This document shows, one piece after another, positions 1-64,000 of a stretch of DNA of 64,000 bases. How positions within the stretch are numbered: position 1 is the first letter of the stretch; each line of letters begins with the position of its first letter. Origin of the DNA: an uncultured bacterium (lineage in GTDB: Bacteria > Actinomycetota > Actinomycetes > S36-B12); contig CAVOYT010000012.1 of NCBI GenBank assembly GCA_963700745.1, forward strand, positions 169,860-233,859, written 5' to 3'. The notes beneath the pieces are model-generated. The model made no database searches, was not told where the DNA came from, and saw nothing but the letters and a program-made list of their open reading frames with translations. The position numbers were made by a program, and so were the translations under genes.

Positions 1-687
1 CCCACCGCACCGACGTAGGTCACGCGGGTCGCCGTCGATGTGGGGAGCGACGTGCTGCTCGAAGTACTCGGCGTCCTGGACGATGCCCGCGATCACGAGC
101 GGGACGCCCGCCCTCCGCGCCACGTCGATCGCCTCGGCCGTGCCCTTGTGCGGGTGGATGCGGCCGAGGAAGAGCAGGTAGCCGCCGTCGCCGGCGCCGA
201 CCGTGAAGTCGTCGACGTCGATGCCGTGGTGGATCGTGGCCGCGTAGGTGAGGTCCGGATGCCGGTCGGCGTCGCTGATCGCGACGTAGTGGCCGATGTC
301 GTCGTAGGCGCGGTAGACCGGGACGATGCGCTCGGACGAGAAGCCGTGGATCGTCGTGACGACCGGAGTCGAGACGAGTCGGCTGAACGCGAGCGGCAGG
401 AAGTCGAACTGGTTGCTGATGACGTCGAACTCGTCGGCACGCTCGAAGGCCGCCGCGATGTGCAGTGCCTCGTAGACCTTCGCGTCGACCCGTGGATCCT
501 CCTCGTAGCCGGCCGGCGCCTCGGCGTGCAGGCGCGCGGTCGTCGTCGAGTCGGCGGTGGCGAAGAGGGTGACGTCGTGGCCGCGCGCGACGAGGCCCTC
601 CGTCAGCGTGGCGGCCACCTGCTCCCACGGCCCGTAGGAGCGTGGCGGCACGCTGTGGGCGATCGAGGCGAGCACGGCGATCCTGAC
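1..687 (-). CDS. Glycosyltransferase family 4 (GT-B fold), 3' end beyond left window edge
   Basis: Absent from the ORF track because it runs off the edge. My reverse translation gives (V)RIAVLASIAHSVPPRSYGPWEQVAATLTEGLVARGHDVTLFATADS...GYLLFLGRIHPHKGTAEAIDVARRAGVPLVIAG. GGAGGA RBS at 698-693. The codon at the expected start is GTC (687-685); the next in-frame GTG is at 675. Confidence 0.75.
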
Positions 688-888
688 GAGGTCCTCCAGA
701 CGTCGAATACCTTGAAAGTACAGGGAATTTCGGCCCTCGAATCACTGGTATCCTCGAAGGGCAGATAACGCCGGTCTCAGCACCGGCGCTCGAGCCGCCT
801 CTGCGGTCGACGATCTCGGGATGACGCCCCTCCCAGTCATGTATGGCAGCACTCGGCTGCAGAGCACAGTTGCGGAAAGCAGACCTCT

Positions 889-2024
889 ATGCCCGTTCGA
901 TTCGGAATCCTCGCCACCTACACCCCCACCCAGTGCGGGATCGCCACCTTCACCGAGGCCCTGACCCTGCACCTCCAGCGACTCGGGGCCGAGGTCGGCG
1001 TCGTCCGCATGGTCGACGAGCCGCAGCCGCAGCTCCTCCCCGTCGTGCACCAGTGGGTGCTCGAGCAGGCCTGACGATGCCGCGGTCGTCTCAAGCGTCC
1101 TCGACGACTACGACATCGCGGTCGATCCAGCACGAGTACGGCATCTTCGGCGGCCCGGACGGCGAGGACGTCCTCGACGTCGTCGACCAGCTCACCGTCC
1201 CGCTCGTCACCGTGCTGCACACCGTCCTCACCGATCCGACGCCGAACCAGCACCGGGTCCTCGCGGCCCTGTGCGCGGCGTCGTCGGCGATCGTCACCAT
1301 GACGGAGACCGCACGCGGCCGGCTCATCGCCGGCTGGGGCGTGCACCCGTCGCGCGTCACCGTCATCACGCACGGCGCCGAGGACAACCGGGCCGACCCC
1401 CTCGACAACCGGCCCACCCTCGGCCTGCGACCCACCGTGCTCACGTGGGGCCTGCTCGGCGAGGGCAAGGGCATCGAGTGGGCGCTGCTCGCGCTGGCCC
1501 AGCTGCGCGACATCACGCCCGTGCCGCTCTACCGCATCGTCGGGCAGACGCACCCCCGCGTCCTCGAGCACGACGGCGAGGCCTACCGCGACCGCCTCGT
1601 CGGGATGACTCACGAGCTCGACCTCACCTCGATGGTGCGCTTCGACGCGCAGTACCTGTCCGGCCCCGTGCTGCGGCAGATCGTGCGCGACGCCGACGTC
1701 ATCCTGCTGCCGTACGACTCCCGCGACCAGGTGACGTCGGGCGTCCTGACCGAGGCCGTCGCCGCCGGCAAGCCGGTCATCTCCACCGCCTTCCCGCATG
1801 CCGTCGAGCTGCTGTCGGACGGCGCCGGCCTGCTCGTGCCGCAGCGCGACCCCGGCGCGCTCGCGTCGGCCCTGCGGCGCGTCCTGACCGAGCACGGACT
1901 GGCCGACTCGATGGCCGCCACGTCGCGCGAGCTGGCGGTGTCGCAGCTGTGGCCGGCGATCGCGGCCAGCTACATCAGCCTCGGGCGCTCGCTGCTCGCG
2001 ACGACCTCGCTGTCCGTCGCCTGA
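889..2024 (+). pseudogene. Glycosyltransferase family 4, reading frame broken as sequenced (at least 2 frame changes near 1060-1130)
   Basis: N-terminus MPVRFGILATYTPTQCGIATFTEAL (ORF 889..1074). DDAAVVSSVLDDYDIAV follows in a third frame. The rest, QHEYGIFGG...LTWGLLGEGKGIEW...ILLPYDSRDQVTSGVLTEAVAAGKPVISTAFPHAVELL, is in the ORF 843..2024 frame. The stop overlaps the next ATG (TGATG at 2022-2026). Confidence 0.7.
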
Positions 2025-3065
2025 TGCGGCCGGGCCTCTCGTTCGATCACCTCACCCGCCTCACGACGCCGCTGGGCGTGTACGAGCATGCCCTCGGCGA
2101 CTCGCCGCGCACCGAGCATGCCTACTGCGTCGACGACGTCGCCCGCGCGCTGGTCGTCACCGCTCGCGTGCCCGAGCCGTCCGCGGAGGTGCGCGCCCTG
2201 GCCGACGGGTACCTCGACTTCGTGCTGGCCGCTCTGCGTCCCGACGGCTACCTGCACAACCGGCGTCGCCTCGACGGCACCTGGAGCGACCGGCCCTCGT
2301 CCGACGACCACTGGGGACGCGCCCTGTGGGCGATGGGCACCGCCGCAGCCAGCAGCGACGATCCCGACCTCGCCGAGCGTGCCCGCGCGGGCGCCGGCCA
2401 TCGCGCTGCGCTCGCGATCGACCTGGCCCCGGGCGATGGCCTACGCCGCCCTCGGCGCCGGCCAGCTGCTCCGTGCCACCCCCGACGACGTCGCCGCGCT
2501 CCGCTTCCTCGAGGACGCCCGACGCGTCCTGGGCCGGCCCGGCACCGACTCCTCCTGGCCGTGGCCCGAGGATCGCCTGACCTACGCCAACGCCGTGCTG
2601 CCCGAGGCGATGATCGTCATCGGCGGCGCGCTCGGCGACGACGTCATCCTCGACGACGGCCTGCTGCTCCTCGACTGGCTCGTGGACGTAGCAGCAGCGC
2701 GACGGGCACCTGTCCGTCGTGCCCTCGACCGGCTGGTCGCGCAAGGACCGGCGGCCCGGCTCGTGCAGCTCGCGCGTCCGGGCTACGCCCAGCAGCCCAT
2801 CGAGGTCGCCGTGCTCGCGGAGGCCTGCCGCACGGCCTACGCCGCCACGGGGGACCGTCGATGGACGATCGTCATCGAGCAGTGCAACGCCTGGTTCGTC
2901 GGCGCCAACGACGGCGGCGTGCGCATGTGCGACCCGGTGACCGGCGCCGGCTTCGACGGGCTCGAGCGCCACGGAGCCAGCGTGAACCAGGGTGCCGAGT
3001 CGACGCTCGCCTGGCTGTCGACCCTGCAGATCGCGCTGATGCCGCAGCTCGCGATCGCCCGATGA
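2024..3065 (+). pseudogene. Conserved hypothetical protein of the GT/GH130 cluster, frame broken as sequenced (about 3 changes near 2400, 2700, 2780)
   Basis: MRPGLSFDHLTRLTTPLGVYEHALGDSPRTEHAYCVDDVARALVV...HWGRALWAMGTAA is in the 1271..4561 frame. AMAYAALGAGQLL...WPWPEDRLTYANAVLPEAMIV...NQGAESTLAWLSTLQ is in the 2088..3065 frame. A short piece, VVPSTGWSRKDRRPG, is in the 2719..2940 frame. ATGA overlap with the next gene at 3062-3065. Confidence 0.5.
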
Positions 3066-4561
3066 CCCCCGACCCGCAGTGGGTCCACCGCACCGACCAC
3101 GTCCTGCGACCCGACACCGCCCGCGTCGTGAGCAGGATCTTCCTGCCCGGCCAGGAGGCCTCGCAGCACGGCGAGTCACGATCCGCCGTCATCCTCGAGC
3201 GCGTCCTCGACCTCACCGACGACGAGGTCGATGAGCAGCTTGCGGCGGTCCGGGCCGCCTTCACGCACCGGCACCGCGACCTCGAGGACACCTGGGCGAG
3301 GCACTTCGCCCTGATGGAGCACCGCCTCGTGGGGGCCGCTCGGCTCCCGTTGAACCGCCGCCGGCTCATCGGCGCGTACTTCACCCAGGAGTTCGCGATC
3401 GAGGGCGCGGCACTGTTCAACCCGTCGATGGTCCCGCACCCCGACCAGACCGGACTGCCCGCCGGCGCGACCCGCTTCCTCATGACCGTCCGCGCGGTCG
3501 GCGAGGGCCACATCTCGAGCGTCGAGCTGCGGACCGGCACCATCGACGAGGCGGGCGTGCTCGCGCTGGATCCGCCCGCCGACGTCGCCGTCCTTCCGGC
3601 GGTCAAGGCCACCCGCTACTCACGCGAGGCGTTCCGGCAGCAGCTGGCCGACCTCGACGGCACCGGCACCAACTCGGGCTTCGTGCTCGACGCCCTCCCC
3701 GAGTCGTTCTCGCGGGAGGACCTCACCGTCACCCTGGACGAGCTGCGAGACCAGCGACTCACCCGCGGCGCGGCCGTGCGGACGATCGACCGGTTCGAGT
3801 GGATCGCCGCCTGCAGCTACACCGCCGAGTTCCCCGAGGACTCCGGTGTCCAGGAGCGCGTGCTCATGCCGACGGCTCCGTCCGAGAGCCATGGGATCGA
3901 GGACGTGCGCATGCTGCGCTTCACCGAGGACGACGGGACCACCCGCTACCTCGGCACCTACACGGCCTACGACGGCCAGAGCATCGCCTCGCAGCTCATC
4001 GAGACCGACGACTTCCGCACCTTCGACGTGACGCAGCTCAGCGGGCCGGGATCGAAGAACAAGGGCATGGCGCTGTTCCCGCGACGCATCGACGGCCGCT
4101 ACGTGGCCCTGTCACGCGCCGACCGCGAGAGCAACGGCGTGACGACCTCGAGCGACCTGCGGCACTGGGACCAGCCGGTGCTGATCCAGACCCCCGACCG
4201 CCCGTGGGAGATCGTGCAGCTCGGCAACTGCGGCCCGCCCGTCGAGACCGAGGCGGGCTGGCTCGTGCTGACCCACGGCGTCGGACCGATGCGGCAGTAC
4301 GCCATCGGCGCGCTGCTGCTCGACCTCGACGATCCGACCATCGTGCTCGGCCGGCTCGCCACTCCCCTGCTCACGCCGGCCGCCGACGAGCGCGACGGCT
4401 ACGTGCCCAACGTCGTCTACTCCTGCGGCGGCATGCTCCACGGCCGGACACTCGTCCTGCCCTACGGCTGCAGCGACTCGGCCACCCGGATCGCCCTCGT
4501 CGACCTCGATCCCCTGCTCGCCGCGCTCACCTCCGACCCCACCACCAAGGAGACCCCATGA
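3062..4561 (+). CDS. GH130-like glycosidase/glycoside phosphorylase with a ~190-aa N-terminal extension
   Basis: Intact 499-aa frame inside track ORF 1271..4561. The C-terminal half reads GIEDVRMLRF...YTAYDG...NKGMALFPRRIDGRYVALSR...GWLVLTHGVGPMRQYAIGALLLDLDDP...YVPNVVYSCG, typical of GH130 beta-propeller enzymes. ATGA overlaps on both sides. Confidence 0.75.
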   Translation: MTPDPQWVHRTDHVLRPDTARVVSRIFLPGQEASQHGESRSAVILERVLDLTDDEVDEQLAAVRAAFTHRHRDLEDTWARHFALMEHRLVGAARLPLNRRRLIGAYFTQEFAIEGAALFNPSMVPHPDQTGLPAGATRFLMTVRAVGEGHISSVELRTGTIDEAGVLALDPPADVAVLPAVKATRYSREAFRQQLADLDGTGTNSGFVLDALPESFSREDLTVTLDELRDQRLTRGAAVRTIDRFEWIAACSYTAEFPEDSGVQERVLMPTAPSESHGIEDVRMLRFTEDDGTTRYLGTYTAYDGQSIASQLIETDDFRTFDVTQLSGPGSKNKGMALFPRRIDGRYVALSRADRESNGVTTSSDLRHWDQPVLIQTPDRPWEIVQLGNCGPPVETEAGWLVLTHGVGPMRQYAIGALLLDLDDPTIVLGRLATPLLTPAADERDGYVPNVVYSCGGMLHGRTLVLPYGCSDSATRIALVDLDPLLAALTSDPTTKETP

Positions 4562-4965
4562 CCACCGCCACCGTCCTGTACGGCGACATCCTCACCTCGC
4601 CCCGCCAGGAGAAGCCCTGGGGCCACGAGGTCATCTTCGCCACCGGCGAGAACGGCTACGTCGGCAAGCTCATCTCGGTGCGGGCCGGGCACGCGCTCAG
4701 CCTGCAGTACCACGACGACAAGGACGAGACCATCAGCGTCCTGTCCGGCGAGGCTCACCTCGAGCACGGGCCGAACGCCGACCGCCTTCGGACGCGGATC
4801 ATGCGACCCGGTCACACCGTGCACCTGTCCCCCACCGTCGTCCACCGCCTCACGGCGATCACCGACGTGCAGTTCGTCGAGGTGTCCACGGCAGCGCCCG
4901 GCTGGCGCGACGACGTCGTGCGGCTCTCGGACCGCTACGGACGCACGGGTACCAACGCGCCGTGA
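4558..4965 (+). CDS. Cupin-fold protein, type II phosphomannose-isomerase-like
   Basis: MTTATVLYGDILTSPRQEKPWGHEVIFA...GKLISVRAGHALSLQYHDDKDETISVLSGEAHL. ATGA overlap with the GH130 stop. Confidence 0.7.
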   Translation: MTTATVLYGDILTSPRQEKPWGHEVIFATGENGYVGKLISVRAGHALSLQYHDDKDETISVLSGEAHLEHGPNADRLRTRIMRPGHTVHLSPTVVHRLTAITDVQFVEVSTAAPGWRDDVVRLSDRYGRTGTNAP

Positions 4966-4990
4966 CGGTCGGTTGCGACCAACCAGCCGG

Positions 4991-5006
4991 TGAACTAGTT
5001 TGTTCA
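4991..5006. promoter_or_regulatory. AT-rich palindrome TGAAC-N6-GTTCA directly upstream of the antitoxin start; putative vapBC operator
   Basis: The sequence tgaactagtttgttca ends 2 nt before the ATG at 5008. It is a locally AT-rich patch in a GC-rich genome. Type II TA operons are typically autoregulated at such palindromes. Confidence 0.35.
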
Positions 5007-5007
5007 T

Positions 5008-5253
5008 ATGAGTATCGAGATCGGTGTGTTCGAAGCCAAGACCCGCCTCTCGGAACTGGTGGAGCAGGTCGCCCAGGGCGGTGAGGACGTGCTCATCACC
5101 AAGCGAGGCAAGCCGGCGGCCCGGCTGGTCCCGGTGGGGCCGAGCGGCTCGACGGTGGAGGACGCGCTGGCCCTCCTCCTTGCCGCACGTCAGGCGTCCC
5201 GCCCGGGCGACGGCACCCTTCGTGAGCTGATCGACGATGGGCGGAGCCGATGA
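5008..5253 (+). CDS. vapB: Type II antitoxin, Phd/YefM-like
   Basis: MSIEIGVFEAKTRLSELVEQVAQGGEDVLITKRGKPAARLVPV. 4-nt overlap with the downstream PIN toxin gene. Confidence 0.85.
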   Translation: MSIEIGVFEAKTRLSELVEQVAQGGEDVLITKRGKPAARLVPVGPSGSTVEDALALLLAARQASRPGDGTLRELIDDGRSR

Positions 5254-5657
5254 GGGTTGTCCTCGACGCGTCAATGGCCCTGACGTTCGTCCTCGAGGAC
5301 GAGTTCACTCCCCTGTCCGAACGGGTGCTGCTGCGCGACGTAGCGTCCGATGGCGCTCTGGTGCCGTGCCTGTGGGACGTCGAGGTTCTCAACGGCCTGC
5401 GCAGCGCCGAACGGCGCGGCCGGATCAGCCCCGCGGCGCTGACAGCGGCGATCCACGGCCTGTCCAGACTGCCGATAGACCGGGATACCCGACCGATGGA
5501 CGGTGTCCGCCTCACTGACGTCGCACGGGAGTTCGGCCTGAGTGCTTACGACGCGGCATATCTCGCCCTCGCCATGGACACGAACCTTCCGCTGGCCTCC
5601 CTGGACGCAGGCCTGCGCGACGCCGCGGCGCGGGCCGGCGTCGCTCTGGTCGCGTAG
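5250..5657 (+). CDS. vapC: PIN-domain ribonuclease toxin VapC
   Basis: MRVVLDASMALTFVLEDE...LSAYDAAYLALAMDTNLPLASLD carries the PIN acidic residues. Translationally coupled to the antitoxin. Confidence 0.85.
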   Translation: MRVVLDASMALTFVLEDEFTPLSERVLLRDVASDGALVPCLWDVEVLNGLRSAERRGRISPAALTAAIHGLSRLPIDRDTRPMDGVRLTDVAREFGLSAYDAAYLALAMDTNLPLASLDAGLRDAAARAGVALVA

Positions 5658-5662
5658 CCGGG

Positions 5663-6091
5663 TCAGTCCGCGTCGCGCACGCTGCGCAGCCGCTTGGTCA
5701 TGCCGCGGCTCTTCTTCTCCTTGATCCGCCGGTCGTTGGCCGAACGACTGGGCTTGGTCGGGCGCCGGGTCCGCGGCGGCGGGGCCATCGCCTCGTTCAG
5801 GGTGTCGACGAGCCGGCGCTCGGCGGCCCGGCGGTTCTGGAACTGCGAGCGCTGCTCGGACGCCGTGATCGTCAGGCAGCCGTCCTGCAGGCGCGCGCCG
5901 AGCCGGTGGAGCGCGCGCTGCTTCAGGTGCTCGGGAACGCTCGGGCTGTTGCGCAGGTCGAAGACCAGCTGGACGCGCGAGTCCGTGGTGTTGACGCTCT
6001 GCCCGCCGGGGCCGCCGGACCGGCTGAACCGCCACGTGAGCTCGTGGGCGGGGATGACGACGGAGCCTCTGATCCGCAGGCCGTCGTCCAT
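5663..6091 (-). CDS. arfB: Alternative ribosome-rescue factor ArfB (GGQ peptidyl-tRNA hydrolase)
   Basis: IPAHELTWRFSRSGGPGGQSVNTTDSRVQLVFD plus the basic C-terminal tail RRPTKPSRSANDRRIKEKKSRG. Confidence 0.9.
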   Translation of the reverse strand: MDDGLRIRGSVVIPAHELTWRFSRSGGPGGQSVNTTDSRVQLVFDLRNSPSVPEHLKQRALHRLGARLQDGCLTITASEQRSQFQNRRAAERRLVDTLNEAMAPPPRTRRPTKPSRSANDRRIKEKKSRGMTKRLRSVRDAD

Positions 6092-6134
6092 GCCTCAAGG
6101 ATGGCGCACCGAACGATGCAGGACGCGCTTGGCG

Positions 6135-6437
6135 CTACTGCGGGGCGTCGTCGACAAGGATGTCGAAGCTCGCGACGTCGTTCTCGACACCGGTGACGGT
6201 GACCGTCAGGCCGTAGGTGCTGTCACCGGCGGTGAGCTCGCAGCGCATCGTCGTGCCGGTCTCGGCGGTGAGGTCGCCGGGGCAGGTCACCGAGTCCGGT
6301 GCCACCCCTACCGAAGACTCAAGCTGAGTGCTCACCTGCTGCTCGAGATCCGCCTGCGAGACGGCGCCGGTCGTGGAGCACCCAGCCAAGACGAGGAGTG
6401 CCGGAGCGAGGAAGATGATGGACTTCATGGTGCGCAT
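6135..6437 (-). CDS. DUF4333-type lipoprotein
   Basis: Lipobox in MKSIIFLAPALLVLAGCS, then VSQADLEQQVSTQLESSVGVAPDSVTCPGDL...MRCELTAGD. Confidence 0.8.
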   Translation of the reverse strand: MRTMKSIIFLAPALLVLAGCSTTGAVSQADLEQQVSTQLESSVGVAPDSVTCPGDLTAETGTTMRCELTAGDSTYGLTVTVTGVENDVASFDILVDDAPQ

Positions 6438-6510
6438 GCTGACCTCCGATGGCCGTTCGGGCCGACGCCGCCCCCTGCTGCGTCCGTGCCCGGACGAACT
6501 GCGGCCGACG

Positions 6511-6690
6511 CTAGCAGTCTGAGTCGTCGGAGTCTCGCGGCAGCGTGATGACGACGCGACCCTCGTTCAGGAGCTTGTCGCCCGGGCTCGGCGTCGGAAT
6601 CACGGCCTCGTGCTGGCGCTCCAGTTCCTCACGGGCTCGGGCCGCGCCGGGGTTGAACACCTCGTCCAAGACGCCGAAACCACCAGCCAT
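6511..6690 (-). CDS. Small conserved protein (59 aa), DUF6191-like
   Basis: Below the track size cutoff. My translation is MAGGFGVLDEVFNPGAARAREELERQHEAVIPTPSPGDKLLNEGRVVITLPRDSDDSDC, with a TAG stop at 6511-6513. Confidence 0.55.
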   Translation of the reverse strand: MAGGFGVLDEVFNPGAARAREELERQHEAVIPTPSPGDKLLNEGRVVITLPRDSDDSDC

Positions 6691-6735
6691 GCCTCGATTC
6701 TACGGGCTTGCGGCCACCGGCCTCCCTGGTCGGAG

Positions 6736-6800
6736 CGATGCGGTCGTCACTTGTGGTGGGTTTCCGACGCAGAAGACCCGCCACAAGTGACGACGCATCG
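6736..6800. repeat. Intergenic palindromic repeat, subfamily A copy 1
   Basis: Arms are cgatgcggtcgtcacttgtggtgggt and acccgccacaagtgacgacgcatcg (about 25 bp, 1 mismatch plus 1 bulge), with a 14-nt loop. The arm is near-identical to the one at 48428-48451. Lies just 3' of the methyltransferase stop. Confidence 0.7.
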
Positions 6801-6813
6801 GGGGTGGGGCGAG

Positions 6814-7362
6814 CTAGGCGCGCTGGGCGAGCAGCCAGATGAAGCTCTGCGTCCCGCCGGTCGGGGTGACGTGCTCCTCGCGCCGGGTGTCCAGGACGGT
6901 GAAGCCCTCCCCCATCGCCTCGGCGAGCTCGTCGTGCGCGTAGCGGGTGATCGGCAGGCCGGAGCACATCTCGGGGCCGTCCTCGGCGAAGGTCGCCACG
7001 ATGACGTGCCCACCGTGCGGCACGCTCTCGCGCACCAGGTGCCAGTAGCGCTGCTGGTCGTCGGGGTCGGTGAGGAAGTGATAGGCCGCCCGGTCATGCC
7101 ACACGTCGAACGTGCGGTCCGGCTGCCAGTCCCGGATGTCCGTGACCACCCAGGTGACCGGCGAGTCGCCGATGCGCGCGTGCGCGGCGTTGAGCGCCTG
7201 CTGGCTGAGGTCGACGACGGTGACGTCGCGGTAGCCCGCGTCGAGCAGGCGGTCGACGAGCCGGCTCGCTCCCCCGCCCACGTCGACCACGCTCGCGGAG
7301 TGATCCGCCACCGCCTCGATCAGCTCCAGGCTCACCTGCGGGGTGTCCTGGAACCACGACAC
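6814..7362 (-). CDS. Class I SAM-dependent methyltransferase
   Basis: VVDVGGGASRLVDRLLDAGYRDVTVVDLS is SAM motif I. The in-frame upstream peptide SSEYWDHRYATIGDTN, and a GTG at 7450 that overlaps the UPF0182 stop (GTGA), suggest the true start is at 7450 with one frame change near 7430. Confidence 0.8.
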   Translation of the reverse strand: MSWFQDTPQVSLELIEAVADHSASVVDVGGGASRLVDRLLDAGYRDVTVVDLSQQALNAAHARIGDSPVTWVVTDIRDWQPDRTFDVWHDRAAYHFLTDPDDQQRYWHLVRESVPHGGHVIVATFAEDGPEMCSGLPITRYAHDELAEAMGEGFTVLDTRREEHVTPTGGTQSFIWLLAQRA

Positions 7363-7446
7363 GTTCGTGTCCCCGATCGTCGCGTACCGGTGGTCCCAGT
7401 ACTCGCTGCTGCCGGGGGCGGGGGCGCTCGTGGTCGGTTCCGGCGC

Positions 7447-10445
7447 TCACGCCGCCGTGCCCTCGGACTGCACCTCGTCCGGCGGGGCGGTCTCCTGCGG
7501 GGTCGTCGCCCCTCCGCTGAGCTCGGCCTGGGCGATGGCGGCCGCGTCCAGCGCGCGCTTCAGGCGCTCCTGCGCCACGCCGTAGGCGGCGAAGTCGCCC
7601 TGGCCAGCGCCAGCTCGCCGTCGCTGTAGGCGGCCTGGGCCTCGGCGAGCGCGATCGCCAGGTCCGTCGCGGGATCCCCGCTGCTCGGCGTCGTCGGTTC
7701 CGGGGTCGGCGTCGGCGTCGTGCCGCCATCCGTGCCGCCGCCCTGGTCAGGCACCGGCTCGGCGGTCGAGTCCGGTGAGGCGCCGAGCACCTTCGCCAGC
7801 GCCACATCGAGGGTGTTCTCCATCGCCACGTTGGCGCCGTAGCCGACCAGCACCTTGCGCAGCAGCGGGTAGCCCTCGGTGTTCGCGCGCAGGAAGACCG
7901 GCTCGATGTAGAGCAGGCCGCCGTTGAACGGCAGGCTGAGCAGGTTGCCCAGCTCGACGTCGGAGCCGCCCTGGCGCAGCAGCGACAGCTGCGAGCTCAC
8001 CAGCGGGTCGGACTCGAAGTTGTTCTGCACCTGCTGCGGGCCCGGGATCGTCGTGTTGCTGGGCAGCTGCAGCACGCGCATCTTGCCGTAGCCCTCGCCG
8101 GGTTTGGAGTCCACCGCCATGAAGGCGGCAAGGGTCTGCCGTCGTTGCGGGGCGAACGTCGTCGTCAGCGAGAAGGTCGGCTCATCCTGGTCCGGCATCT
8201 GCAGCGTCAGGTAGTACGGCGGCTGGAACACCTGCGCCGGGCTCACCGTCGGGTCGTTCGGGACGATCCACACGTCGGTGCCGTTGTAGAACGTGGACGC
8301 GTCGGTGACGTGGTAGCGGCTCAGGATCGTGCGCTGGATCTTGAACATGTCCTGCGGGTACCGCACGTGCGCCAGCACCTGCTCGGACATGTTCTCGCGC
8401 GGCTCGACGATCCCGGGGAAGGCGTTCATCCACGTCAGCAGCACCGGGTCGGTCGGATCCCAGGCGTACAGCGTCACGGTGCCGTCGAACGCGTCGACGA
8501 CGGCCTTCACCGAGTTGCGCACGTAGTTGGCCTGGTCACGCGGGAGCAGGCTGCTGGGCAGGGTGCGCGAGCTGACCGAGTCGCTCGTCGCCTCGCTCAG
8601 GCTGACGCGACTGCTGTACGGGTACTCGTTCGACAGCGTGTACCCGTCGACGATCCACTTGATCCCGCCGTCCGCCGCCACGGGATACGGATCCTGGTCG
8701 AGGGTCAGCCACGGGGCGACCTTCTCGACGCGGGTGAGCGGATCGCGGTCCCACATGATCCGGGACTCCGGGTTGACCAGGTCCGACAGCAGGATGTTGG
8801 CGTCCTGGAACTTCGTCGCGAAGAGCAGTCGCCCGAACAGCGAGCCCATCGGCACGCCGCCCGTGCCGTCGTACGTGTTGGTCTTCTGGCCGGTCGGGCT
8901 GGCGTCGTCCGGGTAGTCGAGCTCGACCGGCGTCGAGCCCTCCGGCGCCCCGACGATGCTGTAGGGCGGCGAGAGCTCGCCGAAGTACACCCGCGGCTGG
9001 TCGACGTTCAGGGCGCCGGTCGGCGGGATGTCGCTCTCGAAGAAGTCCGGCTGGCCGTTCGACAGCGCCGTGTTGTCGTACGCCGCCACCATGCCGTAGC
9101 CGTGCGTGTAGACGGCCTTGTCGTTGGTCCAGTTGCGCTGGCCGTCGGGGATGCCGGCGAGGTTGATCTCGCGGACGGCGACGACGGCGCCGCGCCGGCG
9201 CTGGTCCTCGAGGTCGTAGCGGTCGACGTCGAGCTTGGTGTTGAACGAGTAGTAGCCGCGGATCTGCTGCAGCTGGTTGTAGGTCGGCGACACCACGGCC
9301 GGGTCGAGCAGGCGGATGTTGCTCAGCGTGCCGGCAGCTGGCCTCGAGCACCTCCGGCGGTCGGCGGCGAGACCGTGCCCGCGTAGTCGGAGACCTCGGA
9401 GTCCGCGATGTCGTACGCATCGCGCGTGGCGTTGATGTTGCGCTCGAGGTACGGCTGCTCGCGGACGAGCTCGCTCGGCTTCACCTGGAACTGCTGGACG
9501 ATCAGCGGGTAGACCGTGCCCACGACGAGGCTGGTGACGACGAGCAGCCCGGCGCCGATCACCGGGATCACCCAGTGACGCCGGAACGCGTTGACGAAGA
9601 ACAGGGCCGCCACGAGGATCGATGACGGCCGCGAGGATGTTCAGCGCCGGCAGCACCGCGTAGACGTCGGTGTACTTCAGCCCGGTGAAGCCGGACACGA
9701 GCTGCTGGCTCTGCGTCGCCAGGGCGAAGCGGTCGAACCAGTAGGACACCGCCTTGACCAGGACGAACAGGCCGATCAGGATGCTGAGCTGCGTCTGGGC
9801 CGCACCGGACGCGCGGTCGCCGCGGGGCTGCAGGCGCAGGCCTCCGTAGATGTACTGGACGGCGACGACGGCGAGGATGCACAGGAAGATCACGCCGAAG
9901 GCGAAGCCGATGACGAAGCGGATGAACGGCAGCGTGAACGTGAAGAAGGACAGGTCCAGGCCGAACTGCGGGTCCTCGATGCCGAACGGCACCGCGTTGC
10001 GCCACAGCAGGTAGGTGCCCCACTCGGCGGCTGCCGTCAGGCCCGTGACGAGGCCGAGGGCGATCGAGATGAGGATGGTGAACCGCCGGCGATACGGCTC
10101 GATCGCGATCCGGTAGCGCTCGAGCGACGCCTGCTCCGGGGTCATGCCGCGGAACGTCGGTCGGGTGCGCCAGGCGATCCACATCGACAGTCCGACCGCC
10201 AGGCCCATGATCGTGCCGAAGGCGACGAACATCACCGCGCGGGTGACCAGCGAGGTGGTGAACACCTGGGTCTTGTCGACCGATACGAACCACAGCCAGT
10301 CGGTGTAGAAGCCGGCGAAGAGCACGAAGCCCCCGACCAGGACGGCCAGGATGATGATGGTGGGCAGCAGCACGCCACGACGGCGAGGGGCCGCCTCCGT
10401 CGTGGGGGCGCCCGAACCGCCCATGCCGGGCATCTCGAAGGTCAC
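7447..10445 (-). pseudogene. UPF0182 family polytopic membrane protein (Rv3193c-like), frame broken as sequenced (at least 4 changes)
   Basis: Track ORF 7560..10445 holds most of the protein. The segment 9330-9613 is correct only in the ORF 9323..9613 frame (AALFFVNAFRRHWVIPVIGAGLLVV...). The last ~55 codons (QGDFAAYGVAQERLKRALDAAAIAQ...) are in a third frame, which stops at 7447-7449. Confidence 0.8.
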
Positions 10446-10454
10446 CTTGACAAC

Positions 10455-11653
10455 CTACGTCACCGGGACGGGGCATGCGCCCACGGGTTTGCCAGCGGCG
10501 TAATCCTGGATGGCGGTCGACCGCGTCGGTCAGCGTCTCGACGGGCACCACGGTCAGTCCGTCCGGGATGTGCCCGACGGCCTCGTCGCAGTTCTCCTCC
10601 GGCATGACGAACAGGGTGGCGCCGGCGTCCCGGGCCCCGGCGAGCTTCTGCCGGATGCCGCCGATCGGCCCCACCGTCCCGTCCGGCTCGATCGTGCCGG
10701 TGCCGGCGATGTAGTTGCCGCCGGTCAACGACTCGGGGGTCAGCTTGTCGACGATGCCGGTCGCGAACATCAGTCCGGCACTGGGTCCGCCGACGGATTC
10801 GAGGGTGAAGTCGATCGGGAAGTCGGCGGAGTAGCAGCTCGCCGACGCCGATGCCGATGAACGGCGTCTCGCGGGTTGTCCGGGTTCGACACGGACGTCA
10901 GCGTGACCGTCTGCTCGACGTCGTCCTCCATCTCCCCGTCGACCTCGACGCCGTCCCGCACGATCACGATGTCGAAGGAGGTGCCGATCGGATTCGACGC
11001 GAATCGTCTCGGCGACCTGCTGCGCCCTCGTCGACCTCGACGCCGTCGAGACTCTTGATCTCGTCCTTCGGCAGCAGGACGCCGTCGGCAGGGGTGTCCG
11101 CGTAGACGGCGTTGACGACGACCTGAGCGCGGACCGGTCGGTCGAGGTAGTCCATGGCGGCGGCGACGGCGTTCGACTCCGACGTGCTGAACAGCAGCGC
11201 CTGCCGCTTCTGCACGTCCTCGCCGCTCACGTCGTCGGGGAACAGCAGCTCACGCGGCACGACGGCGTCGGCGGGGTCCAGCCACGAGGCGATCGCGTCG
11301 ACGAAGGTCAGGCCGCCGCGGGGACCACCGGACTCCAGCACCGTGGTCATGTCGAGGTTGCCGGTCACGGGGAACGTCTCGGTACCGCTGATCTCGATGA
11401 CGGGCCGACCGTCGTCCTCGCCGATGACGTTGAACGTCGGGCCGGGGGCCAGCTTCACGAAGGGCACGGGGAGCAGGAACGCGATGGCGATGAGGACGAG
11501 GGTCGTCGCCGAGCTGATGATGAGCATCCAGCCGCGGCGGGACGGATGCATGACCGCATGCCACCAGCCGGTGTCGTCGGCGGCCACGTCGTCCAGGAAG
11601 ACGTCGAGCGGCGCCTGCGACGGATCGGGCGCCTCGTCCTGCCGATCGCTCAC
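10455..11653 (-). pseudogene. PDZ domain plus Lon-like S16 peptidase (YlbL/Rv3194c-like), frame broken as sequenced (at least 4 changes)
   Basis: Pieces are WMLIISSATTLVLIAIAFLLPVPFVKLAPGPTFNV... (ORF 10964..11860), IVIVRDGVEVDGEM (ORF 10770..10967), and SVGGPSAGLMFATGIVDKLTPESLTGGNYIAGTGTIEPDGTVGPIGGIRQKL (ORF 9568..10770). The GTG start at 11653 overlaps the upstream stop. Restoring one base gives a C-terminus AVDAIQDYAAGKPVGACPVPVT and a TAG stop at 10455. Confidence 0.75.
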
Positions 11654-11931
11654 GCGGACGGCTCGTCGTCGGGAACGCGCGGGGTGCCGTCCGCCTCGAC
11701 GATGCGGGCATTGCCACTCGAGGGCATCGGTCGCTCCATGGCCTGCTGCATGCGTCGCAGTCGTTCCATCGAGTCCTCCGTTGTCGTGGGCTTGGCCGGA
11801 CGGCTGCGCAGCATCACGAACAGCACCGCCAGGACGGTGGCCACCAACGGGATGAGCCACCAGGCCAGTGCGGACACCCAGAACTCCTCGGACGGATCGG
11901 ATGCTGCGTGTGCATCAGACGGATGACCCAT
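11650..11931 (-). CDS. Small single-pass membrane protein, first gene of the protease/UPF0182 operon
   Basis: MGHPSDAHAASDPSEEFWVSALAWWLIPLVATVLAVLFVMLRSRP.... I prefer the ATG at 11931 to the track's TTG at 11949, which lies inside a hairpin. GTGA overlap with the next gene. Confidence 0.6.
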   Translation of the reverse strand: MGHPSDAHAASDPSEEFWVSALAWWLIPLVATVLAVLFVMLRSRPAKPTTTEDSMERLRRMQQAMERPMPSSGNARIVEADGTPRVPDDEPSA

Positions 11932-12070
11932 CGCAGCGGTTCCCCGCAAGGGTACGCGGTCTGCGGGCCGGTCGCTTGCCGCGGACGGGCCGAAAGCGAC
12001 GGACCCCCGGGGCTCTCCGCTTCGTTCGCCTTCCCCTTGCGAACGAGCGTGTTATCCCGGGGGTCCAACG
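11932..12070 (-). promoter_or_regulatory. Structured 5' leader with three hairpins upstream of 11931
   Basis: An 11-bp stem pairs 12001-12011 with 12056-12066 and encloses an inner hairpin (12018-12029 with 12039-12049). A second hairpin pairs 11971-11977 with 11994-12000. A third pairs 11943-11948 with 11962-11967, and its 3' arm on the transcript contains the GGGGA Shine-Dalgarno. Confidence 0.45.
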
Positions 12071-12076
12071 GCGTCG

Positions 12077-12106
12077 AACCTAGGTACTGCGGCGGGAGTG
12101 AGTCAA
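12077..12106 (-). promoter_or_regulatory. Predicted sigma-A type promoter reading leftward
   Basis: On the minus strand: TTGACT (12106-12101), an 18-nt spacer, then TAGGTT (12082-12077, fits TANNNT). Confidence 0.45.
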
Positions 12107-12133
12107 TCCGAACGACACATCCCGTTCACCCGC

Positions 12134-12276
12134 CCTGTGGATGTCCTGTGCACGCCCTGTTGACGCACCCGCGTGTCGCTGTGGACGAGGGGTGCATACA
12201 GCTGGGGATGAACCTGAGGATGACCCTGCAAACACCCCTGTGACCAGCAGAAACGTCGCGTCGGTCGCCTGTGGAG
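12134..12276. repeat. Phased array of nine short direct repeats, consensus CCTGTGGAY (minus strand RTCCACAGG)
   Basis: Sites start at 12134 CCTGTGGAT, 12145 CCTGTGCAC, 12156 CCTGTTGAC, 12178 GCTGTGGAC, 12201 GCTGGGGAT, 12213 CCTGAGGAT, 12225 CCTGCAAAC, 12237 CCTGTGACC and 12268 CCTGTGGAG. Spacings are 11, 11, 22, 23, 12, 12, 12 and 31 nt. Confidence 0.7.
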
Positions 12277-12306
12277 GAAAATTCGTCGGGCTGGTTTACC
12301 CCCCGT

Positions 12307-12726
12307 TTACCTCCCGGTCGCGGTGTCGATCATCGCCCGGACCGCGGCATCCAGCCCCTCGGGGAGATCGTCCAGCGCGAACCAGCGCAGATCGTCCGAC
12401 TCGTCGCTGATGACCTCCTGGGCGTCGCGGGGCACCAGAGCCAGGAACTCCACGTCCCAGTGCACGCTCATGTCACCGGCGCACCTGACCGGATGACGAT
12501 CGAGCCGGATCGGTGCAGCCGACATCGTCACGTCGAGGATCCCGCTCTCCTCGCGCGTCTCGCGGATCGCCGCCGCCCGGATCGACGCATCCCCGATCTC
12601 GTTGTGGCCGCCGAGCTGCAGCCAGCGGCCGGCCTTGGGATGCAGCGTCAGCAGCACGCGGCTCAGGTCCTCGTCCAGGACCAGGGCGCTGGACGTCAGG
12701 TGGCCCGGCCGGGACTCACGGGACAT
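12307..12726 (-). CDS. NUDIX hydrolase
   Basis: Nudix box in GGHNEIGDASIRAAAIRETREESGI. Confidence 0.85.
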   Translation of the reverse strand: MSRESRPGHLTSSALVLDEDLSRVLLTLHPKAGRWLQLGGHNEIGDASIRAAAIRETREESGILDVTMSAAPIRLDRHPVRCAGDMSVHWDVEFLALVPRDAQEVISDESDDLRWFALDDLPEGLDAAVRAMIDTATGR

Positions 12727-12856
12727 CGCGTCCGGATGCTCCGTCCAGGAAGCGCAGGTACTCGTCGCGCAGTGCGCGCTGCCCCGGCTCGGGGTGGTCC
12801 CAGGACGCGAGGACCGTCACGGGCGTCGGCGTGCAGGTCGGCGAAGTCCGGATGGG

Positions 12857-14309
12857 TCACGCCGGCGGATCGCCCGCGTCCGCCGGGTCGTCCGGATCGG
12901 CCGTCTCGTCCGGAGCAGCTGACGCGTCCGATCGGCCGTCTCGTCCGGTCACGCTCGAACTCCAGCTCGGACGCGCTGTCCTCGATGAAGCCCAGCGGAT
13001 CCGCGAGATCGTCCGGGCCAGGCAGCAGGTCGGGGTGCGCCCAGAGCGCGTCGCGGGCATCGATGCCCGCGGCCGGCACGCACGACGGCGAACAGGGTGG
13101 CCGCCTCGCGGGCCAGTCGAGGACGAAGCTCCATGCCGACGAGGGTCGCGAAGGTCTTCTCCGCCGGCCCCCCGGCTGCTCGCCGACGACGGATCGTCTC
13201 GCGCAGCTGCACCGCGGACGGCAGGCGCTCGGCGATCGCCTGGTCCGACGACGTCGTCGACCCAGCCCTCGACCAGCGCGAGCAGGGTCTCCAGCCGGGC
13301 GATGGCCGCCCGCTGCTCCTCGGTGTCCTCCGGCTGCAGCAGCCCGCTGCCCATCAGCTCCTGAAGCGCCTGCGGGTTGGTCATGTCGACGTCGCCCATG
13401 GCCTCCGCCAGACGTGACTGGTCGACGTGCACGCCGCGGGCGTACTCCTCGACGGCACCGTTGATCCGCGGGCGCAGCCACGGCACGTGCGCGAACAGGC
13501 GCTGGTGCGCAGACTCGCGCAGGGCGAGGTACAGGCGCACGTCATCGACCGGCAGGCCGAGCCCCTCGCCGAACGCGTCGACGTTGCGCGGCAGCAGCGC
13601 CGGCACCGGGTGCTCGGTCAGCGGCATGCCGATATCGGAGGAGCTGACGACGTCGACGCGAGGCCGGCGAGCGCCTGGCCGAGCTGCATGCTGAACGCGG
13701 CCGCGCCGAGCTGCTGCATCATGCCGAGCATCGGGCCCATCATCTGGGCCATCTCCGGGGGGATCCCGCCGGGGAACATGCTCGCGCAGCTGCTCGGGCA
13801 GGTTCTCGCTCAGGGCCGTCAGGTCCAGCTCCTGGCCGGCGGCGCCGGGAAGGCTCTGGCCGACGACCTGCTGCATGTGCTCGGCGATCGGCTCGACGAT
13901 CACGCGCCAGGCGGGAGCGGTCGCCTCGAGCCATTCCGAGCGGCTCCAGGCCTCGGGCGCCGCCGTCGTGGCCGGGAAGGTGACGGCCGGGTCGAGCCAC
14001 ACGTCCGCGAGGCGCACGGCGTCGACGACCGCGCGCCGGTCGGCGTCGCCCACCGACGGGTCGCCGCCGCCCTGCACGAGCGTCTTGCGGGCCACGTCGG
14101 TGACCATCGACCAGTTGACCGGGCCGCCGGCGTCGGCGCCGGTCTGACCGGACTGCATCATCGCGCCGAGCTGCTGCAGCGCAGCGCCCGAGCGAGCTCA
14201 TGTCGAAGCCGCCGGGACCGAAGCCGAAGCCGGGGCCACCCGGGTTGCCGGGGCCACCCGGACTGTCGGGGTCGTCGCCACCCATGCCGAAGCCAAACGG
14301 AACGCTCAT
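12857..14309 (-). pseudogene. Zinc-dependent metalloprotease family (Rv3195-like, DUF2342/TIGR03624-type), frame broken as sequenced (at least 4 changes)
   Basis: N-terminus MSVPFGFGMGGDDPDSPGGPGNPGGPGFGFGPGGFDMSSLG. Core from ORF 12857..14161: NWSMVTDVARKTL...LYLALRESAHQRLFAHVPWLRPRINGAVEEYARG...EEQRAAIARLETLLALVEGW. Tail from ORF 12696..13481: ALWAHPDLLPGPDDLADPLGFIED. Confidence 0.7.
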
Positions 14310-14416
14310 GGTCAACGGTATACGCCGCGAGGAGATCGCCGCGCCGCCCGGCGTTCGCCCTCAGACGAAGGCGGCCCGCCACGCTGCACCTCGGCGGCCA
14401 CGTGGCGCGGACACAG

Positions 14417-14450
14417 GACGAGGGGGCGACCTCGCGGTCGCCCCCTCGTC
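14417..14450 (-). terminator. Strong hairpin downstream of the DUF5679 gene
   Basis: Perfect 15-bp stem gacgagggggcgacc / ggtcgccccctcgtc with the 4-nt loop tcgc. No clear U-tract. Confidence 0.55.
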
Positions 14451-14504
14451 GTGCGCTCTAGGCGCGAGGTTGCGTCAACCCCGGCGGTACCGGGGTCGGG
14501 CTGG

Positions 14505-14660
14505 TTAGGCCTTGCCCAGAATGCGGGTCACCTTGGTGCCGCACACGGGGCAGATGCCCTTGGCGAAGCGGCGGCCGTTCGTCTCCTCGACGTGGCCGGT
14601 GAACTCCCGCTTCTCCTTGCACTTCACGCAGTACGCCTCGCCGGTGTAGCTCTCGGCCAT
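14505..14660 (-). CDS. DUF5679-type zinc-ribbon small protein (51 aa)
   Basis: Below the track cutoff. My translation is MAESYTGEAYCVKCKEKREFTGHVEETNGRRFAKGICPVCGTKVTRILGKA (CxxC...CxxC). AGGAGGG RBS upstream. Confidence 0.8.
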   Translation of the reverse strand: MAESYTGEAYCVKCKEKREFTGHVEETNGRRFAKGICPVCGTKVTRILGKA

Positions 14661-14844
14661 GGGGCCCTCCTGTATGTCCGTCAGTACCGCGTGGCCGCGG
14701 TCGGCGGCTGTGTGCCACCTAGGGGTTGCCCCCGATTGGTCGGCTCAACGATAGGGCAGCCACGAGGGCCATTCCAGCCACGCGCAACGTCAGATCACCG
14801 CGTGGCGTGATTCATCCTGTGGATAATTACGGATATATGGGATA

Positions 14845-15597
14845 TTACGGTACTTTTCGGTAGCACCAGGTTCGCGGCGATTCCGTCCTCCCACGAGGCG
14901 CCGTCGGCAGCGACCGCACCGTCCGGGGCCCGCACAGCTCGGCCGCCCGCTCCTGAGCACGACACGACCCGGGGTAGTCGTCGTAGAGCGCGGACCACAG
15001 GATCCACGCCGTGACCTGCCATCGCGGCCGGCTCGAGCACCGCACGGTGATCGGCGGCGCGAGCGCCCGGCGGCCGTCCTCGGCGGACGAGCAGTGCCGC
15101 AGGGCGCGCGTGGTTCGCCGGGCGCATGCGGTCGAACGAGGTGCGTCAAGGTGCACCAGCGTCGCCGGCGCCGGCCCGTCGGTACCGCACCGCGACCGCG
15201 CCGCACACGTACTGGTTCGGGCGGCAGCGACGAAGGAACGCGCCTCGATGCGGATCGGATCCTCGATGATGCCCGCCATCGGAGGTGTTGACGCCGACCG
15301 CGGTCCACACGTCAAGGAGGCCGCAGCGATCCTGGGCGAACTCGATCGGCGTTGACGTCCATCGGGACCAGCGCCGTCTCGGTGACCTCGAAGGTGTGCG
15401 GCTCCGTGCACGGCACCGGCGCCGGTATCCGCCCAGTAGTCGTCGCCGGCCTGCTCGTCCGTCAGGTCGTAGCACTCGCCCACGATCGGACGCGCTCGAC
15501 TGGCCTCGCCGGGACGCGCGAGGCACGGGCAGGCCGGTACGAACGGGGTGCGGCAGAACGGCGGCCGCGGCGAGAGATCACCAGCCGCTCGTCGCAT
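14845..15597 (-). pseudogene. Septum-formation family protein (two Cys-containing repeats), heavily frame-broken as sequenced
   Basis: Stitching three frames gives IVGECYDLTDEQAGDDYWADTGAGAVPCTEPHTFEVTETALVPMDVN..FAQDRCGLLDVWTAVGVNTS..IEDPIRIEARSFVAA and a second unit ITVRCSSRPRWQVTAWILWSALYDDYPG..AQERAAELCGP...SWEDG..RTWCYRKVP. The start and exact joins are uncertain. Confidence 0.5.
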
Positions 15598-15720
15598 GCC
15601 GCCTCCAGCCTCGGATCGCACGACCCGGGCCCGCCCCGGGTCCGCCAACCATGATGGCCCCCGTCTGGCCCGGAAGGGGATCAAACGGGAGGATGCGCCT
15701 GTGACGCACCCCGAGCGGCG

Positions 15721-16996
15721 ATGTTCCCGCGTGCAGTCCCCTCGATGCCGTCAGCCTCGACGAGGACGCCCTCCTCGCGGACCTGCTCGACCTGCTGCGC
15801 ATCCCCTCGGTCAGCGGCAGCCCGGCCGAGCTCGAGGTGCAGGAGCACCTCGCCGGGCAGTGGCGCGCGCGAGGGCCTCGACGTCGACCGGTGGGACATC
15901 GACGTCGAGGCGCTCGAGCAGGACCCGGAGTTCCCCGGCATGGAGGTGCCCCGCAGCGCCGCTGTCGGCGTGACCGCCACGCTCGCCGGCGACGGCTCCG
16001 GTCCGACGCTCATGCTCAACGGCCACACCGACGTGGTCCCGCCGGGCGATCGCGCATGCCTGGTCCGGCGACCCGTTCGTGCCGCGCTCGGTGACGGTCG
16101 ACGGCCAGGAGCGCATCGTCGCGCGCGGTGCGTGCGACATGAAGGCCGGCGTCGCGGCGATGTGGTCCGCGGTTCGCGCCGTGAAGACGTCCGGAATCCC
16201 GCTGCGCGGCAACGTCATCCTGGCCGCGGTGTCCGGCGAGGAGGACGGCGGCCTCGGCACGTTCGCGCTGCTGCGCCACGGCGTGACCGCCGACATGTGC
16301 GTCGTGCCGGAGCCGACGTCGATGGACCTCATCCCCGCGAACGGCGGCGCGCTGACCTTCCGGCTCACCGTCCGCGGCCTGGCCACCCATGCCGCCCGCC
16401 GCACCGAGGGCGTCAGCGCCATCGAGAAGTTCTACCCGGTCCTCCAGGCGCTGCAGGAGCTCGAGCGACGCCGCAACGCCGACGGTCGACGTCGTGATGC
16501 AGCGCTGGCCGCTGGCCTACCCGCTGTCCATCGGCACTATCGCCGCCGGCGACTGGGCCTCGACGGTGCCCGACCTGCTGACCGCCGAGGGCCGGCTTGG
16601 GGTCGCGCTCGGCGAGACGATGGCTGCAGGCCCGGGCCGAGCTCGAGGCCACGGTCGCCGCCGCGTGCGCGGCCGATCCGTGGCTCGCCGACCATCCGGT
16701 CGAGGTGACCTGGTGGGGCGGCCAGTTCGCGTCCGGGCAGACGCCACCCGACTCGCCGATCATCGGCCTCGTCGCCGGCATCCAGCGCGATCTCGTCGGA
16801 CGGGAGCCCGGAGATCTACGGCGGACCGTACGGCTCCGACCTGCGGCTGCTCATGGGCCTCGGCGGCATCCCGACCGTGCAGTACGGCCCCGGCGACGCC
16901 GCGGCGGCCCATGCCCCCGACGAGTGGGTGGCCGTCGACGAGGTGCTCACGACCGCACGGGGCCTCGTCCGGCTGATCCTGCGGGTCTGCGCCTGA
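15721..16996 (+). pseudogene. M20 family metallopeptidase (ArgE/DapE/ACY1-like), frame broken as sequenced (at least 5 changes)
   Basis: LLDLLRIPSVSGSPAELEVQEHL, LMLNGHTDVVPPGD, ARGACDMKAGVAAMWSAVRAV...AAVSGEEDGGLGT, GGQFASGQTPPDSPII and YGGPYGSDLRLLMGLGGIPTVQYGPGDAAAAHAPDEWV are spread over ORFs 15721.., 16079.., 16389.. and 16597... Confidence 0.75.
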
Positions 16997-17028
16997 CCCC
17001 GCGCGGCTCTCCCGCCCCACCCTCCTTG

Positions 17029-17090
17029 TTGAGTGGTCGATCGCGCACCGCAGGCGGCCCGCCGTGGCCGGTGCGCGAGCGACCACTCAA
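17029..17090. repeat. Intergenic palindromic repeat, subfamily B copy 1
   Basis: Arms ttgagtggtcgatcgcgcacc and ggtgcgcgagcgaccactcaa (21 bp, 1 mismatch) with a 20-nt loop. Outer arms ccctccttg / ctcaacgagggagg extend it to 17017-17113. Lies between convergent gene ends. Confidence 0.7.
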
Positions 17091-17117
17091 CAGGACCGCT
17101 CAACGAGGGAGGCGGGT

Positions 17118-18658
17118 TCAGGCGGTCTGGATCGAACCGTCCGGCAGGACCAGGCCAACGGCGCCGGTTCGACGGGCGTCGCCCACCGCCTCGACCGCCC
17201 CGTCCGCCGACCGCCGCACGGCGTGCACCCCGCCGAAGAACAGGTTCGGCGCGGGCCACGGCTCGAGTCCGGGCCAGTCGCGCTCCCGGGCCAGCTCGGC
17301 CAGCGCGACCAGGTCGTCGTCGGCGAACCCGGGCTCGACGTGCACCGGCCCGCTGCCCGTGAGGTGGACGCGGGGCGCGTCGATCGCCGTCGGCGAGATC
17401 GCTGCCCCCGTCGATCAGGCGCAGCACCACTCCGAGCAGCGCCGATCGGATGCGTTCGCTGCCGCCCGTGCCCAGCGCCGACGCGGGATCCGTCGGCGAG
17501 GTCGACCAGCGTCGGCGCCATCATCGAGCCCATCCGCGCCCCCGGCGGCAGCGCTGAACCGTCCGCCGGTCGCAGGTCCTCCTCGCCGAGCATGTTGTTG
17601 AGCGTCACGTCCCAGCCCGGCAGACGGTTCCCGAGCCGGATCCGTTCGACGTCGTCAGAGCCGCGAAGCCGCCCTGCGCGTCCACGACCGACACGTGCGT
17701 CGTGCCCGTCGGCACCTGGCCGGGGCCACGCTGCGCGAGGGTCGCGTCGGCCAGCGCCGCTCGCGACCTCGGCCCAGCGGATCCCCCACGGCTCCTCGTC
17801 GAGGGCGGCGAGCGAGGACATCACGATCGACCCGCCCACCGACGGCGGCGGATTGGTCCAGACCCGGCTGCCGCGCCGCGACAGGGCGAGCGGCTCGCGC
17901 CGCACGGGCCGGTAGGCCGCGAGATCGTCGGCGGTCAGCAGGCCGCCGCCCGCACCGCGATCCCGCGAGCAGGGGCTCGGCGAGCGCAGGGTCGGCGAGC
18001 CCGGCGATCCGTCCGGCGGCCAGTTCCTCGAGCAGCCGCGCGTACCCCTCGTTGCGGTAGACGCCGCTGCTCTCTGCCTCGGCGAACAGCCGGCGGCTGT
18101 CGTCGGTGATGTTGAGCAGGTCGCTCACCAGGTGCAGGAAGGTCCGCTGCCCCGCGGACAGCGCGACGCCGGCTCGGGCCAAGCCGACCGCCGGCCCGAC
18201 GATCGCCGCCAGCGGGAGACGCCCCGACCGCCGATGCGCCGCGAGGTAGCCCGGCAGGCAGCCCGGCACGGCGACGGTCCCCCAGCCGCCGTGGAAGACC
18301 TGCTCGCTGCTGGTCGCGGCGGAACCGGTGCGCGCGAAGTCGACGACGATCGGTCTCCACGTGCGGCGTCGACCGGGGCGCCGCCGAGGCCCGGGACGTC
18401 GACGAAGAAGTCCAGCACCTGCGGCGACGCGCCGAGATCCGCGTCCAGCAGGAAGCCGCCGCCGCCGAGACTCGCAAGCACCGGCTCTGACATCACTGCC
18501 GCGAACGCCGCGGCCAGCGCGGCATCGACTGCGCACCCGCCAGCGCGCAGGATCGCGGTGGCCGCAGCCACGACCTCGGCGGAGCCCCCGGCCACGCCCG
18601 CCGATCCGGGCGGACCGCTCAGGCGGGCGGCGCGCGGAGAGGAGGTCACGCGCGGCAC
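17118..18658 (-). pseudogene. Gamma-glutamyltransferase family protein, frame broken as sequenced (at least 5 changes)
   Basis: GVAGGSAEVVAAATAILRAGGCAVDAALAAAFAAVMSEPVLASLGGGGFLL (ORF 18125..18658), FHGGWGTVAVPGCLPGYLAAH...GVYRNEGYARLLEELA (ORF 17655..18536), LGNRLPGWDVTLNNMLGEEDL (ORF 17087..17905), and the C-terminus in ORF 17118..17345. Confidence 0.7.
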
Positions 18659-18730
18659 GCTACCGTCGCCGACCTCGGTCGCGCCTCGGAACCGCGCCCG
18701 GACGCGTCAGGCCTGTGCCACGCTGGACCA

Positions 18731-19108
18731 ATGACTGCCATCGCCCGCCTGTGCTGGACCGCCATCGACTGCCCGGACGCCCGCGCGCTTGCCGCGTTCT
18801 ACTCCGCCATCACCGGTTGGCCGATCGACGAGGCGAGGTCCGACGACGAGTGGGTCCACCTGCGCGCCGACGGGCCGGTCACGCTGTGCTTCCAGCAGGT
18901 CGACGACTATCGCGCGCCGCAGTGGCCGGGCCAGGAGCACCCGCAGCAGGAGCACCTGGACTTCTACGTCGATGATCTCGAGTCCGGCGAGGAGGAGGTC
19001 CTGGCGCTCGGGGCCCGCCTGCACGCGGTGCAGCCAGGAGAGGAATTCCGCGTCTACCTCGACCCGGCCGACCATCCGTTCTGCCTGATCCAGGCCGGAA
19101 GCGAGTAG
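18731..19108 (+). CDS. VOC (glyoxalase/bleomycin-resistance fold) family protein
   Basis: Intact 125-aa ORF with LCWTAIDCPDARALAAFYSAITGW...HLDFYVDDLESGEEEVLALGA. Confidence 0.75.
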   Translation: MTAIARLCWTAIDCPDARALAAFYSAITGWPIDEARSDDEWVHLRADGPVTLCFQQVDDYRAPQWPGQEHPQQEHLDFYVDDLESGEEEVLALGARLHAVQPGEEFRVYLDPADHPFCLIQAGSE

Positions 19109-19242
19109 TGCGCCGGACTCCCGTAGGGGGGCTCGACGGCCGAGGCGGCCTTCTTACGACGGCCTTTACCTCCACGAACCCGCAGCCTGACTGGGCGGGG
19201 CAATACTCGAAGGGAACGACCTCCCCGACGAAAGGCTCCCCA

Positions 19243-19885
19243 TGACCGCCAGCCGTACCACCCGTCGCCTCCTCACCGCCGCAGCCGCGGTGCCCTTGTC
19301 GTCAGCGCCCCCGGCTTCGTGTCGGTCGCGTCGGCGCACAACAACGACGGAACCGGCGGCCGGGGCGGACTGACGTCCGAGCTGGCGACCAACACCGCAC
19401 TCGTGACGGCCGTCAAGGCGGCGCGCACCGAGTACAAGGCCTCAGCGAAGGCCGCTAGTGACGCCTACCGCGCCGCCACCGCTGGCGCCCGGGACGCGAT
19501 CGTGGCAGCGACCCAGACCCAGCGTGATGCCTTCAAGGCCGCTCGCGACGCCTACCGCGCGGCCCGCCTGGCCGGCGGCGACACCTCGGCTGCAAGCGCG
19601 GCGCTCACGACCGCGTCGAACGCCCTCCGCGACGCCGTCACCGCAGCGAAGGCCGACCAGCAGAAGGTCTTCGACGACGCGGGCGCCACTGCCAAGGCCT
19701 CACTCGCTAGCGCCCTGACCACGTACCAGGCCGCCATCAAGGCGGCGTTCGCCACCTACGCCCCGGATGTCGCCGTGCCGGATGCCCTGCTCACCCCCGG
19801 CGCCAAGCACGGCAGGGGCGTCGGCACGTGGCTCGGCCACAGCCATGGCCACGGCCAAGGACACGGCGGTCGGAACCACCGATAG
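19243..19885 (+). pseudogene. Secreted Ala-rich helical protein with a His/Gly-rich tail; one frame change in the signal peptide (~19290)
   Basis: MTASRTTRRLLTAAAAV, then a G appears to be missing. Restoring it gives ALVVSAPGFVSVASA, joining track ORF 19319..19885. The C-terminus is WLGHSHGHGQGHGGRNHR. Confidence 0.6.
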
Positions 19886-19899
19886 CCCTCGAACGATCA

Positions 19900-19936
19900 C
19901 CAGACGCGGCGTTGGAGATGCGAACGCCGCGTCTGG
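19900..19936 (+). terminator. Perfect 14-bp stem hairpin after the 19885 stop, spanning the GNAT start codon
   Basis: ccagacgcggcgtt (19900-19913), loop ggagatgcg, aacgccgcgtctgg (19923-19936), followed by tctt. Confidence 0.5.
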
Positions 19937-20495
19937 TCTTGCGTCCGCTGCGTGCAGATGACTGCGCGGCGCTCGTCGATCTGCACTCACACCCGGATGT
20001 ATGGCAGGTCTTCGGCGACGATCCGGTCGACGTCACCGCGGCCGCACAGCGGTTCGTGGACGCCTTCCTCGACCGGGACCCAGCTCAGGCGCAAGCGCCG
20101 TGGGCCATCGAGCCGATCGACCGCGAGGACCACGCGGGCGGGCTGATCGGCATCGTCGGACTGTGGCCCACGTCCTGGGAGCCACCGTTCCCGCACCAGC
20201 GAGCCCTGCGTCGAGATCGGCTGGCGACTGGCCCGGCCGTGGTGGGGTCAGGGCATGGTGACCGAGGCGGCCGCCACCTGCCTGGCCCACGCGCATGATC
20301 ACCTCGGGCTCGACGAGGTCGTGGCCTACACCAGTCAGGACAACGTCCGCTCGCAGGCGCGTCATGACCCGGCTCGGCATGCTGCGCGACGCCTCGGCGG
20401 ACTTCGAGCACCCGCGGGTCCCGGTCGGCGACCCGCGTCGTCGGCACGTGGTCTTCCGCACAAACTGGGCGCCACGCCCGAAGCAACCCGCCTAG
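19918..20495 (+). pseudogene. GNAT family N-acetyltransferase (RimJ/RimL-like), frame broken as sequenced (2 changes)
   Basis: MRTPRLVLRPLRADDCAALVDLHSHPDVWQVFG...GLIGIVGLW (ORF 19828..20298), EIGWRLARPWWGQGMVTEAAATCLAHAHDHLGLDEVVAYTSQDN (ORF 20255..), VMTRLGMLRD (ORF 20295..20495). Confidence 0.7.
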
Positions 20496-20502
20496 CGCAC
20501 CA

Positions 20503-20535
20503 GGCCTGTGGATCGCCACTGCCGATCCACAGGCC
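20503..20535. promoter_or_regulatory. 33-bp near-perfect palindrome carrying two inverted copies of the ATCCACAGG motif
   Basis: ggcctgtggatcg (20503-20515) / cgatccacaggcc (20523-20535): a 13-bp perfect stem plus 2 further pairs. Lies between the GNAT stop and the ThiF-like start at 20556. Confidence 0.55.
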
Positions 20536-20555
20536 AGACGGGCCACAGTCCGGGC

Positions 20556-21515
20556 ATGACCGCGCCGCCCCACCACGCCACCGTCGTCGCGCCCATGCTT
20601 CCCGAGCTGGCCGGCTTCGGCCGCCCGCGACTGCGCGGCGATGTGCCGATCCTGTGGCGCGATCAGGCGAGCATCCAGATCGGCGACGACGTCATCGTGG
20701 ACCGGGTCAACCGCTCGCACGTCGCCTGGCTCACCTCGCTGGACGGGCTCCGGTCACCGCAGGAGATCGAGGACGACCTGGCCCTGCCCGCCACTGATGC
20801 CCGCCGGCTCCTGAGGTCCCTTCTCCACGCGGGCGCCCTGGATGACGCGGCGCGGATCCCCGACGCGATGCGCTGGGCCGCTCCGGGCGACCGGGAGTCC
20901 GTCAGCCGACGCTTCGGCTCCGCCCTGCGCGCCTACCGCCGCCTCGACGCGGCCTACGACGCCGATGGCGGGCCGGGACCGCTGCCGCGTCGCGATCCTC
21001 GGCGACGGTCCGCTGGCAGACGAGGCCCGGGCCGCGATCGAGGCCGCCGGACTCCCCGTCGGGGACGCCGACGACGCCACCGTCACCGTCCTGGCCGACG
21101 GCCTGCACCCCGACGTCCCCGCGCGGTTCGACCATGCCTGCCTCGATCGCCCGCACCTTCCGCTGGCCACGCTGGGAGAGCGCGCCGTCGCCGGCCCGAT
21201 CGTCGTGCCGGGGCGCACCGGCTGCCTGAGGTGCGCGCACCTGCACCGCAGGGATGGTGATCCGGCCTGGCCCCTGCTGTCCGTCCAGTGGTCGCAGGCA
21301 CTGCGCGGCGATGGCGAGCCCGCCGGTCGATCCGCTGCTCATGCGCCTGGCCGCAGCACAGGCAGCACTGCTGGTCCGCGCGTGGGCGGACGCGCCCGAC
21401 GATCCCGCCTCGCTGGGGCGGGTTCGCGTGGGAGCTGACCCTCCCGGACGTGCGGGCCCGCCGGGTGCCACGTCCGGCTCATCCGCTGTGCGGGTGCCGC
21501 TGGCCCGACGCGTAG
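20556..21515 (+). pseudogene. ThiF/E1-like fold protein (TOMM-docking/ThiF family, Rv3196-position), frame broken as sequenced (about 3 changes)
   Basis: RPRLRGDVPILWRDQASIQIGDD...WLTSLDGLRSPQEIE, RVAILGDGPLADEARAAIEAAGL...PHLPLATLGERAVAGPIVVPGRTGCLRCAHLHRRDGDPAWPLL, and the tail WELTLPDVRARRVPRPAHPLCGCRWPDA. Confidence 0.5.
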
Positions 21516-21560
21516 GGACGCGCCCTCGCGCCCGAGCACGACTCAGGCGACAATGGGCAG

Positions 21561-22876
21561 GTGTCCGACATCCCGAGGTTCGCGCTGACGCGCAGCGTGA
21601 AGATCGCTGCGCTGCCGGCGTCGTACGCGGGCCGCCAGGCCTGGGGTTTCGGCAAGCGCCTCGGCGGCAAGCCGGCCGAGGCCGTGACGGCCGAACTGCA
21701 GGCCCGCACGGCCGAGCAGATGTTCAAGGTCCTCGGCGAGCTCAAGGGCGGCGCCATGAAGATGGGCCAGGCCATGAGCATCTTCGAGGCCGCGATGCCC
21801 GAGGAGATGGCGGGTCCCTACCGAGCCGCGCTCACCAAGTTGCAGGAGGCCGCTCCCCCGCTGCCGGCGGAGTCGATCCACGCAATCCTCGCGGAGGAGC
21901 TCGGCGAAGACTGGCGCGAGCGCTTCGCCGAGTTCGACGACCGGCCCGCCGCCGCGGCGTCGATCGGCCAGGTCCACAAGGCGACGTGGCACGACGGCCG
22001 CGTCGTCGCCGTCAAGGTGCAGTACCCGGGCGCCGACAAGGCGTTCATCTCGGATCTGAACCAGATGACCCGGATGGGCAAGCTGTTCGCGTCCTGGATC
22101 CCCGGCATGGACATCAAGCCGCTGCTGGAGGAGCTCAAGGAGCGGGCCATCGAGGAGCTCGACTACCTGCGCGAGTCACGCAACCAGCGCGCCTTCGCGG
22201 TCGCCTTCGAGGGCGATCCCGGAGTACGTCGTCCCCCACGTGCTCGCGGCCGCGCCCCACGTCATCGTCTCCGAATGGGTCGACGGCCGGCCACTCTCGT
22301 CGATCATCACGGACGGCACCCAGGAGGAGCGCGACCGCGCCGGCGAGCTGTACGAGCGGTTCCTGCTCGCCGGCCCGGCGCGCGCCGGACTGCTGCACTC
22401 CGATCCGCACCCCGGCAATTTCCGGATCACGCCCGAGGGCAAGTTCTGCGTCCTCGACTTCGGCGCCGTCGCCGAGCTGCCGGATGGGCTTCCCGACGCC
22501 ATGGGCACGCTGCTGCGCATCGCGATGTCCGGCGATGCCGAGACGGTGGCCGAGGGCCTGCGCGAGGAGGGCTTCATCCGGCCGAACGTCGAGGTCGACC
22601 CCGAGCAGGTGCTCAACTACCTCGCACCCGTTCGTCGAGCCGGCGCGGCACGAGACCTTCCACTTCAACCGCGCGTGGATGCGCGGACAGTTCGGCCGCA
22701 TGAACGATATGCGCAACCCCGACTTCACGATCGGACTCAAGCTCAACCTGCCACCGTCGTACGCGCTGATCCACCGGGTGTGGCTCGGCAGCATCGGGGT
22801 GCTGTGCCAGCTCGACGCGACGGTGCCGATGCGCGCCGAGCTGGAGCGCTGGGTGCCGACCTTCGCCGAGGCCTGA
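21561..22876 (+). pseudogene. ABC1/UbiB-family atypical kinase (Rv3197-like), frame broken as sequenced (2 changes near 22215 and 22630)
   Basis: LKGGAMKMGQAMSIFEAAMPEE...PAAAASIGQVHKATWHDGRVVAVKVQYPG, then HVIVSEWVDGRPL...GLLHSDPHPGNFRITPEGKFCVLDFGAV, then the C-terminus in the 21254..22876 frame. Confidence 0.8.
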
Positions 22877-22897
22877 CGCGCGCCTGCGAGAAGAGAC

Positions 22898-23169
22898 TCA
22901 GGCGTCGGCCAGGCCGGCGACAGTCGGTCTGCGGCGCACGTAGTGCTCGATGACGAGTGCGATGGCCGCACCGACGACCACCGCCACCACGGCGACGATG
23001 ACGGTCTGCCACGACAGCAGGCTGACCGCCCGAATCGATGGCGGCGGAGGGGCTGGTCCCCGGGCCGGCCGGCTCGGGCGGCACCAGCGCCTGGGCGGTG
23101 GGCGCGACCAGCACCACGAGCACGAACGCGGTGATCGAACCAAGGGCTGCAGTGATGCATCTTCCTCAT
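22898..23169 (-). pseudogene. Small secreted/membrane-anchored protein, frame broken as sequenced (2 changes)
   Basis: GGAGGA RBS, then MRKMHHCSP.., FVLVVLVAPTAQALVPPEPAGPGTSP in a second frame, and a C-terminal TM segment SWQTVIVAVVAVVVGAAIALVIEHYVRRR. Confidence 0.4.
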
Positions 23170-23367
23170 GACGTCCTCCGACTGTTGATGGTGGCGGCCG
23201 AGAACCGTTGCTATTACTGGTCTCTTCTTCGTGGATCACTCTTGCCGTCTCACGGCCCCCGCACCATGCGTCGTTGCGCGTAGCCGGCCATACGCGTTTC
23301 CGCGCATTCCCACCACGGTCGATCGCCGCTAGCCTCGAGCGCGTACCCACCCGACGGAGAGGGCACG

Positions 23368-24123
23368 ATGATCACCACGATCGGAATCTCGGATCGCGAT
23401 CTGCAGCCTCATCCTCGACGTGGTCGATCGCAGTCGCTGCGGCCAGGCCGGCGAGCATGTCCCCGACTCCCTGCTCCGCGACCTCGGTCACCTCATCGAC
23501 TACGACGATGCGACCTTTCAGGTGATGGACCCCTACCGGCGCAGCATCTCGGTCCAGGACAGCGTCATTGACCGTCGGCAACGACCAGTCGGACGACGAG
23601 GTACTGGACCTGTGGTGGCCGGCGTTCTGGGAGCACTGCGCCTACCCGCAGCTCACCGGCGACTACGCCAGCGTGATCCGCGCGTCCGACGCGCTGCCCG
23701 GCCGGACCGATGGGCGCAATTGGCACGCCTACCTCGAAGCAGAGCCCGATGCCTCGGCGCACCACGTCATCGTCTCGCTGCCCGCCGATCGGGCCGACGG
23801 ATCGCCGTCTCATCCTCTGGCGCGACTCCGGACCCGACTTCAGCGACCGCGACGTCCAGCTCCTCACGCTGCTGCGCCCGCACCTGATCGACGTGTACGA
23901 CCGGCACCAGGAGGAGCGGGCCGGGGCTCCGCAGCTGACGCTGCGGCAGTGGGAGATCCTGCGACTGGTCGCGGCCGGGCTCACCAACGGGCAGATCGGG
24001 CGCCGACTCTCGGTCTCGGAGGCCACGGTGCGCAAGCACCTCGAGAACACCTACGCCCGACTCGGCGTCACCAACCGCACCGCCGCCGTCGATCGCACGC
24101 GCAGGTACCTGCTCGCCGGCTGA
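23368..24123 (+). pseudogene. LuxR-family transcriptional regulator (N-terminal sensor-like domain plus C-terminal HTH), frame broken as sequenced (about 3 changes)
   Basis: C-terminal HTH LTLRQWEILRLVAAGLTNGQIGRRLSVSEATVRKHLENTYARLGVTNRTAAV. N-terminal pieces lie in ORFs 23368.., 23420.., 23568.. and 23710... Confidence 0.75.
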
Positions 24124-24135
24124 GCGGGTCATGCG

Positions 24136-27100
24136 TCAGGCAGGCGGTACGGCGTCCTCGACCCGTTGCGCCTCGTCCAGCACGACGGCCACGAGGTCGT
24201 GCGCGGGCAGCCCAGTCGGCGGCGGCGCCCTCGAGGGCGCGGCACTCGGTCTCCAGCCGCACTGCACCGAACACTGCAGCGTGGGACTTCAGCGTGTGCG
24301 CCGACCGGCGCAGGAGCTCGGCGTCGCCGGTGTCCGCCCCTGACTCGATTCGGCCGCGACGATTCCCGGGAGCCCGTCCAGGAATGCATCCACCAGCTCG
24401 CGCTCGAAGTCGGGATCCACGCTCCCGACCATGTCCGCGACCCGTTGCCGGAACGCGGCGGCGCTCACCACCTCGCCCGCGGCCGGTGGCGTGGTCGGCG
24501 TAGCGGGGAGGGCGACCACCGTCTTCGGCGCTGCCTCCGCGAGCAGGTCGGCCGTCTCGGCGAGGGCGGCCGCCAGTTCGTCGCGGCGCAGCGGTTTCGC
24601 GAGATAGCCGTCCATGCCGGCGGCCGCGGTGCTGACCCGGTCCTCGCTCAGGGCGTTGGCCGTCAATGCCACGATCCGCGGCCGAGCGTCGCCCATCTCC
24701 GCGATGATGCGCCGGGTCGCCTCAAGGCCGTCGACCTCGGGCATCTGGACGTCCATGAGGATGAGGTCGAACAGGCCGGTCACCGCCTGCTCCACCGCCT
24801 CCCGTCCATCGTTGGCGACCGTGACGGAATGCCCCATGCGGGTGAGCAGGGTGACTGCCAGACGCTGATTGAGGGCGTTGTCCTCGGCGAGCAGGATGGC
24901 AAGGGGCCGTGCCCGAGTCTCCCCGACCACCTCATCCTTCGGGTCGTGCCCGAAGGTCGGGGCGTCCTCGATCCCCAGGCCGCGCACGACGGCCCCTGCG
25001 AGCGCATCGGGCTTGACGGGCTTGGTCACCCACTCGACGAACCCCAGATCACGCCAGCGCGGGTCAGCCATGACGTCTCGTCTCGGATAGGCGGACGTGA
25101 CCAGGACCGCAGCGGAGGACGACCGCCGCAATGACGCGAGGTAGGTGACGGCATCGTCCGCGTCCTGAGTACCGCAGCCGATCAGCACGACGTCCGCGTC
25201 CGTTCCACCGGGGGCATCCGCGACCGAGGCCACGGCTTCGACCTCGGCCCCCCAGGAGCCCAAAAGGCGCGCCAGCACACCGCGCTGCAGTTCGCTCGGC
25301 TCCACGAGCAGCACCCGTCGACCCGAAAGGAACGGTTCCGGCGCGGGTGGCGCAGCCGCCGGCAGCACGGGACAGCGTCAGCGACGAACGTGCTTCCTTG
25401 GCCGTCGTACCCGGGGCTCTGCACCTGGACGTCGCCGCCCATGAGCTCCGCGAGGCGCTTGCTGATAGCCAGTCCCAGCCCAGTGCCGCCGTACTTGCGC
25501 GAGGTCGACAGGTCCGCCTGGCTGAAGGACTGGAAGAGGCGGCCCACCTGCTCATCGGAGAGGCCGATGCCGGTGTCGGTCACCGCCACGGTGATCCGCT
25601 GACGGCCGCCATCGGGTCCGGTCTCAGCCGCCTCGACCGAGAGCCGCACGTGACCGGCCTCGGTGAACTTCACCGCGTTGCCGAGCAGGTTCAGCAGGAT
25701 CTGGCGCATCCGGTTGGGGTCTCCCACGATCCGCTCAGGGACAGTGACCGGCATGTCGTAGGCGAGGTCCAGCCCCTTGCGCGTGGCAAGCGGTCCCATC
25801 AGATCGAGGGCCGACTCGATGCACTGCCGCAGGGAGAACTCGACGCTCTCGAGGTCCATGCGTCCGGCCTCGATCTTGGAGAAGTCGAGGATGTCGTTGA
25901 TGATCGCCAGCAGGGCCTCGCCGCTGCCCTGGATGATGCCGGCGTACTCACGCTGCTCGATGTCCAGATCGGTGTCGGAGAGCAGGCCGCTCATCCCGAT
26001 GATGGCGTTCATCGGCGTCCGGATCTCGTGGCTCATGGTGGCCAGGAAGCTGCTCTTCGCCTCGTTCGCGCGGTCCGCCTCGAGTCGGGCCGCCTGCAGC
26101 TCGGTGATGTCGTGATACACGACGTACGAGCCGACCGTCCGGCCGTCGACGACCAGCGGGACCATGACGATCTCGACGTCGACCACGGAACCGTCCTTGC
26201 GCGAACGCTGGGTGATGAGGTCATGGCGTCCGGCCTCGAGCGACGCCCGGGCCACGGCCGCCCCCTCGGCCCGCATCTCGTCCGAGCCCAGCACGAGGTC
26301 GTCGATCGACCGACCGATCGCCTCGTCGGGGGCGTACCCGAACAGGGTCGTCGCCGCGGGGTTCCAGCCCGTCACGTGCTGGTCGAGATCCATCGTGACG
26401 ACGGCTGCGGGACTGATCTCGACGAGCGCCTCGAAGTAGGTCTTCTGGGTGGCGAGCTCGGCCGTGCGCTCGTCGACCCGACGCTCGAGAGTCTCGACGT
26501 TCTCCCTTAACTGCGCGGTCATGCCGTTGAAGGTCTCGGCGAGCACGCCCACCTCGTCGTGAGTGCGCACGGGCGCGGTCTTCGTGAGGTCGCCCGCTCG
26601 TACCGCGATGGCCGTCTCGGTGATCGAGAGGATCGGACCAGCGATGCGGCGGGAGGCGACGTAGATGAGAATGCCCATGAGCAGCACGACGACGATTCCG
26701 ATCAGGGCGATCGACGTCGCCAGCTGACTGGCCGGCGCGAAGGCCTGCTCCTGCGTGATCTCCGACACCATCGCCACGCCGATGTCCTCGATCCAGGCAT
26801 ACGAGCCGATGACGGGTACCCCGGCATAGTCGACGTACAGGCCACGTCCGCTCTGCTGCTGAAGTCCCTGGTCGATGGCCGCAGAACGGACGGCGCCGTT
26901 CTCCTCACCCAGCTGCGCATGGACGAACTCGTGATCCGAATCGACCAGGTAGCTCTGACCGCCGTCGCCCAGGCCCGTCTTCTGCAGCACGATGCGATCG
27001 ACGCGGGCCAGGTCGAGGTTCGCAGCGAGAACGCCGCGCAACAGGCCGTCGGCGTCGAACAACGGCGTCGAGACGATGATTGCGGGGCCGTCCGACAGCT

Positions 27101-27593
27101 CCGACCGGGCCACAGGACGGGTGAACTGCCCCGACTGCCCGCGCGTGAAGTACTCCTCGCCGCTCTGGTCGAGGCCCTCGTGCCCGGGAGTCGTCGAGGC
27201 CACGATGGTGCCGTTCTCGTCGAGTACGAACAGCTCAGCTGCGTCAGCCGTCTGCCGCACGATGTACTGGAGAAGCTGGCGCATGTCTTCACGGGCCACG
27301 ACCTTCACCTGGGCGTCCGACTCCGGATCCAGCAGCTGAGCGACCACGTCGGTCTTCGCACCCGTCGACGTCTGCTGCTGGACGCCGCCGAGCAGTCCCG
27401 CGGCGAACGTGAGGTTGCGTCGCTGCTCCTCGATCCAGCGGACGATCGACTGGCTCGTGAGCACCTGCGCGGCGTCGAGCCGGCCGTACACCGACTCCTC
27501 CAGCGAGTCTCGGGCGCGCTGCGTCGCCAGGACCGCGACCAGGCCGACCATGACGATGGACAGGACGAGGAAGGTCAGCACCAGCTTGGCCAT
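24136..27593 (-). pseudogene. Hybrid sensor histidine kinase: TM, large extracytoplasmic domain, TM, HAMP, PAS, HisKA, HATPase_c, REC-like, REC, HPt. Frame broken at ~25370 and ~24200-24310
   Basis: MAKLVLTFLVLSIVMVGLVAVLA (ATG 27593); TM2 LATSIALIGIVVVLLMGILIYVA; FLATMSHEIRTPMNAIIGM; GTGLGLAISKRLAELMGG. REC in ORF 24289..25368: ILLAEDNALNQRL...DLILMDVQMPEVDG...LTANA. HPt: LLRRSAHTLKSHAAVFGA. The core 25400-27593 is uninterrupted. Confidence 0.85.
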
Positions 27594-27676
27594 CAGGCTG
27601 CGCCCGCGCTTCACCCGGACGACGCTCGGCGTCGTCGATCTCAGGGGACCGGGTCCCGCGCTCCTCGTCGCCACGA

Positions 27677-28651
27677 CTACTCGACCGTCTGCCCGATCGA
27701 GCTCATGTCGAACTGGGCAGCCGCCGCCGCGTAGTCCCTGCCGAAGTACTGCTCGGACAGCCCGGCCAGCGTCCCGTCCGCGTGCAGGGAGTCGACGACC
27801 TCGTTGATGGCACGACGAACGCCGCCGAGTAAGGCCGGACTCCGGTCCACGTATCCGGTCTGTAGGCTGGTAGGCCGGCGGTCCGGCGCCATGCGGCAGG
27901 CCAGACGCTGTCGATCTCGCCGACTCCGACGGGCTCGGCGCGACAGGAACCGTCGATCTTCCCGTCGGCCACCGCCTCCAGCCCGGGAATCTCGTTCTCG
28001 TAGGTCTTGATCGCGGATCGACGACGGCCCTCGTGGTGACGGCGCCAGGAAGCGACGAGCGTTCCGCGCAGGTAGGCCCCATGGGTGCATCCCGTGCAGG
28101 CACCGACCGTCGTCCCGGACAGCTCCGCCAGGTGCTGGAACGGCGAATCCTCGCGGACGAAGAACCGGGAGGGCGTCAGCCCGGTACGGCTGCGTCATCC
28201 ACAGCCGTGTCATGCGGTCGTCGGTGATGTTCCCCGACCCCCAGGAGATGTCCCAGCGATCGCCCCAGCCGCCCGAGATGATCTCGGACCACTCTGCGGC
28301 GAGAAGCAGGGCTCAACGCCCAGTCCGTCCGCCACGGCCTTGCCCGTGTCCGCGTCCTAGCCCGACACCTCGGCAGCGGTGAGCTCCGTGTCGGCGCACT
28401 TGGTGCTCGGCGTGCGCGTCGCGCCCTCCACCGCCATCGACTGTGGTGGGTACTCCAGGTCGGTCGACAGCACGAGGGTGCCCCGGGCCAGCACCTGCGC
28501 CAGCTTGTCCGTATTGGGATCACCCGCCGCGGCCGTGCTGCCGCCGGGGCCGAGCGGACTGACCGACCCGATCCGTCGCGCCACCGCACGCAGCCAACGC
28601 CAGAGCAAGAACGAGACGCCCCCAGTCGAGAGCAGACCCGGCCATCAGCAT
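27677..28651 (-). pseudogene. Family-3 solute-binding lipoprotein, paralog A; frame changes plus an in-frame TAG at 28357-28359
   Basis: Lipobox LVLALALAACGG, then GDPNTDKLAQVLARGTLVLSTDLEYPPQSMAVEG...AAEVSG*DADTGKAVADGLGVEPCF, WGDRWDISWGSGNITDDRMTRLWMTQPY, and the C-terminus INEVVDSLHADGTLAGLSEQYFGRDY. Paralog B has Y where A has the TAG. Confidence 0.75.
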
Positions 28652-28681
28652 GTCGATCTCCTCTATTGAGTGTCTGCCCGA

Positions 28682-29657
28682 TCAGGCCAGGTCGAAATTG
28701 CCGGCGTTGGTGGCGTAGTCGATCCCGAAGTACTTCTCGGACAGGGACTTGAACGTTCCGTCGGCGTGCAGTCTGCCATCAGGATCTCGTTGATGCGCTG
28801 ACGAAGGCCTCGTCTCCAGACCGGAGTTCTTGTCGACGAAGCCCGTTAACATTCCGGTGAAGAGCGGCGGATCCAGGGCGCGAAGCGGCACGCCCGACGC
28901 GATCGCCTCCAGCCCCACTCGCTCGGAGCCGACAGAAGGCGTCGATCTTCCCGTCCCCAACGGCCTCGAGTCCCGGGCCCTCCACGTCGAACAGGACGAC
29001 TTCGGGATCCTTGATCAGGTTGTCGAACGCGATGCCCGGCAAGGCTGAGTTCGCGCGGAGGTAGGCCTCGTCCGAGCATCCCGCGCACGCGCCGACGTTC
29101 TTGCCCGACAGCTCCGACGGATCCGGTAGGGGGAGTCCTCGCGCACGAAGAACCGGGACGGCTCGGCCCTGTACGGCTGGGTCATCCACAGTCGGGACAT
29201 GCGGTCCTCGTTGATGTTGCCCGTGCCCCACGACACGTCCCATCGGTCACCCCACGTACCGGAGACGATCTGCGTCCACGAAGGGGTGACGAAGCACGGT
29301 TCCAGCCCAATGCGGTCGGCGACCATCTGTGCCGGTCTCCACGTCATAGCCGGTCAGCTCAGGAGCGGTGAGTTGCGTCGCCAGGCACTTGGTGGGAGAC
29401 GCTCGCGTCGCACCCTCCACGGCCATCGATGGATGCGGCGGGTACGCCAGGTCGGTGGAGAGCACCAGGGTCCCGCGCGCCAGAACCTGCGCCAGCTTGT
29501 CCGTGTTGGGATCACCCTACCGCGGGGCTGCGCGCCGACCGCGTCCGCGATGCTCGAGCCCTCCGACGGAGCCCCCGCTCCCGCACGCCGACAGGGCCAG
29601 GTCCGGAAGCAGGATGAGGGCGACGACACGCGGGAGCGTGGATGGGCAGCACTTCAT
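28682..29657 (-). pseudogene. Family-3 solute-binding lipoprotein, paralog B; frame broken as sequenced
   Basis: MKCCPSTLPRVVALILLPDLALSACGSGG, GDPNTDKLAQVLARGTLVLSTDLAYPP...LTGYDVETG, MVADRIGLEPCFVTPSWTQIVSGTWGDRWDVSWGTGNINEDRMSRLWMTQPY, and the C-terminus HADGTFKSLSEKYFGIDY. Confidence 0.75.
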
Positions 29658-29662
29658 GTGCT

Positions 29663-30752
29663 CTATCGACTCCTTCCGGATCGAGGGTCCACAGACGAAC
29701 CGTGCCGGTGCGTCCGCGAGGTGCGACTTCGTCCACGAACGCCCAGCCGTCAGCCGGATCGGTCAGGTGGTCGATAACCCGCTGCGTGACGAGCAGCGAG
29801 ACTCCGTGCTCCTTGGTCATCGACTCGACCCGCGCGGCGGTGTTGGTCGTGTCTCCGATGACGGTGTACTCGAGCCGACGGTCCGACCCGACGTTGCCCG
29901 ACATCACCGGCCCGGAGTTGATGCCGATGCCCATTCGGAAGTCGTGGTCCAGGCCCTGATCAGGGAGCCACGCGTTGAGCGAGGCCAGGCGTGTCTCGAT
30001 CATCTCCCTGGCGGCAGCAACGGCTCGGTCGGCATGGTCGGCGGCCTCGATCGGCGCTCCGAACACGCTCATCATCCCGTCGCCGAGATAGGCCACCAGG
30101 GTTCCGCCGTGGTCGAGCACGGCATCGCTCATCAGGCCCAGGTAGTGGTTCAGCACGTCGATGACGATCTCCGGCGACTGCGTCTCCGCGAAGGTCGTGA
30201 AACCACGTAGATCGTTGAACATCACCGTGGCCGTCAGGCCGCGGGCGCCGATGCGCGGTTCGCCGTCGGCCATCACCTCATCGACGATCGACTCGGGAAC
30301 GAATCGCGTGAACACCTCTCGCAGGTGGCGCCTCTGCAGGTCGTGAAGCCGCTTCTTGTTCAGGCCGGCGTTGACGCGGGCTCTCAGGATGGCGGCATCG
30401 GCAGGCTTCGGCAGGAAGTCGTCCGCGCCGAGTTCGATGCAGCGCAGGATGCCGTCCTGGTCCTCCAGCGACGAGATCATCACGACCGGCGTGTGTGACA
30501 CGTCCGGCAGGTCTTTCATGGCCACGAGGACGCCGAACCCGTCCAGTTCCGGCATGAGGACATCCAGGAGCATCACGTCGGGCTGCTCGGCGACGAGGAC
30601 GTCCAGGGCCTGCCTGCCGTCGGCGGCTTCGAGGGTCCGATGCCCCTCCGAGGCAGGGCACGGACGAGCAGCCGTCGGTTCAGCGGATCATCGTCGACGA
30701 CGAGAATCGTCGCCTCGTGGACCCGTCCCCCGCTTCGTTCGACATGCGCCAT
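29663..30752 (-). pseudogene. Response-regulator receiver fused to a class III adenylate/guanylate cyclase domain; one frame change in REC (~30650); 3' end uncertain
   Basis: ILVVDDDPLNRRLLVRAL (ORF 30573..30776), then DVMLLDVLMPELDGFGVLVAMK...FLPKP and the cyclase core ATVMFNDLRGFTTFAE...VAYLGDGMMSVFGAP...IGINSGPVMSGNVGS..RLEYTVIGDTTNTAARVES (ORF 29512..30576). The track frame runs on to 29512 across the next gene's start. An alternative TAG at 29663-29665 needs one indel. Confidence 0.8.
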
Positions 30753-30846
30753 TCCTGACTCGACGCGCACAACCACGTGGCTACCGCGGCCATGTACGCA
30801 AGTATGCGGCGGAACGGCGTTCGCGGACTAGCGAAATTCCGGAGCT

Positions 30847-32488
30847 TCAGCCGCCGTGTCGCCGGTCCCGCTCGAGGTGCGCCTGCGAGACCTCCTCGGC
30901 CACGGCTCGCCCATCGGTTCCGCCGGTGACGGCGGCCAGGAAGTCCTCGCCGGCGATGACAAGCAGCCGGCCGTCGGTGACGGCCGTGATCGTGGCGTTG
31001 CGGCGAGTCGCCCTCAGCAGGGCGAGCTCGCCGAACCCCTCGCCCGGCCCCAGCAGGCCGGGCCGGGCCGCACCATCGATGATCACTGTGAAGTCGCCCT
31101 CTCCGATGACGTAGAACAGGTCCCCGAGGTCGCCTTGACGCACGACGTCGGTTCCGGCGGCGACGTCCACCCAGGCGGCGGAGCGGGCCAGCCGCTCGAG
31201 CTCATACGGCGGCAGCGCCGAGAGGAACCCGACCCTCCTCAGGAGTGCGATCTCGTTCGTGACAAGGACGGCGCGCGCATCCAGCCGGCGCACGAAGAAG
31301 TAGCCAGCCGTCACGACCACCCCCAGGCCCAGCCCGAGGGGGATGAAGGCACCAGCCGGACCCCACCGATTGACCAAGGCGGGGGCAACGGCCGCTCCGA
31401 GCGCCACGCCAAGGAGGGCGACGGCCTCCTGCACGGCGAACACCTTGGCCAGGACGCGGTCCTCGACCGTGCGCTGGAGAACCGTGCGGCCGGCGACGAG
31501 CATGATCGCCCCGCCGAAACCGCACAGCGCCAGCATCACCACAGCAGGCGCGAGCGCCGACACGAGCGCGACCATCGCGAAGGCGAGGCCCTGGAGAACC
31601 CCATTCACCGCGACGACCGGCGCCAGGCGGTCTCGCAGGGAGGCTGACCCCGCCACGAGCGCGCCCGGCCATCCCTCCGATGCCGAGCGCACCGATGACC
31701 AGCCCCGCGCCGGACTCGCCGATATCGAGCACGGACTGGGCGAACGAGACGCCGAGCACGTCGATCGCACCGCCGATCACGAACCTGGTCGTCAGCACGA
31801 GCAGCACCACGAGCACGGCCCAGTTGCGCCAGAGCGTGGAGACCCCCTCGAGCGCCACCCGCCACCCGGCCGCGCCCCCCTCGGGCGTCACGATCGACCG
31901 GCCGATATCGAGGCGCAGGCACAGGAGCGTCGCCACGACCCCAGCGACCGTGGCCCCGACGAACACCATCCCCGGCCCCACGGCCTGGACGCCGAGTCCC
32001 GCGATGATCGGACCGACGAAGAAGGCCAGGCCCTCTCCGAGCGAAGACAGGGAATTGGCCGCGACCAGTTCGTCCGGCCCGCCTGCCAGACGTGGCAGGA
32101 CGGCGTAGTGAAGCGGCCTGACGACGGCGAGCGCCACGGTCGCGAGTGCTGAGAAGAACACGACGACGGGCACGGGGGCGGACATGAGCAGCGCAGCCGC
32201 GGTGAGCAGCGTCGCTGCCGTCACCGCACCGTGCGACAAGGCGAGCGCCGTCCCACGGGGCAGGCGCTCGAGCACCCCGACGATCGCCGGGGAGAGGGCG
32301 GCCGCGGGCAGCATCTGCACCACCGCCACGAGGCTCGTCAGCGCCACGCCACCTTCCGCGTAGGCGTACAGGACGATCGTCACCCAGATCGTCAGTTCGA
32401 TCAGGTCGTAGATCGAGTAGGCGACCAGCACTCGTCGCATGGGCCCGTCACCCGCGATGGCCCGCACGCGCGTGGCCAGGGAGCTCAC
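30847..32488 (-). pseudogene. MFS-type transporter fused to a C-terminal cyclic-nucleotide-binding domain, paralog 1; one frame change (~31665)
   Basis: N-terminal TM region in ORF 31202..32488. C-terminus in ORF 30847..31770 with LRRVGFLSALPPYELERLA...QGDLGDLFYVIGEGDF...GEGFGELALLRATRRNATITA. The GTG start overlaps the upstream stop (GTGA at 32485-32488). Confidence 0.8.
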
Positions 32489-34106
32489 TGCCGCCGTCGA
32501 TTTTGGAGGGACAGCTCACGAGCCCTCGCCTCGCCGTCGGGACTCCCCGTGACTGCGGCCAGGAAGTCCTCCGACTCGAGTGCAAGGAGGCGGCCGGAGG
32601 TGCGGGCCGTCACGCTCGCGGTCCTGGGCACGGACCACAGGAGGGCGATCTCGCCGAAGCCCTCCCCGCGCACGAGGGGTTCGGTCAGGGCGACGCCATC
32701 GATGGAGACGGTGAACTCGCCCTGCTCGATCACGTAGTAGCGATCGCCCGGATCCCCCTGCCGGATCACCTCAAGCCCTGCGGGAACGTCCACCCACGTC
32801 GCGCCGCGGGCCAACTGCTCGAGCTCGTACCGGGGCAGCTGCGCCAGGAAGTTGACCGAGCCGAGCAGCGCGGTCTCCTCCGGGAACATGACGGCCCGCG
32901 CGTCGAGGCGTCGTAGGAGTCCGTAGACGGCGATCACCATGAGCGACACACCCAGGCCCAGCGGGACGAACGCCCCGGCCGGGGAGAACTGCAGCACGAG
33001 GATCGGGGCGAGGGCCGCACCGAGCGAGAGGCCGAGCAGCGAGACCCCTCCTGAACGGCGAAGACGCGGGCCAGCACGCGGGCGTCGGAGGTGCGCTGAA
33101 GCAGGGTTCGCCCGGCGACCATCATCACGGCGGAGGCGACGCCCGACAGCGCCAGCAGGATCAGCGCCGGAGCGATGAGGACGGTCAGGGCCACGGCCGC
33201 GAACGCCAGCCCCTGCAGGATTCCGCTCGCTCCGATGACCGGTGCCAGGCGTCGGCGGATGGACGCGGAACCGGAGACCAGGCCCCCGAGGAGCCCACCG
33301 ATGCCGACCGCCCCGATGACGAATCCCGCGCCGGCCTCACCCATCCCGAGCACCTGCTCGGAGTACGACACCCCCAGCACGTCGAGAGCCCCGTTGAGCA
33401 CGAACCTGGTGGCCAGGACGAGGAGCAGGGCGAAGGCACCCCAATTCCGCCACAGCACCGCCAGGCCGCCGATCGCGGCACGCCAGCCCGAGTCATCCTC
33501 GTCCGATGCCACCGGCGGACCCAGCGACAGTCGCAGGCAGAGCAGGGCCGCGACGATCGTGGCGACGCTCGATATCGAGAAGACCAGCCAGGGGCCGGCC
33601 ACCTGGGCGCCCAGCCCAGCCAGGATGGGGCCGAGGAACAGCGACAGACCCTCGGCAGCGGATGACAGGGCGTTGGCAGACACCAGTTCCCGGGGACTGT
33701 GCGCCAGCTGGGGCAGCGCGGCGAAGTGCAGCGGCCGCACCACCGCGATCGCTGTGGTCGCCAGCACCGACGCGAGGATGACCACCGCCACCGGCGCCGA
33801 CGCGAGCAGGGCCACCGTGGTGAGCGCCGTCGTTGCAGCGACTCCCGACTGGGCGAGGACCAGCGCCGTTCCGCGTGACATCCGGTCGCCGAATCCGGCG
33901 AGCGCCGGGCCGATGAACGCCGCGGGCAGCAGCTGGACCACCGCCACCACCCCGGCGAGCGTCGTGCCGCCCTCGGCGTAGGCGTACAGGATGATGGCGA
34001 CCCAGATGGCGACCTCGACCATGCTGTACATGGCGTAGGCGATCATGACGCGCCGCAGGGCGCTTCCCGAGGTCAGCGCGCTGAAAGTGGAGGGCCCAGA
34101 ACTCAT
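32485..34106 (-). pseudogene. MFS-type transporter fused to a C-terminal cyclic-nucleotide-binding domain, paralog 2; one frame change (~33050)
   Basis: TM region in ORF 32934..34106. cNMP domain in ORF 32485..32997: FLAQLPRYELEQLA...QGDPGDRYYVIEQGEF...GEGFGEIALLWSVPRTASVTA. Confidence 0.8.
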
Positions 34107-34178
34107 CTCCCAGCCTCCCCCCGTATCACGGGTGAATCGTAGGGGGCGAAGGGCGAGGTTTCGGCTGATTTGCCCCAG

Positions 34179-36269
34179 TCAGCCGTGCTCGCGCACGAGA
34201 GCAAGGAGCGGGTCCCCATAGGCCGCGAGTTTCATCGGCCCGATTCCCGGGATCTCCGCCAGCGCGTCCTCATCTGTCGGCTGCTGCTCGGCGATCGCGA
34301 TCAGCGTGTTGTCGGTGAACACGACGTAGGCAGGCACCGCCTTCTCGCGCGACGTCGATGATCGCCACTCGCGCAGGGCCTCCAGCAGCCCCTCGTTGAG
34401 ATCCGCCGGGCATGAGCGGCAGCGTCCCAGGGTGCGTTCCGGTGCCGTGACCAGCGCCTTGCGGCACACCCGGCAGCGACCGGGGCCCTTGCGTCGACGC
34501 TCGCCGCGGGCCTTGCCCGAGCCGCGCTGCGTGACTCCTGCGGTGAGCGCGTCCCCGACAGTGCGGGAACCGGCCAGCGCCTCCGCGAGGAAGGGGCTCA
34601 CCGACCGGACCGCCCTGCCGCCAGGCTGGCGAGCCCGTGCCCAGGACAGGTGCAGGTGGTCCGCCGCGCGCGTGATCGCGACGTAGGCCAGCCGTCGCTC
34701 CTCCTCCAGCTGTGCGGGTGTCTCGGCATACTGGAGCGGCAGCAGGCCGTCGCTGCATCCCACGACCAGGACGACCCGCCACTCCAGGCCCTTGGCCGAG
34801 TGCACCGACGCCAGTGTGACGCCATCGGCCACCGGGGCATGCTGCAGTTCAGCGCGGGCATCCAGCTCCGCCACGAAGCCCGACAGCGAGTCCTCGAGGG
34901 ACTCGGCCAGTTCGTCCGCGAGGGTGGCCAGGGCCGCGAGCGACTCCCACCGCTCGCGCACGGCGCCCGCAGTGCGGGGTGCTTCGGGGGTCCACCCCGC
35001 CGTGCCCAGGACGGCGCGCACCTCCTCGCCGAGGGCGCCGCCACCGGACTCGCCCCGCGCGGCGCCCCGCAGCCGGGTGACGGCCTCGCGAACCTCGGGG
35101 CGATTGAAGAAGCGCTCGGTGCCGCGCAGCATCACCGGCACGCCCGCCTCGGCGAATGCCTCCTCCAGCGCGGCCGACTGGGCGTTGATCCGGAACAGCA
35201 CCGCGATGTCCCGGGCCGGGATGCCGTCCTTGATGTGCTGCACGACGCGACGGGCAACCTGGTCGGCCTCCTCGACGTCGTCGGGCCAGACCTCGACCGT
35301 CGGCTCGGGGCCGGCGTCGCGCTGGGAGCGGAGCACGAGCGCCTGGGATGCGTTCTCGCTGGCACGGGCGATCACCGCGTTCGCGAGCGTGACGATCTGC
35401 GGCGTGCAGCGGTAGCAGCGGACCAGCCGCACCTCCGTGGCGTCGGGGTACGCGGTGCGGAAGGACGTCAGGTACGCGGGCGTCGCGCCGGTGAACGAGT
35501 AGATGGTCTGGTTGGCGTCTCCGACGACGCACAGGTCGTCGCGCTCGCCGAGCCACAGGCCCAGCAGCCGGTGCTGCAGCGGATTGACGTCCTGGTACTC
35601 GTCGACGGTGAACCACCGGTACGCGGAGCGGACTTCGTCCGCGATGTCGGGCCGCTCCGCCAGCGCCCCCGCAGTGACGAGCAGCACGTCCTCGAAGTCC
35701 AGCAGGCCCCGGGTGGTCTTGGCGTCCTCGTAGGCAGCCTGCACCTGGGCGACGGCTGCGGCATCGACCGCAAGGTTCCTGGACACTGCCGTCGCGCGCT
35801 CGCCGATCGCCGCGCCGGTCAGGAAGTTGACCTTGGCCCACTCGAGGTCGGCGGAGAGGTCGCGAACGGTCGCGGTGTCTGTCGGCAGTTTGCAGCGGCT
35901 GGCGGCCTCGGCAACCAACCGGGCCTTGCTGGGCAGCAGTTCGGGGAACTCACCGCCGCTGAGCCGGGGCCAGAAGAAGCGCAACTGGCGCAGGGCGGCG
36001 GCATGGAAGGTGCGCACCTGGACCCCCTCGACGCCGAGGACGCGCAGGCGCGAGCGCATCTCCCCAGCGGCCCGGGTGGTGAAGGTGACGGCGAGGGTAC
36101 GCCGCGGATCGTGCTCGCCGGTGGCTGAGCCGTGCGCGATGCGGTGCGTGATCGCGCGGGTCTTGCCGGTACCGGCGCCAGCGAGAACCACGACCGGACC
36201 GTGCAGGGCCTCGGCCACCGCGCGCTGCTCATCGTCGAGCCCTGCCAGGGCGTCGCCGGACGCGCTCAT
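34179..36269 (-). CDS. uvrD2: ATP-dependent DNA helicase UvrD2 (UvrD/PcrA core, tetra-Cys module, HRDC)
   Basis: Intact 696 aa. VLAGAGTGKTRAITHRIA, VDEYQDVNPLQ, CRVCRKALVTAPERTLGRCRSCP, and the HRDC-like tail AYVVFTDNTLIAIAEQQP. Adjacent to mycoredoxin and nudC, as in the Mtb Rv3198c locus. Confidence 0.9.
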   Translation of the reverse strand: MSASGDALAGLDDEQRAVAEALHGPVVVLAGAGTGKTRAITHRIAHGSATGEHDPRRTLAVTFTTRAAGEMRSRLRVLGVEGVQVRTFHAAALRQLRFFWPRLSGGEFPELLPSKARLVAEAASRCKLPTDTATVRDLSADLEWAKVNFLTGAAIGERATAVSRNLAVDAAAVAQVQAAYEDAKTTRGLLDFEDVLLVTAGALAERPDIADEVRSAYRWFTVDEYQDVNPLQHRLLGLWLGERDDLCVVGDANQTIYSFTGATPAYLTSFRTAYPDATEVRLVRCYRCTPQIVTLANAVIARASENASQALVLRSQRDAGPEPTVEVWPDDVEEADQVARRVVQHIKDGIPARDIAVLFRINAQSAALEEAFAEAGVPVMLRGTERFFNRPEVREAVTRLRGAARGESGGGALGEEVRAVLGTAGWTPEAPRTAGAVRERWESLAALATLADELAESLEDSLSGFVAELDARAELQHAPVADGVTLASVHSAKGLEWRVVLVVGCSDGLLPLQYAETPAQLEEERRLAYVAITRAADHLHLSWARARQPGGRAVRSVSPFLAEALAGSRTVGDALTAGVTQRGSGKARGERRRKGPGRCRVCRKALVTAPERTLGRCRSCPADLNEGLLEALREWRSSTSREKAVPAYVVFTDNTLIAIAEQQPTDEDALAEIPGIGPMKLAAYGDPLLALVREHG

Positions 36270-36381
36270 GCGGCCGTCACTCCCCGGGTCCACATGAGGC
36301 GATGCTTGCACGGCCCCCTGACCACGCGCCGCCCGGGAGGCTCGACGGGCGACTGCCCCGAGGTGCGGATACCGTGAGCCA

Positions 36382-36633
36382 GTGAGCACTGCGACTGACG
36401 TGACGATGTACAGCACCGTGTGGTGCGGGTACTGCGCGCGACTCAAGGCCCAGATGACCCGTGAGGGCATCGCCTTCACGGAGGTCGACATCGAGACTGA
36501 CCCCGAGGCGGCGACCATCGTCGAGGATGTCAACCACGGCAATCAGACCGTCCCAACGCTGATGTTCCCCGACGGCTCCTTCGCGACGAACCCGTCGATC
36601 GGCCAGGTCAAGGCCCACCTCGGCCTGACCTGA
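36382..36633 (+). CDS. Mycoredoxin/glutaredoxin-like protein (Rv3198A-like)
   Basis: VTMYSTVWCGYCARLKAQMTREGIAFTEVDIE...TVPTLMFPDGS, with a CGYC active site. Confidence 0.9.
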   Translation: MSTATDVTMYSTVWCGYCARLKAQMTREGIAFTEVDIETDPEAATIVEDVNHGNQTVPTLMFPDGSFATNPSIGQVKAHLGLT

Positions 36634-37578
36634 TCAGCGGGCCAGCTGGCGGGACCAGTCGCCGGGAAGCTCCGATCCATACCAGCGCTCGACCAGCCGG
36701 CGGGCGATCGAGATCGACGGCGGCAGCCGCACCTCGCCCGTCCCGCAAGCTGTCTCGAGCTCCGAGCGAGTGAACCATCGGGCCTCGGCGATCTCGACCC
36801 CGTCGACGACCATGGCGTCGGGCGCATCCGTCCATGCGTGGTAACCGAGCATCAGCGAGCACGGGAACGGCCACGGCTGGCTCCCGAGGTAGCGGATGTC
36901 ATCGAGACCGTCGGCGATGACCACGCCGGACTCCTCGTGGATCTCGCGGCGCACGGCCGCCTCCGCAGACTCCCCCGACTCCACGAACCCCGCCAGGGTT
37001 GAGAACCAGCCTTCCGCCCAGCGTCGCTGGCGACCGAGCAGCGCCCGGTCGTCCCGGTCCAGCACGAGGACGATGACCGCGGGATCCGTGCGCGGGAAGT
37101 GCTGGCTGCCGTCCGTCGGGCAGCGGCGCGACCAGCCGGCCGCATCGAACACGGTCGGCGTTCCACAGCGCGGGCAGCGCGAGTGCGTGCGCGTCCAGTT
37201 GTCCAGGGCGACGGCGGTGACCATCAGTCCGGCGTCGCGGGCGTCCAGCGCGGCACCCGCCTGCCGCAGGTCCACCCAGCCCTCCGCGTCCGCGTCCGTC
37301 GCCGCCCGGGCGAAGTATGCGACCTCATCCGCCCCGAGCCCCAGGAACGTCAGCTCCTCGTCGGCGGGGACGTCGGCCGCCGGCTCGAACTGCAGCGCCA
37401 TGGTCCCGTCCGGATCCGCCCGAACCCGGGACCTGCCGTCGCACACCCCCATCACTCGAGCGGTCGGATCCGCACGGCGGGCCGCGATCCAGTCGGCATC
37501 GCTGCGATGCTCGGCCACGCGGTCGACGACGCCGCGAGCGAGCATGAGGTTGCCCAGCAGCTGTCGATCAGCGTCCAT
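36634..37578 (-). CDS. nudC: NAD+ diphosphatase NudC
   Basis: Intact 314 aa within shadow ORF 36634..39054. Zinc ribbon HSRCPRCGTPTVFDAAGWSRRCP. Nudix box GFVESGESAEAAVRREIHEESGV. Confidence 0.9.
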   Translation of the reverse strand: MDADRQLLGNLMLARGVVDRVAEHRSDADWIAARRADPTARVMGVCDGRSRVRADPDGTMALQFEPAADVPADEELTFLGLGADEVAYFARAATDADAEGWVDLRQAGAALDARDAGLMVTAVALDNWTRTHSRCPRCGTPTVFDAAGWSRRCPTDGSQHFPRTDPAVIVLVLDRDDRALLGRQRRWAEGWFSTLAGFVESGESAEAAVRREIHEESGVVIADGLDDIRYLGSQPWPFPCSLMLGYHAWTDAPDAMVVDGVEIAEARWFTRSELETACGTGEVRLPPSISIARRLVERWYGSELPGDWSRQLAR

Positions 37579-37662
37579 GCTGCGCGAGCCTAACCGGCTC
37601 CGGACCCGTCGCCGTGACACGATGGCCGGACCCGCTTCCTCCCGCTTCCCACCAGGACTGAC

Positions 37663-38978
37663 GTGAACGTCTTCATCCGCCAGTTGACCGGCATCCGCTT
37701 CATCGCGGCCGCCTGGGTGCTGCTGTACCACCTGCAGGGGCCGCTGAACACGCTCCATCTGCTGTTCCCGGTGTTCGCCGACACCCTGCGGATCGGGCGA
37801 CTCGGCGTGGACCTCTTCTTCGCACTCTCCGGCTTCATCCTCACGCATACCTACATGCGCCGCCTGGGACCGGCCGTGCGGGTGCGCGGCACCGTGGACT
37901 TCTGGTGGCTGCGCCTGGCGCGCATCTATCCGGTCCATCTGGTCATGCTGTTCATCGCCGGTGGCGCCGTCGTCGCCCAGGCGCAGGTCACCGGGGACGA
38001 CCTGGACCGCGACTGGCTCAATCCGCTCGACTTCGCCAAGAACCTGCTGCTCGTGCAGGAATGGGGCCCTGAGCCGCAGCGCGGCTGGAACTTCGTCGCC
38101 TGGTCGCTGTCGATGGAGTGGCTGGCCTACCTGCTCTTCCCGCTGCTGGTCCTGCTGCTGTGGTTGCTGCATCGCAAGGTCGCGACGCCGGTGCTCGTCC
38201 TCGCGTGGGTCGCCGCCCTGACGCCGCTGATCATCTACGGGCTGTCCACCTCGGACCCGTACTACACCGACAACTGGGGTTCGACGTACCGGATCCTGAC
38301 CGAGTTCACCGCGGGCGCGCTGACCTACCTGATCGTGGTCCGGCTCCTGCCCGGGGACCAGCTGTCCGAGCCGGCAACGCCGCGGATCGAGCGTGCCGCC
38401 TCCGTGATGGCGGTCGTGCTGCCGCTGCTGGTCGTGGCCGGCGCGGTGTTCCTGGGGCAGTGGGGCCCGGCGCAGCCGCCGTCTGTGGTGATCGACGGCG
38501 ACGTCGAACCGCTGCCTCCGTACTACCACCTGCTCCTCGTCCCCCTGCTGATCTTGTGGATCGGCGCGCTCGCGCTCTCGCGTCGCGGGCTCGCCCGGTT
38601 CCTGTCCACGCGGACCCTCGTGCTCGGCGGCTTCATCTCGTACTCGCTGTACATGACGCACCTGGTGTGGTTCGGGCTCTGGCGGGCCGGAATGCGGGCG
38701 GTGGGGATCGAGGACGGCGTCCTCTACGCGGCGGCCGTGGTCGCCCTGGTCGCCGGCGCCCTGGTCATCGCGTGGCTGATGTGGCGCTTCGTGGAGGAGC
38801 CAGCCCGCGAGTGGATGCGCGGCCGGGTGGGCGTGCGCCGCACCCCGACCGAGGAGGCCGGCGAGGCGATCGCTGAGACCGCCGCCGGACCCCGACAGCG
38901 CGGAGCCGGTGGATGTCGCGACGTCGCCCGGAGGACCCGTTCGTCGCCCAGGAGAAGGACCCCGACGCCACCCCCTGA
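37663..38978 (+). CDS. Acyltransferase family 3 (OafA-like) membrane protein; C-terminal ~30 codons need 2 frame changes to reach the TGA at 38976
   Basis: IRQLTGIRFIAAAWVLLYHL...LGVDLFFALSGFILTHTY and multiple TM segments. The track frame runs on to 39252 antisense to adnB. An alternative tail PDSAEPVDVATSP / EDPFVAQEKDPDATP* lies in the other frames. Confidence 0.8.
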
Positions 38979-38994
38979 CGCCCGACCCCGCTCG

Positions 38995-39057
38995 TCGAGT
39001 GGCCCGTTCTGGCGGGGTCGAGGTCGCGCGAGGCCGCCACAACGGGCCACTCAACGA
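38995..39057. repeat. Intergenic palindromic repeat, subfamily B copy 2
   Basis: Arms tcgagtggcccgttctggcgg / ccgccacaacgggccactcaacga (about 21 bp, 1-2 mismatches) with an 18-nt loop. Shares the outer GAGTGG...CCACTCAAC with 17029-17090. Lies between convergent gene ends. Confidence 0.65.
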
Positions 39058-39061
39058 AGGG

Positions 39062-42000
39062 CTACTGGGCGAGCAGGCGGGCGAGCTCGGCGGTCGGTGT
39101 CCGGGCGCAGGACCTCACCGGTGCCGACGATGACGAACGCCGCGACCGACCTGCTCCACCGGGACGCCCATGCGACCGGGCCCAGGCCAGTCGGTAGATC
39201 GCCAGCTGCATGGCGTCGACGTGCTCGCCCGAGCCGGTCTTCCAGTCGATGACGTCGTATGCCGCCACGCTGCCCGGATCGGCCTCGAACACCGCGTCGA
39301 TCCGCCCGTTGACCACCCGGCCGCCGACGAGCAGAGCGAACGGCGCCTCCACCGCCACCGGCACGCGGTGCGCGTACGGCCCGCCCTCGAACGCGGCCTT
39401 CAGTTGCAGCAGGGCCTCGTCGCTGGCGATGTCGGCGTCCGCCGAGCCGGGCAGGTCGTCCGGGTCGATCAGCGACTGCTGGCCGTAGCGGGTCTCGACC
39501 CACGCGTGGAACTCGGTGCCGCGACGCGCCGCCGGGGCCGGCGGCCTGCGGCATGGGCCGGGCGATCTCCAGCGCGACCGCATCAGGGTCGTCCAGCGCT
39601 CGCATCAGCAGGCTCGCCGAGACCGAGTCGGGAAGGCGCACCTGCCGGGTCGCGGGCGTGTCGGGCCCGCGCCTCCTCCAGGAGGGCCGCCGTCAGCACG
39701 TCCCACTCCTGGACCCGCTCGCGGTCCGCCGCCGGTCTGCGCCGGCCGTCGGTCCGGCGTCGACCCCGGGCAGGGCTGGCTGCATCTCGGACACGCGCGC
39801 ACCGCCGTCGGCGACCTCGCGCAGGCGCGACGCGCGTGCTGCGGGTCCGGAGCCGGCGGCCACGCCAGCGGCACCGACGCCTCCCGCACCTGCGGGATTG
39901 GCGGCGTCCTCGTCGGGCTCTGGCGCCCAGTGCACGACCTCGCCGAAGCCGTCGAGGCACGCCTGGTGCACGGTCGACAGGAAGGCGTCCGGCCCGCGGC
40001 GGGTCGACTGCGTGGGACCCCACCAGTGACCCGACACGGCGAGGCCCCGCTCGGCGCGGGTGAAGGCGACGTAGGCGAGTCGCTGGTTCTCCAGGCCGTT
40101 CAGCTCACGCAGCACCTCCTTGTAGGCCTCGTGATGCTTGGCGCGCGGGGTCTCCCCGGCGACCGGGAACGAGGCCAGGTCCGGGGTGCAGTCATCGCGC
40201 AGCGGCCACGGCACCGAGCTCGCGCTGGTCGGCCATGAGGGTCGGCCGCGGCCACCGGGGAAGGCGCCCGACGAGACGAAGGGCACGAACACGTAGCCGA
40301 ACTCCAGCCCCTTGGCCTTGTGGACGGTGAGCAGCTGCACCGCGTCGGCCGGACCGGAGACGTCGAGCTCGAGGTCGACGTCGAAACGCTCCGCGTCGCG
40401 CAGCCGAGCCAGGAAAGCCCCCAGGGTCAGCCGGCCGTCGAGCTCGTTGAACTCCGCAGCCACGTCGAGGAAGGCATGGAGGGCGTGCTGCTGCGCCGAC
40501 CCGGCCGACCCCAGGGCGGCCTCGACCTCCAGGCCGGTGGTGCGCATGACCCGAAGGACCAGCTCGGCGAGCGGCTCGCCCACGTGGCCCTGCAGGCGGC
40601 GCAGCTCGCGGGCGAACTCCGTGAACCGCGTCACGGCCTCTGGCGAGTAGCGGTCGAGGTCGCCGAGGTCGTCCAGGGCCTCGGTCAGGGAGATCGACTC
40701 GACGACATCGGTACCCGCGACGGCGTCGTCGAGCGCCGACCCGATGTCCTCCTGGCCGGATCGATGGCGTCCGCCGGCCAGGTGTGCCGCGCGGTCGCCC
40801 AGTGCCGCGAGGTCGCGTGCGCCGATCCGCCAGCGGGGACCAGCGGCCAGGCGCACGAAGGCCGGGTTGGCCGACGGGTCGTGGAGGATCTCGAGCATGC
40901 TGCGCAGGTCGATCGACGGCCGGCTGCGCCATCAGCGCCGCAGCGCCGATCAGCTGAGTGGGAATCCCGCGTCGTCGCAGGGCCGCATCGACGGCCACCA
41001 GGTCCGCGCCGGTCGCCGCGAGGATCGCGATGTCGCTCCAGCGAATCCTCGGCTGGCCGGGCCGCGCGGCGTGGGTGGCCACGATCTGCTCCACCACCCA
41101 GTCGACCTCCTGCGCGTACGTCTCGAACAGGGCGCACGACACCGACCCGGAACCCTTGCCGTTGTCCCCCGCGCTCAAGCGGCTCCACGCCGGCGTGGAC
41201 GGTGCGCAGGTGCGCCGACGTGCGGTTGGCGACCTCGAGGATGCTCGGCCCCGAGCGCCGGTTCTGCGACAGCGTGAACCGCGCCGCCATCCGGCCGTCC
41301 CCCTCCGGCGGGAAGTGCCGTGGGAAGTCCTCGATGTTGTCGACGCTCGCGCCGCGCCAGCCGTAGATGGCCTGACACGGGTCTCCGACCGCCATCACCG
41401 GATGGCCGGACGCCGAAGATGCGCTGCAGCAGCACGCGCTGCGCGATCGAGGTGTCCTGGTACTCGTCGAGCAGGACCACGGCATAGCGAGCGCGAAGGT
41501 CATCCACGACGTCCGGGAAGCGGGCCACGAGCTCGCCGGCCAGCCGGATCTGATCGGCGAAGTCGAGCACGTCGCGGTCGGCCTTCTCCGCCCGCCATTC
41601 CTCGACCAGGCTCGCCAGCACGCTGCGCTGGGCCGACGTCGCCATCATCTCGGTGCCGATCTTCTGCGGCGCCCCGAAGGACTGCAGCATGGCGAGCATC
41701 TCGTCGTCGAACGTCCGCAGGTCCGCAGGGCTGACGCCGAGCTCGGTGAGCTCGTCGTCGAGGCTCAGCAGGTCCTTGGTGATGACGAGGGGCGAGCGCC
41801 CGATGTCCGGACAGCGGCAACGTGGACCGGCAGACGACGCGGTAGGCCAGCTGCTGGCGTGCCCCGTCGGTGAGCATCGTCGCCCGCGGCTCGCGACCCA
41901 GCCGGATGCCGTGCTCGGCGAGGATCCGAGCCGAGAAGGCGTGGTAGGTCAGCACCTGGGGCTCGCCGAGCGGGGCGCCGTCAGCGTCCTCGCCGCTGAT

Positions 42001-42295
42001 GATCCCCTCGTCGACGAGCGCCGTGACCGATCGCCGCATCGAGCTGAGCAGCTGGGCGGTCGCCTTGGTGGTGAAGGTCAGCCCGAGCACCTGATCGGGC
42101 CGCACGTAGCCGCTGCCCACCAGCCAGGCGACCCGGGCCGCCATCGAGGTGGTCTTGCCCGAGCCGGCGCCCGCGACGATCACTGCGGGCTCGACCCCGG
42201 AAGACACGGCTGCCCACTGCTCGTCGGTGAGCACGAGGTCGAGGGCGGCGTCCAGGCGCGCGCGGGTGAGGTCGTGGGGGAGTGACGTCGGTCAT
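39062..42295 (-). pseudogene. adnB: AdnB-like helicase-nuclease subunit (UvrD-like motor plus RecB-type nuclease), heavily frame-broken as sequenced (at least 8 changes)
   Basis: VAGAGSGKTTSMAARVAWLV (ORF 41500..42234), VLLDEYQDTSIAQ (41175..41699), MAVGDPCQAIYGWRGAS (40685..41503), TVHKAKGLEFGYVFVP...RLAYVAFTRAE (39693..40898), and nuclease GRIDAVFE...YDVIDWKTG (39062..39583). ATGA overlap with adnA. Confidence 0.75.
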
Positions 42296-45200
42296 GGCGT
42301 CACCTGCTCGCCCTGGATCTTCGCCGGGCAGGTCGTCTTGTAGGCGCAGTACGAGCAGGCAGGACCAACGGTGGCGACGAACTCCTCGGAGCGCAGGAGA
42401 TGTGCGGCTTGGCCGAGCTTGCGCTCGACCCAGGTGGGCCGCTCGTCGCCGAGAGCCACCTGGAACTGCACGCGGGCGTCGTCGAGCCCTTGCCCTCATC
42501 GACCCGCAGCTGGACCAGCGCGGCTCCGCCGACTTCGATCGGCGCGTCGTCCGTGCTCGCCATCGGCCTGCCGCGTCGGCCGCCGAGAGGCCGCCCTCGC
42601 GCAGCAGCAGCTGGTAGACCCCCAGCTGCCCGTGCTCGGGGATGTCCTTCGACGCCACCGGCCGACGCATGTTCTTCAGGTCGATCGGCACGAGGCGGCC
42701 CTCGTCGTCGCGCTCGACCCGGTCGATGTAGCCACTGAGCCGGACGGTCTCGTCGCCTCCATCGGGCAACGGGACGGTCGACCTCCGCCGACACGCGGGA
42801 CTCCGTGCCGACCAGCTCACGGTCCTGACGCAGGTGGTACCCCAGGAAGCGGGCGAGGGCGGAGCGGGCCTCGCGACGCTCGGACTCGGACTGCCAGCGG
42901 GCCTCGAACCGCAGCTCGGACCACACCCGATCGACCTCGGCGTCCATGTCGTCGAGGGACGCGGGGATCTCGCCCTTGGCCACGAAATCGGCCACCGCGT
43001 GGACGACGCTGCCGAAGCTCGTCGCCGTGCCACGCGGCGTCTCCGCCTGCGCCTCGTGCTCGAGGAACCACTTCAGGGGGCAGGCCAGGATTCCGTCGAG
43101 GCCGCTGCCCGACAGGGCGATCGGCCGGTCGGCCGGGCGAACGGGGTGCTCGCTGGCCGTCAGCTCGGCCAGCCCCCACCACGTGCGGGGATCGGCCAGC
43201 GGGACGAGCGGCCGGTCGTCCGCATCGACCTGGGCGGCCAGCACCGCCAGGCGCTCGACGGCCGCCTGGCGCAGGGCGGCCGACACGGCCGGGTCCAGGG
43301 CGGTGCGGCGCAGCTCGGCAACCAGTCCGTCCAGGGACACCGGATGCCGAGGGCGGCCGGCTGCTGCGGCGACACTCGCCTCGGGCAGCACGGACAGCAC
43401 ATCGGCGATGAACCGGCTGGGTCGATCCCCGCCCTGGTCGTTCTCGTCGACGGCGGTGACGTGCAACTGGTGGCGGGCGCGAGTGCAGGCGACGTAGAAC
43501 AGCCGACGCTCCTCCTCCAGCAGGTCGGCTGGGCGCGGCCCGGTGCCGATCCCGGTGCGGGTGAGCTCCTCGGCTCGCAGCGTCGAGCCGCGGGCGCGCA
43601 GGTCGGGCCAGACCCCCTCCTCCGCGCCGACGAGCCACACCTCGTCCCACTCCAGCCCCTTGGCCCGGTGGGCCGTGAGGATGCGCACGGCGTCGGCGCT
43701 CGTGCCCCGGTCGGCGACCGCCTCCGCCGGGATCTGCTGGTCGGCCAGCGAGTCGATGAAGGTACGCACCCCGAGGAACCCCGGGTACCGTCCGGCGAGA
43801 CGCTCCGCGGCGTCGAACAGGGCCATCACGGCGTCCAGGTCGTGGTCGGCCGACCGGGAGCCCTGCACGGCCGCGGCGCGCAGCCGGGCCGGCCAGCCGT
43901 GCGGAGTGCGCCCACCGGACCACAGGGTCCACAGCACCTCCTGCGGGGATGCCCCCGCGGCGACCTGCCCGTGGACCTCGACCAGCAGGGAGGTCAGGCG
44001 GGCGACTGACCGGGAGACCGGGTCGTCCGGCGCGAGCCCGGGCGCGGCCACCGGCTCCCCGACCAGCGGACCCAGGACGAGGGTGCGGATGAGCACGTCG
44101 GACGGCGGGGAGGCGTAGCCGGCAGCGTGGTGCTCCGATCTCAGCGCACGACCCAGGCGACGCACGTCACTGGGCGTCAGGCCGACCAGCGGGCCGCTGA
44201 GCACGTCGAGCACCTCGCCGGGAGTCGACGAGGCCGGGTGCGTGGCCATCGCCAGAGCGCCGAGGAGCGCGGCCACGGCGGGCTCGGATCGCAGCGGGAT
44301 CTCGTCGGCCGCGACGACCACCGGGCACGCCCGCGGCGAGGAGGGCCCGCTGCAGGGCAGGAATCTGGTTCGACAGACCGCACCAGGACGGCAAGCTCAC
44401 GCCACGGCACCTCGCGCCGGACGTGCGCCAGGCGCAGCTCCCGGGCGACGTGGGCCGCCTGAGCGCCGCGGTCGGGATAGGTGCGGACGCTGACGACGTC
44501 GCTCGACCGCGGGGTCGTCGACGGGGACGCAGTCGGGATGGCGATGGGCTCGCAGCTGCTCGGCCGGCAGCCCGGGCGGCAGGCGCGCGCCGAGGACCGC
44601 CGTCGCGACCGACCGGATCCGCGGGCCGAACCGCCGCGTGCGTCCGAGCACGACCACCGGCGCCGGTTCGTCGTCGACCGTGCGGAAGGTCTTCGGAAAG
44701 CGGAGCAGGCCGCCCACGTCGGCGCCGCGGAATCCGTAGATGGCCTGGTCGGGATCGCCGACGGCGACGAGCGTCGTCTGCGGCGTCGACGAGCGCGCGC
44801 AGCAGCGCCACCTGCAGCGGATCGGTGTCCTGGTACTCGTCGACGTAGATCGCCCGGTACTGCCGGTGCAGCAGGGCCGACACCTCGGGCTCGTGCGCCC
44901 GGACCAGTGCCCGGAACAGCAGCTCGCCGTAGTCCATGACGTTCTCCAGGACCATGACCTCCTGCTCCTGGCGGGCCAGCTGCCCCACCGCCGACCCACG
45001 CCGGTCGCCCGGACGCCGCGCCCGATCCGGCGCAGGTCGCCGTCCTCCAGGCCGAGCTCGCGGGCCCGGGTCAGGACCGCGCGCACCTCGTTGGCCAGCC
45101 CCAGGGTCGGCAGCGCCCCGACCAGGTCCTCGGGCCAGGCGACCGTGCCGTCGGCCACCGCACCCCGCAGCAGCTCGCGAATGCGGACGTCCTCCTCGGC

Positions 45201-45577
45201 CCCGGACATCAGCCGTGGCGGGTCGAGGTAGTCCTCCGGGGAGTCCGTGCGACGCAGCAGGGAGTAGGCGAATGAGTGGAAGGTGGCCACCGTCGGCACC
45301 AGGCCGCCGCCGAGGCGCGCGGTCACGCGGTCGCGCAGTTCCGTCGCGGCCTTGCGGCCGAAGGTGAGCGCCAGCACCTCGTCGGCGGCGAGCGCCCCGG
45401 TCGGGATCGCTCGAGCCGGCGAGCGATCGACTCGACGATCGTGGTGGTCTTGCCGGTGCCCGGACCGGCGAGCACGAGCAGCGGACCGCGCCGGTGCTCC
45501 ACGACGCGGCGCTGCTGGTCGTCGAGCACCGCCGGGACGGCCGGCGGGGCCGGGCTCAGGTCCAGCTCCCACCTCAT
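42292..45577 (-). pseudogene. adnA: AdnA-like helicase-nuclease subunit, frame broken as sequenced (at least 6 changes)
   Basis: MRWELDL...LVLAGPGTGKTTTIVESIA (ORF 45323..45634), YVDEYQDTDPLQ (44167..44988), VAVGDPDQAIYGFRGA (44397..45572), TAHRAKGLEWDEVWLV...RLFYVACTRA (42300..44321), and nuclease LSGYIDRVERDDEGRLVPIDLK (41981..43033). Confidence 0.75.
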
Positions 45578-45637
45578 GGACCCATGGATACCACCCGGGT
45601 CCGACACGTTCGAGGCTCGGTCTGGGACGATCACCCC

Positions 45638-48157
45638 GTGAGTCCCGACGTCCCGACCCCCCGCGACGTCGCCGAAGGCCCCCCGTCCGCCGTCGACCTC
45701 GAGACCGATCCGGTGCCCTCGGGGTCTCGGGCCGATCCCACCCCCGACCCTTCCGCCGACTCCCCCACGACGCCCATCCCCACGGCGCCCATCCCCGAGT
45801 CGCCGATGTCCATGGTCATCGAGGACGGCGTCATCCCGCGGCGACTGCGCCGACCACTCGACCTGGCCCGGTTCGTGCTCGCGATCATCATCGCCGCCGC
45901 GACCGTCCTGGTCGCCTGGTTCGCCACCAGCACCGCCGCCGGCCTGGACAGCGACATCGCCACGGGCGCGTCCCTGCTGCCGTCCTTCGTCGTGCTGATC
46001 CTCAACGTCATCGGCGGCATCGGCACCCTGGGGCTGCCCATCGCCGTGGCCGTCACCATGACCCTGCGGCGGCGCCTGCGGCAGCTGTTCGACGCCTTCG
46101 TGGCCCTCCTGATCGCGGTCGTCATCCTCACCAGCCTCGCCGTCGCGCTCAGCAACGCCAACGTCCCCCGGCTCCTGGCCGCACTCGCCGGCTCGATCAG
46201 CCCGGACAGCGCCGCCACCGCCCCGATCCTCGGCGGCCTGCTCGCCTTCGTCACCGTCGCCCGCCTCATGAGCCGCCGACCATGGAACGTCCTGACCGTC
46301 GTGGTGATCGGCTCCCTGATCGCCGTGACCCTGCTCAGCGGCGGCATCGCCCTGGCTGGAGTGGGGCTCTCCCTCGCGATCGGCTGGGCCGTCGGCCTGA
46401 TGACCAGGTACGTGGCCGGCACTCCGACGACCCGGCCCAGCGGAATGGAGGTGGCTGACGCCCTCACCCGTAGCGGCTACCCCGTCACCGTGCTGCGCGC
46501 CCGCGAGTCGACCGCCCGTGGCCGCCGGTACCTAGCGACCACCCGCGCCGGGGGCCAGCTCATGGTCACTGTCCTCGACCGCGACCTAGAGGGCGCCGGC
46601 CTCGCCAACGCGATCTGGATGGGCCTGCGGCTGCGCGACGACAGCACGACCGGCGCCTTCAACATGCGGCGGTCGCTGGACCACGCCGCGCTGCTGGCCT
46701 ACGCCGCGCAGGCCGCCGGGGTCCCCGAGCCACGGCTGCTGCTGGCCGCCGAGGTCGGGCCGGACTCGGTCCTGCTCGCCTACGAATACGTCGAGGGCAC
46801 CCGCTTCAGCGACCTTGCGGAGGTCACCGACGACGACCTCGTCCAGGCCTGGCGGGCCATGCGCACGCTGCACGAGAATCAGATGACCCACCGCTCGCTG
46901 GCCGCCGAGCACCTCCTTCGGGCCGAGGACGGCTCGGTGTGGCTGATCGGCGGCGAGACCGGCAGCATCGCCGCCGGCGACGTGGCCCAGCGCATCGACA
47001 CCGCCGAGCTGCTCGCGACCCTGGCGATGCTGACCGATGTCGAGCGGGCCGTGAGCACCGGGCGCACAGTCCTGGGGGTCACCGGACTCAGCCGGGCGCT
47101 GCCGGCCCTCCAGCCGGTCGCCCTCTCGACGCAGACGCGGAAGGCCCTGCGCAAGAACAAGGGAATGATGGTCGGGCTGCGCGACGCCCTCGCCGAGATC
47201 AAGCCGGGCGCCGACGCCGAGCAGATCCAGTTCGAGCGGGTGCGGCCACGCACGCTGGTGATGATCATCGTCGGCAGCATCGCCGGCTACGTCCTGCTGT
47301 CGCAGCTCGCGCAGGTCGACCTCGTCGGGCTCCTGCGCACGGCCGACTGGCGCTGGATGGTCGCGGCCGTGGCGTTCAGCCTGATCACCTACTTCGGCGC
47401 GGCCTGGTCGCTGTCGGGCTTCGTCCCCGAGAAGCTGAAGCTCCACCGCACGATCCTCGCGCAGATCGCCGGCGACTTCGCCACGTTGGTGTCCCCGCCG
47501 ACGCTCGGGGCGATCGCCATCAACGTGCGCTACCTGCAGAAGGCCGGCCTGCACCCGGCCCTCGCCGGAGCCAGCGTGGGCGTCGCGCAGGTCATGGCCT
47601 TCGTGTTCCACATCCTGCTGCTCTTCGGATTCGGCATCGCTGCTGGGACGCAGGCGGACCTGACGTTCGACCCGCCGACGTTCGCCGTCATCGCGGTGAT
47701 CGTGGTGGTCATCATCATCCTGGCGCTGCTGGCCGTCCCCGCCGTGCGCCACATCATCTCCAAGCGGGTCGGCCCGCTGCTGAAGGAGGTCGTACCGAGA
47801 CTCGTCACCGTCGCCCAGCGGCCGATGAAGCTGCTCGAGGGCATCGGCGGGATCCTGCTGCTGAACCTCGCCTACGTCGGCGTGCTCTATGCCTGCGTGG
47901 CGGCCTTCGGCGGCAGCATGAATGTGGCGGTCGTCGCCGTCGTCTACCTCGCCGGCGCCACGATCGGCCAGGCGGCTCCGACGCCGGGTGGCCTGGGCGC
48001 CGTCGAGGCGGCGCTGGCCGCCGGTCTGACTGCGGGCGGACTCGATGCCGGGATCGCGGTCTCCGCTGTCCTGCTGTACCGGCTCGTGACCTTCTGGCTG
48101 CCGACCATCCCGGGCTACTGGGCGTTCAACTACCTCACCAAGAAGGGCGCGCTATGA
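45638..48157 (+). CDS. Large membrane protein: N-terminal TM bundle, central protein-kinase-like domain, C-terminal LPG-synthase-TM/flippase-like (UPF0104) domain
   Basis: Intact ~839-aa frame from the GTG at 45638. Centre: YLATTRAGGQLMVTVLDRD...LLAYEYVEGTRFSDL...THRSLAAEHLLRAEDGSVWLIGGETG. C-terminus: IAGDFATLVSPPTLGAIAINVRYLQKAG...APTPGGLGAVEAAL. Confidence 0.7.
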   Translation: MSPDVPTPRDVAEGPPSAVDLETDPVPSGSRADPTPDPSADSPTTPIPTAPIPESPMSMVIEDGVIPRRLRRPLDLARFVLAIIIAAATVLVAWFATSTAAGLDSDIATGASLLPSFVVLILNVIGGIGTLGLPIAVAVTMTLRRRLRQLFDAFVALLIAVVILTSLAVALSNANVPRLLAALAGSISPDSAATAPILGGLLAFVTVARLMSRRPWNVLTVVVIGSLIAVTLLSGGIALAGVGLSLAIGWAVGLMTRYVAGTPTTRPSGMEVADALTRSGYPVTVLRARESTARGRRYLATTRAGGQLMVTVLDRDLEGAGLANAIWMGLRLRDDSTTGAFNMRRSLDHAALLAYAAQAAGVPEPRLLLAAEVGPDSVLLAYEYVEGTRFSDLAEVTDDDLVQAWRAMRTLHENQMTHRSLAAEHLLRAEDGSVWLIGGETGSIAAGDVAQRIDTAELLATLAMLTDVERAVSTGRTVLGVTGLSRALPALQPVALSTQTRKALRKNKGMMVGLRDALAEIKPGADAEQIQFERVRPRTLVMIIVGSIAGYVLLSQLAQVDLVGLLRTADWRWMVAAVAFSLITYFGAAWSLSGFVPEKLKLHRTILAQIAGDFATLVSPPTLGAIAINVRYLQKAGLHPALAGASVGVAQVMAFVFHILLLFGFGIAAGTQADLTFDPPTFAVIAVIVVVIIILALLAVPAVRHIISKRVGPLLKEVVPRLVTVAQRPMKLLEGIGGILLLNLAYVGVLYACVAAFGGSMNVAVVAVVYLAGATIGQAAPTPGGLGAVEAALAAGLTAGGLDAGIAVSAVLLYRLVTFWLPTIPGYWAFNYLTKKGAL

Positions 48158-48402
48158 CCGACCAGCACCTGCACGTGCGACTCACCTTCCCGCCCGGCCC
48201 GGCAACCGAGCCGGTCATCTACGAGATCGTCACGCGCTTCGGCGTCGTCCCGAACATCCGTCGGGCTGCGATCCACGACCACAGCGGATGGATGGTCTGC
48301 GACCTCGGGGGCGACCAGGAATCACTCGACGCGGCCGTGGCCTACATGGAGTCCATCGGCGTCGATGTCTCGCGGGCCGAGGGCGACGTCCTCGAAGGCT
48401 GA
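48154..48402 (+). CDS. Small NIL-domain-like protein, translationally coupled (ATGA) to 45638-48157
   Basis: MTDQHLHVRLTFPPGPATEPVIYEIVTRFGVVPNIRRAAIHDHSGWMVCDLGGDQESLDAAVAYMESIGVDV. The family call is by eye only. Confidence 0.5.
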   Translation: MTDQHLHVRLTFPPGPATEPVIYEIVTRFGVVPNIRRAAIHDHSGWMVCDLGGDQESLDAAVAYMESIGVDVSRAEGDVLEG

Positions 48403-48427
48403 CCTCCACGCCCGATGCGCCCCCTTT

Positions 48428-48491
48428 CGATGGGTCGTCACTTGTGGCGGGTTCAGCGCCCCGGAATCCCGCCACGCCTGACGACCCATCG
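48428..48491. repeat. Intergenic palindromic repeat, subfamily A copy 2
   Basis: Arms cgatgggtcgtcacttgtggcggg / cccgccacgcctgacgacccatcg with a 16-nt loop. The left arm matches 6736-6761 almost base for base. Confidence 0.7.
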
Positions 48492-48536
48492 GACCTCGAC
48501 GGGCGAGGTCGGCCGATCCGCGCCAGAATCAACGCC

Positions 48537-48734
48537 ATGAGCGACGTGACCATCATCCCGACCGAGAACGGCCCCTACGAGGTGTCCGGAGAGGTCAGCA
48601 TCGTGGCCCCCGACGGCACCGTGATCCGCGACACCGCGAAGACCTACCTGTGCCGGTGCGGGCACTCGCGCAACAAGCCGTTCTGCGACAGCAGCCACCG
48701 CCGGGTGAACTGGGTCGCGGACGCGGAGGACTGA
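48537..48734 (+). CDS. CDGSH-type iron-sulfur domain protein
   Basis: YLCRCGHSRNKPFCDSSH fits the C-x-C-x2-S-x3-P-x-C-D-x2-H signature. Intact 65 aa. Confidence 0.85.
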   Translation: MSDVTIIPTENGPYEVSGEVSIVAPDGTVIRDTAKTYLCRCGHSRNKPFCDSSHRRVNWVADAED

Positions 48735-48763
48735 CCCCCTCGACTCCTCGAAGCATCGGGAGG

Positions 48764-48799
48764 CAAGGGCAGAGCCCCGCCTTCCGGCGGGGCCCCTTG
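48764..48799. terminator. Bidirectional hairpin between convergent genes
   Basis: gccccgcc (48774-48781), loop ttcc, ggcggggc (48786-48793), with the outer pairing caaggg / cccttg. Confidence 0.55.
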
Positions 48800-48834
48800 T
48801 CCTCTCCCGGTATTCCGGGGGCGGGAGCCACTTC

Positions 48835-49882
48835 CTAGCCGTGGCGCGCCATCGCCAGTCGGGTGGTCGAGGCGAGCAGGCCCACGGTGCCCAGTGCCAG
48901 CAGCGCCAGCACCCAGGCCGGGGTCTGCGGGATGCTCGAGCCGTCACCGGCCGGGACCGCTGCCGGGATCGTCGCCGGCTGCGGGACTGTCACCGTGGCG
49001 GGCTCGGGCACCGACGCAGGATCGGGGACCGTCGCCGGCTGCGGGACCGCCACTGTCTCGGGCACTTCGGCAATCGTTGCGGCCTCGACCGGAGCGACAA
49101 CCTCGGGCGCCTCGACGGTGGCACCTTCAACGGCCGTTCCGCCTTCAGTCGTCCCGCCGCCACCACCGAGCACGCAGTACGTCTCAGCACTCTGGCCTTC
49201 GGGAATCACCAGTCCGGCATTCGCCGTAGCGTCAGCCGGGCATGTCGCCGACGGCGCCACACAGAACGTCTCTGCCGTCTGGCCTTCCGGGATCACCACA
49301 CCGGCATTCGCCGTAGCGTCAGCCGGGCATGTCGCCGACGGCGCCACACAGAACGTCTCTGCCGTCTGGCCTTCCGGGATCACCACACCGGCATTGGCCG
49401 AAGCATCATCCGCGCACTTCGCCGGCTCGGGAGCCGGAGCGGGCGGACACGGTGTTCCGGGTGTCACCACGAAGTCGAGTCCAGCATGGTGCGCCAGATG
49501 CGCCTCCCATGCCTGGACGTTCATGGTGATGATGTTCTAGCCGTCACCGGTGCTCCCACGTGCCCTCAACCTTGTGGCAGATCGTCATCTTGTCATGGCT
49601 GGACCCTGGGGTGTCACCGGGCTGCTGCCCTGGCGGAGTGTTGTTCTGGCCCGGAGCCTGAGCCGACTTGCCGGGGTCGTCCGGCCTGTTCGGGTTGTCC
49701 TTGGCAGACGCTACGCCCGCGAAGGCGAGCGCCCCGAACACCAGTGCAAGTACCGAGATCACGGCCGTGATGACGGCCGCCCATGGAGTCCTTCGTGTCA
49801 TCTTCCTTGTTGACGTTGTCATTACTCTCGCCCCCTTGCGGGATACCTGACTTGCCACCATCAGGATGCTGCGGCCCGCCAC
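48835..49882 (-). pseudogene. Secreted, C-terminally anchored Cys-repeat surface protein with an ICH..AHL.HH motif; broken near 49537-49555 (frame change plus in-frame TAG)
   Basis: Signal/TM TPWAAVITAVISVLALVFGALAFAGVASA and KMTICHKVEG in ORF 49544..49882. NIITMNVQAWEAHLAHHAGLDFVV, three 29-aa Cys repeats, a P/V/E/A linker and the C-terminal IPQTPAWVLALLALGTVGLLASTTRLAMARHG in ORF 48835..49524. Confidence 0.6.
49171..49430. repeat. 87-nt coding tandem repeat, about 3 units; copies 49214-49300 and 49301-49387 are identical
   Basis: Direct comparison of the printed lines. The unit encodes CPADATANAGVVIPEGQTAETFCVAPSAT. The flanking partial units are diverged. Confidence 0.9.
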
Positions 49883-50025
49883 CTGGTGGCAGGTCGTCGG
49901 GCGGTCAAGACGTGGCAGAAGCCGATCAGCGCCAGCAATGCTCGGTCACATCCGACCCGAAGTGACTTTCGGCCGTGTTGCGGCGTGACGGACGGGCGTA
50001 TCCTCGCCTCATCAGGGCGGTTGAT

Positions 50026-50983
50026 TCAGTTCACTGCCGTGGTGCCGTTGCCGGGCTTGTGCAGGTACATCTTCAGGTCTGCCCGGCGCACCGCCTCCGG
50101 AAGCGGCTCTCGAATCCCCCACGTCGACAGACCGACGGTCCACTGCGCTCCGCCCGTCTCCCTCAGCCGGGCCATGAGTGCCTCGGCCTCCTCGATCGAA
50201 GTCCCTGGAAGCACCAGGACGAACTCGTCCCCGCCGGTGCGCGCTAGCTGATCGGTGTGTCGCAGCTCGGTTCGCCAACCAATCACGAGGCTGGCCAGGA
50301 GCTCGTCACCCGCGGCATGGCCGTGCTCGTCGTTGTAGGCCTTGAATCCGTCCAAGTCAATCGCCGCGACCGTCGTGCTCCGGCCATCTCTCGACGCGAG
50401 ATCGTGGGCCAGGGCGGCCGCCTGCTCGAGCCCCCGGCGGTTCAGCGCCCCGGTCAGCTGATCATGCAGTGCCTGATCACGCAGACGAGCGCACCAGCGC
50501 CTCGGTGACCAGTGAGACGACGACGACCAAGGCACAGACGAAGGCCGCGTATCCAAAGGTGTCGAGGCGATGTTGGACAATCACCGCGCAGCAATACCCA
50601 ACAAGACCCACGGCTCAGGACCAGGACCAGTTGCCGCAGTTCGAGGGCCAGTGCGGCGATCACCCCCAGCATCAACAGGTACAACCCCACCATCAACTGC
50701 CCCTGGCCGCCCGCAGACACGAGGGCGACCGAGATGGCCAGCACGTCCGCGCAGAGCACGAGGACGACGAAACACCACGGCCGAGCGACGCGCCTTCCTG
50801 AGAATGACCGTGACGATCGCGAATGCCGCCGTAAGCGCGGCCAGCACGGACAACGTTCGGGGATTCGAGTCCGGAAGAGGTGGCTTCACCGCATTCGTGA
50901 GGAGCTGGACCGCAGGCAAACGCGAACCAGGCGGTCAACAACCAGAAAGGAGTTAGCGGTCCGGTGACCGACAACCGACCCAT
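50026..50983 (-). pseudogene. Membrane-anchored GGDEF diguanylate cyclase; the N-terminal TM region is frame-broken (about 3 changes)
   Basis: HDQLTGALNRRGL...VAAIDLDGFKAYNDEHGHAAGDELL...RTGGDEFVLVL (ORF 50026..50580). TM pieces lie in ORFs 50454.., 50581.. and 50693..50983. Confidence 0.75.
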
Positions 50984-51187
50984 GACCGCGTCCCCTCAAC
51001 AGACCCATCGTAGGGGGCGGGCCACGCTATTGCCGTTCGATCGACCGCACGGAACGGGACTGACCACCTTCCGGCGGAACATGCCTCGGCCGCCAGTTCG
51101 GGACGTAAGGTCCCCGTAATCCGTGGTCCGCCACGAGGGCCGCACCGTCCCCTACGGTCGAGGCAGACAGTCGCCGACGGGAGTCCC

Positions 51188-51469
51188 ATGCACAGACGAA
51201 TCGCCCTTGTGACAATCGCCGCCCTGGCCTCCGGGCTGGTCCTCGTCGGCGGAGCCGCGCCAGCCGCCGCGGAGCCCGATACTCGGTTCGGCTCGTGCAA
51301 GGCGATGCGGGCGGTCGACCCCAACGGCGTCGCCCTGACGCAGCGGGCGGTCAAGCGGGCCGTCAAGCAGGGCTATCGCAAGCCGCTGCTGTGCCCGATC
51401 GCGTACGACGCCAACAAGCGCCTCGACCGCGACCGTGACGGCGTCGCGTGCGAGCGCCGCAAGCGCTGA
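51188..51469 (+). CDS. Secreted Excalibur calcium-binding domain protein
   Basis: Signal MHRRIALVTIAALASGLVLVGGAAPAAA. C-terminal DRDRDGVACE. Confidence 0.8.
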   Translation: MHRRIALVTIAALASGLVLVGGAAPAAAEPDTRFGSCKAMRAVDPNGVALTQRAVKRAVKQGYRKPLLCPIAYDANKRLDRDRDGVACERRKR

Positions 51470-51483
51470 GGTTCGCGCAGGTG

Positions 51484-52674
51484 TCAGTAGGAAGGCTTGT
51501 CGGGCTCGATCTGCGCCACCCACTGCAGGATGCCGCCGCCGACGTGGATCGCGTCGGCGTACCCGGCGCCCTTGACGACGGCGAGCGCCTCGGCCGATCG
51601 CGCGCCCACCTTGCAGTGCAGGACGATGCGCCGATCGCTCGGCAGCTTCTCCAGTGCTGAGCCGTCGAGGAACTCGCCCTTGGGGATGAGGATCGCGCCG
51701 TCGATGCTGACGATCTCGAACTCGTTCGGCTCCCGCACGTCGATGAGGACGAAGTCCTCGTCCCCGGCGTCGCGGGCGTCGAGCATGCGCTTGAGGTCGA
51801 CGACGGAGATCGTCGAGTCCTTCGCCGCTTCCGCAGCCTCGTCGGAGATCGTGCCGCAGAACGCCTCGTAGTCGATGAGCTCGGTGACCGTCGGGTGCTC
51901 GCCGCAGACCGCGCAGTTCGGGTCCTTGCGGATCTTCACCTGGCGGTAGGTCATCTCGAGCGCGTCATAGACCATGAGTCGGCCCAGCAGGGTGTCCCCC
52001 ACGCCCGTGAGCAGCTTGATCGCCTCGGTCACCTGGATCGACCCGATGGACGCGCACAGCACGCCCAGCACGCCGCCCTCGGCGCAGGACGGCACCATTC
52101 CCGGCGGCGGCGGCTCGGGGTACAGGCAGCGGTAGCACGGGCCGTGCTCGGCCCAGAACACGCTCGCCTGGCCGTCGAAGCGGTAGATCGAGCCCCACAC
52201 GTAGGGCTTGCCCAGCAGGACGCACGCGTCGTTGACCAGATAGCGCGTGGCGAAGTTGTCGGTGCCGTCGACGATCAGGTCGTACTGCGAGAACAGCTCG
52301 AAGACGTTGGACGAATCCAGGCGATCGGTGTGCAGGTTCACCTGGACGTACGGGTTGATCTCCAGCACGCTGTCCCGCGCGCTCTCCGCCTTCGGTCGGC
52401 CGATGTCGCTCTGCCCGTGGATGATCTGCCGTTGCAGGTTGCTCTCGTCGACGACGTCGAACTCGACGATGCCGAGGGTGCCCACGCCGGCCGCGGCAAG
52501 GTACATGAGCGCGGGGCTGCCGAGGCCGCCGGCGCCCACGCACAGGACCTTCGCGTTCTTCAGTCGCTTCTGCCCCGTCATGCCCACGTCGGGGATGATC
52601 AGGTGCCGGCTGTATCGACGGACCTCGTCCACCGACAGGCTCTCGGCAGGCTCGACCAGCGGGGGAAGGCTCAC
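51484..52674 (-). CDS. moeZ: MoeZ/MoeB-type adenylyltransferase-sulfurtransferase (ThiF domain plus rhodanese)
   Basis: Intact 396 aa. YSRHLIIPDVGMTGQKRL, VGAGGLGSPALMYLAAAGVG, CxxC pairs, and the rhodanese active site LHCKVGARS. Confidence 0.9.
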   Translation of the reverse strand: MSLPPLVEPAESLSVDEVRRYSRHLIIPDVGMTGQKRLKNAKVLCVGAGGLGSPALMYLAAAGVGTLGIVEFDVVDESNLQRQIIHGQSDIGRPKAESARDSVLEINPYVQVNLHTDRLDSSNVFELFSQYDLIVDGTDNFATRYLVNDACVLLGKPYVWGSIYRFDGQASVFWAEHGPCYRCLYPEPPPPGMVPSCAEGGVLGVLCASIGSIQVTEAIKLLTGVGDTLLGRLMVYDALEMTYRQVKIRKDPNCAVCGEHPTVTELIDYEAFCGTISDEAAEAAKDSTISVVDLKRMLDARDAGDEDFVLIDVREPNEFEIVSIDGAILIPKGEFLDGSALEKLPSDRRIVLHCKVGARSAEALAVVKGAGYADAIHVGGGILQWVAQIEPDKPSY

Positions 52675-52792
52675 GGTGTCTCCAGGGTCACGGAACGTAC
52701 GACTGAACTGCCAAGGCTAGTCGCGCCGCGGGGCCCGCCCGATCCACCCGCACCCACCTGCAAAGGGTTGGCAGGAAGGCGACGCGGACGGG

Positions 52793-55700
52793 CTACTCCC
52801 CCGCCGCGGTCGCGGACGTCGACCCCTGCGCGATCAGGTTGCGCATGGCCCGCAGGGCCACCGACAGTGTCGCCAGGTCCGGATTCTCCACGGCGGCGAT
52901 GTCGTCGAGCGTCGTGCGTGCACGGGCGACGCCTTCGGTGTGGGCGCCCTCCCACATCACGAGCCGATCCATGGGATCGATGTCGTGCGGTGTCGACCTC
53001 AGCACGCGGGACGTGAGCCCAGCGACAACCGCGTAGAGGTCGCTGCGAAGCGCCTGCCTCGCGAGCGAGCTCCACCGGTCGCCGCGGGGCAGGTCCGTGA
53101 TCCGCACCAGAGTGCGGTCGATGTCGTAGCGCTCGGAGATCGCGAAGTAGAGCGGCACGACGGTGTCCGCCGACTCTCCCGTACGCACGCAGATGTCGGT
53201 GATGTCCAGGAGTGCGAACACGTCGAGGGCTACCGCGATCCTTCGCGCCAGTTCCACTGGCGTCCCCGCCGACGTGAACCTCTGCGTGAGTCGCTCGAAC
53301 CGCTCCCGCTCGACGCCGAGGAGATGCGCGGGAACGCCCTGCGCGCGGTCCGTGACGACCGAGCCGAAGCGGTCGATCTCACCCTGCACATCGAGCGATC
53401 CGCCGCGCGTCTGCAGGAACCAGCGAGTCGCGCGCTCGAGAAGTCGCCGACTCTCCAGGTGCAGGGCGCTCTGCGCACTGGCCGGGATGATGTTGTCCTG
53501 CTCGTTGATCTCCTGCCACACCTGGGCGATCCCGAAGATCTCCATCGAGGCCGCGGCCGCCCGGACCACCTGGGGAGCACTCGCCCCCGTCTCCTCCATG
53601 GCTCGGAACACGAAGGAGATGCCGGCCACGTTCAGAAGAGTGTTGACGGTGACCGTGCTGATGATCTGCGAGCGCAGCGGGTGGTCGGGGAAGGCCTCGG
53701 CGAACCGCTCCACGAGGGCGGGCGGGAAGTAGCGCCGCAGCGCCGTCTGGAAGTACGGCTCGTCGGGAAGCTCCGACGCGTTCAGCTCCCGCGTCAGCCA
53801 GATCTTCGCGTAGGCCAGGAGCACGGACAGCTCCGGCGACGTCAGCCCCTCGCCGGCCGCGCGGCGGGTGCGCAGCTCCTCGTCGTCGGGGAGGTACTCC
53901 AGCGCCCGATCCAGGAGTCCGACGCCGCTCCAGCTCGCGGATCATGCGCTGGTGCACGGTGATGAGGCTGGACGTGCCGGCCCTGGCGTTGCCGAGCACC
54001 ACGTTCTGCCCGTAGTTGTCCTCGAGCACCTGCTTGGCGACCTCGTCGGTCATCTGGGCCAGCAGCTCGTTGCGCTCGTCCATCGACAGCGCACCCTGCC
54101 GGACGATCCCGTCGAGCAGGATCTTGATGTTGACCTCGTGGTCGGACGTGTCGACGCCGGCCGAGTTGTCGATGGCGTCGGTGTTCAGCCGCACGCCGCG
54201 TCGGGCCGCCTCGACGCGGCCCAGCTGGGTGAGCCCGAGGTTCCCGCCCTCGCCGACGACGCGGCACTTGAGCTCGGATCCGTTGATCCGGATGCGATCG
54301 TTGGCCTTGTCCCCGACATCGACGTTGGTCTCGGTCTGGGCCTTGACGTAGGTGCCGATGCCGCCGTTCCAGAGCAGGTCCACCGGGGCCTTCAACGACG
54401 CCTTGATCAGCTCGTCCGGAGTCATCCGGGTGACCCCGGAGTCGATGCCGAGCGCGGTCGCCATCTGCACCGTGATCGCGATCGACTTGAGCGACCGGGG
54501 GAACACGCCGCCGCCCTCGGAGATCAGGGAGGTGTCGTAGTCGGCCCACGATGACCGGTGCAGGTCGAACAGCCGGCGCCGTTCGGCATACGAGGTCGCC
54601 GCATCGGGGGTCGGATCGACGAAGACATGCCGATGGTCGAAGGCCACGACGAGACGGATGTGCTCGCTCAGCAGCATGCCGTTGCCGAACACGTCTCCGC
54701 TCATGTCCCCGACACCGGCGACGGTGAAGTCCTGGGTCTGGGTGTCGATGCCGAGCTCGCGGAAGTGCCGCTTGACCGACTCCCAGGCCCCGCGGGCGGT
54801 GATGCCCATGGCCTTGTGGTCGTAGCCGACCGACCCGCCGGACGCGAACGCGTCGCCCGAGCCAGAAGCCGTACTCGGCGGCGATCGAGTTGGCGAGGTC
54901 GGAGAAGGTCGCCGTGCCCTTGTCCGCGGCGACGACGAGGTAGGGGTCGTCGCCGTCGTGGCGGACGACGTCGACGGGCGGGACGACCGCGCCGTCCACG
55001 AGGTTGTCCGTGATGTCGAGCATCGACGCGATGAACTCGCGGTAGGCGGCCTTGCCCGCGGTGAGCCAGGCATCGCGGTCGACCGACGGGTCGGGGAGGT
55101 TCTTCGCGTAGAACCCGCCCTTCGCCCCGACCGGCACGATCACCGCGTTCTTGACCTCCTGCGCCTTGACCAGGCCGAGGATCTCGGTGCGGAAGTCCTC
55201 CTGCCGATCGCTCCAGCGCAGACCACCGCGGGCGACCGAGCCGAAGCGCAGGTGCACGCCCTCGACGCGCGGCGAGAACACCCAGATCTCGTAGGACGGG
55301 CGCGGCAGCGGGAGGTCCGGGATCGCCCGCGGGTCGAACTTGAAGGCAATGGACGAACGGTCGACACCGTCGTCGTCGACCTGGAAGAAGTTGGTGCGCA
55401 GGGTCGCCTGGATCATGGCCAGGTAGTTGCGCAGGATGCGGTCCTGGTCGAGGCTCTTCACCCCGTCGAGGGCCGTCTCGATCTCCTCGACGATCCGTGC
55501 CGCACGCTCGTCGCGACGGTCGGCGCTGCCGGGCGTGAATCGGGTCTCGAAGAGGCGCAGCAGCAGCCGGGTGATCGCCACGTTGCCGACGACCACCTCC
55601 TCCAGGAACCGCTGGCTGAATGTCGAGCCGATCTGACGCTGGTATCGCGAGTAGGCGCGGATGACGAGCGCCTGCCGCCACCGCAGGCCGCCGCTGACGA

Positions 55701-57653
55701 CGAGTGCGTTGAAGCCGTCGACGCCGCAGCGCCCGGCCCAGGCGGCGGCGAACGCCTCCTCGAACCGCTCCGCGAGCGACGACCGCGAGGGGATCTCCCC
55801 AGCGGGAAGGCGCATGCCGAAGTCGAGGATCCACGCCGGCTCCTTCAGGGCGCGGGTGAGCTCGTACGGGTACTCGTCGACGACGTCGACTCCCATGGAC
55901 TGCAGGATCGGCAGCACGCGGGTACAGCGACATCGCCGGACCGATCCGAGTGATCTTCAGCCTCAGGTCCTGGCGATCGCCGTTGGGCGGGGTGTAGATC
56001 TCGAGGGACAGCTCGCCGGGTGCGAGGCCCTCGATGACGAGGGCATCGTTCACGCCGTGGCCGGGACCGAAGTCCTCCTTGTAGGAATCGGGGAAGGCGT
56101 GCGAGTACGTGCGGATCATGTCCGAGGCTGACGCGTCGCGAACCCGTGACGTCAGTTGTGAGAGGAAGTCGTCCTGCCAGCTGCGGGTGGCCGCCGCGAC
56201 CCGCGCCTCCAGGTCGTGGGCGTCGACGGACGGCAGCCCGCGGCCGATAGGGCACGTGGATGACGAAGTGCAGGCGGGCGAGCACCGACTCCGACACTCG
56301 GGCGGTGTAGTCGACGGTGGTGCCGCCGAAGTGCCTCCACGAGCAGTCGCTCGATGCGGGTACGTACCTGCGTGGTGTAGCGGTCACGCGGCAGGTACAC
56401 CAGGCACGACATGAACCGGCCGTAGTCGTCAGGGCGCAGGTACAGCTTGGTCTGCCGACGCTCCTGCAGGTGCAGCACGGATCGGGCGACGGTCGCCAGC
56501 TGGTTGTTGTTCGTCTGGAACAGCTCGTCCCGCGGGTAGGTCTCGAGGAACTGGAGCAGGTCCTTGGCGTCGTGGGACCCGGCGACGTAGTCGAGTTCGG
56601 ACTCGAGGTGAGCGGCCTTCATGCGCAGGATCGGGATGTCGAGGACGCTCTGGGTGTAGGCGCTCGACGAGTACAGGCCGAGGAACCGTCGCTCCCCGAC
56701 CACCTGACCCGTCGAGTCGAACATCTTGACGCCGATGTAGTCGAGGTAGACGGCGCGGTGCACCGTGGATCGCGAGTTGGCCTTGCTCAGCACCAGCAGC
56801 TCCGGCTTGCGCGCCTGCGCGCGAACGGCCGGCGGCAGGGCCGCGAAGCTCTTCGACATCGCAGTCGGCATGTCGGGATCCACGTCCATGCTCAGGATGC
56901 CCAGGCCGCTGCCGTCCACCGGGATCAGGTGGTCCTCACCGTCGACCGTTCGCAGGTCGTACTCGCGGTAGCCGAGGAAGGTGAGGTTGTCGTCGGCCAG
57001 CCAGCGGAGCAGGTCGACGCCCTCGCCGACCATCTCCGCCGGCAGTCCGCGCGGCGGGAAGGCCTCGATCTCCTCGGCGATGATGTTCGCCCGCGAGCGC
57101 ATGGCGCGCCAGTCGCGGACCGCCGCTCGGACGTCGTGCAGGACCGCCGGCGATGCGCCGCTCGAGCTTGCTGCGACGCCCTCGCTCGTAGGACGGCTCC
57201 ATCTCGATCCACATCCACGACTCCGCGAGAGTGTCCGGCGGTCGCTCGTCGTCGACGTCGATGTCGAGGATCTCCTCCAGCCGGCCCTCGGCGTCGCGCC
57301 GCACGACGAGCTGCGGGTGGACGACGAGGCTGATGGGCCGGGCGTCGGCCGCCGAGCGCGTTGGTGACGGAGTCGACCAGGAAGGGCATGTCGTCGGTGG
57401 CGATCAGGAGGGCGCAGTCGGCGCGCCCGGGCCCGTCGATGTCGGCGATCTCGCACCAGGGCCGACCCGGACGCGCGGGTGCGGGCGAACTCGATCAGCG
57501 TCGGCGGCGTGGGCGGCCAGGGACTCGACGGGATGGCTGGCGATGTCCTCGTCGGCCAGGTAGCGGGTGAACCGCGTGGTCAGCACCCGGGCATCCCGGG
57601 TCGGGGATCGCATCCAGGGACTCCTGCAACGCCTGGGAGGGGCTGCTGGTCAC
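52793..57653 (-). pseudogene. gdh: Large NAD-specific glutamate dehydrogenase (~1620 aa class), heavily frame-broken as sequenced (at least 10 changes)
   Basis: TDDMPFLVDSVT (ORF 56925..57389), FLGLYSSSAYTQSVLDIPILRMK...RQTKLYLRPDDYGRFMSCLVYLPRDRYTT (56152..57456), LPILQSMGVDVVDEYPYEL...[38 protein letters not shown] (53842..55917), [19 protein letters not shown]...[10 protein letters not shown]...GEGGNLG (53379..55073), and the C-terminus (52793..53824). GTG start at 57653. Confidence 0.8.
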
Positions 57654-57867
57654 GTGATCGCCTCTTCACACGACGAACGGGTCGGCTCAGGACCCGGGTC
57701 CGCACGCCGTTGTGCGGTTCCGAGCGCAACGGTAGTCGCCGCACCCCCCTGCGGTGGTGCTATCCGGCCTCCACTGCGGAACGGGCGCGGCGAAGGGGTG
57801 TCCGGTCTGGCAGGCTCCTCCGGCATGATGGCCGTCTCGGACGCGACGGACGCGGGACCCCGCGGGA

Positions 57868-58374
57868 ATGGAGCACACGTGGCCACGGGGCTGTCGCTAT
57901 GAGCAGCACTTCTCCGCCGATCCGGCGACCGTCATGGCGATGCTTCGGCATCCGGACTACGTCCGGGAGAAGGGCGAGCGCACCGGCTCCACCGAGGTGA
58001 CCGTCGACGTGGCCGACACCGCCGACGGCGGCGTGGTCATCACCAGCACCCGGTCCATGCCCGCCGAGGTCCCGTCCTACGCGGCGCCGTTCGTCGGCGA
58101 CTCGATCACCATCACCGAGACCCAGACGTGGACGCCGCCCGCCGAGGACGGCTCCGCTCGGGCCGACGTCACGGTGGTGTTCGACTCCCCGCTGGCCTAC
58201 CGCGGCACCATCACGCTCGCTGCGGATGCCGACGGCGTGGTGCTGAGCAACGAGGGCGAGTTCAAGGCCAGCGTGCCGTTCGTCGGCGGCAAGGTCGAGA
58301 GGGTGGCCGCCGAGATGACCGAGAAGTACCTCGCCAAGGAGGCCACCGTCGGCGCGGAGTGGCTGTCGGGCTGA
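57868..58374 (+). CDS. DUF2505/SRPBCC-like protein
   Basis: YEQHFSADPATVMAMLRHPDYVREKGE...VPFVGGKVERVAAEMTEKYLAKEATVGAEWL. The exact start is uncertain. Confidence 0.65.
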   Translation: MEHTWPRGCRYEQHFSADPATVMAMLRHPDYVREKGERTGSTEVTVDVADTADGGVVITSTRSMPAEVPSYAAPFVGDSITITETQTWTPPAEDGSARADVTVVFDSPLAYRGTITLAADADGVVLSNEGEFKASVPFVGGKVERVAAEMTEKYLAKEATVGAEWLSG

Positions 58375-58376
58375 CG

Positions 58377-60837
58377 TCAGCCGGTCTGCGGCCACGTCGT
58401 CGGCGTCCCGCCAGGCCGAGACGCTCGTCCGCAGTGACGTCTCCAGCACGTGCCGGCGACGGGTGTCGTCCATGAGGTTCGCGCCGATCGCCGCGAGGTC
58501 CTCCGGCCCGGGTCCGACCATACGCACGTGGACGCCGGCTGCGCGCACGACGGCCGCCTCGTGGCGGGCGGTCTTGGTGACCTCGCTGCGCCAGCGCCGC
58601 TCGAGGCGGGCCGTGACGCCGGCCGGCTTGTCCATGGCGAAGGAGACCATCGGCGCCACGACGAACACCTCGTCCAGGCCCGCATGCGCGACGACGTCGA
58701 TCGAGGTGGCGGAGACGGCGCCGCCGTCGACGTACGTCCGCCCGTTGATCGTCACCGGCGCGAACCAGCCGGGGATGGCGCATGAGGCCATCACGGCACT
58801 CGCCAGCTCGGCGACGGGCGCGCCCGGGCGCCCGAAGACCACCCGGTGGCCGTCCTCGTAGTCCATGGCCACGACCCAGACCCCGCGATGCGGGGACCAC
58901 TCCCCCATCGGCGTCACCGCCTCGATGAGGTGTCCGATCCGTTCGAGGCTGCGAGTGCCCTCGGGCATGAACGCGGACAGCACGGCTGTGGCCGGCAACT
59001 GGCCCAGGCGCCGCAGGCTCGAGCCGATCAGCTTGGGTGAACCGGGCCCGAGCAGCCTGGGCATCCCCGGCCGGCCACCGCCCGTGGCCTTCGCCGGGTC
59101 GAACAGGTACCCGGCGAGCGGCCCCTCGGTGACCTCCTGATCGCTGTAGTGACGGCACAGCTGGTCGACGGTCACGTCCGATCCGATCAGCGCCGCGAGG
59201 ACCGAGCCGGCCGAGGTGCCCACGATGACGTCGAAGTCAGCGACGGCGAACCCGTACTCCTCCTGCAGCGCCGCGAGCGCGCCCACGGCCCAGGTCCCGC
59301 CGAGGACACCGCCGCCGCCGAGGACCAGCCCTCGGCGGGGCGCGCGCAACTCGCGCCTGGTCACGTCGTCCCCGTCTTCTTGCGCCTGGCGGGCTTCGAC
59401 CTGACCCGGCCCGTTCACGACCCGCAGGGTGCGCACGGACTGATCGCTGCGAGCGACGAGTTCGTCCATCGATTCGTGCACGCACGCGGCGAGGACATCG
59501 AGATCCGGCAGTGCGTCACGGTCGGCATAGAGCCCGATGTACACGCCGCCGTCGTAGGAGATCAGGCCGATGCTCAGCGCCTGGTTGCGGGTCAGCGGCA
59601 CGACGGGGTAGGCCGCCACCATCCTGGATCCGGCCGCGTACAGCGGGAGCTGCGGGCCGGGGACGTTCGTGATGACCAGGTTGTAGACGCGGCTCGACAT
59701 CGTCGACCCGACTCGGGCGCCGAGCGCGTGCAGCGTGGGCGGACCGAATCCCGCGATGCTGACGATGGAGTCCGCACCGACGAACTGACTGCCCTCCTCG
59801 AGCTGCGCAAGCTGGTAGCTGATCTGCTGGAGGCGCACGGCCGGATCGGGCTCGCCAACGGGCAGCTCAACCAGCGTCGCCGACACCCGGTTGCCACCGG
59901 CATGGCCGGATGCCGCCGAGGGCACCGCGACGCTGATCGGCAGCATCGCCTTGAGAACCGATCCCTGCGTGATCGCCGAGCCTCGCGCCTGCAGCCACGA
60001 TCGCAGCGCGCCGGCGAGCACGGCCAGGATCGTGTCGTTGATCGTGCCGCCCATCGTCGCGCGCACGATCTTCAGATCCGCGAACGGGAGATCGACCGTC
60101 GCGAATCGACGCTGCACCCCGATGGGCACGTTCAGCGGGCTCGGCGCCGGCGGCCGCGCGACGGCGAGGGCCGCCGAGACGAGTCCAGCGGCCTGCTCCC
60201 CGATCCGGGCGGCGGTCTTGGAGACATCGGTGACGGTGTCGCGAACGGCCTCGAACGCGGAGGCCGGGCGGGTGGTGAGCTCGGTGAAGGCCTGGGAGAG
60301 GAGCTCGACATCGGTCGGCTCGCGTCGAGGGCGCCAGCTGTCCCCGGCCGTGACCGCGATCTCCTCGGTCGGGTCGAGCATCACCTGGGCGATGTCGACG
60401 GCGGAGAGTCCGTCGACGAGGGACTGGTGGCTCTTGCTCACGATCGCGAAGCAGCCGTCGTCGAGGCCCTCGACGAGGTACATCTCCCACAGCGGCCGGC
60501 TGCGATCCAGTGGCCGGCTCATGAGGCGGGCCACCAGTTCGTTCAGCTGATCGCGGGAGCCCGGCTTCGGCAGCGCCGAACGACGCACGTGGAACGTGAC
60601 GTCGAAGTTCTCGTCGTCGACCCAGACCGGTCGCGCAACGCCGAACGGCACGTCACGGACGCGCTGCCGGTAGCGGGGCACGAAGGGCAGGCGCTGCCGG
60701 ATGAGGCGGATGAGGGACTCATGGTCGAAACCGCTGGCGGGCGGCCGGAAGATGGCAACGCCGCCGGCGTGCATCGGCGTGCTGGCATCCTCCATGAACA
60801 GGAACGAGGCGTCGATCGCCGACATGCGACTCGGCAT
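58377..60837 (-). CDS. In-frame fusion of a WS/DGAT acyltransferase domain and a patatin-like phospholipase domain
   Basis: N-terminus MSAIDASFLFMEDASTPMHAGGV...SKSHQSLVDGLSA...NLVITNVPGP. From about aa 490: LVLGGGGVLGGTWAVGAL, VGTSAGS (GxSxG), YVDGGAVS. The track ORF 57760..60837 runs antisense through the next gene. A stop at 58377 in an adjacent frame suggests one late frame change. Confidence 0.75.
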
Positions 60838-60876
60838 GATCGCCTCCTCCGCAGTCCTGATCCGCCCGGGGCCAAG

Positions 60877-62088
60877 CTACTGGCCAGTACCTATCCTGAC
60901 ATGCCTCTCGGCCGCGACCACGCCCAGAGCGCGACGGATACGTGACCGACGGGCCCCCTCGCCCAGCGAGCGGCCCCGTGCCCAGCACCCGGCCAGGGCC
61001 TTCGGATCCGACGGCACCGACCGGATCGGGGCGCTCACGCCGATGGCCTTGAGCGCCGCGGACCAGGCGCGACCGTCCCCGCGGGCGCGATTGCGGACGA
61101 TCGTGAGCGGCCGTGGGTCGTGCCAGACTCGGACGAGCGGCCAGGCGGTGATCAGGCGAGCGGCACCCTCCGGACCGCCGTCAGCGACGGCGATGACGTG
61201 GTCGGCCGCGGCCATGGCCGTCAACGCGCCGGCGTTGCGCCGGCGGGCCCAGGCCCCCGGTCCGTCGTCGTCCTCCAGGCAGAAGCCGACATCGATCACG
61301 GTGACGTCGAAGGACTCCCGACACGTGTCCCACACGCGCTCAAGTGCGGTCGCCCGCAGGTCCGTCCATCGTTCCGGCCGCGGCAGGCCCACCAGGACGT
61401 GCCAGGTCCCGCGCACCCGCCGCGCGCACGAGAGCAGGGACGACGGGGTGAGGGAGCCGTGGTCGGCCTGACGGCACGCCGCCGTGAGGCCACCCGCCTC
61501 TTCGACGACGCCTAGGGCGAGGGCAATGCCCGGGGCATAGGTGTCTGCGTCCACCAGGCACACGCTCCGGCCCTCCTCGGCCAGCGCCTCGGCGATCCCG
61601 ATGGCGACCGTCGTCCGGCCCGGGGCACCCATCGGCCCCCACACGGCGATCACCCGTCCGCCACCGGAGGGGGCGCCGCCGCCGGGCCAGCATCCGGTCG
61701 GCCAGACTCCCTCCTCGTCGCGCCGTGGGTTCTCGACGGCCCCGGTCATCAACCCGGCCAGCAGCGTGGCCGTGGCGGCCGCGGACGGCCCGCAGCGGGC
61801 CACGGTTCGGATGCCCAGGCCACGAAGGCGCTCGAGTGACACCTCGTCGTCGGCCAAGCCGACCAGGCGACCCTCGCGACCCGCCGTGATTCGGGCAGCC
61901 GCGTCGCCGGAGAGCCTCGGCAGTCCGGCGGAGACGACCGCGACCGCCAGGGGTGCGGCCGCCGCGGCGGCCAGCAGGTCGACCGAGTCCACGCACCGAC
62001 GCACGATCCGCAGTCCACGCGCCGTCGCCTCGGTGACGAGTTCCTGCTCCTGCGGCAGGTCCGGCACCGCCAGCAGCACATCGATCAC
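60877..62088 (-). CDS. ParA/MinD-superfamily ATPase with an N-terminal receiver-like domain (Ssd/TadZ/CpaE-like)
   Basis: Intact 403 aa. VIAVWGPMGAPGRTTVAIGIAEALAEEGRSVCLVDADTYAP is a deviant Walker A with Arg. ATGA-type overlap with the upstream SAF gene. Confidence 0.75.
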   Translation of the reverse strand: MIDVLLAVPDLPQEQELVTEATARGLRIVRRCVDSVDLLAAAAAAPLAVAVVSAGLPRLSGDAAARITAGREGRLVGLADDEVSLERLRGLGIRTVARCGPSAAATATLLAGLMTGAVENPRRDEEGVWPTGCWPGGGAPSGGGRVIAVWGPMGAPGRTTVAIGIAEALAEEGRSVCLVDADTYAPGIALALGVVEEAGGLTAACRQADHGSLTPSSLLSCARRVRGTWHVLVGLPRPERWTDLRATALERVWDTCRESFDVTVIDVGFCLEDDDGPGAWARRRNAGALTAMAAADHVIAVADGGPEGAARLITAWPLVRVWHDPRPLTIVRNRARGDGRAWSAALKAIGVSAPIRSVPSDPKALAGCWARGRSLGEGARRSRIRRALGVVAAERHVRIGTGQ

Positions 62089-62838
62089 GGGAGCACCGGC
62101 TGGCCGGAGATCGGCACGGCGACGAGGTCGGTCACTCCTGCGCGCACGGCGGCGACGAGGTCCGACACCCGATCGAGGGGAACATCGAGGACGACGCCGA
62201 CCTCGCCGCCGATGCCGATGTCGTCGACCGTCGCCGTGGCCACGGTGACCTCGGCCAGCACCAACCGGGGCGTCGACGTGGTGGCGTCGACCGCACCCAC
62301 CGCGTCACGCGGCGTCGACCACACATCGACCACGTCCCCGGACTGGAGGCCCGCCGGGGCGTGCATCGGGTCGACGGGGACCGTCACACGGCGACGGGGA
62401 TCGGCGGCTGCCGCGATCGAGGGACGAGCGGGGCAGGAGCTCGCCGGCCGCGACCGGCCGGCCGAGCACGCCGGCAAGCTCGTCGCCAGGTGCCACGTAT
62501 GCGGTCTGCGCGACGGAGCGGCGCACGTCGACGGGCACCAGGTCCGAGGCCGAGGGCGACGCGCCGACGGACAGGTCCCTGGTGGCCTGCCACACGGTCA
62601 CGGTGTCGTTCCCCGACGACAGCACGACGGCACCCGCCGCCATCGAGGCGGTGAGCAGGCCCAGTCCCAGCCAGAGGCGCAGGTCGGCGAAGCCGGTCCT
62701 CGGGAGCCGCCGCGCGGGAGGAGCGGCGGACCTCCCTTCCGAAGGAGGGTCGGCCCGCTGGTCGGCGGACCGGCGTGGCTCGCCGGGTCGACGTTGCTCC
62801 CTGGATCGACGTGGCCACCGGCGCGTCGTGCTCGTCAT
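62085..62838 (-). pseudogene. SAF-domain protein (CpaB/RcpC-like), one frame change (~62400)
   Basis: TM LWLGLGLLTASMAAGAVVLS, then VTVWQATRDLSVGASPSASDLVPVDV...AAGELLPRSS (ORF 62305..62922), then VTVPVDPMHAPAGLQSGDVVDVW...VLDVPLDRVSDLVAAV (ORF 62085..62477). Confidence 0.65.
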
Positions 62839-62972
62839 CGTGAGTCCACTCCCCCGTTGCTCCCCTTGACCGTGCCCCGTCAGGATCGCCCGTCGGCACG
62901 GAATTCGCGAACGGCTGTCCACAGGCGGCCCGTCGGGACGCGGATCGACGCGGGATTTGGCACGATCGGCGG

Positions 62973-63203
62973 GTGACCCCCCGCTTCCTCACCCTCGCGG
63001 ACGTCGCCGAGACGCTGAACATCTCCGCGGCCCAGACCTACGCGCTCGTGCGCAGCGGCGACCTGCCGGCGATCAAGATCGGCGGACGGGGCCAGTGGCG
63101 GGTCGAGTCGACCGCGCTCGAGGAGTTCATCGCCCGCCAGTACGCGCAGACCCGTGAGTTCGTGCGCACCCATCCCTTCGGCGCGGACGAGCCGCCGGAC
63201 TGA
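62973..63203 (+). CDS. Excisionase/MerR-type helix-turn-helix DNA-binding protein
   Basis: FLTLADVAETLNISAAQTYALVRSGDLPAIKIGGRGQWRVESTALEEFI. Confidence 0.8.
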   Translation: MTPRFLTLADVAETLNISAAQTYALVRSGDLPAIKIGGRGQWRVESTALEEFIARQYAQTREFVRTHPFGADEPPD

Positions 63204-63673
63204 TCAGGCCAGCGCCCAGGCGTCTGCCGATCTGCAGGAGCACCGTGACGACCGACGTTCCGTCGTCGATGTCGACGTGGTCCGCACCGACGTGCACGAT
63301 CACGCCACCGACCCAGTGGCCGACCCGAGTCAGCACTCGCACCGGCTCACCGGACTGCCAGCTCTCGCGCAGGCGCATGGTCAGGCGGGGCGTGATCGCC
63401 TGACGGTGGTCAGCCTCGGCATCCGGCCGCAGCCCCGGTCGCGAGCCGATGATCGTCACAGCAGCGCCGAGCGGCACGAGCAGTTCGCGGCCGTTCGCCT
63501 GCAGGACCAGGTGGTCCTCGATCCGGGCAGTCAGGATCGGTGACGAGCGTCCCGTCCAGCAGTTCCCCTGACCGCACCATGACGCGCGCGGCTCCCACGC
63601 GATCGACGAGCCGACCCCGGGCGGCCTCGGCGACGAACACCTCGTAGGCGTCCTCGCGGAGCTCGGCATCCAC
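63204..63673 (-). pseudogene. Hypothetical protein; at least one frame change (~63540); ends uncertain
   Basis: VDAELREDAYEVFVAEAARGRLVDRVGAARVMVRSGELLDGTLVT (ORF 63410..63976 frame), then IEDHLVLQANGRELLVPLGAAVTIIG...VRVLTRVGHWVGGVIVHVGADHVDIDDG (ORF 63127..63720 frame). No family recognised. Confidence 0.35.
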
Positions 63674-63858
63674 CTCACGCCTGCAGCCCCGCGATGGCCT
63701 CGAACCAGGGATCGCGACATGGCCTCGCGGTATTCCCCTCCGCGGCGCAGTCAAACCGCGTCGGCGGCCGCTCGCGTCGGCCGATGTTTCGCGACGCCGG
63801 CGAGCGTCGGGCACACCACGGCCCGTCGCGACGGTCCTCCACCGGCACGGAAGGGGTC

Positions 63859-63888
63859 TTGACACGGCATCTATCGATGTCATACAAA
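63859..63888 (+). promoter_or_regulatory. Predicted strong promoter reading out of the right window edge
   Basis: TTGACA (63859-63864), a 17-18 nt spacer, then ATACAA/TACAAA (63882-63888) in a locally AT-rich patch. Downstream are an 8-bp hairpin (63934-63952) and GGAGGA at 63993-63998, just before the window ends. Confidence 0.45.
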
Positions 63889-64000
63889 TGCAAACACAGG
63901 TAAACGCACTCAAACCGAGAAGAATCCGACCTGCCGGGGAGGGACTCCCCGGCACCGCGTTCCCCCGGCGCGGCATCCAGTCGACCCGACCCGGAGGAAC

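Follow-up and report, generated by a model that had tools for sequence, protein, structure and literature searches.

Comparative analysis confirmed that the repeats upstream of the small-membrane-protein operon constitute a conserved, predicted DNA operator array, which faces one side of the helix and precedes the promoter of a small structured RNA. The array is phase-locked to the promoter elements, and the RNA that follows them has a conserved structure and occurs independently of any one downstream gene. From these features we infer that a protein would bind the array, in which direction it may regulate and what kind of protein it might be.

The window, i.e. the whole stretch of 64,000 nucleotides that was analysed, has a G+C content of 70.8%, and its nearest relatives are metagenome-assembled genomes of uncultured Actinomycetes and 'Nanopelagicales'. 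Every gene around the array is carried on the minus strand (Table 1). The length of 357 bp that the initial annotation had given for the intergenic region holds if the small membrane protein starts at TTG 11949 and becomes 374 bp if it starts at ATG 11932. In several genes of the window the reading frame shifts every few hundred bases; the assembly therefore contains insertion/deletion errors, and individual spacings measured in it could be wrong by 1-2 bases.

Table 1. Features of the array region in window positions; slots are counted from the start of TTGAC.
Feature	Position	Strand	Remarks
Methyltransferase	6814-7446	minus	
UPF0182	7560-10445	minus	
PDZ + Lon_C protease	about 10450-11600	minus	split across three reading frames
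Small membrane protein	upstream end at ATG 11932	minus	
Intergenic region	11933-12306		
Conserved block GUACCCUUGCGGGGAACC	11932..11960	minus	just 5' of the small-membrane-protein start codon; conserved in alignment of orthologues
Predicted small structured RNA	11994..12072	minus	hairpin 12067-12000, then GCUUUC
Predicted -10 element TAGGTT	12077..12082	minus	18 nt after -35; CCTAGGTTC conserved
Predicted -35 element TTGACT	12101..12106	minus	TTGAC invariant in 20 aligned orthologues
Single GTTCACC box (minus strand: GGTGAAC)	12124..12130	plus	-23 slot, between array and -35
Promoter-proximal strong unit ATCCACAGG	12134..12142	minus	slot -36; exact match
Weaker unit GTGCACAGG	12145..12153	minus	slot -47
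Weaker unit GTCAACAGG	12156..12164	minus	slot -58
GACACGC block	12171..12177	minus	-70 slot; conserved in alignments; not a repeat-type unit
Central strong unit GTCCACAGC	12178..12186	minus	slot -80; among the most conserved alignment columns
Degenerate unit ATGCACCCC	12189..12197	minus	slot -91; ATGCAC columns highly conserved
Unit ATCCCCAGC	12201..12209	minus	slot -103
Unit ATCCTCAGG	12213..12221	minus	slot -115
Clade-specific unit GGTCACAGG	12237..12245	minus	slot -139; only window, L001 and L068-L070
Distal anchor unit CTCCACAGG, T-rich 5' flank	12268..12283	minus	slot -170; relatives -168/-167
Two 11-nt direct repeats GTTTACCcccc GTTTACCtccc	12294..12315	plus	PHO-box-like; overlap NUDIX stop codon
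NUDIX	12307-12726	minus	
Zincin_2	12857-14161	minus	

The nine 9-mers that had been listed for this region were all found again on re-reading the sequence, each on the plus strand and with start-to-start spacings of 11, 11, 22, 23, 12, 12, 12 and 31 nt, and both promoter hexamers with their 18-nt spacer are present on the minus strand as described. When judged against 44 aligned orthologues, the list stood for seven of the nine (starts at 12134, 12145, 12156, 12178, 12201, 12213 and 12268), which occupy conserved slots, and did not stand for 12225 and 12237. The sequence at 12225, CCTGCAAAC, is without conservation among these orthologues and was rejected as a real unit, and the one at 12237 is common only to the window and its closest relatives. 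The ATGCAC slot at 12189-12197 is a conserved unit that had been absent from the first list. The window also has two additional bases between the distal unit and the remainder of the array (55 versus 53 nt).

Six of the nine units match CCTGTGGAY with at most one mismatch, and all six lie on the same strand within 143 bp. Such a density, six same-strand matches per 150 bp, was never reached in 500 dinucleotide-preserving shuffles, which gave a maximum of four (once) and usually one or two; all five exact matches to the 9-mer in the window are intergenic rather than coding. Over the whole window and both strands, 43 matches with at most one mismatch were counted against 31.8 expected, a modest enrichment that would suit a chance or compositional repeat without function. 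Because the motif was defined after the region had been viewed, conservation is a stronger test than the shuffles. The chance explanation is refuted by the clustering, the bias to one strand, the conserved positions of the units across about 130 loci and the footprint-like alignment columns described below, and we consider its probability negligible. Clustering and conservation thus support the earlier proposal of a putative dense, same-orientation regulator-loading site, phased at about 11 bp, just upstream of the predicted promoter.

A search with the UPF0182 protein yielded 80 genome loci, in which the same units recur in the same orientation and order wherever the contig extends far enough, with the exception of one clade. 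Of these, 44 were anchored on the -35 TTGAC for alignment; over the first 300 residues, their UPF0182 proteins share 56-100% identity with the reference copy (L070), and the G+C content of this set is 54-71% where computed. Across the 44 loci, units start at -168/-167, -115/-114, -103/-102, -80/-79, -58/-57, -47/-46 and -36/-35, with 207 matches in forward and 3 in reverse orientation, so the array is kept upstream of orthologous operons in relatives. Slot -35/-36 is filled in 40 of the 44 genome loci and in 47 loci from metagenomes. In the alignment, information content is highest at the units, with low values between them, resembling a footprint, and a logo built from 483 proximal units reads R, T (0.99), C (0.91), C (0.95), A (0.73)/C (0.21), C (1.0), A (0.99), G (0.82), S (0.96). 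The distal zone contains an exact TCCACA in 123 of 129 loci together with a conserved CTATTTTTYn flank.

Some slots hold a different sequence type. In a second architecture, slot -91 is occupied by GTGAACC. The GTTTACC pair at the NUDIX stop codon reads GGTRAAC on the minus strand, and 23 of the 44 loci have GTRAAC at about -201 to -204; the GTTCACC box in the -23 slot is present in only about 9 of the 44. A low-G+C clade (L036, L041, L056, L063, L078 and relatives) is without the RNA and has two or three units, including an 11-nt-spaced pair.

Metagenomes were scanned with a pattern for the RNA only (CGGGATAAC-N10-28-CAAGGGGAAGG), which returned 120 loci, about a dozen of them chance matches without a hairpin. 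The usable set comprised 86 non-redundant loci with TTGAC present and at least 200 nt of upstream sequence. At least three forward units were detected in 82 of these 86 loci, with 394 forward versus 16 reverse matches overall. Since these loci had been found through the RNA, we conclude that array, promoter and RNA form one module. Three start positions of the proximal unit occur among the metagenome loci, namely -35/-36 (45 loci), -24/-25 (31 loci) and -14 (3 loci); the whole array shifts together between these registers, and the distance from TTGAC to the RNA stays constant at 47-48 nt. The array is thus displaced between lineages by whole helical turns, which is the behaviour expected of a complex that faces the polymerase from one side of the DNA.

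The same data bear on whether the repeats act in DNA or in RNA. If they were transcribed from an upstream promoter, by read-through from the NUDIX gene or from a TATTTT -10-like element, they could be bound by an RNA-binding protein; no terminator was predicted after the NUDIX gene, and a TATTTT is conserved 3-4 nt 5' of the distal TCCACA, both of which would suit such transcription. However, neither strand of the array gave a conserved pair with RNAalifold, and the register is tied to the -35 and shifts by 10-11 bp at a time, as is characteristic of double-stranded DNA. Given the missing pairs and the register relative to the -35, the array probably functions as double-stranded DNA, and action at the RNA level appears very improbable. 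Transposon ends, iterons and integrase arm sites were set aside by reasoning alone, as the syntenic position is constant in many lineages and the identified neighbours are not mobile-element genes.

The promoter itself is predicted to be of the sigma-A type and close to consensus, TTGAC-17/18-TAGGTT. A sigma-70 promoter scan made no call here, as TAGGTT fails the -10 rule of the scan. While the initial annotation was right to place TTGACT-18-TAGGTT downstream of the array, its view that this promoter drives the operon holds at best for read-through, because what comes first is a conserved structured RNA, about 80 nt in length, that has a terminator-like hairpin. Indeed, the most conserved part of the region is the sequence after TAGGTT. 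An alignment of 48 sequences predicts one long hairpin of 21 pairs, 18 of which are backed by compensatory changes; the GAUAAC internal loop is invariant, the apical loop reads AAGGGGAAG, and a U-run follows 3' of the hairpin in many orthologues. For the copy in the window, the minimum free energy is -48.9 kcal/mol (z -3.7). CCCUUGCG, part of the conserved block next to the small-membrane-protein start codon, is complementary to the apical loop (inverted repeat I7).

Different genes are found 3' of the RNA: the small-membrane-protein gene (36 loci), DUF5679 (31 loci), an aceE-like gene (5 loci) or a convergent NUDIX gene (3 loci). Two of the three loci of the last kind, L084 and L146, were read in detail, and in both the convergent NUDIX gene has its stop codon a few tens of bases past the hairpin. 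Three genome loci (L035, L049 and L061) have an aceE-like gene inserted between the module, which keeps its place behind NUDIX, and the small-membrane-protein operon. The RNA has its own predicted promoter, a conserved fold with covariation, a terminator-like 3' end and four downstream contexts, one of them a convergent gene. We conclude that the primary product of the promoter is a predicted conserved hairpin RNA of about 80 nt rather than the operon mRNA, and, as the downstream gene varies and is a convergent NUDIX gene in some loci, that this RNA is predicted to be a stand-alone small RNA gene. With only about 60 nt between the RNA and the next start codon, the copy in the window could possibly also be an attenuating or terminating leader of the small-membrane-protein/PDZ-Lon protease/UPF0182 operon. 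Nowhere in the window did Rfam 15 models reach their gathering score, and permissive searches of the region gave chance-level matches only; no family was found in an orthologue either. Direct-repeat operator arrays and regulated small RNA genes are kinds of element that are already known; the RNA was uncatalogued before in uncultured actinobacteria and is new as a family relative to Rfam 15. In the literature that could be searched, no description of the motif, the array geometry or the RNA was found, and a query with the unit string returned unrelated papers only.

Considering this arrangement, we propose the following mechanism. Seven to nine head-to-tail candidate sites, with the consensus R-T-C-C-A/c-C-A-G-S reading toward the promoter, are placed in slots of about 11 bp that cover about -23 to -115 from the -35 hexamer, with a distal anchor at -168 and PHO-box-like GTGAAC in some slots. 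A sequence-specific protein would first occupy the strong distal, central and proximal units and would then spread cooperatively across the weaker ones, and the resulting complex may control the sigma-A-type promoter from one helix face. As the -35 and -10 elements are near consensus, repression or modulation appears as plausible as activation.

Three kinds of protein were weighed as the putative binder, and the motif sites elsewhere in the window bear on the choice. At window 20505-20533, two inverted copies of the 9-mer form a conserved pair separated by 11 nt. This pair lies 24 nt upstream of a ThiF-like gene, behind which comes a C-terminal sequence that resembles ABC1 kinases by eye but gave no Pfam match. 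The 9-mer also occurs singly: the site at 14816 reads TTATCCACAGG and precedes DUF5679 by about 160 nt in L070, and the one at 62917 reads cTGTCCACAGG and lies upstream of an HTH_17 gene (62973-63203). A 6C RNA was sought near the isolated site at 62917 and none was found. DUF5679 was rejected as a DNA binder, its similarity being to ribosomal zinc-ribbon proteins only and non-significant.

The binder that we favour, although only tentatively, is an OmpR/PhoB-family winged-helix response regulator with PhoP-type specificity that would bind as tandem head-to-tail dimers. Direct repeats with an 11-bp period are the binding mode of this family, and the head-to-tail spacings of the units (11/12, 11, 22, 23 and 12) follow this period. 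Streptomyces possesses complex PHO operators, which resemble the array in that numerous units follow one another head-to-tail every 11 bp, with weaker extension units beside strong core ones; GTTCACC and GTTTACC units are also found here in the same region and phase. They differ from it in that most units here read GTGGAY or GTGCAC after a conserved CCT instead of GTTCACC, in that the array lies upstream of an intact -35 which it does not replace, and in that no phoRP genes are near it. The M. tuberculosis small RNA Mcr7 is PhoP-dependent and offers a further likeness, namely a response regulator driving a small RNA gene.

The PhoP motif is TCACAGC-N4-TCACAGC, bound in tandem head-to-tail, in M. 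tuberculosis and GTTCACC-N4-GTTCACC in S. coelicolor (PMC4832192). CACAG(C/G) is common to our units and the M. tuberculosis motif, which agrees with the units at six of seven positions (CCACAGC) and in which a 7-bp motif plus a 4-bp spacer likewise makes an 11-bp period; units of the GTTCACC type occur in some slots or clades only. These GTGAAC/GTTCACC sequences stand in phase with the array, as the 11-nt pair at the NUDIX stop codon, in the -23 slot and within the array of the second architecture. GTGAACCGG and GTCCACAGG are identical at six of nine positions (counted by hand), suggesting that one protein could read both, and the clade that lacks the RNA retains a plain two-unit 11-nt direct repeat. 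In contrast to M. tuberculosis PhoP sites, the units here read TCCACAG(G/C), with one base different or added, they number seven to nine rather than two to three, 11 or 12 nt are tolerated where PhoP has a strict 4-bp spacer, and inverted and single sites exist as well.

The published motifs of MtrA are GTCACAgcg, c-G-T/A-n-A-C/T-c (9 nt + 2 nt) and GtnAcC-n5-GTnAcn (PMC6265350, PMC13189361). The resemblance to MtrA boxes that had been noted earlier extends to direct repeats, the 11-bp period and partly similar letters (GTC.ACAG) but fails at the gap between GT and AC, which is one base in the published motifs and two in the units; only the clade-specific unit GGTCACAGG fits. MtrA, the motifs of which need a one-base indel to fit, was therefore rejected as the binder. 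The MprA box, which is presumably a direct repeat of the TCTCAGGG type (8+3), would be compatible with the CTCAGG units and with a PDZ protease as the target. The units do not match the MprA motif of C. glutamicum, TKTTAAGAAM (PMC12113857).

Further points speak against a response regulator. Every published motif differs from the units, by one extra base for MtrA GTCACAgcg and by C for T for PhoP TCACAGC; an inverted pair and single sites are unusual for tandem-dimer regulators; the -35 is near consensus here, whereas PhoB-type activation usually replaces it; and the TCCACA core is the same as that of the DnaA box. No OmpR-type regulator gene was detected in the window (tblastn with PhoB; NarL was also used) or in 200 related loci (tblastn with MtrA and PhoB), and the only regulator-like genes noted in the window encode a receiver-cyclase, a receiver-only ORF and a LuxR-type HTH. 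The direct-repeat idea of the initial annotation thus survives as the best guess from sequence, though with no such gene in the window or in the 200 loci; a cognate regulator gene nearby is not required for operator membership.

The shared TCCACA core leads to the possibility that the units are DnaA boxes, in which one strong distal and two strong proximal boxes would anchor cooperative filling of weak ones by DnaA and thereby couple transcription of the small RNA, or datA-like titration of DnaA, to the replication state of the cell. We regard this as unlikely, yet deserving of serious attention. The low-affinity arrays of E. coli oriC, which also have 2-bp gaps and whose R1 box reads TTATCCACAGG, datA and the Streptomyces D78 cluster resemble the array in that TCCACA-core 9-mers stand in one orientation with 2-3-bp gaps and strong boxes anchor weak boxes of the TCCCCA type between them. 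Unlike these systems, the array is promoter-phased, conserves a trailing GG, has C at box position 2 and is not near dnaA in the DNA examined. The DnaA box is TTGTCCACA in M. tuberculosis and S. coelicolor and TTATCCACA in E. coli, and M. tuberculosis DnaA requires at least two boxes (PMC4285127). The R-TCCACA core of the units equals box positions 3-9, the sites at 14816 and 62917 are box-like, and TCCCCA, the commonest weak variant here, is the weak W box of Caulobacter (PMC4285127). In addition, the distal unit, which keeps TCCACA in 123 of 129 loci and has a T-rich 5' flank, is far less constrained at GG than the proximal units are. A protein that first binds as a monomer and oligomerises afterwards would be compatible with 9-mers in one orientation 2-3 bp apart as well as with single sites and inverted pairs.

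Against DnaA, the G at position 10 (0.82) and the G/C at position 11 (0.96) of the proximal units are about as conserved as the core, and at box position 2, C (0.50-0.55) is commoner than T (0.32-0.40), although positions 3-9 match TT(A/G)TCCACA well. The GTGAAC and GACACGC sequences that fill in-phase slots do not qualify as DnaA boxes, and the distance to the -35, which is fixed and changes by whole turns only, points to a dedicated transcription factor and not to a titration site. The specific proposal that the array is a chromosomal DnaA-loading site, phase-locked to the small RNA promoter such that expression of the RNA would report the level of active DnaA, seems to us rather improbable.

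A third candidate, and one that we hold to be doubtful without dismissing it, is a different protein with its gene elsewhere that forms oligomers on direct repeats, e.g. of the small BldC/excisionase-type HTH_17 or the ribbon-helix-helix kind. The three arrangements of the motif (direct arrays, inverted pair and single sites) would suit such a protein, and one exact site lies upstream of the HTH_17 gene mentioned above; that neighbouring site is all that connects the HTH_17 protein with the motif. BldC occupies direct repeats head-to-tail, in numbers that vary, and its sites are contiguous 9-bp AATTxxxxC repeats (PMC5859096). The likeness to BldC filaments lies in a variable number of direct repeats being bound by a small monomeric HTH protein and in the HTH_17 gene beside one isolated site. 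However, BldC sites are AT-rich and contiguous, whereas the units here are G+C-rich and spaced by 11-12 bp, and BldC-like binding was rejected since the published site type differs from the units.

Collectively, motif, array geometry, promoter and RNA make up a module that is common to many uncultured freshwater, soil and marine actinobacteria, organisms in which almost no regulation is known. The register changes by whole turns provide rare natural evidence for helix-face-dependent control, and the RNA, being absent from Rfam 15, can become a new family. The motif defines a testable regulon and also marks units beside a neighbourhood that we take to match M. tuberculosis Rv3193c-Rv3197, the functions of which are obscure. 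If the array is a DnaA-loading site, it would directly link the replication initiator to post-transcriptional control, a new coupling of replication to small RNAs, and the same box would mark the neighbouring DUF5679-Zincin_2-NUDIX unit and the ThiF-like/ABC1 genes. Whichever protein it proves to be, the identity of the binder would give the Rv3193c-Rv3197-like cluster a physiological signal.

The phased head-to-tail array of RTCCACAGS units upstream of the hairpin RNA promoter occurs in reduced form in some of the 200 related loci, 80 of them genome loci found by way of the UPF0182 protein and 120 metagenome loci found by the RNA pattern. In a low-G+C clade (L036, L041, L056, L063 and L078), both the RNA and the long array are missing from the interval between the NUDIX and small-membrane-protein genes, and two or three units, e.g. 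ATGCACAGGctGTACACAGT, are kept upstream of the small-membrane-protein/PDZ/UPF0182 genes. One metagenome locus, L130, carries an array shortened by natural truncation: besides the promoter and RNA, nothing is left but the proximal unit and a GGTGAAC box. This remnant module lies directly 3' of a coding region. Within the array itself, one 11-bp slot is taken by a conserved GACACGC, the GACAC of which is a putative WhiA target motif.

Units of this type are also found elsewhere in the window. A full RTCCACAGG unit stands upstream of the DUF5679 gene only in the clade closest to the window, where we found TATCCCAnATnTCGnAAnTTATCCACAGGA, and (A/T)ATGTCC repeats, two or three at about 10-nt spacing, are more widely distributed upstream of this gene. 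Across nearly all the loci DUF5679 shows 90-100% identity, adjoining proteins often reaching only 40-90%. Its gene has a -10 of its own (TAGGGT), which is conserved, as is the 5' leader, where GGTGGCaccaGCCACC and CCGCGGccaCGCGG look like hairpins. Structural matches of the protein were confined to ribosomal zinc-ribbon proteins and were non-significant. A further site is a lone cTGTCCACAGGc, flanked by an HTH_17/excisionase-family gene (62973-63203, plus strand) and a CpaB/ParA-like Tad-type operon on the minus strand.

A conserved inverted pair, with perfect 13-nt arms in the window, precedes the ThiF-like gene, which starts about 20-24 nt downstream; in L056 the pair sits immediately 3' of an M20 peptidase gene. 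The pair is kept even by the clade that has neither array nor RNA. The genes for the PDZ-Lon protease, GNAT, ThiF-like and ABC1 kinase proteins are broken over two or three frames in the window (10450-11600, 19828-20500 and 20557-22900), and their orthologues are intact, e.g. in L070. These splits probably reflect many insertion and deletion errors in the assembly, or else the genes are pseudogenes.

Coordinates of conserved features in the window and in related loci (L-numbers)
Feature	Window	Related loci	Strand in window	Remark
Hairpin RNA, ~80 nt	11994-12072	L070 4436-4520; across L001-L200	-	conserved
RNA apical loop, CGCAAGGG	12034-12041			
Complement of loop, CCCUUGCG	11945-11952			
GACACGC	12171-12177	orthologues		conserved; after central unit
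Truncated array		L130 1300-1550		
DUF5679, 51-residue zinc-ribbon protein	about 14505-14660	L070 1924-2079	-	
TATCCCAnATnTCGnAAnTTATCCACAGGA	14816-14870	L070 1741-1770; L004 42-70		upstream of DUF5679
Inverted pair, CCTGTGGAT-N11-ATCCACAGG	20505-20533	L056 712-740; L078 621-649; L034 441-461		conserved
Lone cTGTCCACAGGc	62917-62925			divergent intergenic region

The hairpin RNA matches no Rfam family. Covariation was seen in 18 of its 21 pairs, its internal loop GAUAAC is invariant, its apical loop reads AAGGGGAAG, and a U-run follows the hairpin on the 3' side. Some lineages have GGGAUAACAGGC in the 5' loop region, a sequence presumably resembling a conserved stretch of 23S rRNA. The invariant apical loop, CGCAAGGG, is perfectly complementary to CCCUUGCG, which sits within a conserved block immediately 5' of the small-membrane-protein start codon. 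This complementarity may constitute a switch controlling translation or termination.

Follow-up and report, generated by a model that had tools for sequence, protein, structure and literature searches.

The window analysed here, a 64,000-nucleotide stretch of DNA from a soil actinobacterium, carries between positions 24136 and 34106 an island of six co-directional genes, all on the minus strand. In the direction of transcription, they encode two MFS transporters with a C-terminal cNMP-binding domain, paralogue A (MFS1, 32485..34106, about 540 aa when repaired) and paralogue B (MFS2, 30847..32488, about 546 aa when repaired), a nucleotide cyclase of class III (IIIb-like) with a fused receiver (29654..30745, about 360 aa), two SBP_bac_3 lipoproteins (SBP1, 28663..29657, about 330 aa; SBP2, 27677..28651, about 320 aa) and a hybrid histidine kinase (24136..27674, about 1150–1180 aa). 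An earlier note on this DNA had placed the same genes and domains here, and Pfam searches of the raw ORF fragments and of the repaired frames recovered all of them, every domain call being correct. It had also described each gene of the island as frame-disrupted, which frameshift-aware alignment to intact orthologues found to be true of the sequence as it stands.

About 75 nt upstream of MFS1 lies a gene for a UvrD2-type helicase with an HRDC domain (34179..36542, minus strand, by Pfam). This gene is intact, with 0 frameshifts and 87% identity to its orthologue in the related MAG L001; it is the upstream anchor of a conserved backbone and stands outside the signalling system. The downstream neighbour of the island is a convergent gene for a LuxR/GerE-type regulator (23368..24123, plus strand; 250 aa in relatives), which has 3 indels and 83% identity to its L001 orthologue, and in which Pfam found GerE only and no receiver domain.

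The island consists of two modules side by side, the transporter pair and a cyclase–SBP–kinase module. Within the first, the stop codon of MFS1 overlaps the GTG of MFS2, and the GTGA overlap reported at 32485–32488 was seen in the sequence. Within the second, the spacing is about 0–10 nt between the cyclase and SBP1, about 11 nt between SBP1 and SBP2, and 2–83 nt between SBP2 and the kinase, depending on which candidate start codon of the latter is used (GTG 27674 or ATG 27593). An intergenic gap of about 100 nt (30746..30846), in which AGGAA precedes the ATG of the cyclase, separates the modules, and L001 has a gap of 110 nt at the equivalent place. The gap hints that the two modules may be transcribed separately. 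Since a promoter scan of the gap found nothing, we can only infer its promoter function, an internal promoter being possible.

As raw ORF fragments, MFS1 matched the Pfam families MFS_1 (3.5e-19) and cNMP_binding (4.2e-14), and MFS2 matched the same two (5.9e-13 and 2.5e-14), in agreement with the cNMP-binding C-termini claimed for both. The phosphate-binding cassettes, which had been called intact-looking, read FGEIALL..PRTASV in MFS1 and FGELALL..RRNATI in MFS2, and the F-G-E, A and R of this cassette showed no variation in 96 homologues. The best PDB matches of the CNB domains were those of PKG/PKA (E 1e-26 to 1e-19). MFS1 is 72% identical to MFSa of L001 and MFS2 69% identical to MFSb, with 58% identity between paralogues A and B, and the two transporters are a pair of old paralogues. 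In the AF2 model of an orthologue of paralogue B (P0002, pLDDT 88.9), an MFS fold is followed by a CNB domain, about 400 residues superpose on 12-TM DHA-type transporters, and the nearest folds are of the drug/H+ antiporter type (VAChT/VMAT, SotB, NorA).

The cyclic-nucleotide-gated channels MloK1 and SthK are likewise membrane transport proteins with a canonical C-terminal CNB domain, in which binding controls solute flux, and the CNB structures of MloK1 match the transporter CNB domains at about 1e-9 to 1e-10; however, these are tetrameric ion channels, whereas the island proteins are secondary-active MFS carriers. M. tuberculosis Rv3239c and Rv3728 are MFS/cNMP-binding membrane proteins. 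Together with the catalogued MFS-CNBD fusions they resemble the island transporters in being uncharacterised actinobacterial MFS proteins with a C-terminal cNMP-binding domain, but the island family is of about 545 aa without an extra esterase domain (the Rv proteins being set apart by description), occurs as old tandem paralogues and, in this clade, lies beside a dedicated cyclase module. We know of no experimental evidence on any MFS-CNB protein. In the summary given by a 2023 review, the fusions, catalogued by Willson et al. 2019, appear as catalogued only (PMC10710835).

The cyclase gene matched Response_reg (7e-19) and Guanylate_cyc (1.6e-22), and the protein is 81% identical to its L001 orthologue. 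Its real stop codon probably lies at 29663 or 29654; as sequenced, the ORF extends to 29515. The disruptions of the window are found in the public assembly as well; in the database, the protein P0121 matches this truncated and over-extended ORF at 100% identity. Among receivers, that of the REC-enzyme response regulator PleD is the most similar one, and alignment to it showed the phospho-acceptor Asp (MLLDVLMP) of the cyclase receiver to be kept, together with the DD pair, the Ser and the Lys. Alignment of the cyclase domain to the structures of CyaB, OaPAC and Cya2 showed that the two metal Asp residues are kept, as are the Asn and Arg of the transition state, and that the specificity pair, Ala/Thr, is neither the ATP nor the GTP pair; the Thr at the second position and the IIIb-like character are shared with CyaC and with the CyaB and OaPAC structures. 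Because Ala replaces the Lys of the ATP pair, the activity and the product of the enzyme are uncertain. As far as could be found in the literature, this actinobacterial REC-cyclase family has no characterised member. According to Kasahara & Ohmori 1999, as cited in PMC1183210, the class III adenylate cyclase CyaC of Anabaena/Spirulina is activated by His-Asp phosphotransfer. Direct control of a class III-fold cyclase by a receiver is common to CyaC and the island; in the latter, however, kinase and cyclase are separate proteins, the hybrid kinase, with its own receiver and HPt, makes the relay one of four steps, sensing falls to a dCache with a partner SBP, and the substrate-defining Lys is Ala.

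The two binding proteins gave weak SBP_bac_3 matches as raw fragments and matches of 2.9e-17 and 6.4e-18 after repair, and both carry lipobox-like signals (LALSAC, LALAAC). L001 has a single SBP, with which SBP1 shares 67–68% identity. Between SBP1 and SBP2 the identity is 59% at the amino acid and 71% at the DNA level; therefore, the duplication is old, and their description as paralogous family-3 lipoproteins holds. The kinase, 74% identical to its L001 orthologue, is ordered TM, dCache_1, TM, HAMP, PAS, HisKA, HATPase_c, pseudo-receiver, receiver and HPt. Its raw fragments matched dCache_1 (9.2e-17), HAMP (4.7e-13), PAS (1.6e-13), HisKA (2.3e-22), HATPase_c (1.2e-27), Response_reg (1.6e-29) and Hpt (2.7e-7), and in the repaired protein a further receiver, of degenerate sequence, scored 19.3 bits (E 0.0013), so that the extracytoplasmic domain, HAMP, PAS, two receiver-like domains and HPt proposed for it were all matched. 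LuxP–LuxQ and TorT–TorS are solute-binding-protein-dependent sensor kinases, and BvgS has fused family-3 domains. As in these systems, an orphan SBP gene lies beside a membrane sensor kinase, no ABC permease or ATPase partner being present in the locus; unlike in them, the envelope is of Gram-positive type, with the family-3 SBP as a lipoprotein, and the kinase carries a dCache domain of its own. Because of this dCache, the ligand may be sensed directly, via the SBP or both.

The order uvrD2, MFS-CNB, MFS-CNB, REC-cyclase, SBP, hybrid HK was found, with largely intact genes, in the related MAGs L001/L005, and L002/L006 show it up to the end of the contig. Within these contig limits, the loci contradict the possibility, which the earlier note had named as a refutation of its reading, that no orthologous locus has the genes side by side. 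The order is maintained between genomes whose proteins have diverged to 69–81% identity, and the locus sits in, and is inherited along with, a conserved adnB-nudC-uvrD2/ABC1 backbone. A variant, L008, has a cyclase ORF without a recognisable REC and an SBP, but no HK. A hybrid HK with HPt adjoins the REC-cyclase in each of the ten loci of the cyclase family that had sufficient flanking sequence (L005, L047, L048, L049, L050, L052, L053, L054, L055 and L063), the sensors of these kinases being dCache plus SBP, PAS, six GAF domains or none. An SBP adjoins the cyclase in L005, L008, L047, L051 and L052, and no further receiver proteins are encoded in the 21.6-kb orthologous locus. Because of this universal adjacency, the step from the phosphorelay to the cyclase is well supported, and strongly so by context.

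The earlier note had joined all six genes in a single closed circuit. The part from HK to REC-cyclase stands on the adjacency just described, whereas the inclusion of the transporters was weakened. When flanks of up to 10 kb on each side were fetched, a cyclase was present in those of 6 out of 42 MFS-CNB genome loci, with none nearby in the other 36. L047 carries a cyclase–SBP–HK module without any MFS-CNB gene, L004, which shares with it the ENA analysis accession ERZ25039488, has three MFS-CNB genes with no adjoining cyclase, and the close relatives L007 and L044 have MFS-CNB at the uvrD2 site but not the cyclase module. It is thus possible, if rather doubtful, that the two modules lie side by side but work independently of each other. 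The HK/SBP/REC-cyclase would then feed a cell-wide cNMP pool with many effectors, the MFS-CNB pair would read that pool from any cyclase, and the modules would be adjacent only because uvrD2 and ABC1 flank a permissive site into which the cyclase module inserted. The 100-nt gap is in keeping with this, as are the variability of the site in close relatives (single, partial or three MFS genes, with or without HK) and the richness of Actinobacteria in cyclases, of which M. tuberculosis has 16 (PMC1183210). However, MFS-CNB genes directly adjoin a PAS-HK/REC-cyclase in L049, a CHASE2-cyclase in L059 and a Zn-ribbon-cyclase-AAA-TPR protein in L015, L031 and L032, and the family is found in different lineages beside four unrelated cyclase architectures in all. 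Furthermore, all six flank cyclases are immediate or near-immediate neighbours, and the persistence of the gene order among diverged genomes also argues against independence. The excess of cyclases is marginal (6 observed versus 2.4 expected at mycobacterial cyclase density, P ~0.04, uncorrected for shared ancestry). As most MFS-CNB genes have no neighbouring cyclase and yet the family occurs beside four architectures, a facultative coupling of cyclase and transporters appears plausible.

Genuine decay of the island, or of the two SBP genes at the least, into a pseudogene cluster is improbable, although every gene of the island is disrupted. MFS1 has one 1-nt deletion within a G run (~33044), MFS2 one 1-nt insertion (~31666), the cyclase two 1-nt deletions (30718 and 30656), the kinase 6 indels, and SBP1 and SBP2 at least 7 each plus one in-frame TAG (in SBP2 at a Tyr codon position). 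The SBPs, with 7 indels each in less than 1 kb (elsewhere the density is about 1.8 per kb), are fourfold denser in indels and hold both in-frame stops detected among the 16 genes counted, and in the relative L008 neither the kinase nor the receiver portion of the cyclase is present. However, the 47 one-base indels in 20,651 nt of aligned coding sequence spread over the island (24 in 9.7 kb, 2.5 per kb) and its flanks (23 in 11.0 kb, 2.1 per kb) alike. Disrupted flank genes are as conserved as the intact UvrD2 gene: ABC1 has 2 indels despite 95% identity, and an AdnB-like helicase, 88% identical to its orthologue, has a comparable cluster of 8 indels in 0.85 kb. In natural gene decay in bacteria, substitutions are expected to dominate, whereas here 47 indels stand against 2 nonsense changes, and the GC3 coding signal is present throughout every frame segment. 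Breaks occur in relatives as well: ABC1 is split in both L008 and L044, and two ORFs make up the kinase in L001. Therefore, the broken frames are most likely assembly or sequencing errors and the locus is most likely intact in the organism; the implied worry that its genes are dead found no support.

The analogy drawn with Pycsar, by which phage infection would elicit a cyclic pyrimidine from the cyclase and the CNB membrane proteins would kill or arrest the cell, is very improbable: the shared layout of a class III-fold cyclase beside a CNB membrane protein (PMC11224242) and the PADLOC matches of PycC profiles to the cyclase domain (best 5.9e-26, 89 bits) and of PycTIR profiles to the CNB domains (~1e-8) are offset by a PycC score no better than that of the generic Guanylate_cyc (80.5 bits), PycC having class III motifs by definition (PMC11224242), by PycTIR matches confined to the CNB portion of that model, by CNB domains far closer to PKG/PKA than to PycTIR (1e-26 versus 9e-7), by effectors that are full 12-TM MFS transporters (from the P0002 model) rather than TIR or small pore-forming proteins, by two-component control of the cyclase, by inheritance with a housekeeping backbone, and by a base pocket lined with small Ala/Thr instead of the bulky F60, K104 and F109 through which a clade D PycC recognises UTP (PMC11224242). 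Judged from sequence, the resemblance is domain-level homology only.

We lean, somewhat, towards a chromosomal cNMP signalling locus of two adjacent modules, in which the neighbouring cyclase feeds the transporters and the frameshifts are assembly errors. The first module would be a translationally coupled operon in which the REC-cyclase gene is followed by that of the SBP, here in two copies, and that of the hybrid kinase. An extracellular ligand, probably small and polar, would be captured by one of the lipoprotein SBPs or by both, and the ligand-bound SBP would report to the dCache/HAMP/PAS kinase. From the His of the kinase, phosphate would then move to the Asp of the kinase's receiver, to the HPt His and to the Asp of the REC-cyclase, the cyclase activity of which would be altered. 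In the second module, the old pair of DHA/EntS-like 12-TM MFS proteins, each ending in a canonical PKA/PKG-type domain, the presumed cNMP would bind the CNB domain and allosterically tune transport, and the neighbouring cyclase would most likely be the dedicated source of this ligand in this lineage.

The window has a G+C content of about 70%. When its unrepaired ORF fragments were searched with Pfam, six consecutive minus-strand genes were recovered from 34106 to 24136. In order of transcription, these encode two proteins in which MFS_1 precedes cNMP_binding (MFS-CNB), one with Response_reg and Guanylate_cyc (REC-cyclase), two with SBP_bac_3 (SBPs) and a kinase that combines dCache_1, HAMP, PAS, HisKA, HATPase_c, Response_reg and Hpt domains. 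The stop/start overlap GTGA was confirmed at 32485-32488, the second transporter gene and the cyclase gene lie about 100 nt apart, and the cyclase, SBP and kinase genes are nearly contiguous. The anatomy described in an earlier note on this island, with six genes, these domains and the GTGA overlap, was therefore correct. A promoter and terminator scan was uninformative: it predicted no promoter, and its 3 terminator-like sites compare with an expectation of 2.0.

To map the broken reading frames of the island, intact orthologues from L001, a locus of a related MAG, were aligned to the window with a custom protein-to-DNA aligner that allows 1-nt frameshifts. Simple codon-model segmentation had initially pointed to frame switching across the window; this method cannot separate adjacent genes from frameshifts, and the indel counts rest only on the orthologue-guided alignment. 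The disruptions reported in the earlier note are present, but decay specific to the island was not borne out, as 24 indels were counted in 9.7 kb of aligned coding sequence of the island (first transporter 1, second transporter 1, cyclase 2, first SBP 7, second SBP 7 and kinase 6) and 23 in 11.0 kb of the flanking genes. Among the latter, an AdnB-like UvrD/PDDEXK helicase-nuclease (39068-41747, minus) carries 11 one-base indels with 88% amino-acid identity to its orthologue, a GerE regulator 3, a 316-aa protein 3, ABC1/UbiB 2 with 95% identity and an acyltransferase 2; UvrD2, NudC and glutaredoxin have none. Conservation of the disrupted genes equals that of the intact ones, and the GC3 coding signal is kept in each frame segment. 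The clearest sign of a technical origin of the indel clusters is the AdnB-like gene, in which 8 of the 11 indels fall in the last 0.85 kb and no in-frame stop occurs; therefore, dense clusters are not special to the island. The public assembly itself carries the errors, because the truncated, over-extended cyclase ORF of the window is identical to a database protein, P0121, which comes from an NCBI/ENA contig of 467,727 bp. Like damage was found in related assemblies: L008 and L044 each have a split ABC1 gene, and the kinase of L001 is in two parts. We therefore attribute the indels to errors of assembly or sequencing, not to decay specific to the island.

One reservation concerns the SBP genes, which may be decaying: their indel density is about four times the average and they hold both of the 2 in-frame stops detected in the 16 genes counted, although the eight-indel cluster of the well-conserved AdnB-like gene is comparable. 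A methylation-motif artefact was also considered, as GATC was apparent in many indel contexts before distance was compared with background; 10 of the 47 indels lie within 6 nt of GATC, against 12.6% expected, which is not significant (P = 0.066). Mis-assembly through a recent tandem duplication of the SBP genes was ruled out, the copies being merely 71% identical at the DNA level. The frame disruptions of this assembly, concluded to be assembly or sequencing errors, are thus not to be taken as biology.

Elsewhere in the window, the codon model gave no clean coding frame for 48730-51484. A GGDEF domain there is truncated (50029-50580, minus; Pfam 3.5e-26, covering model positions 1-105 of 161), and the stretch probably represents one more signalling gene with frameshifts. 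Another region of about 1.5 kb, at 14181-15738, also has no clear coding frame, and its two longest ORFs had no Pfam match. An intact gene for a wax-ester synthase/DGAT, with catalytic and C-terminal domains, fused to a patatin-like phospholipase occupies 57763-60876 (minus, 1038 aa). A tRNA scan and an Rfam search at the gathering threshold returned no match in 1-64000.

After frame repair, the domains that had been expected of the island proteins were recovered. In the kinase, the HisKA, HATPase_c, receiver and HPt profiles all exceed their thresholds, the motifs SHEIRTPMN, LILMDVQMPEVDG and AHTLKSHAAVFGA are present, and a second, degenerate receiver (19 bits) was detected, flanked by the ATPase domain and the true receiver; this protein is thus predicted to be a hybrid histidine kinase with an HPt domain, of the multistep phosphorelay type. 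Both SBPs match the SBP_bac_3 profile, with 63 and 65 bits, and resemble polar amino-acid binding proteins in NCBIfam at sub-threshold level only. Neither ABC_tran nor BPD_transp genes, for the ATPase and permease that an ABC importer would have, were found in the orthologous 21.6-kb locus; the SBPs are orphans, probably associated with the sensor.

The cyclase scores 80.5 bits with Guanylate_cyc (PF00211; cut-off 21.9), the class III profile, and its PDB matches include Cya2 (6.5e-32) and CyaB (2.1e-23). Its FNDLRGFT, YLGDGMM and DTTNTAAR segments align with the metal-binding Asp pair and the transition-state Asn/Arg of CyaB (3R5G), OaPAC and Cya2, and these residues show no variation among 12 family members. 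At the first substrate position the protein has Ala (GGTLVAYLGDG); the residue is Lys in CyaB and OaPAC, Glu in the guanylate cyclase Cya2, and Ala, Ser or Thr in relatives in the family. The second position is Thr, a class IIIb hallmark. With Lys/Asp or Lys/Thr taken as the ATP-specific pairs and Glu/Cys, Glu/Ser or Glu/Gly as the GTP-specific ones, neither kind was present in the alignment to CyaB, OaPAC and Cya2. The receiver (PF00072, 68.5 bits) aligns to PleD through VVDDD, LLD, MISS and LPKP and keeps every residue of the phosphorylation chemistry, namely the acidic pocket, the phospho-acceptor Asp, the Ser and the Lys; D53, T83 and K105 are the PleD counterparts.

The C-terminal domains of both transporters, which the earlier note had called cNMP-binding, score 52.7 and 53.4 bits with cNMP_binding (PF00027; cut-off 27.5), and that call holds. 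The phosphate-binding cassette was sought as Gly-Glu ... Arg-[Thr/Ser/Ala]-Ala; its F, G, E, A and R residues are invariant across 96 homologues, and the second paralogue has Arg-Asn in place of Arg-Thr. Judged from sequence, both cassettes are intact and both domains canonical, and their best structural-sequence matches are PKG and PKA domains, PycTIR being much weaker. The transporter part was recognised by MFS_1 (69.4 bits), and NCBIfam gave sub-threshold matches only, to EntS-type exporters (EntS) and the 2A0121 family. An AF2 model of P0002, an orthologue of the second paralogue (pLDDT 88.9, pTM 0.82), predicts an MFS fold followed by a CNB domain. In Foldseek, this model reached target-normalised TM-scores of up to 0.85 over about 400 residues against VAChT, VMAT, SotB and NorA, and the nearest solved folds to the predicted structure are drug/H+ antiporter-type MFS proteins; none of the 50 matches listed was described as an MFS-CNB fusion.

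With a repaired MFS-CNB protein as query, 209 homologues were found, the best 70% identical and almost all with both domains; where the source was named, they came from Nocardioidaceae, Nanopelagicales, Marmoricola and Longivirga. A scan of genome contigs gave no locus identical to this one, the best match being 69%. The related MAG (L001/L005) has the order uvrD2-HRDC, two MFS-CNB genes, REC-cyclase, SBP and dCache/HK-REC-HPt, followed by convergent GerE and ABC1 genes, and L002/L006 keeps this order as far as the contig end. In the L008 locus the kinase is missing, and three MFS-CNB genes are accompanied by an SBP and by a cyclase ORF in which no receiver is recognisable. L007 and L044 lack the cyclase module; at the site of the island, the former has one MFS-CNB gene and the latter a partial one with a GerE gene after it. 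The island fills a variable slot in a conserved backbone (adnB-like helicase, acyltransferase, nudC, glutaredoxin, uvrD2 ... ABC1). The remaining 35 or so genome loci have unrelated contexts, and their MFS-CNB genes stand alone, in tandem or as a pair with a divergent paralogue.

Two further observations were made at these loci. In L008 (10001-17267, MAG MFD09779.bin.1.366), the first MFS-CNB shares 95% identity with its counterpart in MAG MFD09779.bin.1.334 (L001/L005, same sample), against 66-83% for the neighbouring genes; this suggests recent exchange, or else that the assembly or bin is chimeric. The convergent GerE/LuxR-type regulator (250 aa; 23368-24123, plus, in the window and 17390-18139 in L001) lacks a receiver domain, and Pfam matched nothing in roughly the first 180 residues; it accompanies the island in L001 and L008 and also occurs in L044, where the cyclase module is absent.

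The REC-cyclase family is large, with both domains in all of the best 120 matches, and its gene neighbourhoods vary. In L047 (71% identity), the REC-cyclase is followed by an SBP_bac_3 protein and a dCache hybrid kinase, with no MFS-CNB gene; this locus shares the ENA analysis accession ERZ25039488 with L004, in which three MFS-CNB genes lie on another contig. L049 has the order CNB, MFS-CNB, PAS hybrid kinase and REC-cyclase; L054, L050 and L053 have a REC-cyclase followed by a six-GAF hybrid kinase; L052 the HPt end of a kinase, REC-cyclase and SBP; L055 a divergent kinase; and L063 an adjacent kinase upstream. In L048 (6373-12082), the order is SulP-STAS, REC-cyclase (66% identical) and hybrid kinase; SulP-STAS replaces MFS-CNB directly upstream, and a transporter again adjoins the kinase/cyclase pair. 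A hybrid HK/HPt gene adjoins the REC-cyclase in 10 of 10 loci examined with enough flank, and no further receiver protein is encoded within 21.6 kb in L001. Because of both, the putative relay in which the kinase HPt feeds the cyclase receiver, as the earlier note had proposed, is well supported by context. The REC-cyclase module is an independent, widespread unit.

To assess the link between cyclase and transporters, the MFS-CNB genome loci, with flanks of up to 10 kb on each side, were searched with a cyclase HMM. A cyclase was found in only 6 of 42, in all six as an immediate or near-immediate neighbour: a REC-cyclase in L005, L006 and L008, and a convergent Zn-ribbon-cyclase-AAA_16-TPR protein in L015, L031 and L032. 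Adjacency of cyclase and MFS-CNB genes recurs, but the other 36 loci lack it in these flanks. Cyclase-seeded searches contribute two more loci, L049 and L059, the latter with a CNB protein, an MFS protein with two CNB domains, a USP and a CHASE2-cyclase, and the cyclases beside MFS-CNB genes have four unrelated architectures. Measured against mycobacteria, with 16 cyclases per genome as the baseline (PMC1183210), the count in the 42 loci is only marginally raised, with 6 seen and 2.4 expected (P ~0.04) in lineages that are not independent; the association is argued from cyclase position and diversity of architecture, not from this count. It is read as real but facultative, and as functional, and a step from cyclic nucleotide to transporter is plausible. 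Of the single circuit once proposed, from SBPs through kinase, HPt and cyclase to transporter gating, the kinase-cyclase relay has good contextual support; the modules are separable (L047, L007 and L044). It seems rather unlikely that the REC-cyclase family, with Ala, Ser or Thr for the purine-selecting Lys/Glu, makes a nucleotide besides or other than cAMP that directly gates a dedicated MFS pair.

A likeness to Pycsar defence had also been suggested. In Pycsar, a PycC cyclase is paired with an effector, CNB-TIR or CNB-TM, which brings about abortive infection; PycC shares the class III motifs (PMC11224242). The PADLOC PycC profile gave 89 bits with the cyclase, comparable to the generic Pfam score of 80.5 bits, and the PycTIR profile matched the CNB part alone. 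Whereas a Pycsar effector joins CNB to TIR or a small pore-forming TM module, the protein here, at about 545 aa, is an MFS transporter. Context argues against a self-contained two-gene unit that would protect from phage through a cyclic pyrimidine: the cyclase is receiver-controlled, paired with a kinase in 10 of 10 loci examined and placed on a conserved housekeeping backbone. Effector type, regulation and context all count against the analogy, and membership is very unlikely; the PADLOC matches are at domain level only.

A class III cyclase under receiver control is already known in CyaC (cited in PMC1183210), and MFS-CNBD fusions exist in catalogues but are uncharacterised (PMC10710835). 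A literature search yielded no characterisation of any MFS-CNB protein or of a REC-cyclase from actinobacteria. To our knowledge, no demonstration exists that a cyclic mononucleotide directly controls a secondary-active transporter at the post-translational level, although domain fusions have led to this prediction. The present analysis defines a populous REC-cyclase family, always with a hybrid HK/HPt partner and with non-canonical base-specifying residues. The island and its intact orthologues in L001/L005, L049 and L059 provide testable candidate pairs of cognate cyclase and effector. If direct gating were true, the island would be a compact circuit that senses outside and switches a transporter without a transcription step, and its MFS-CNB proteins would be the first demonstrated cNMP-gated secondary transporters.
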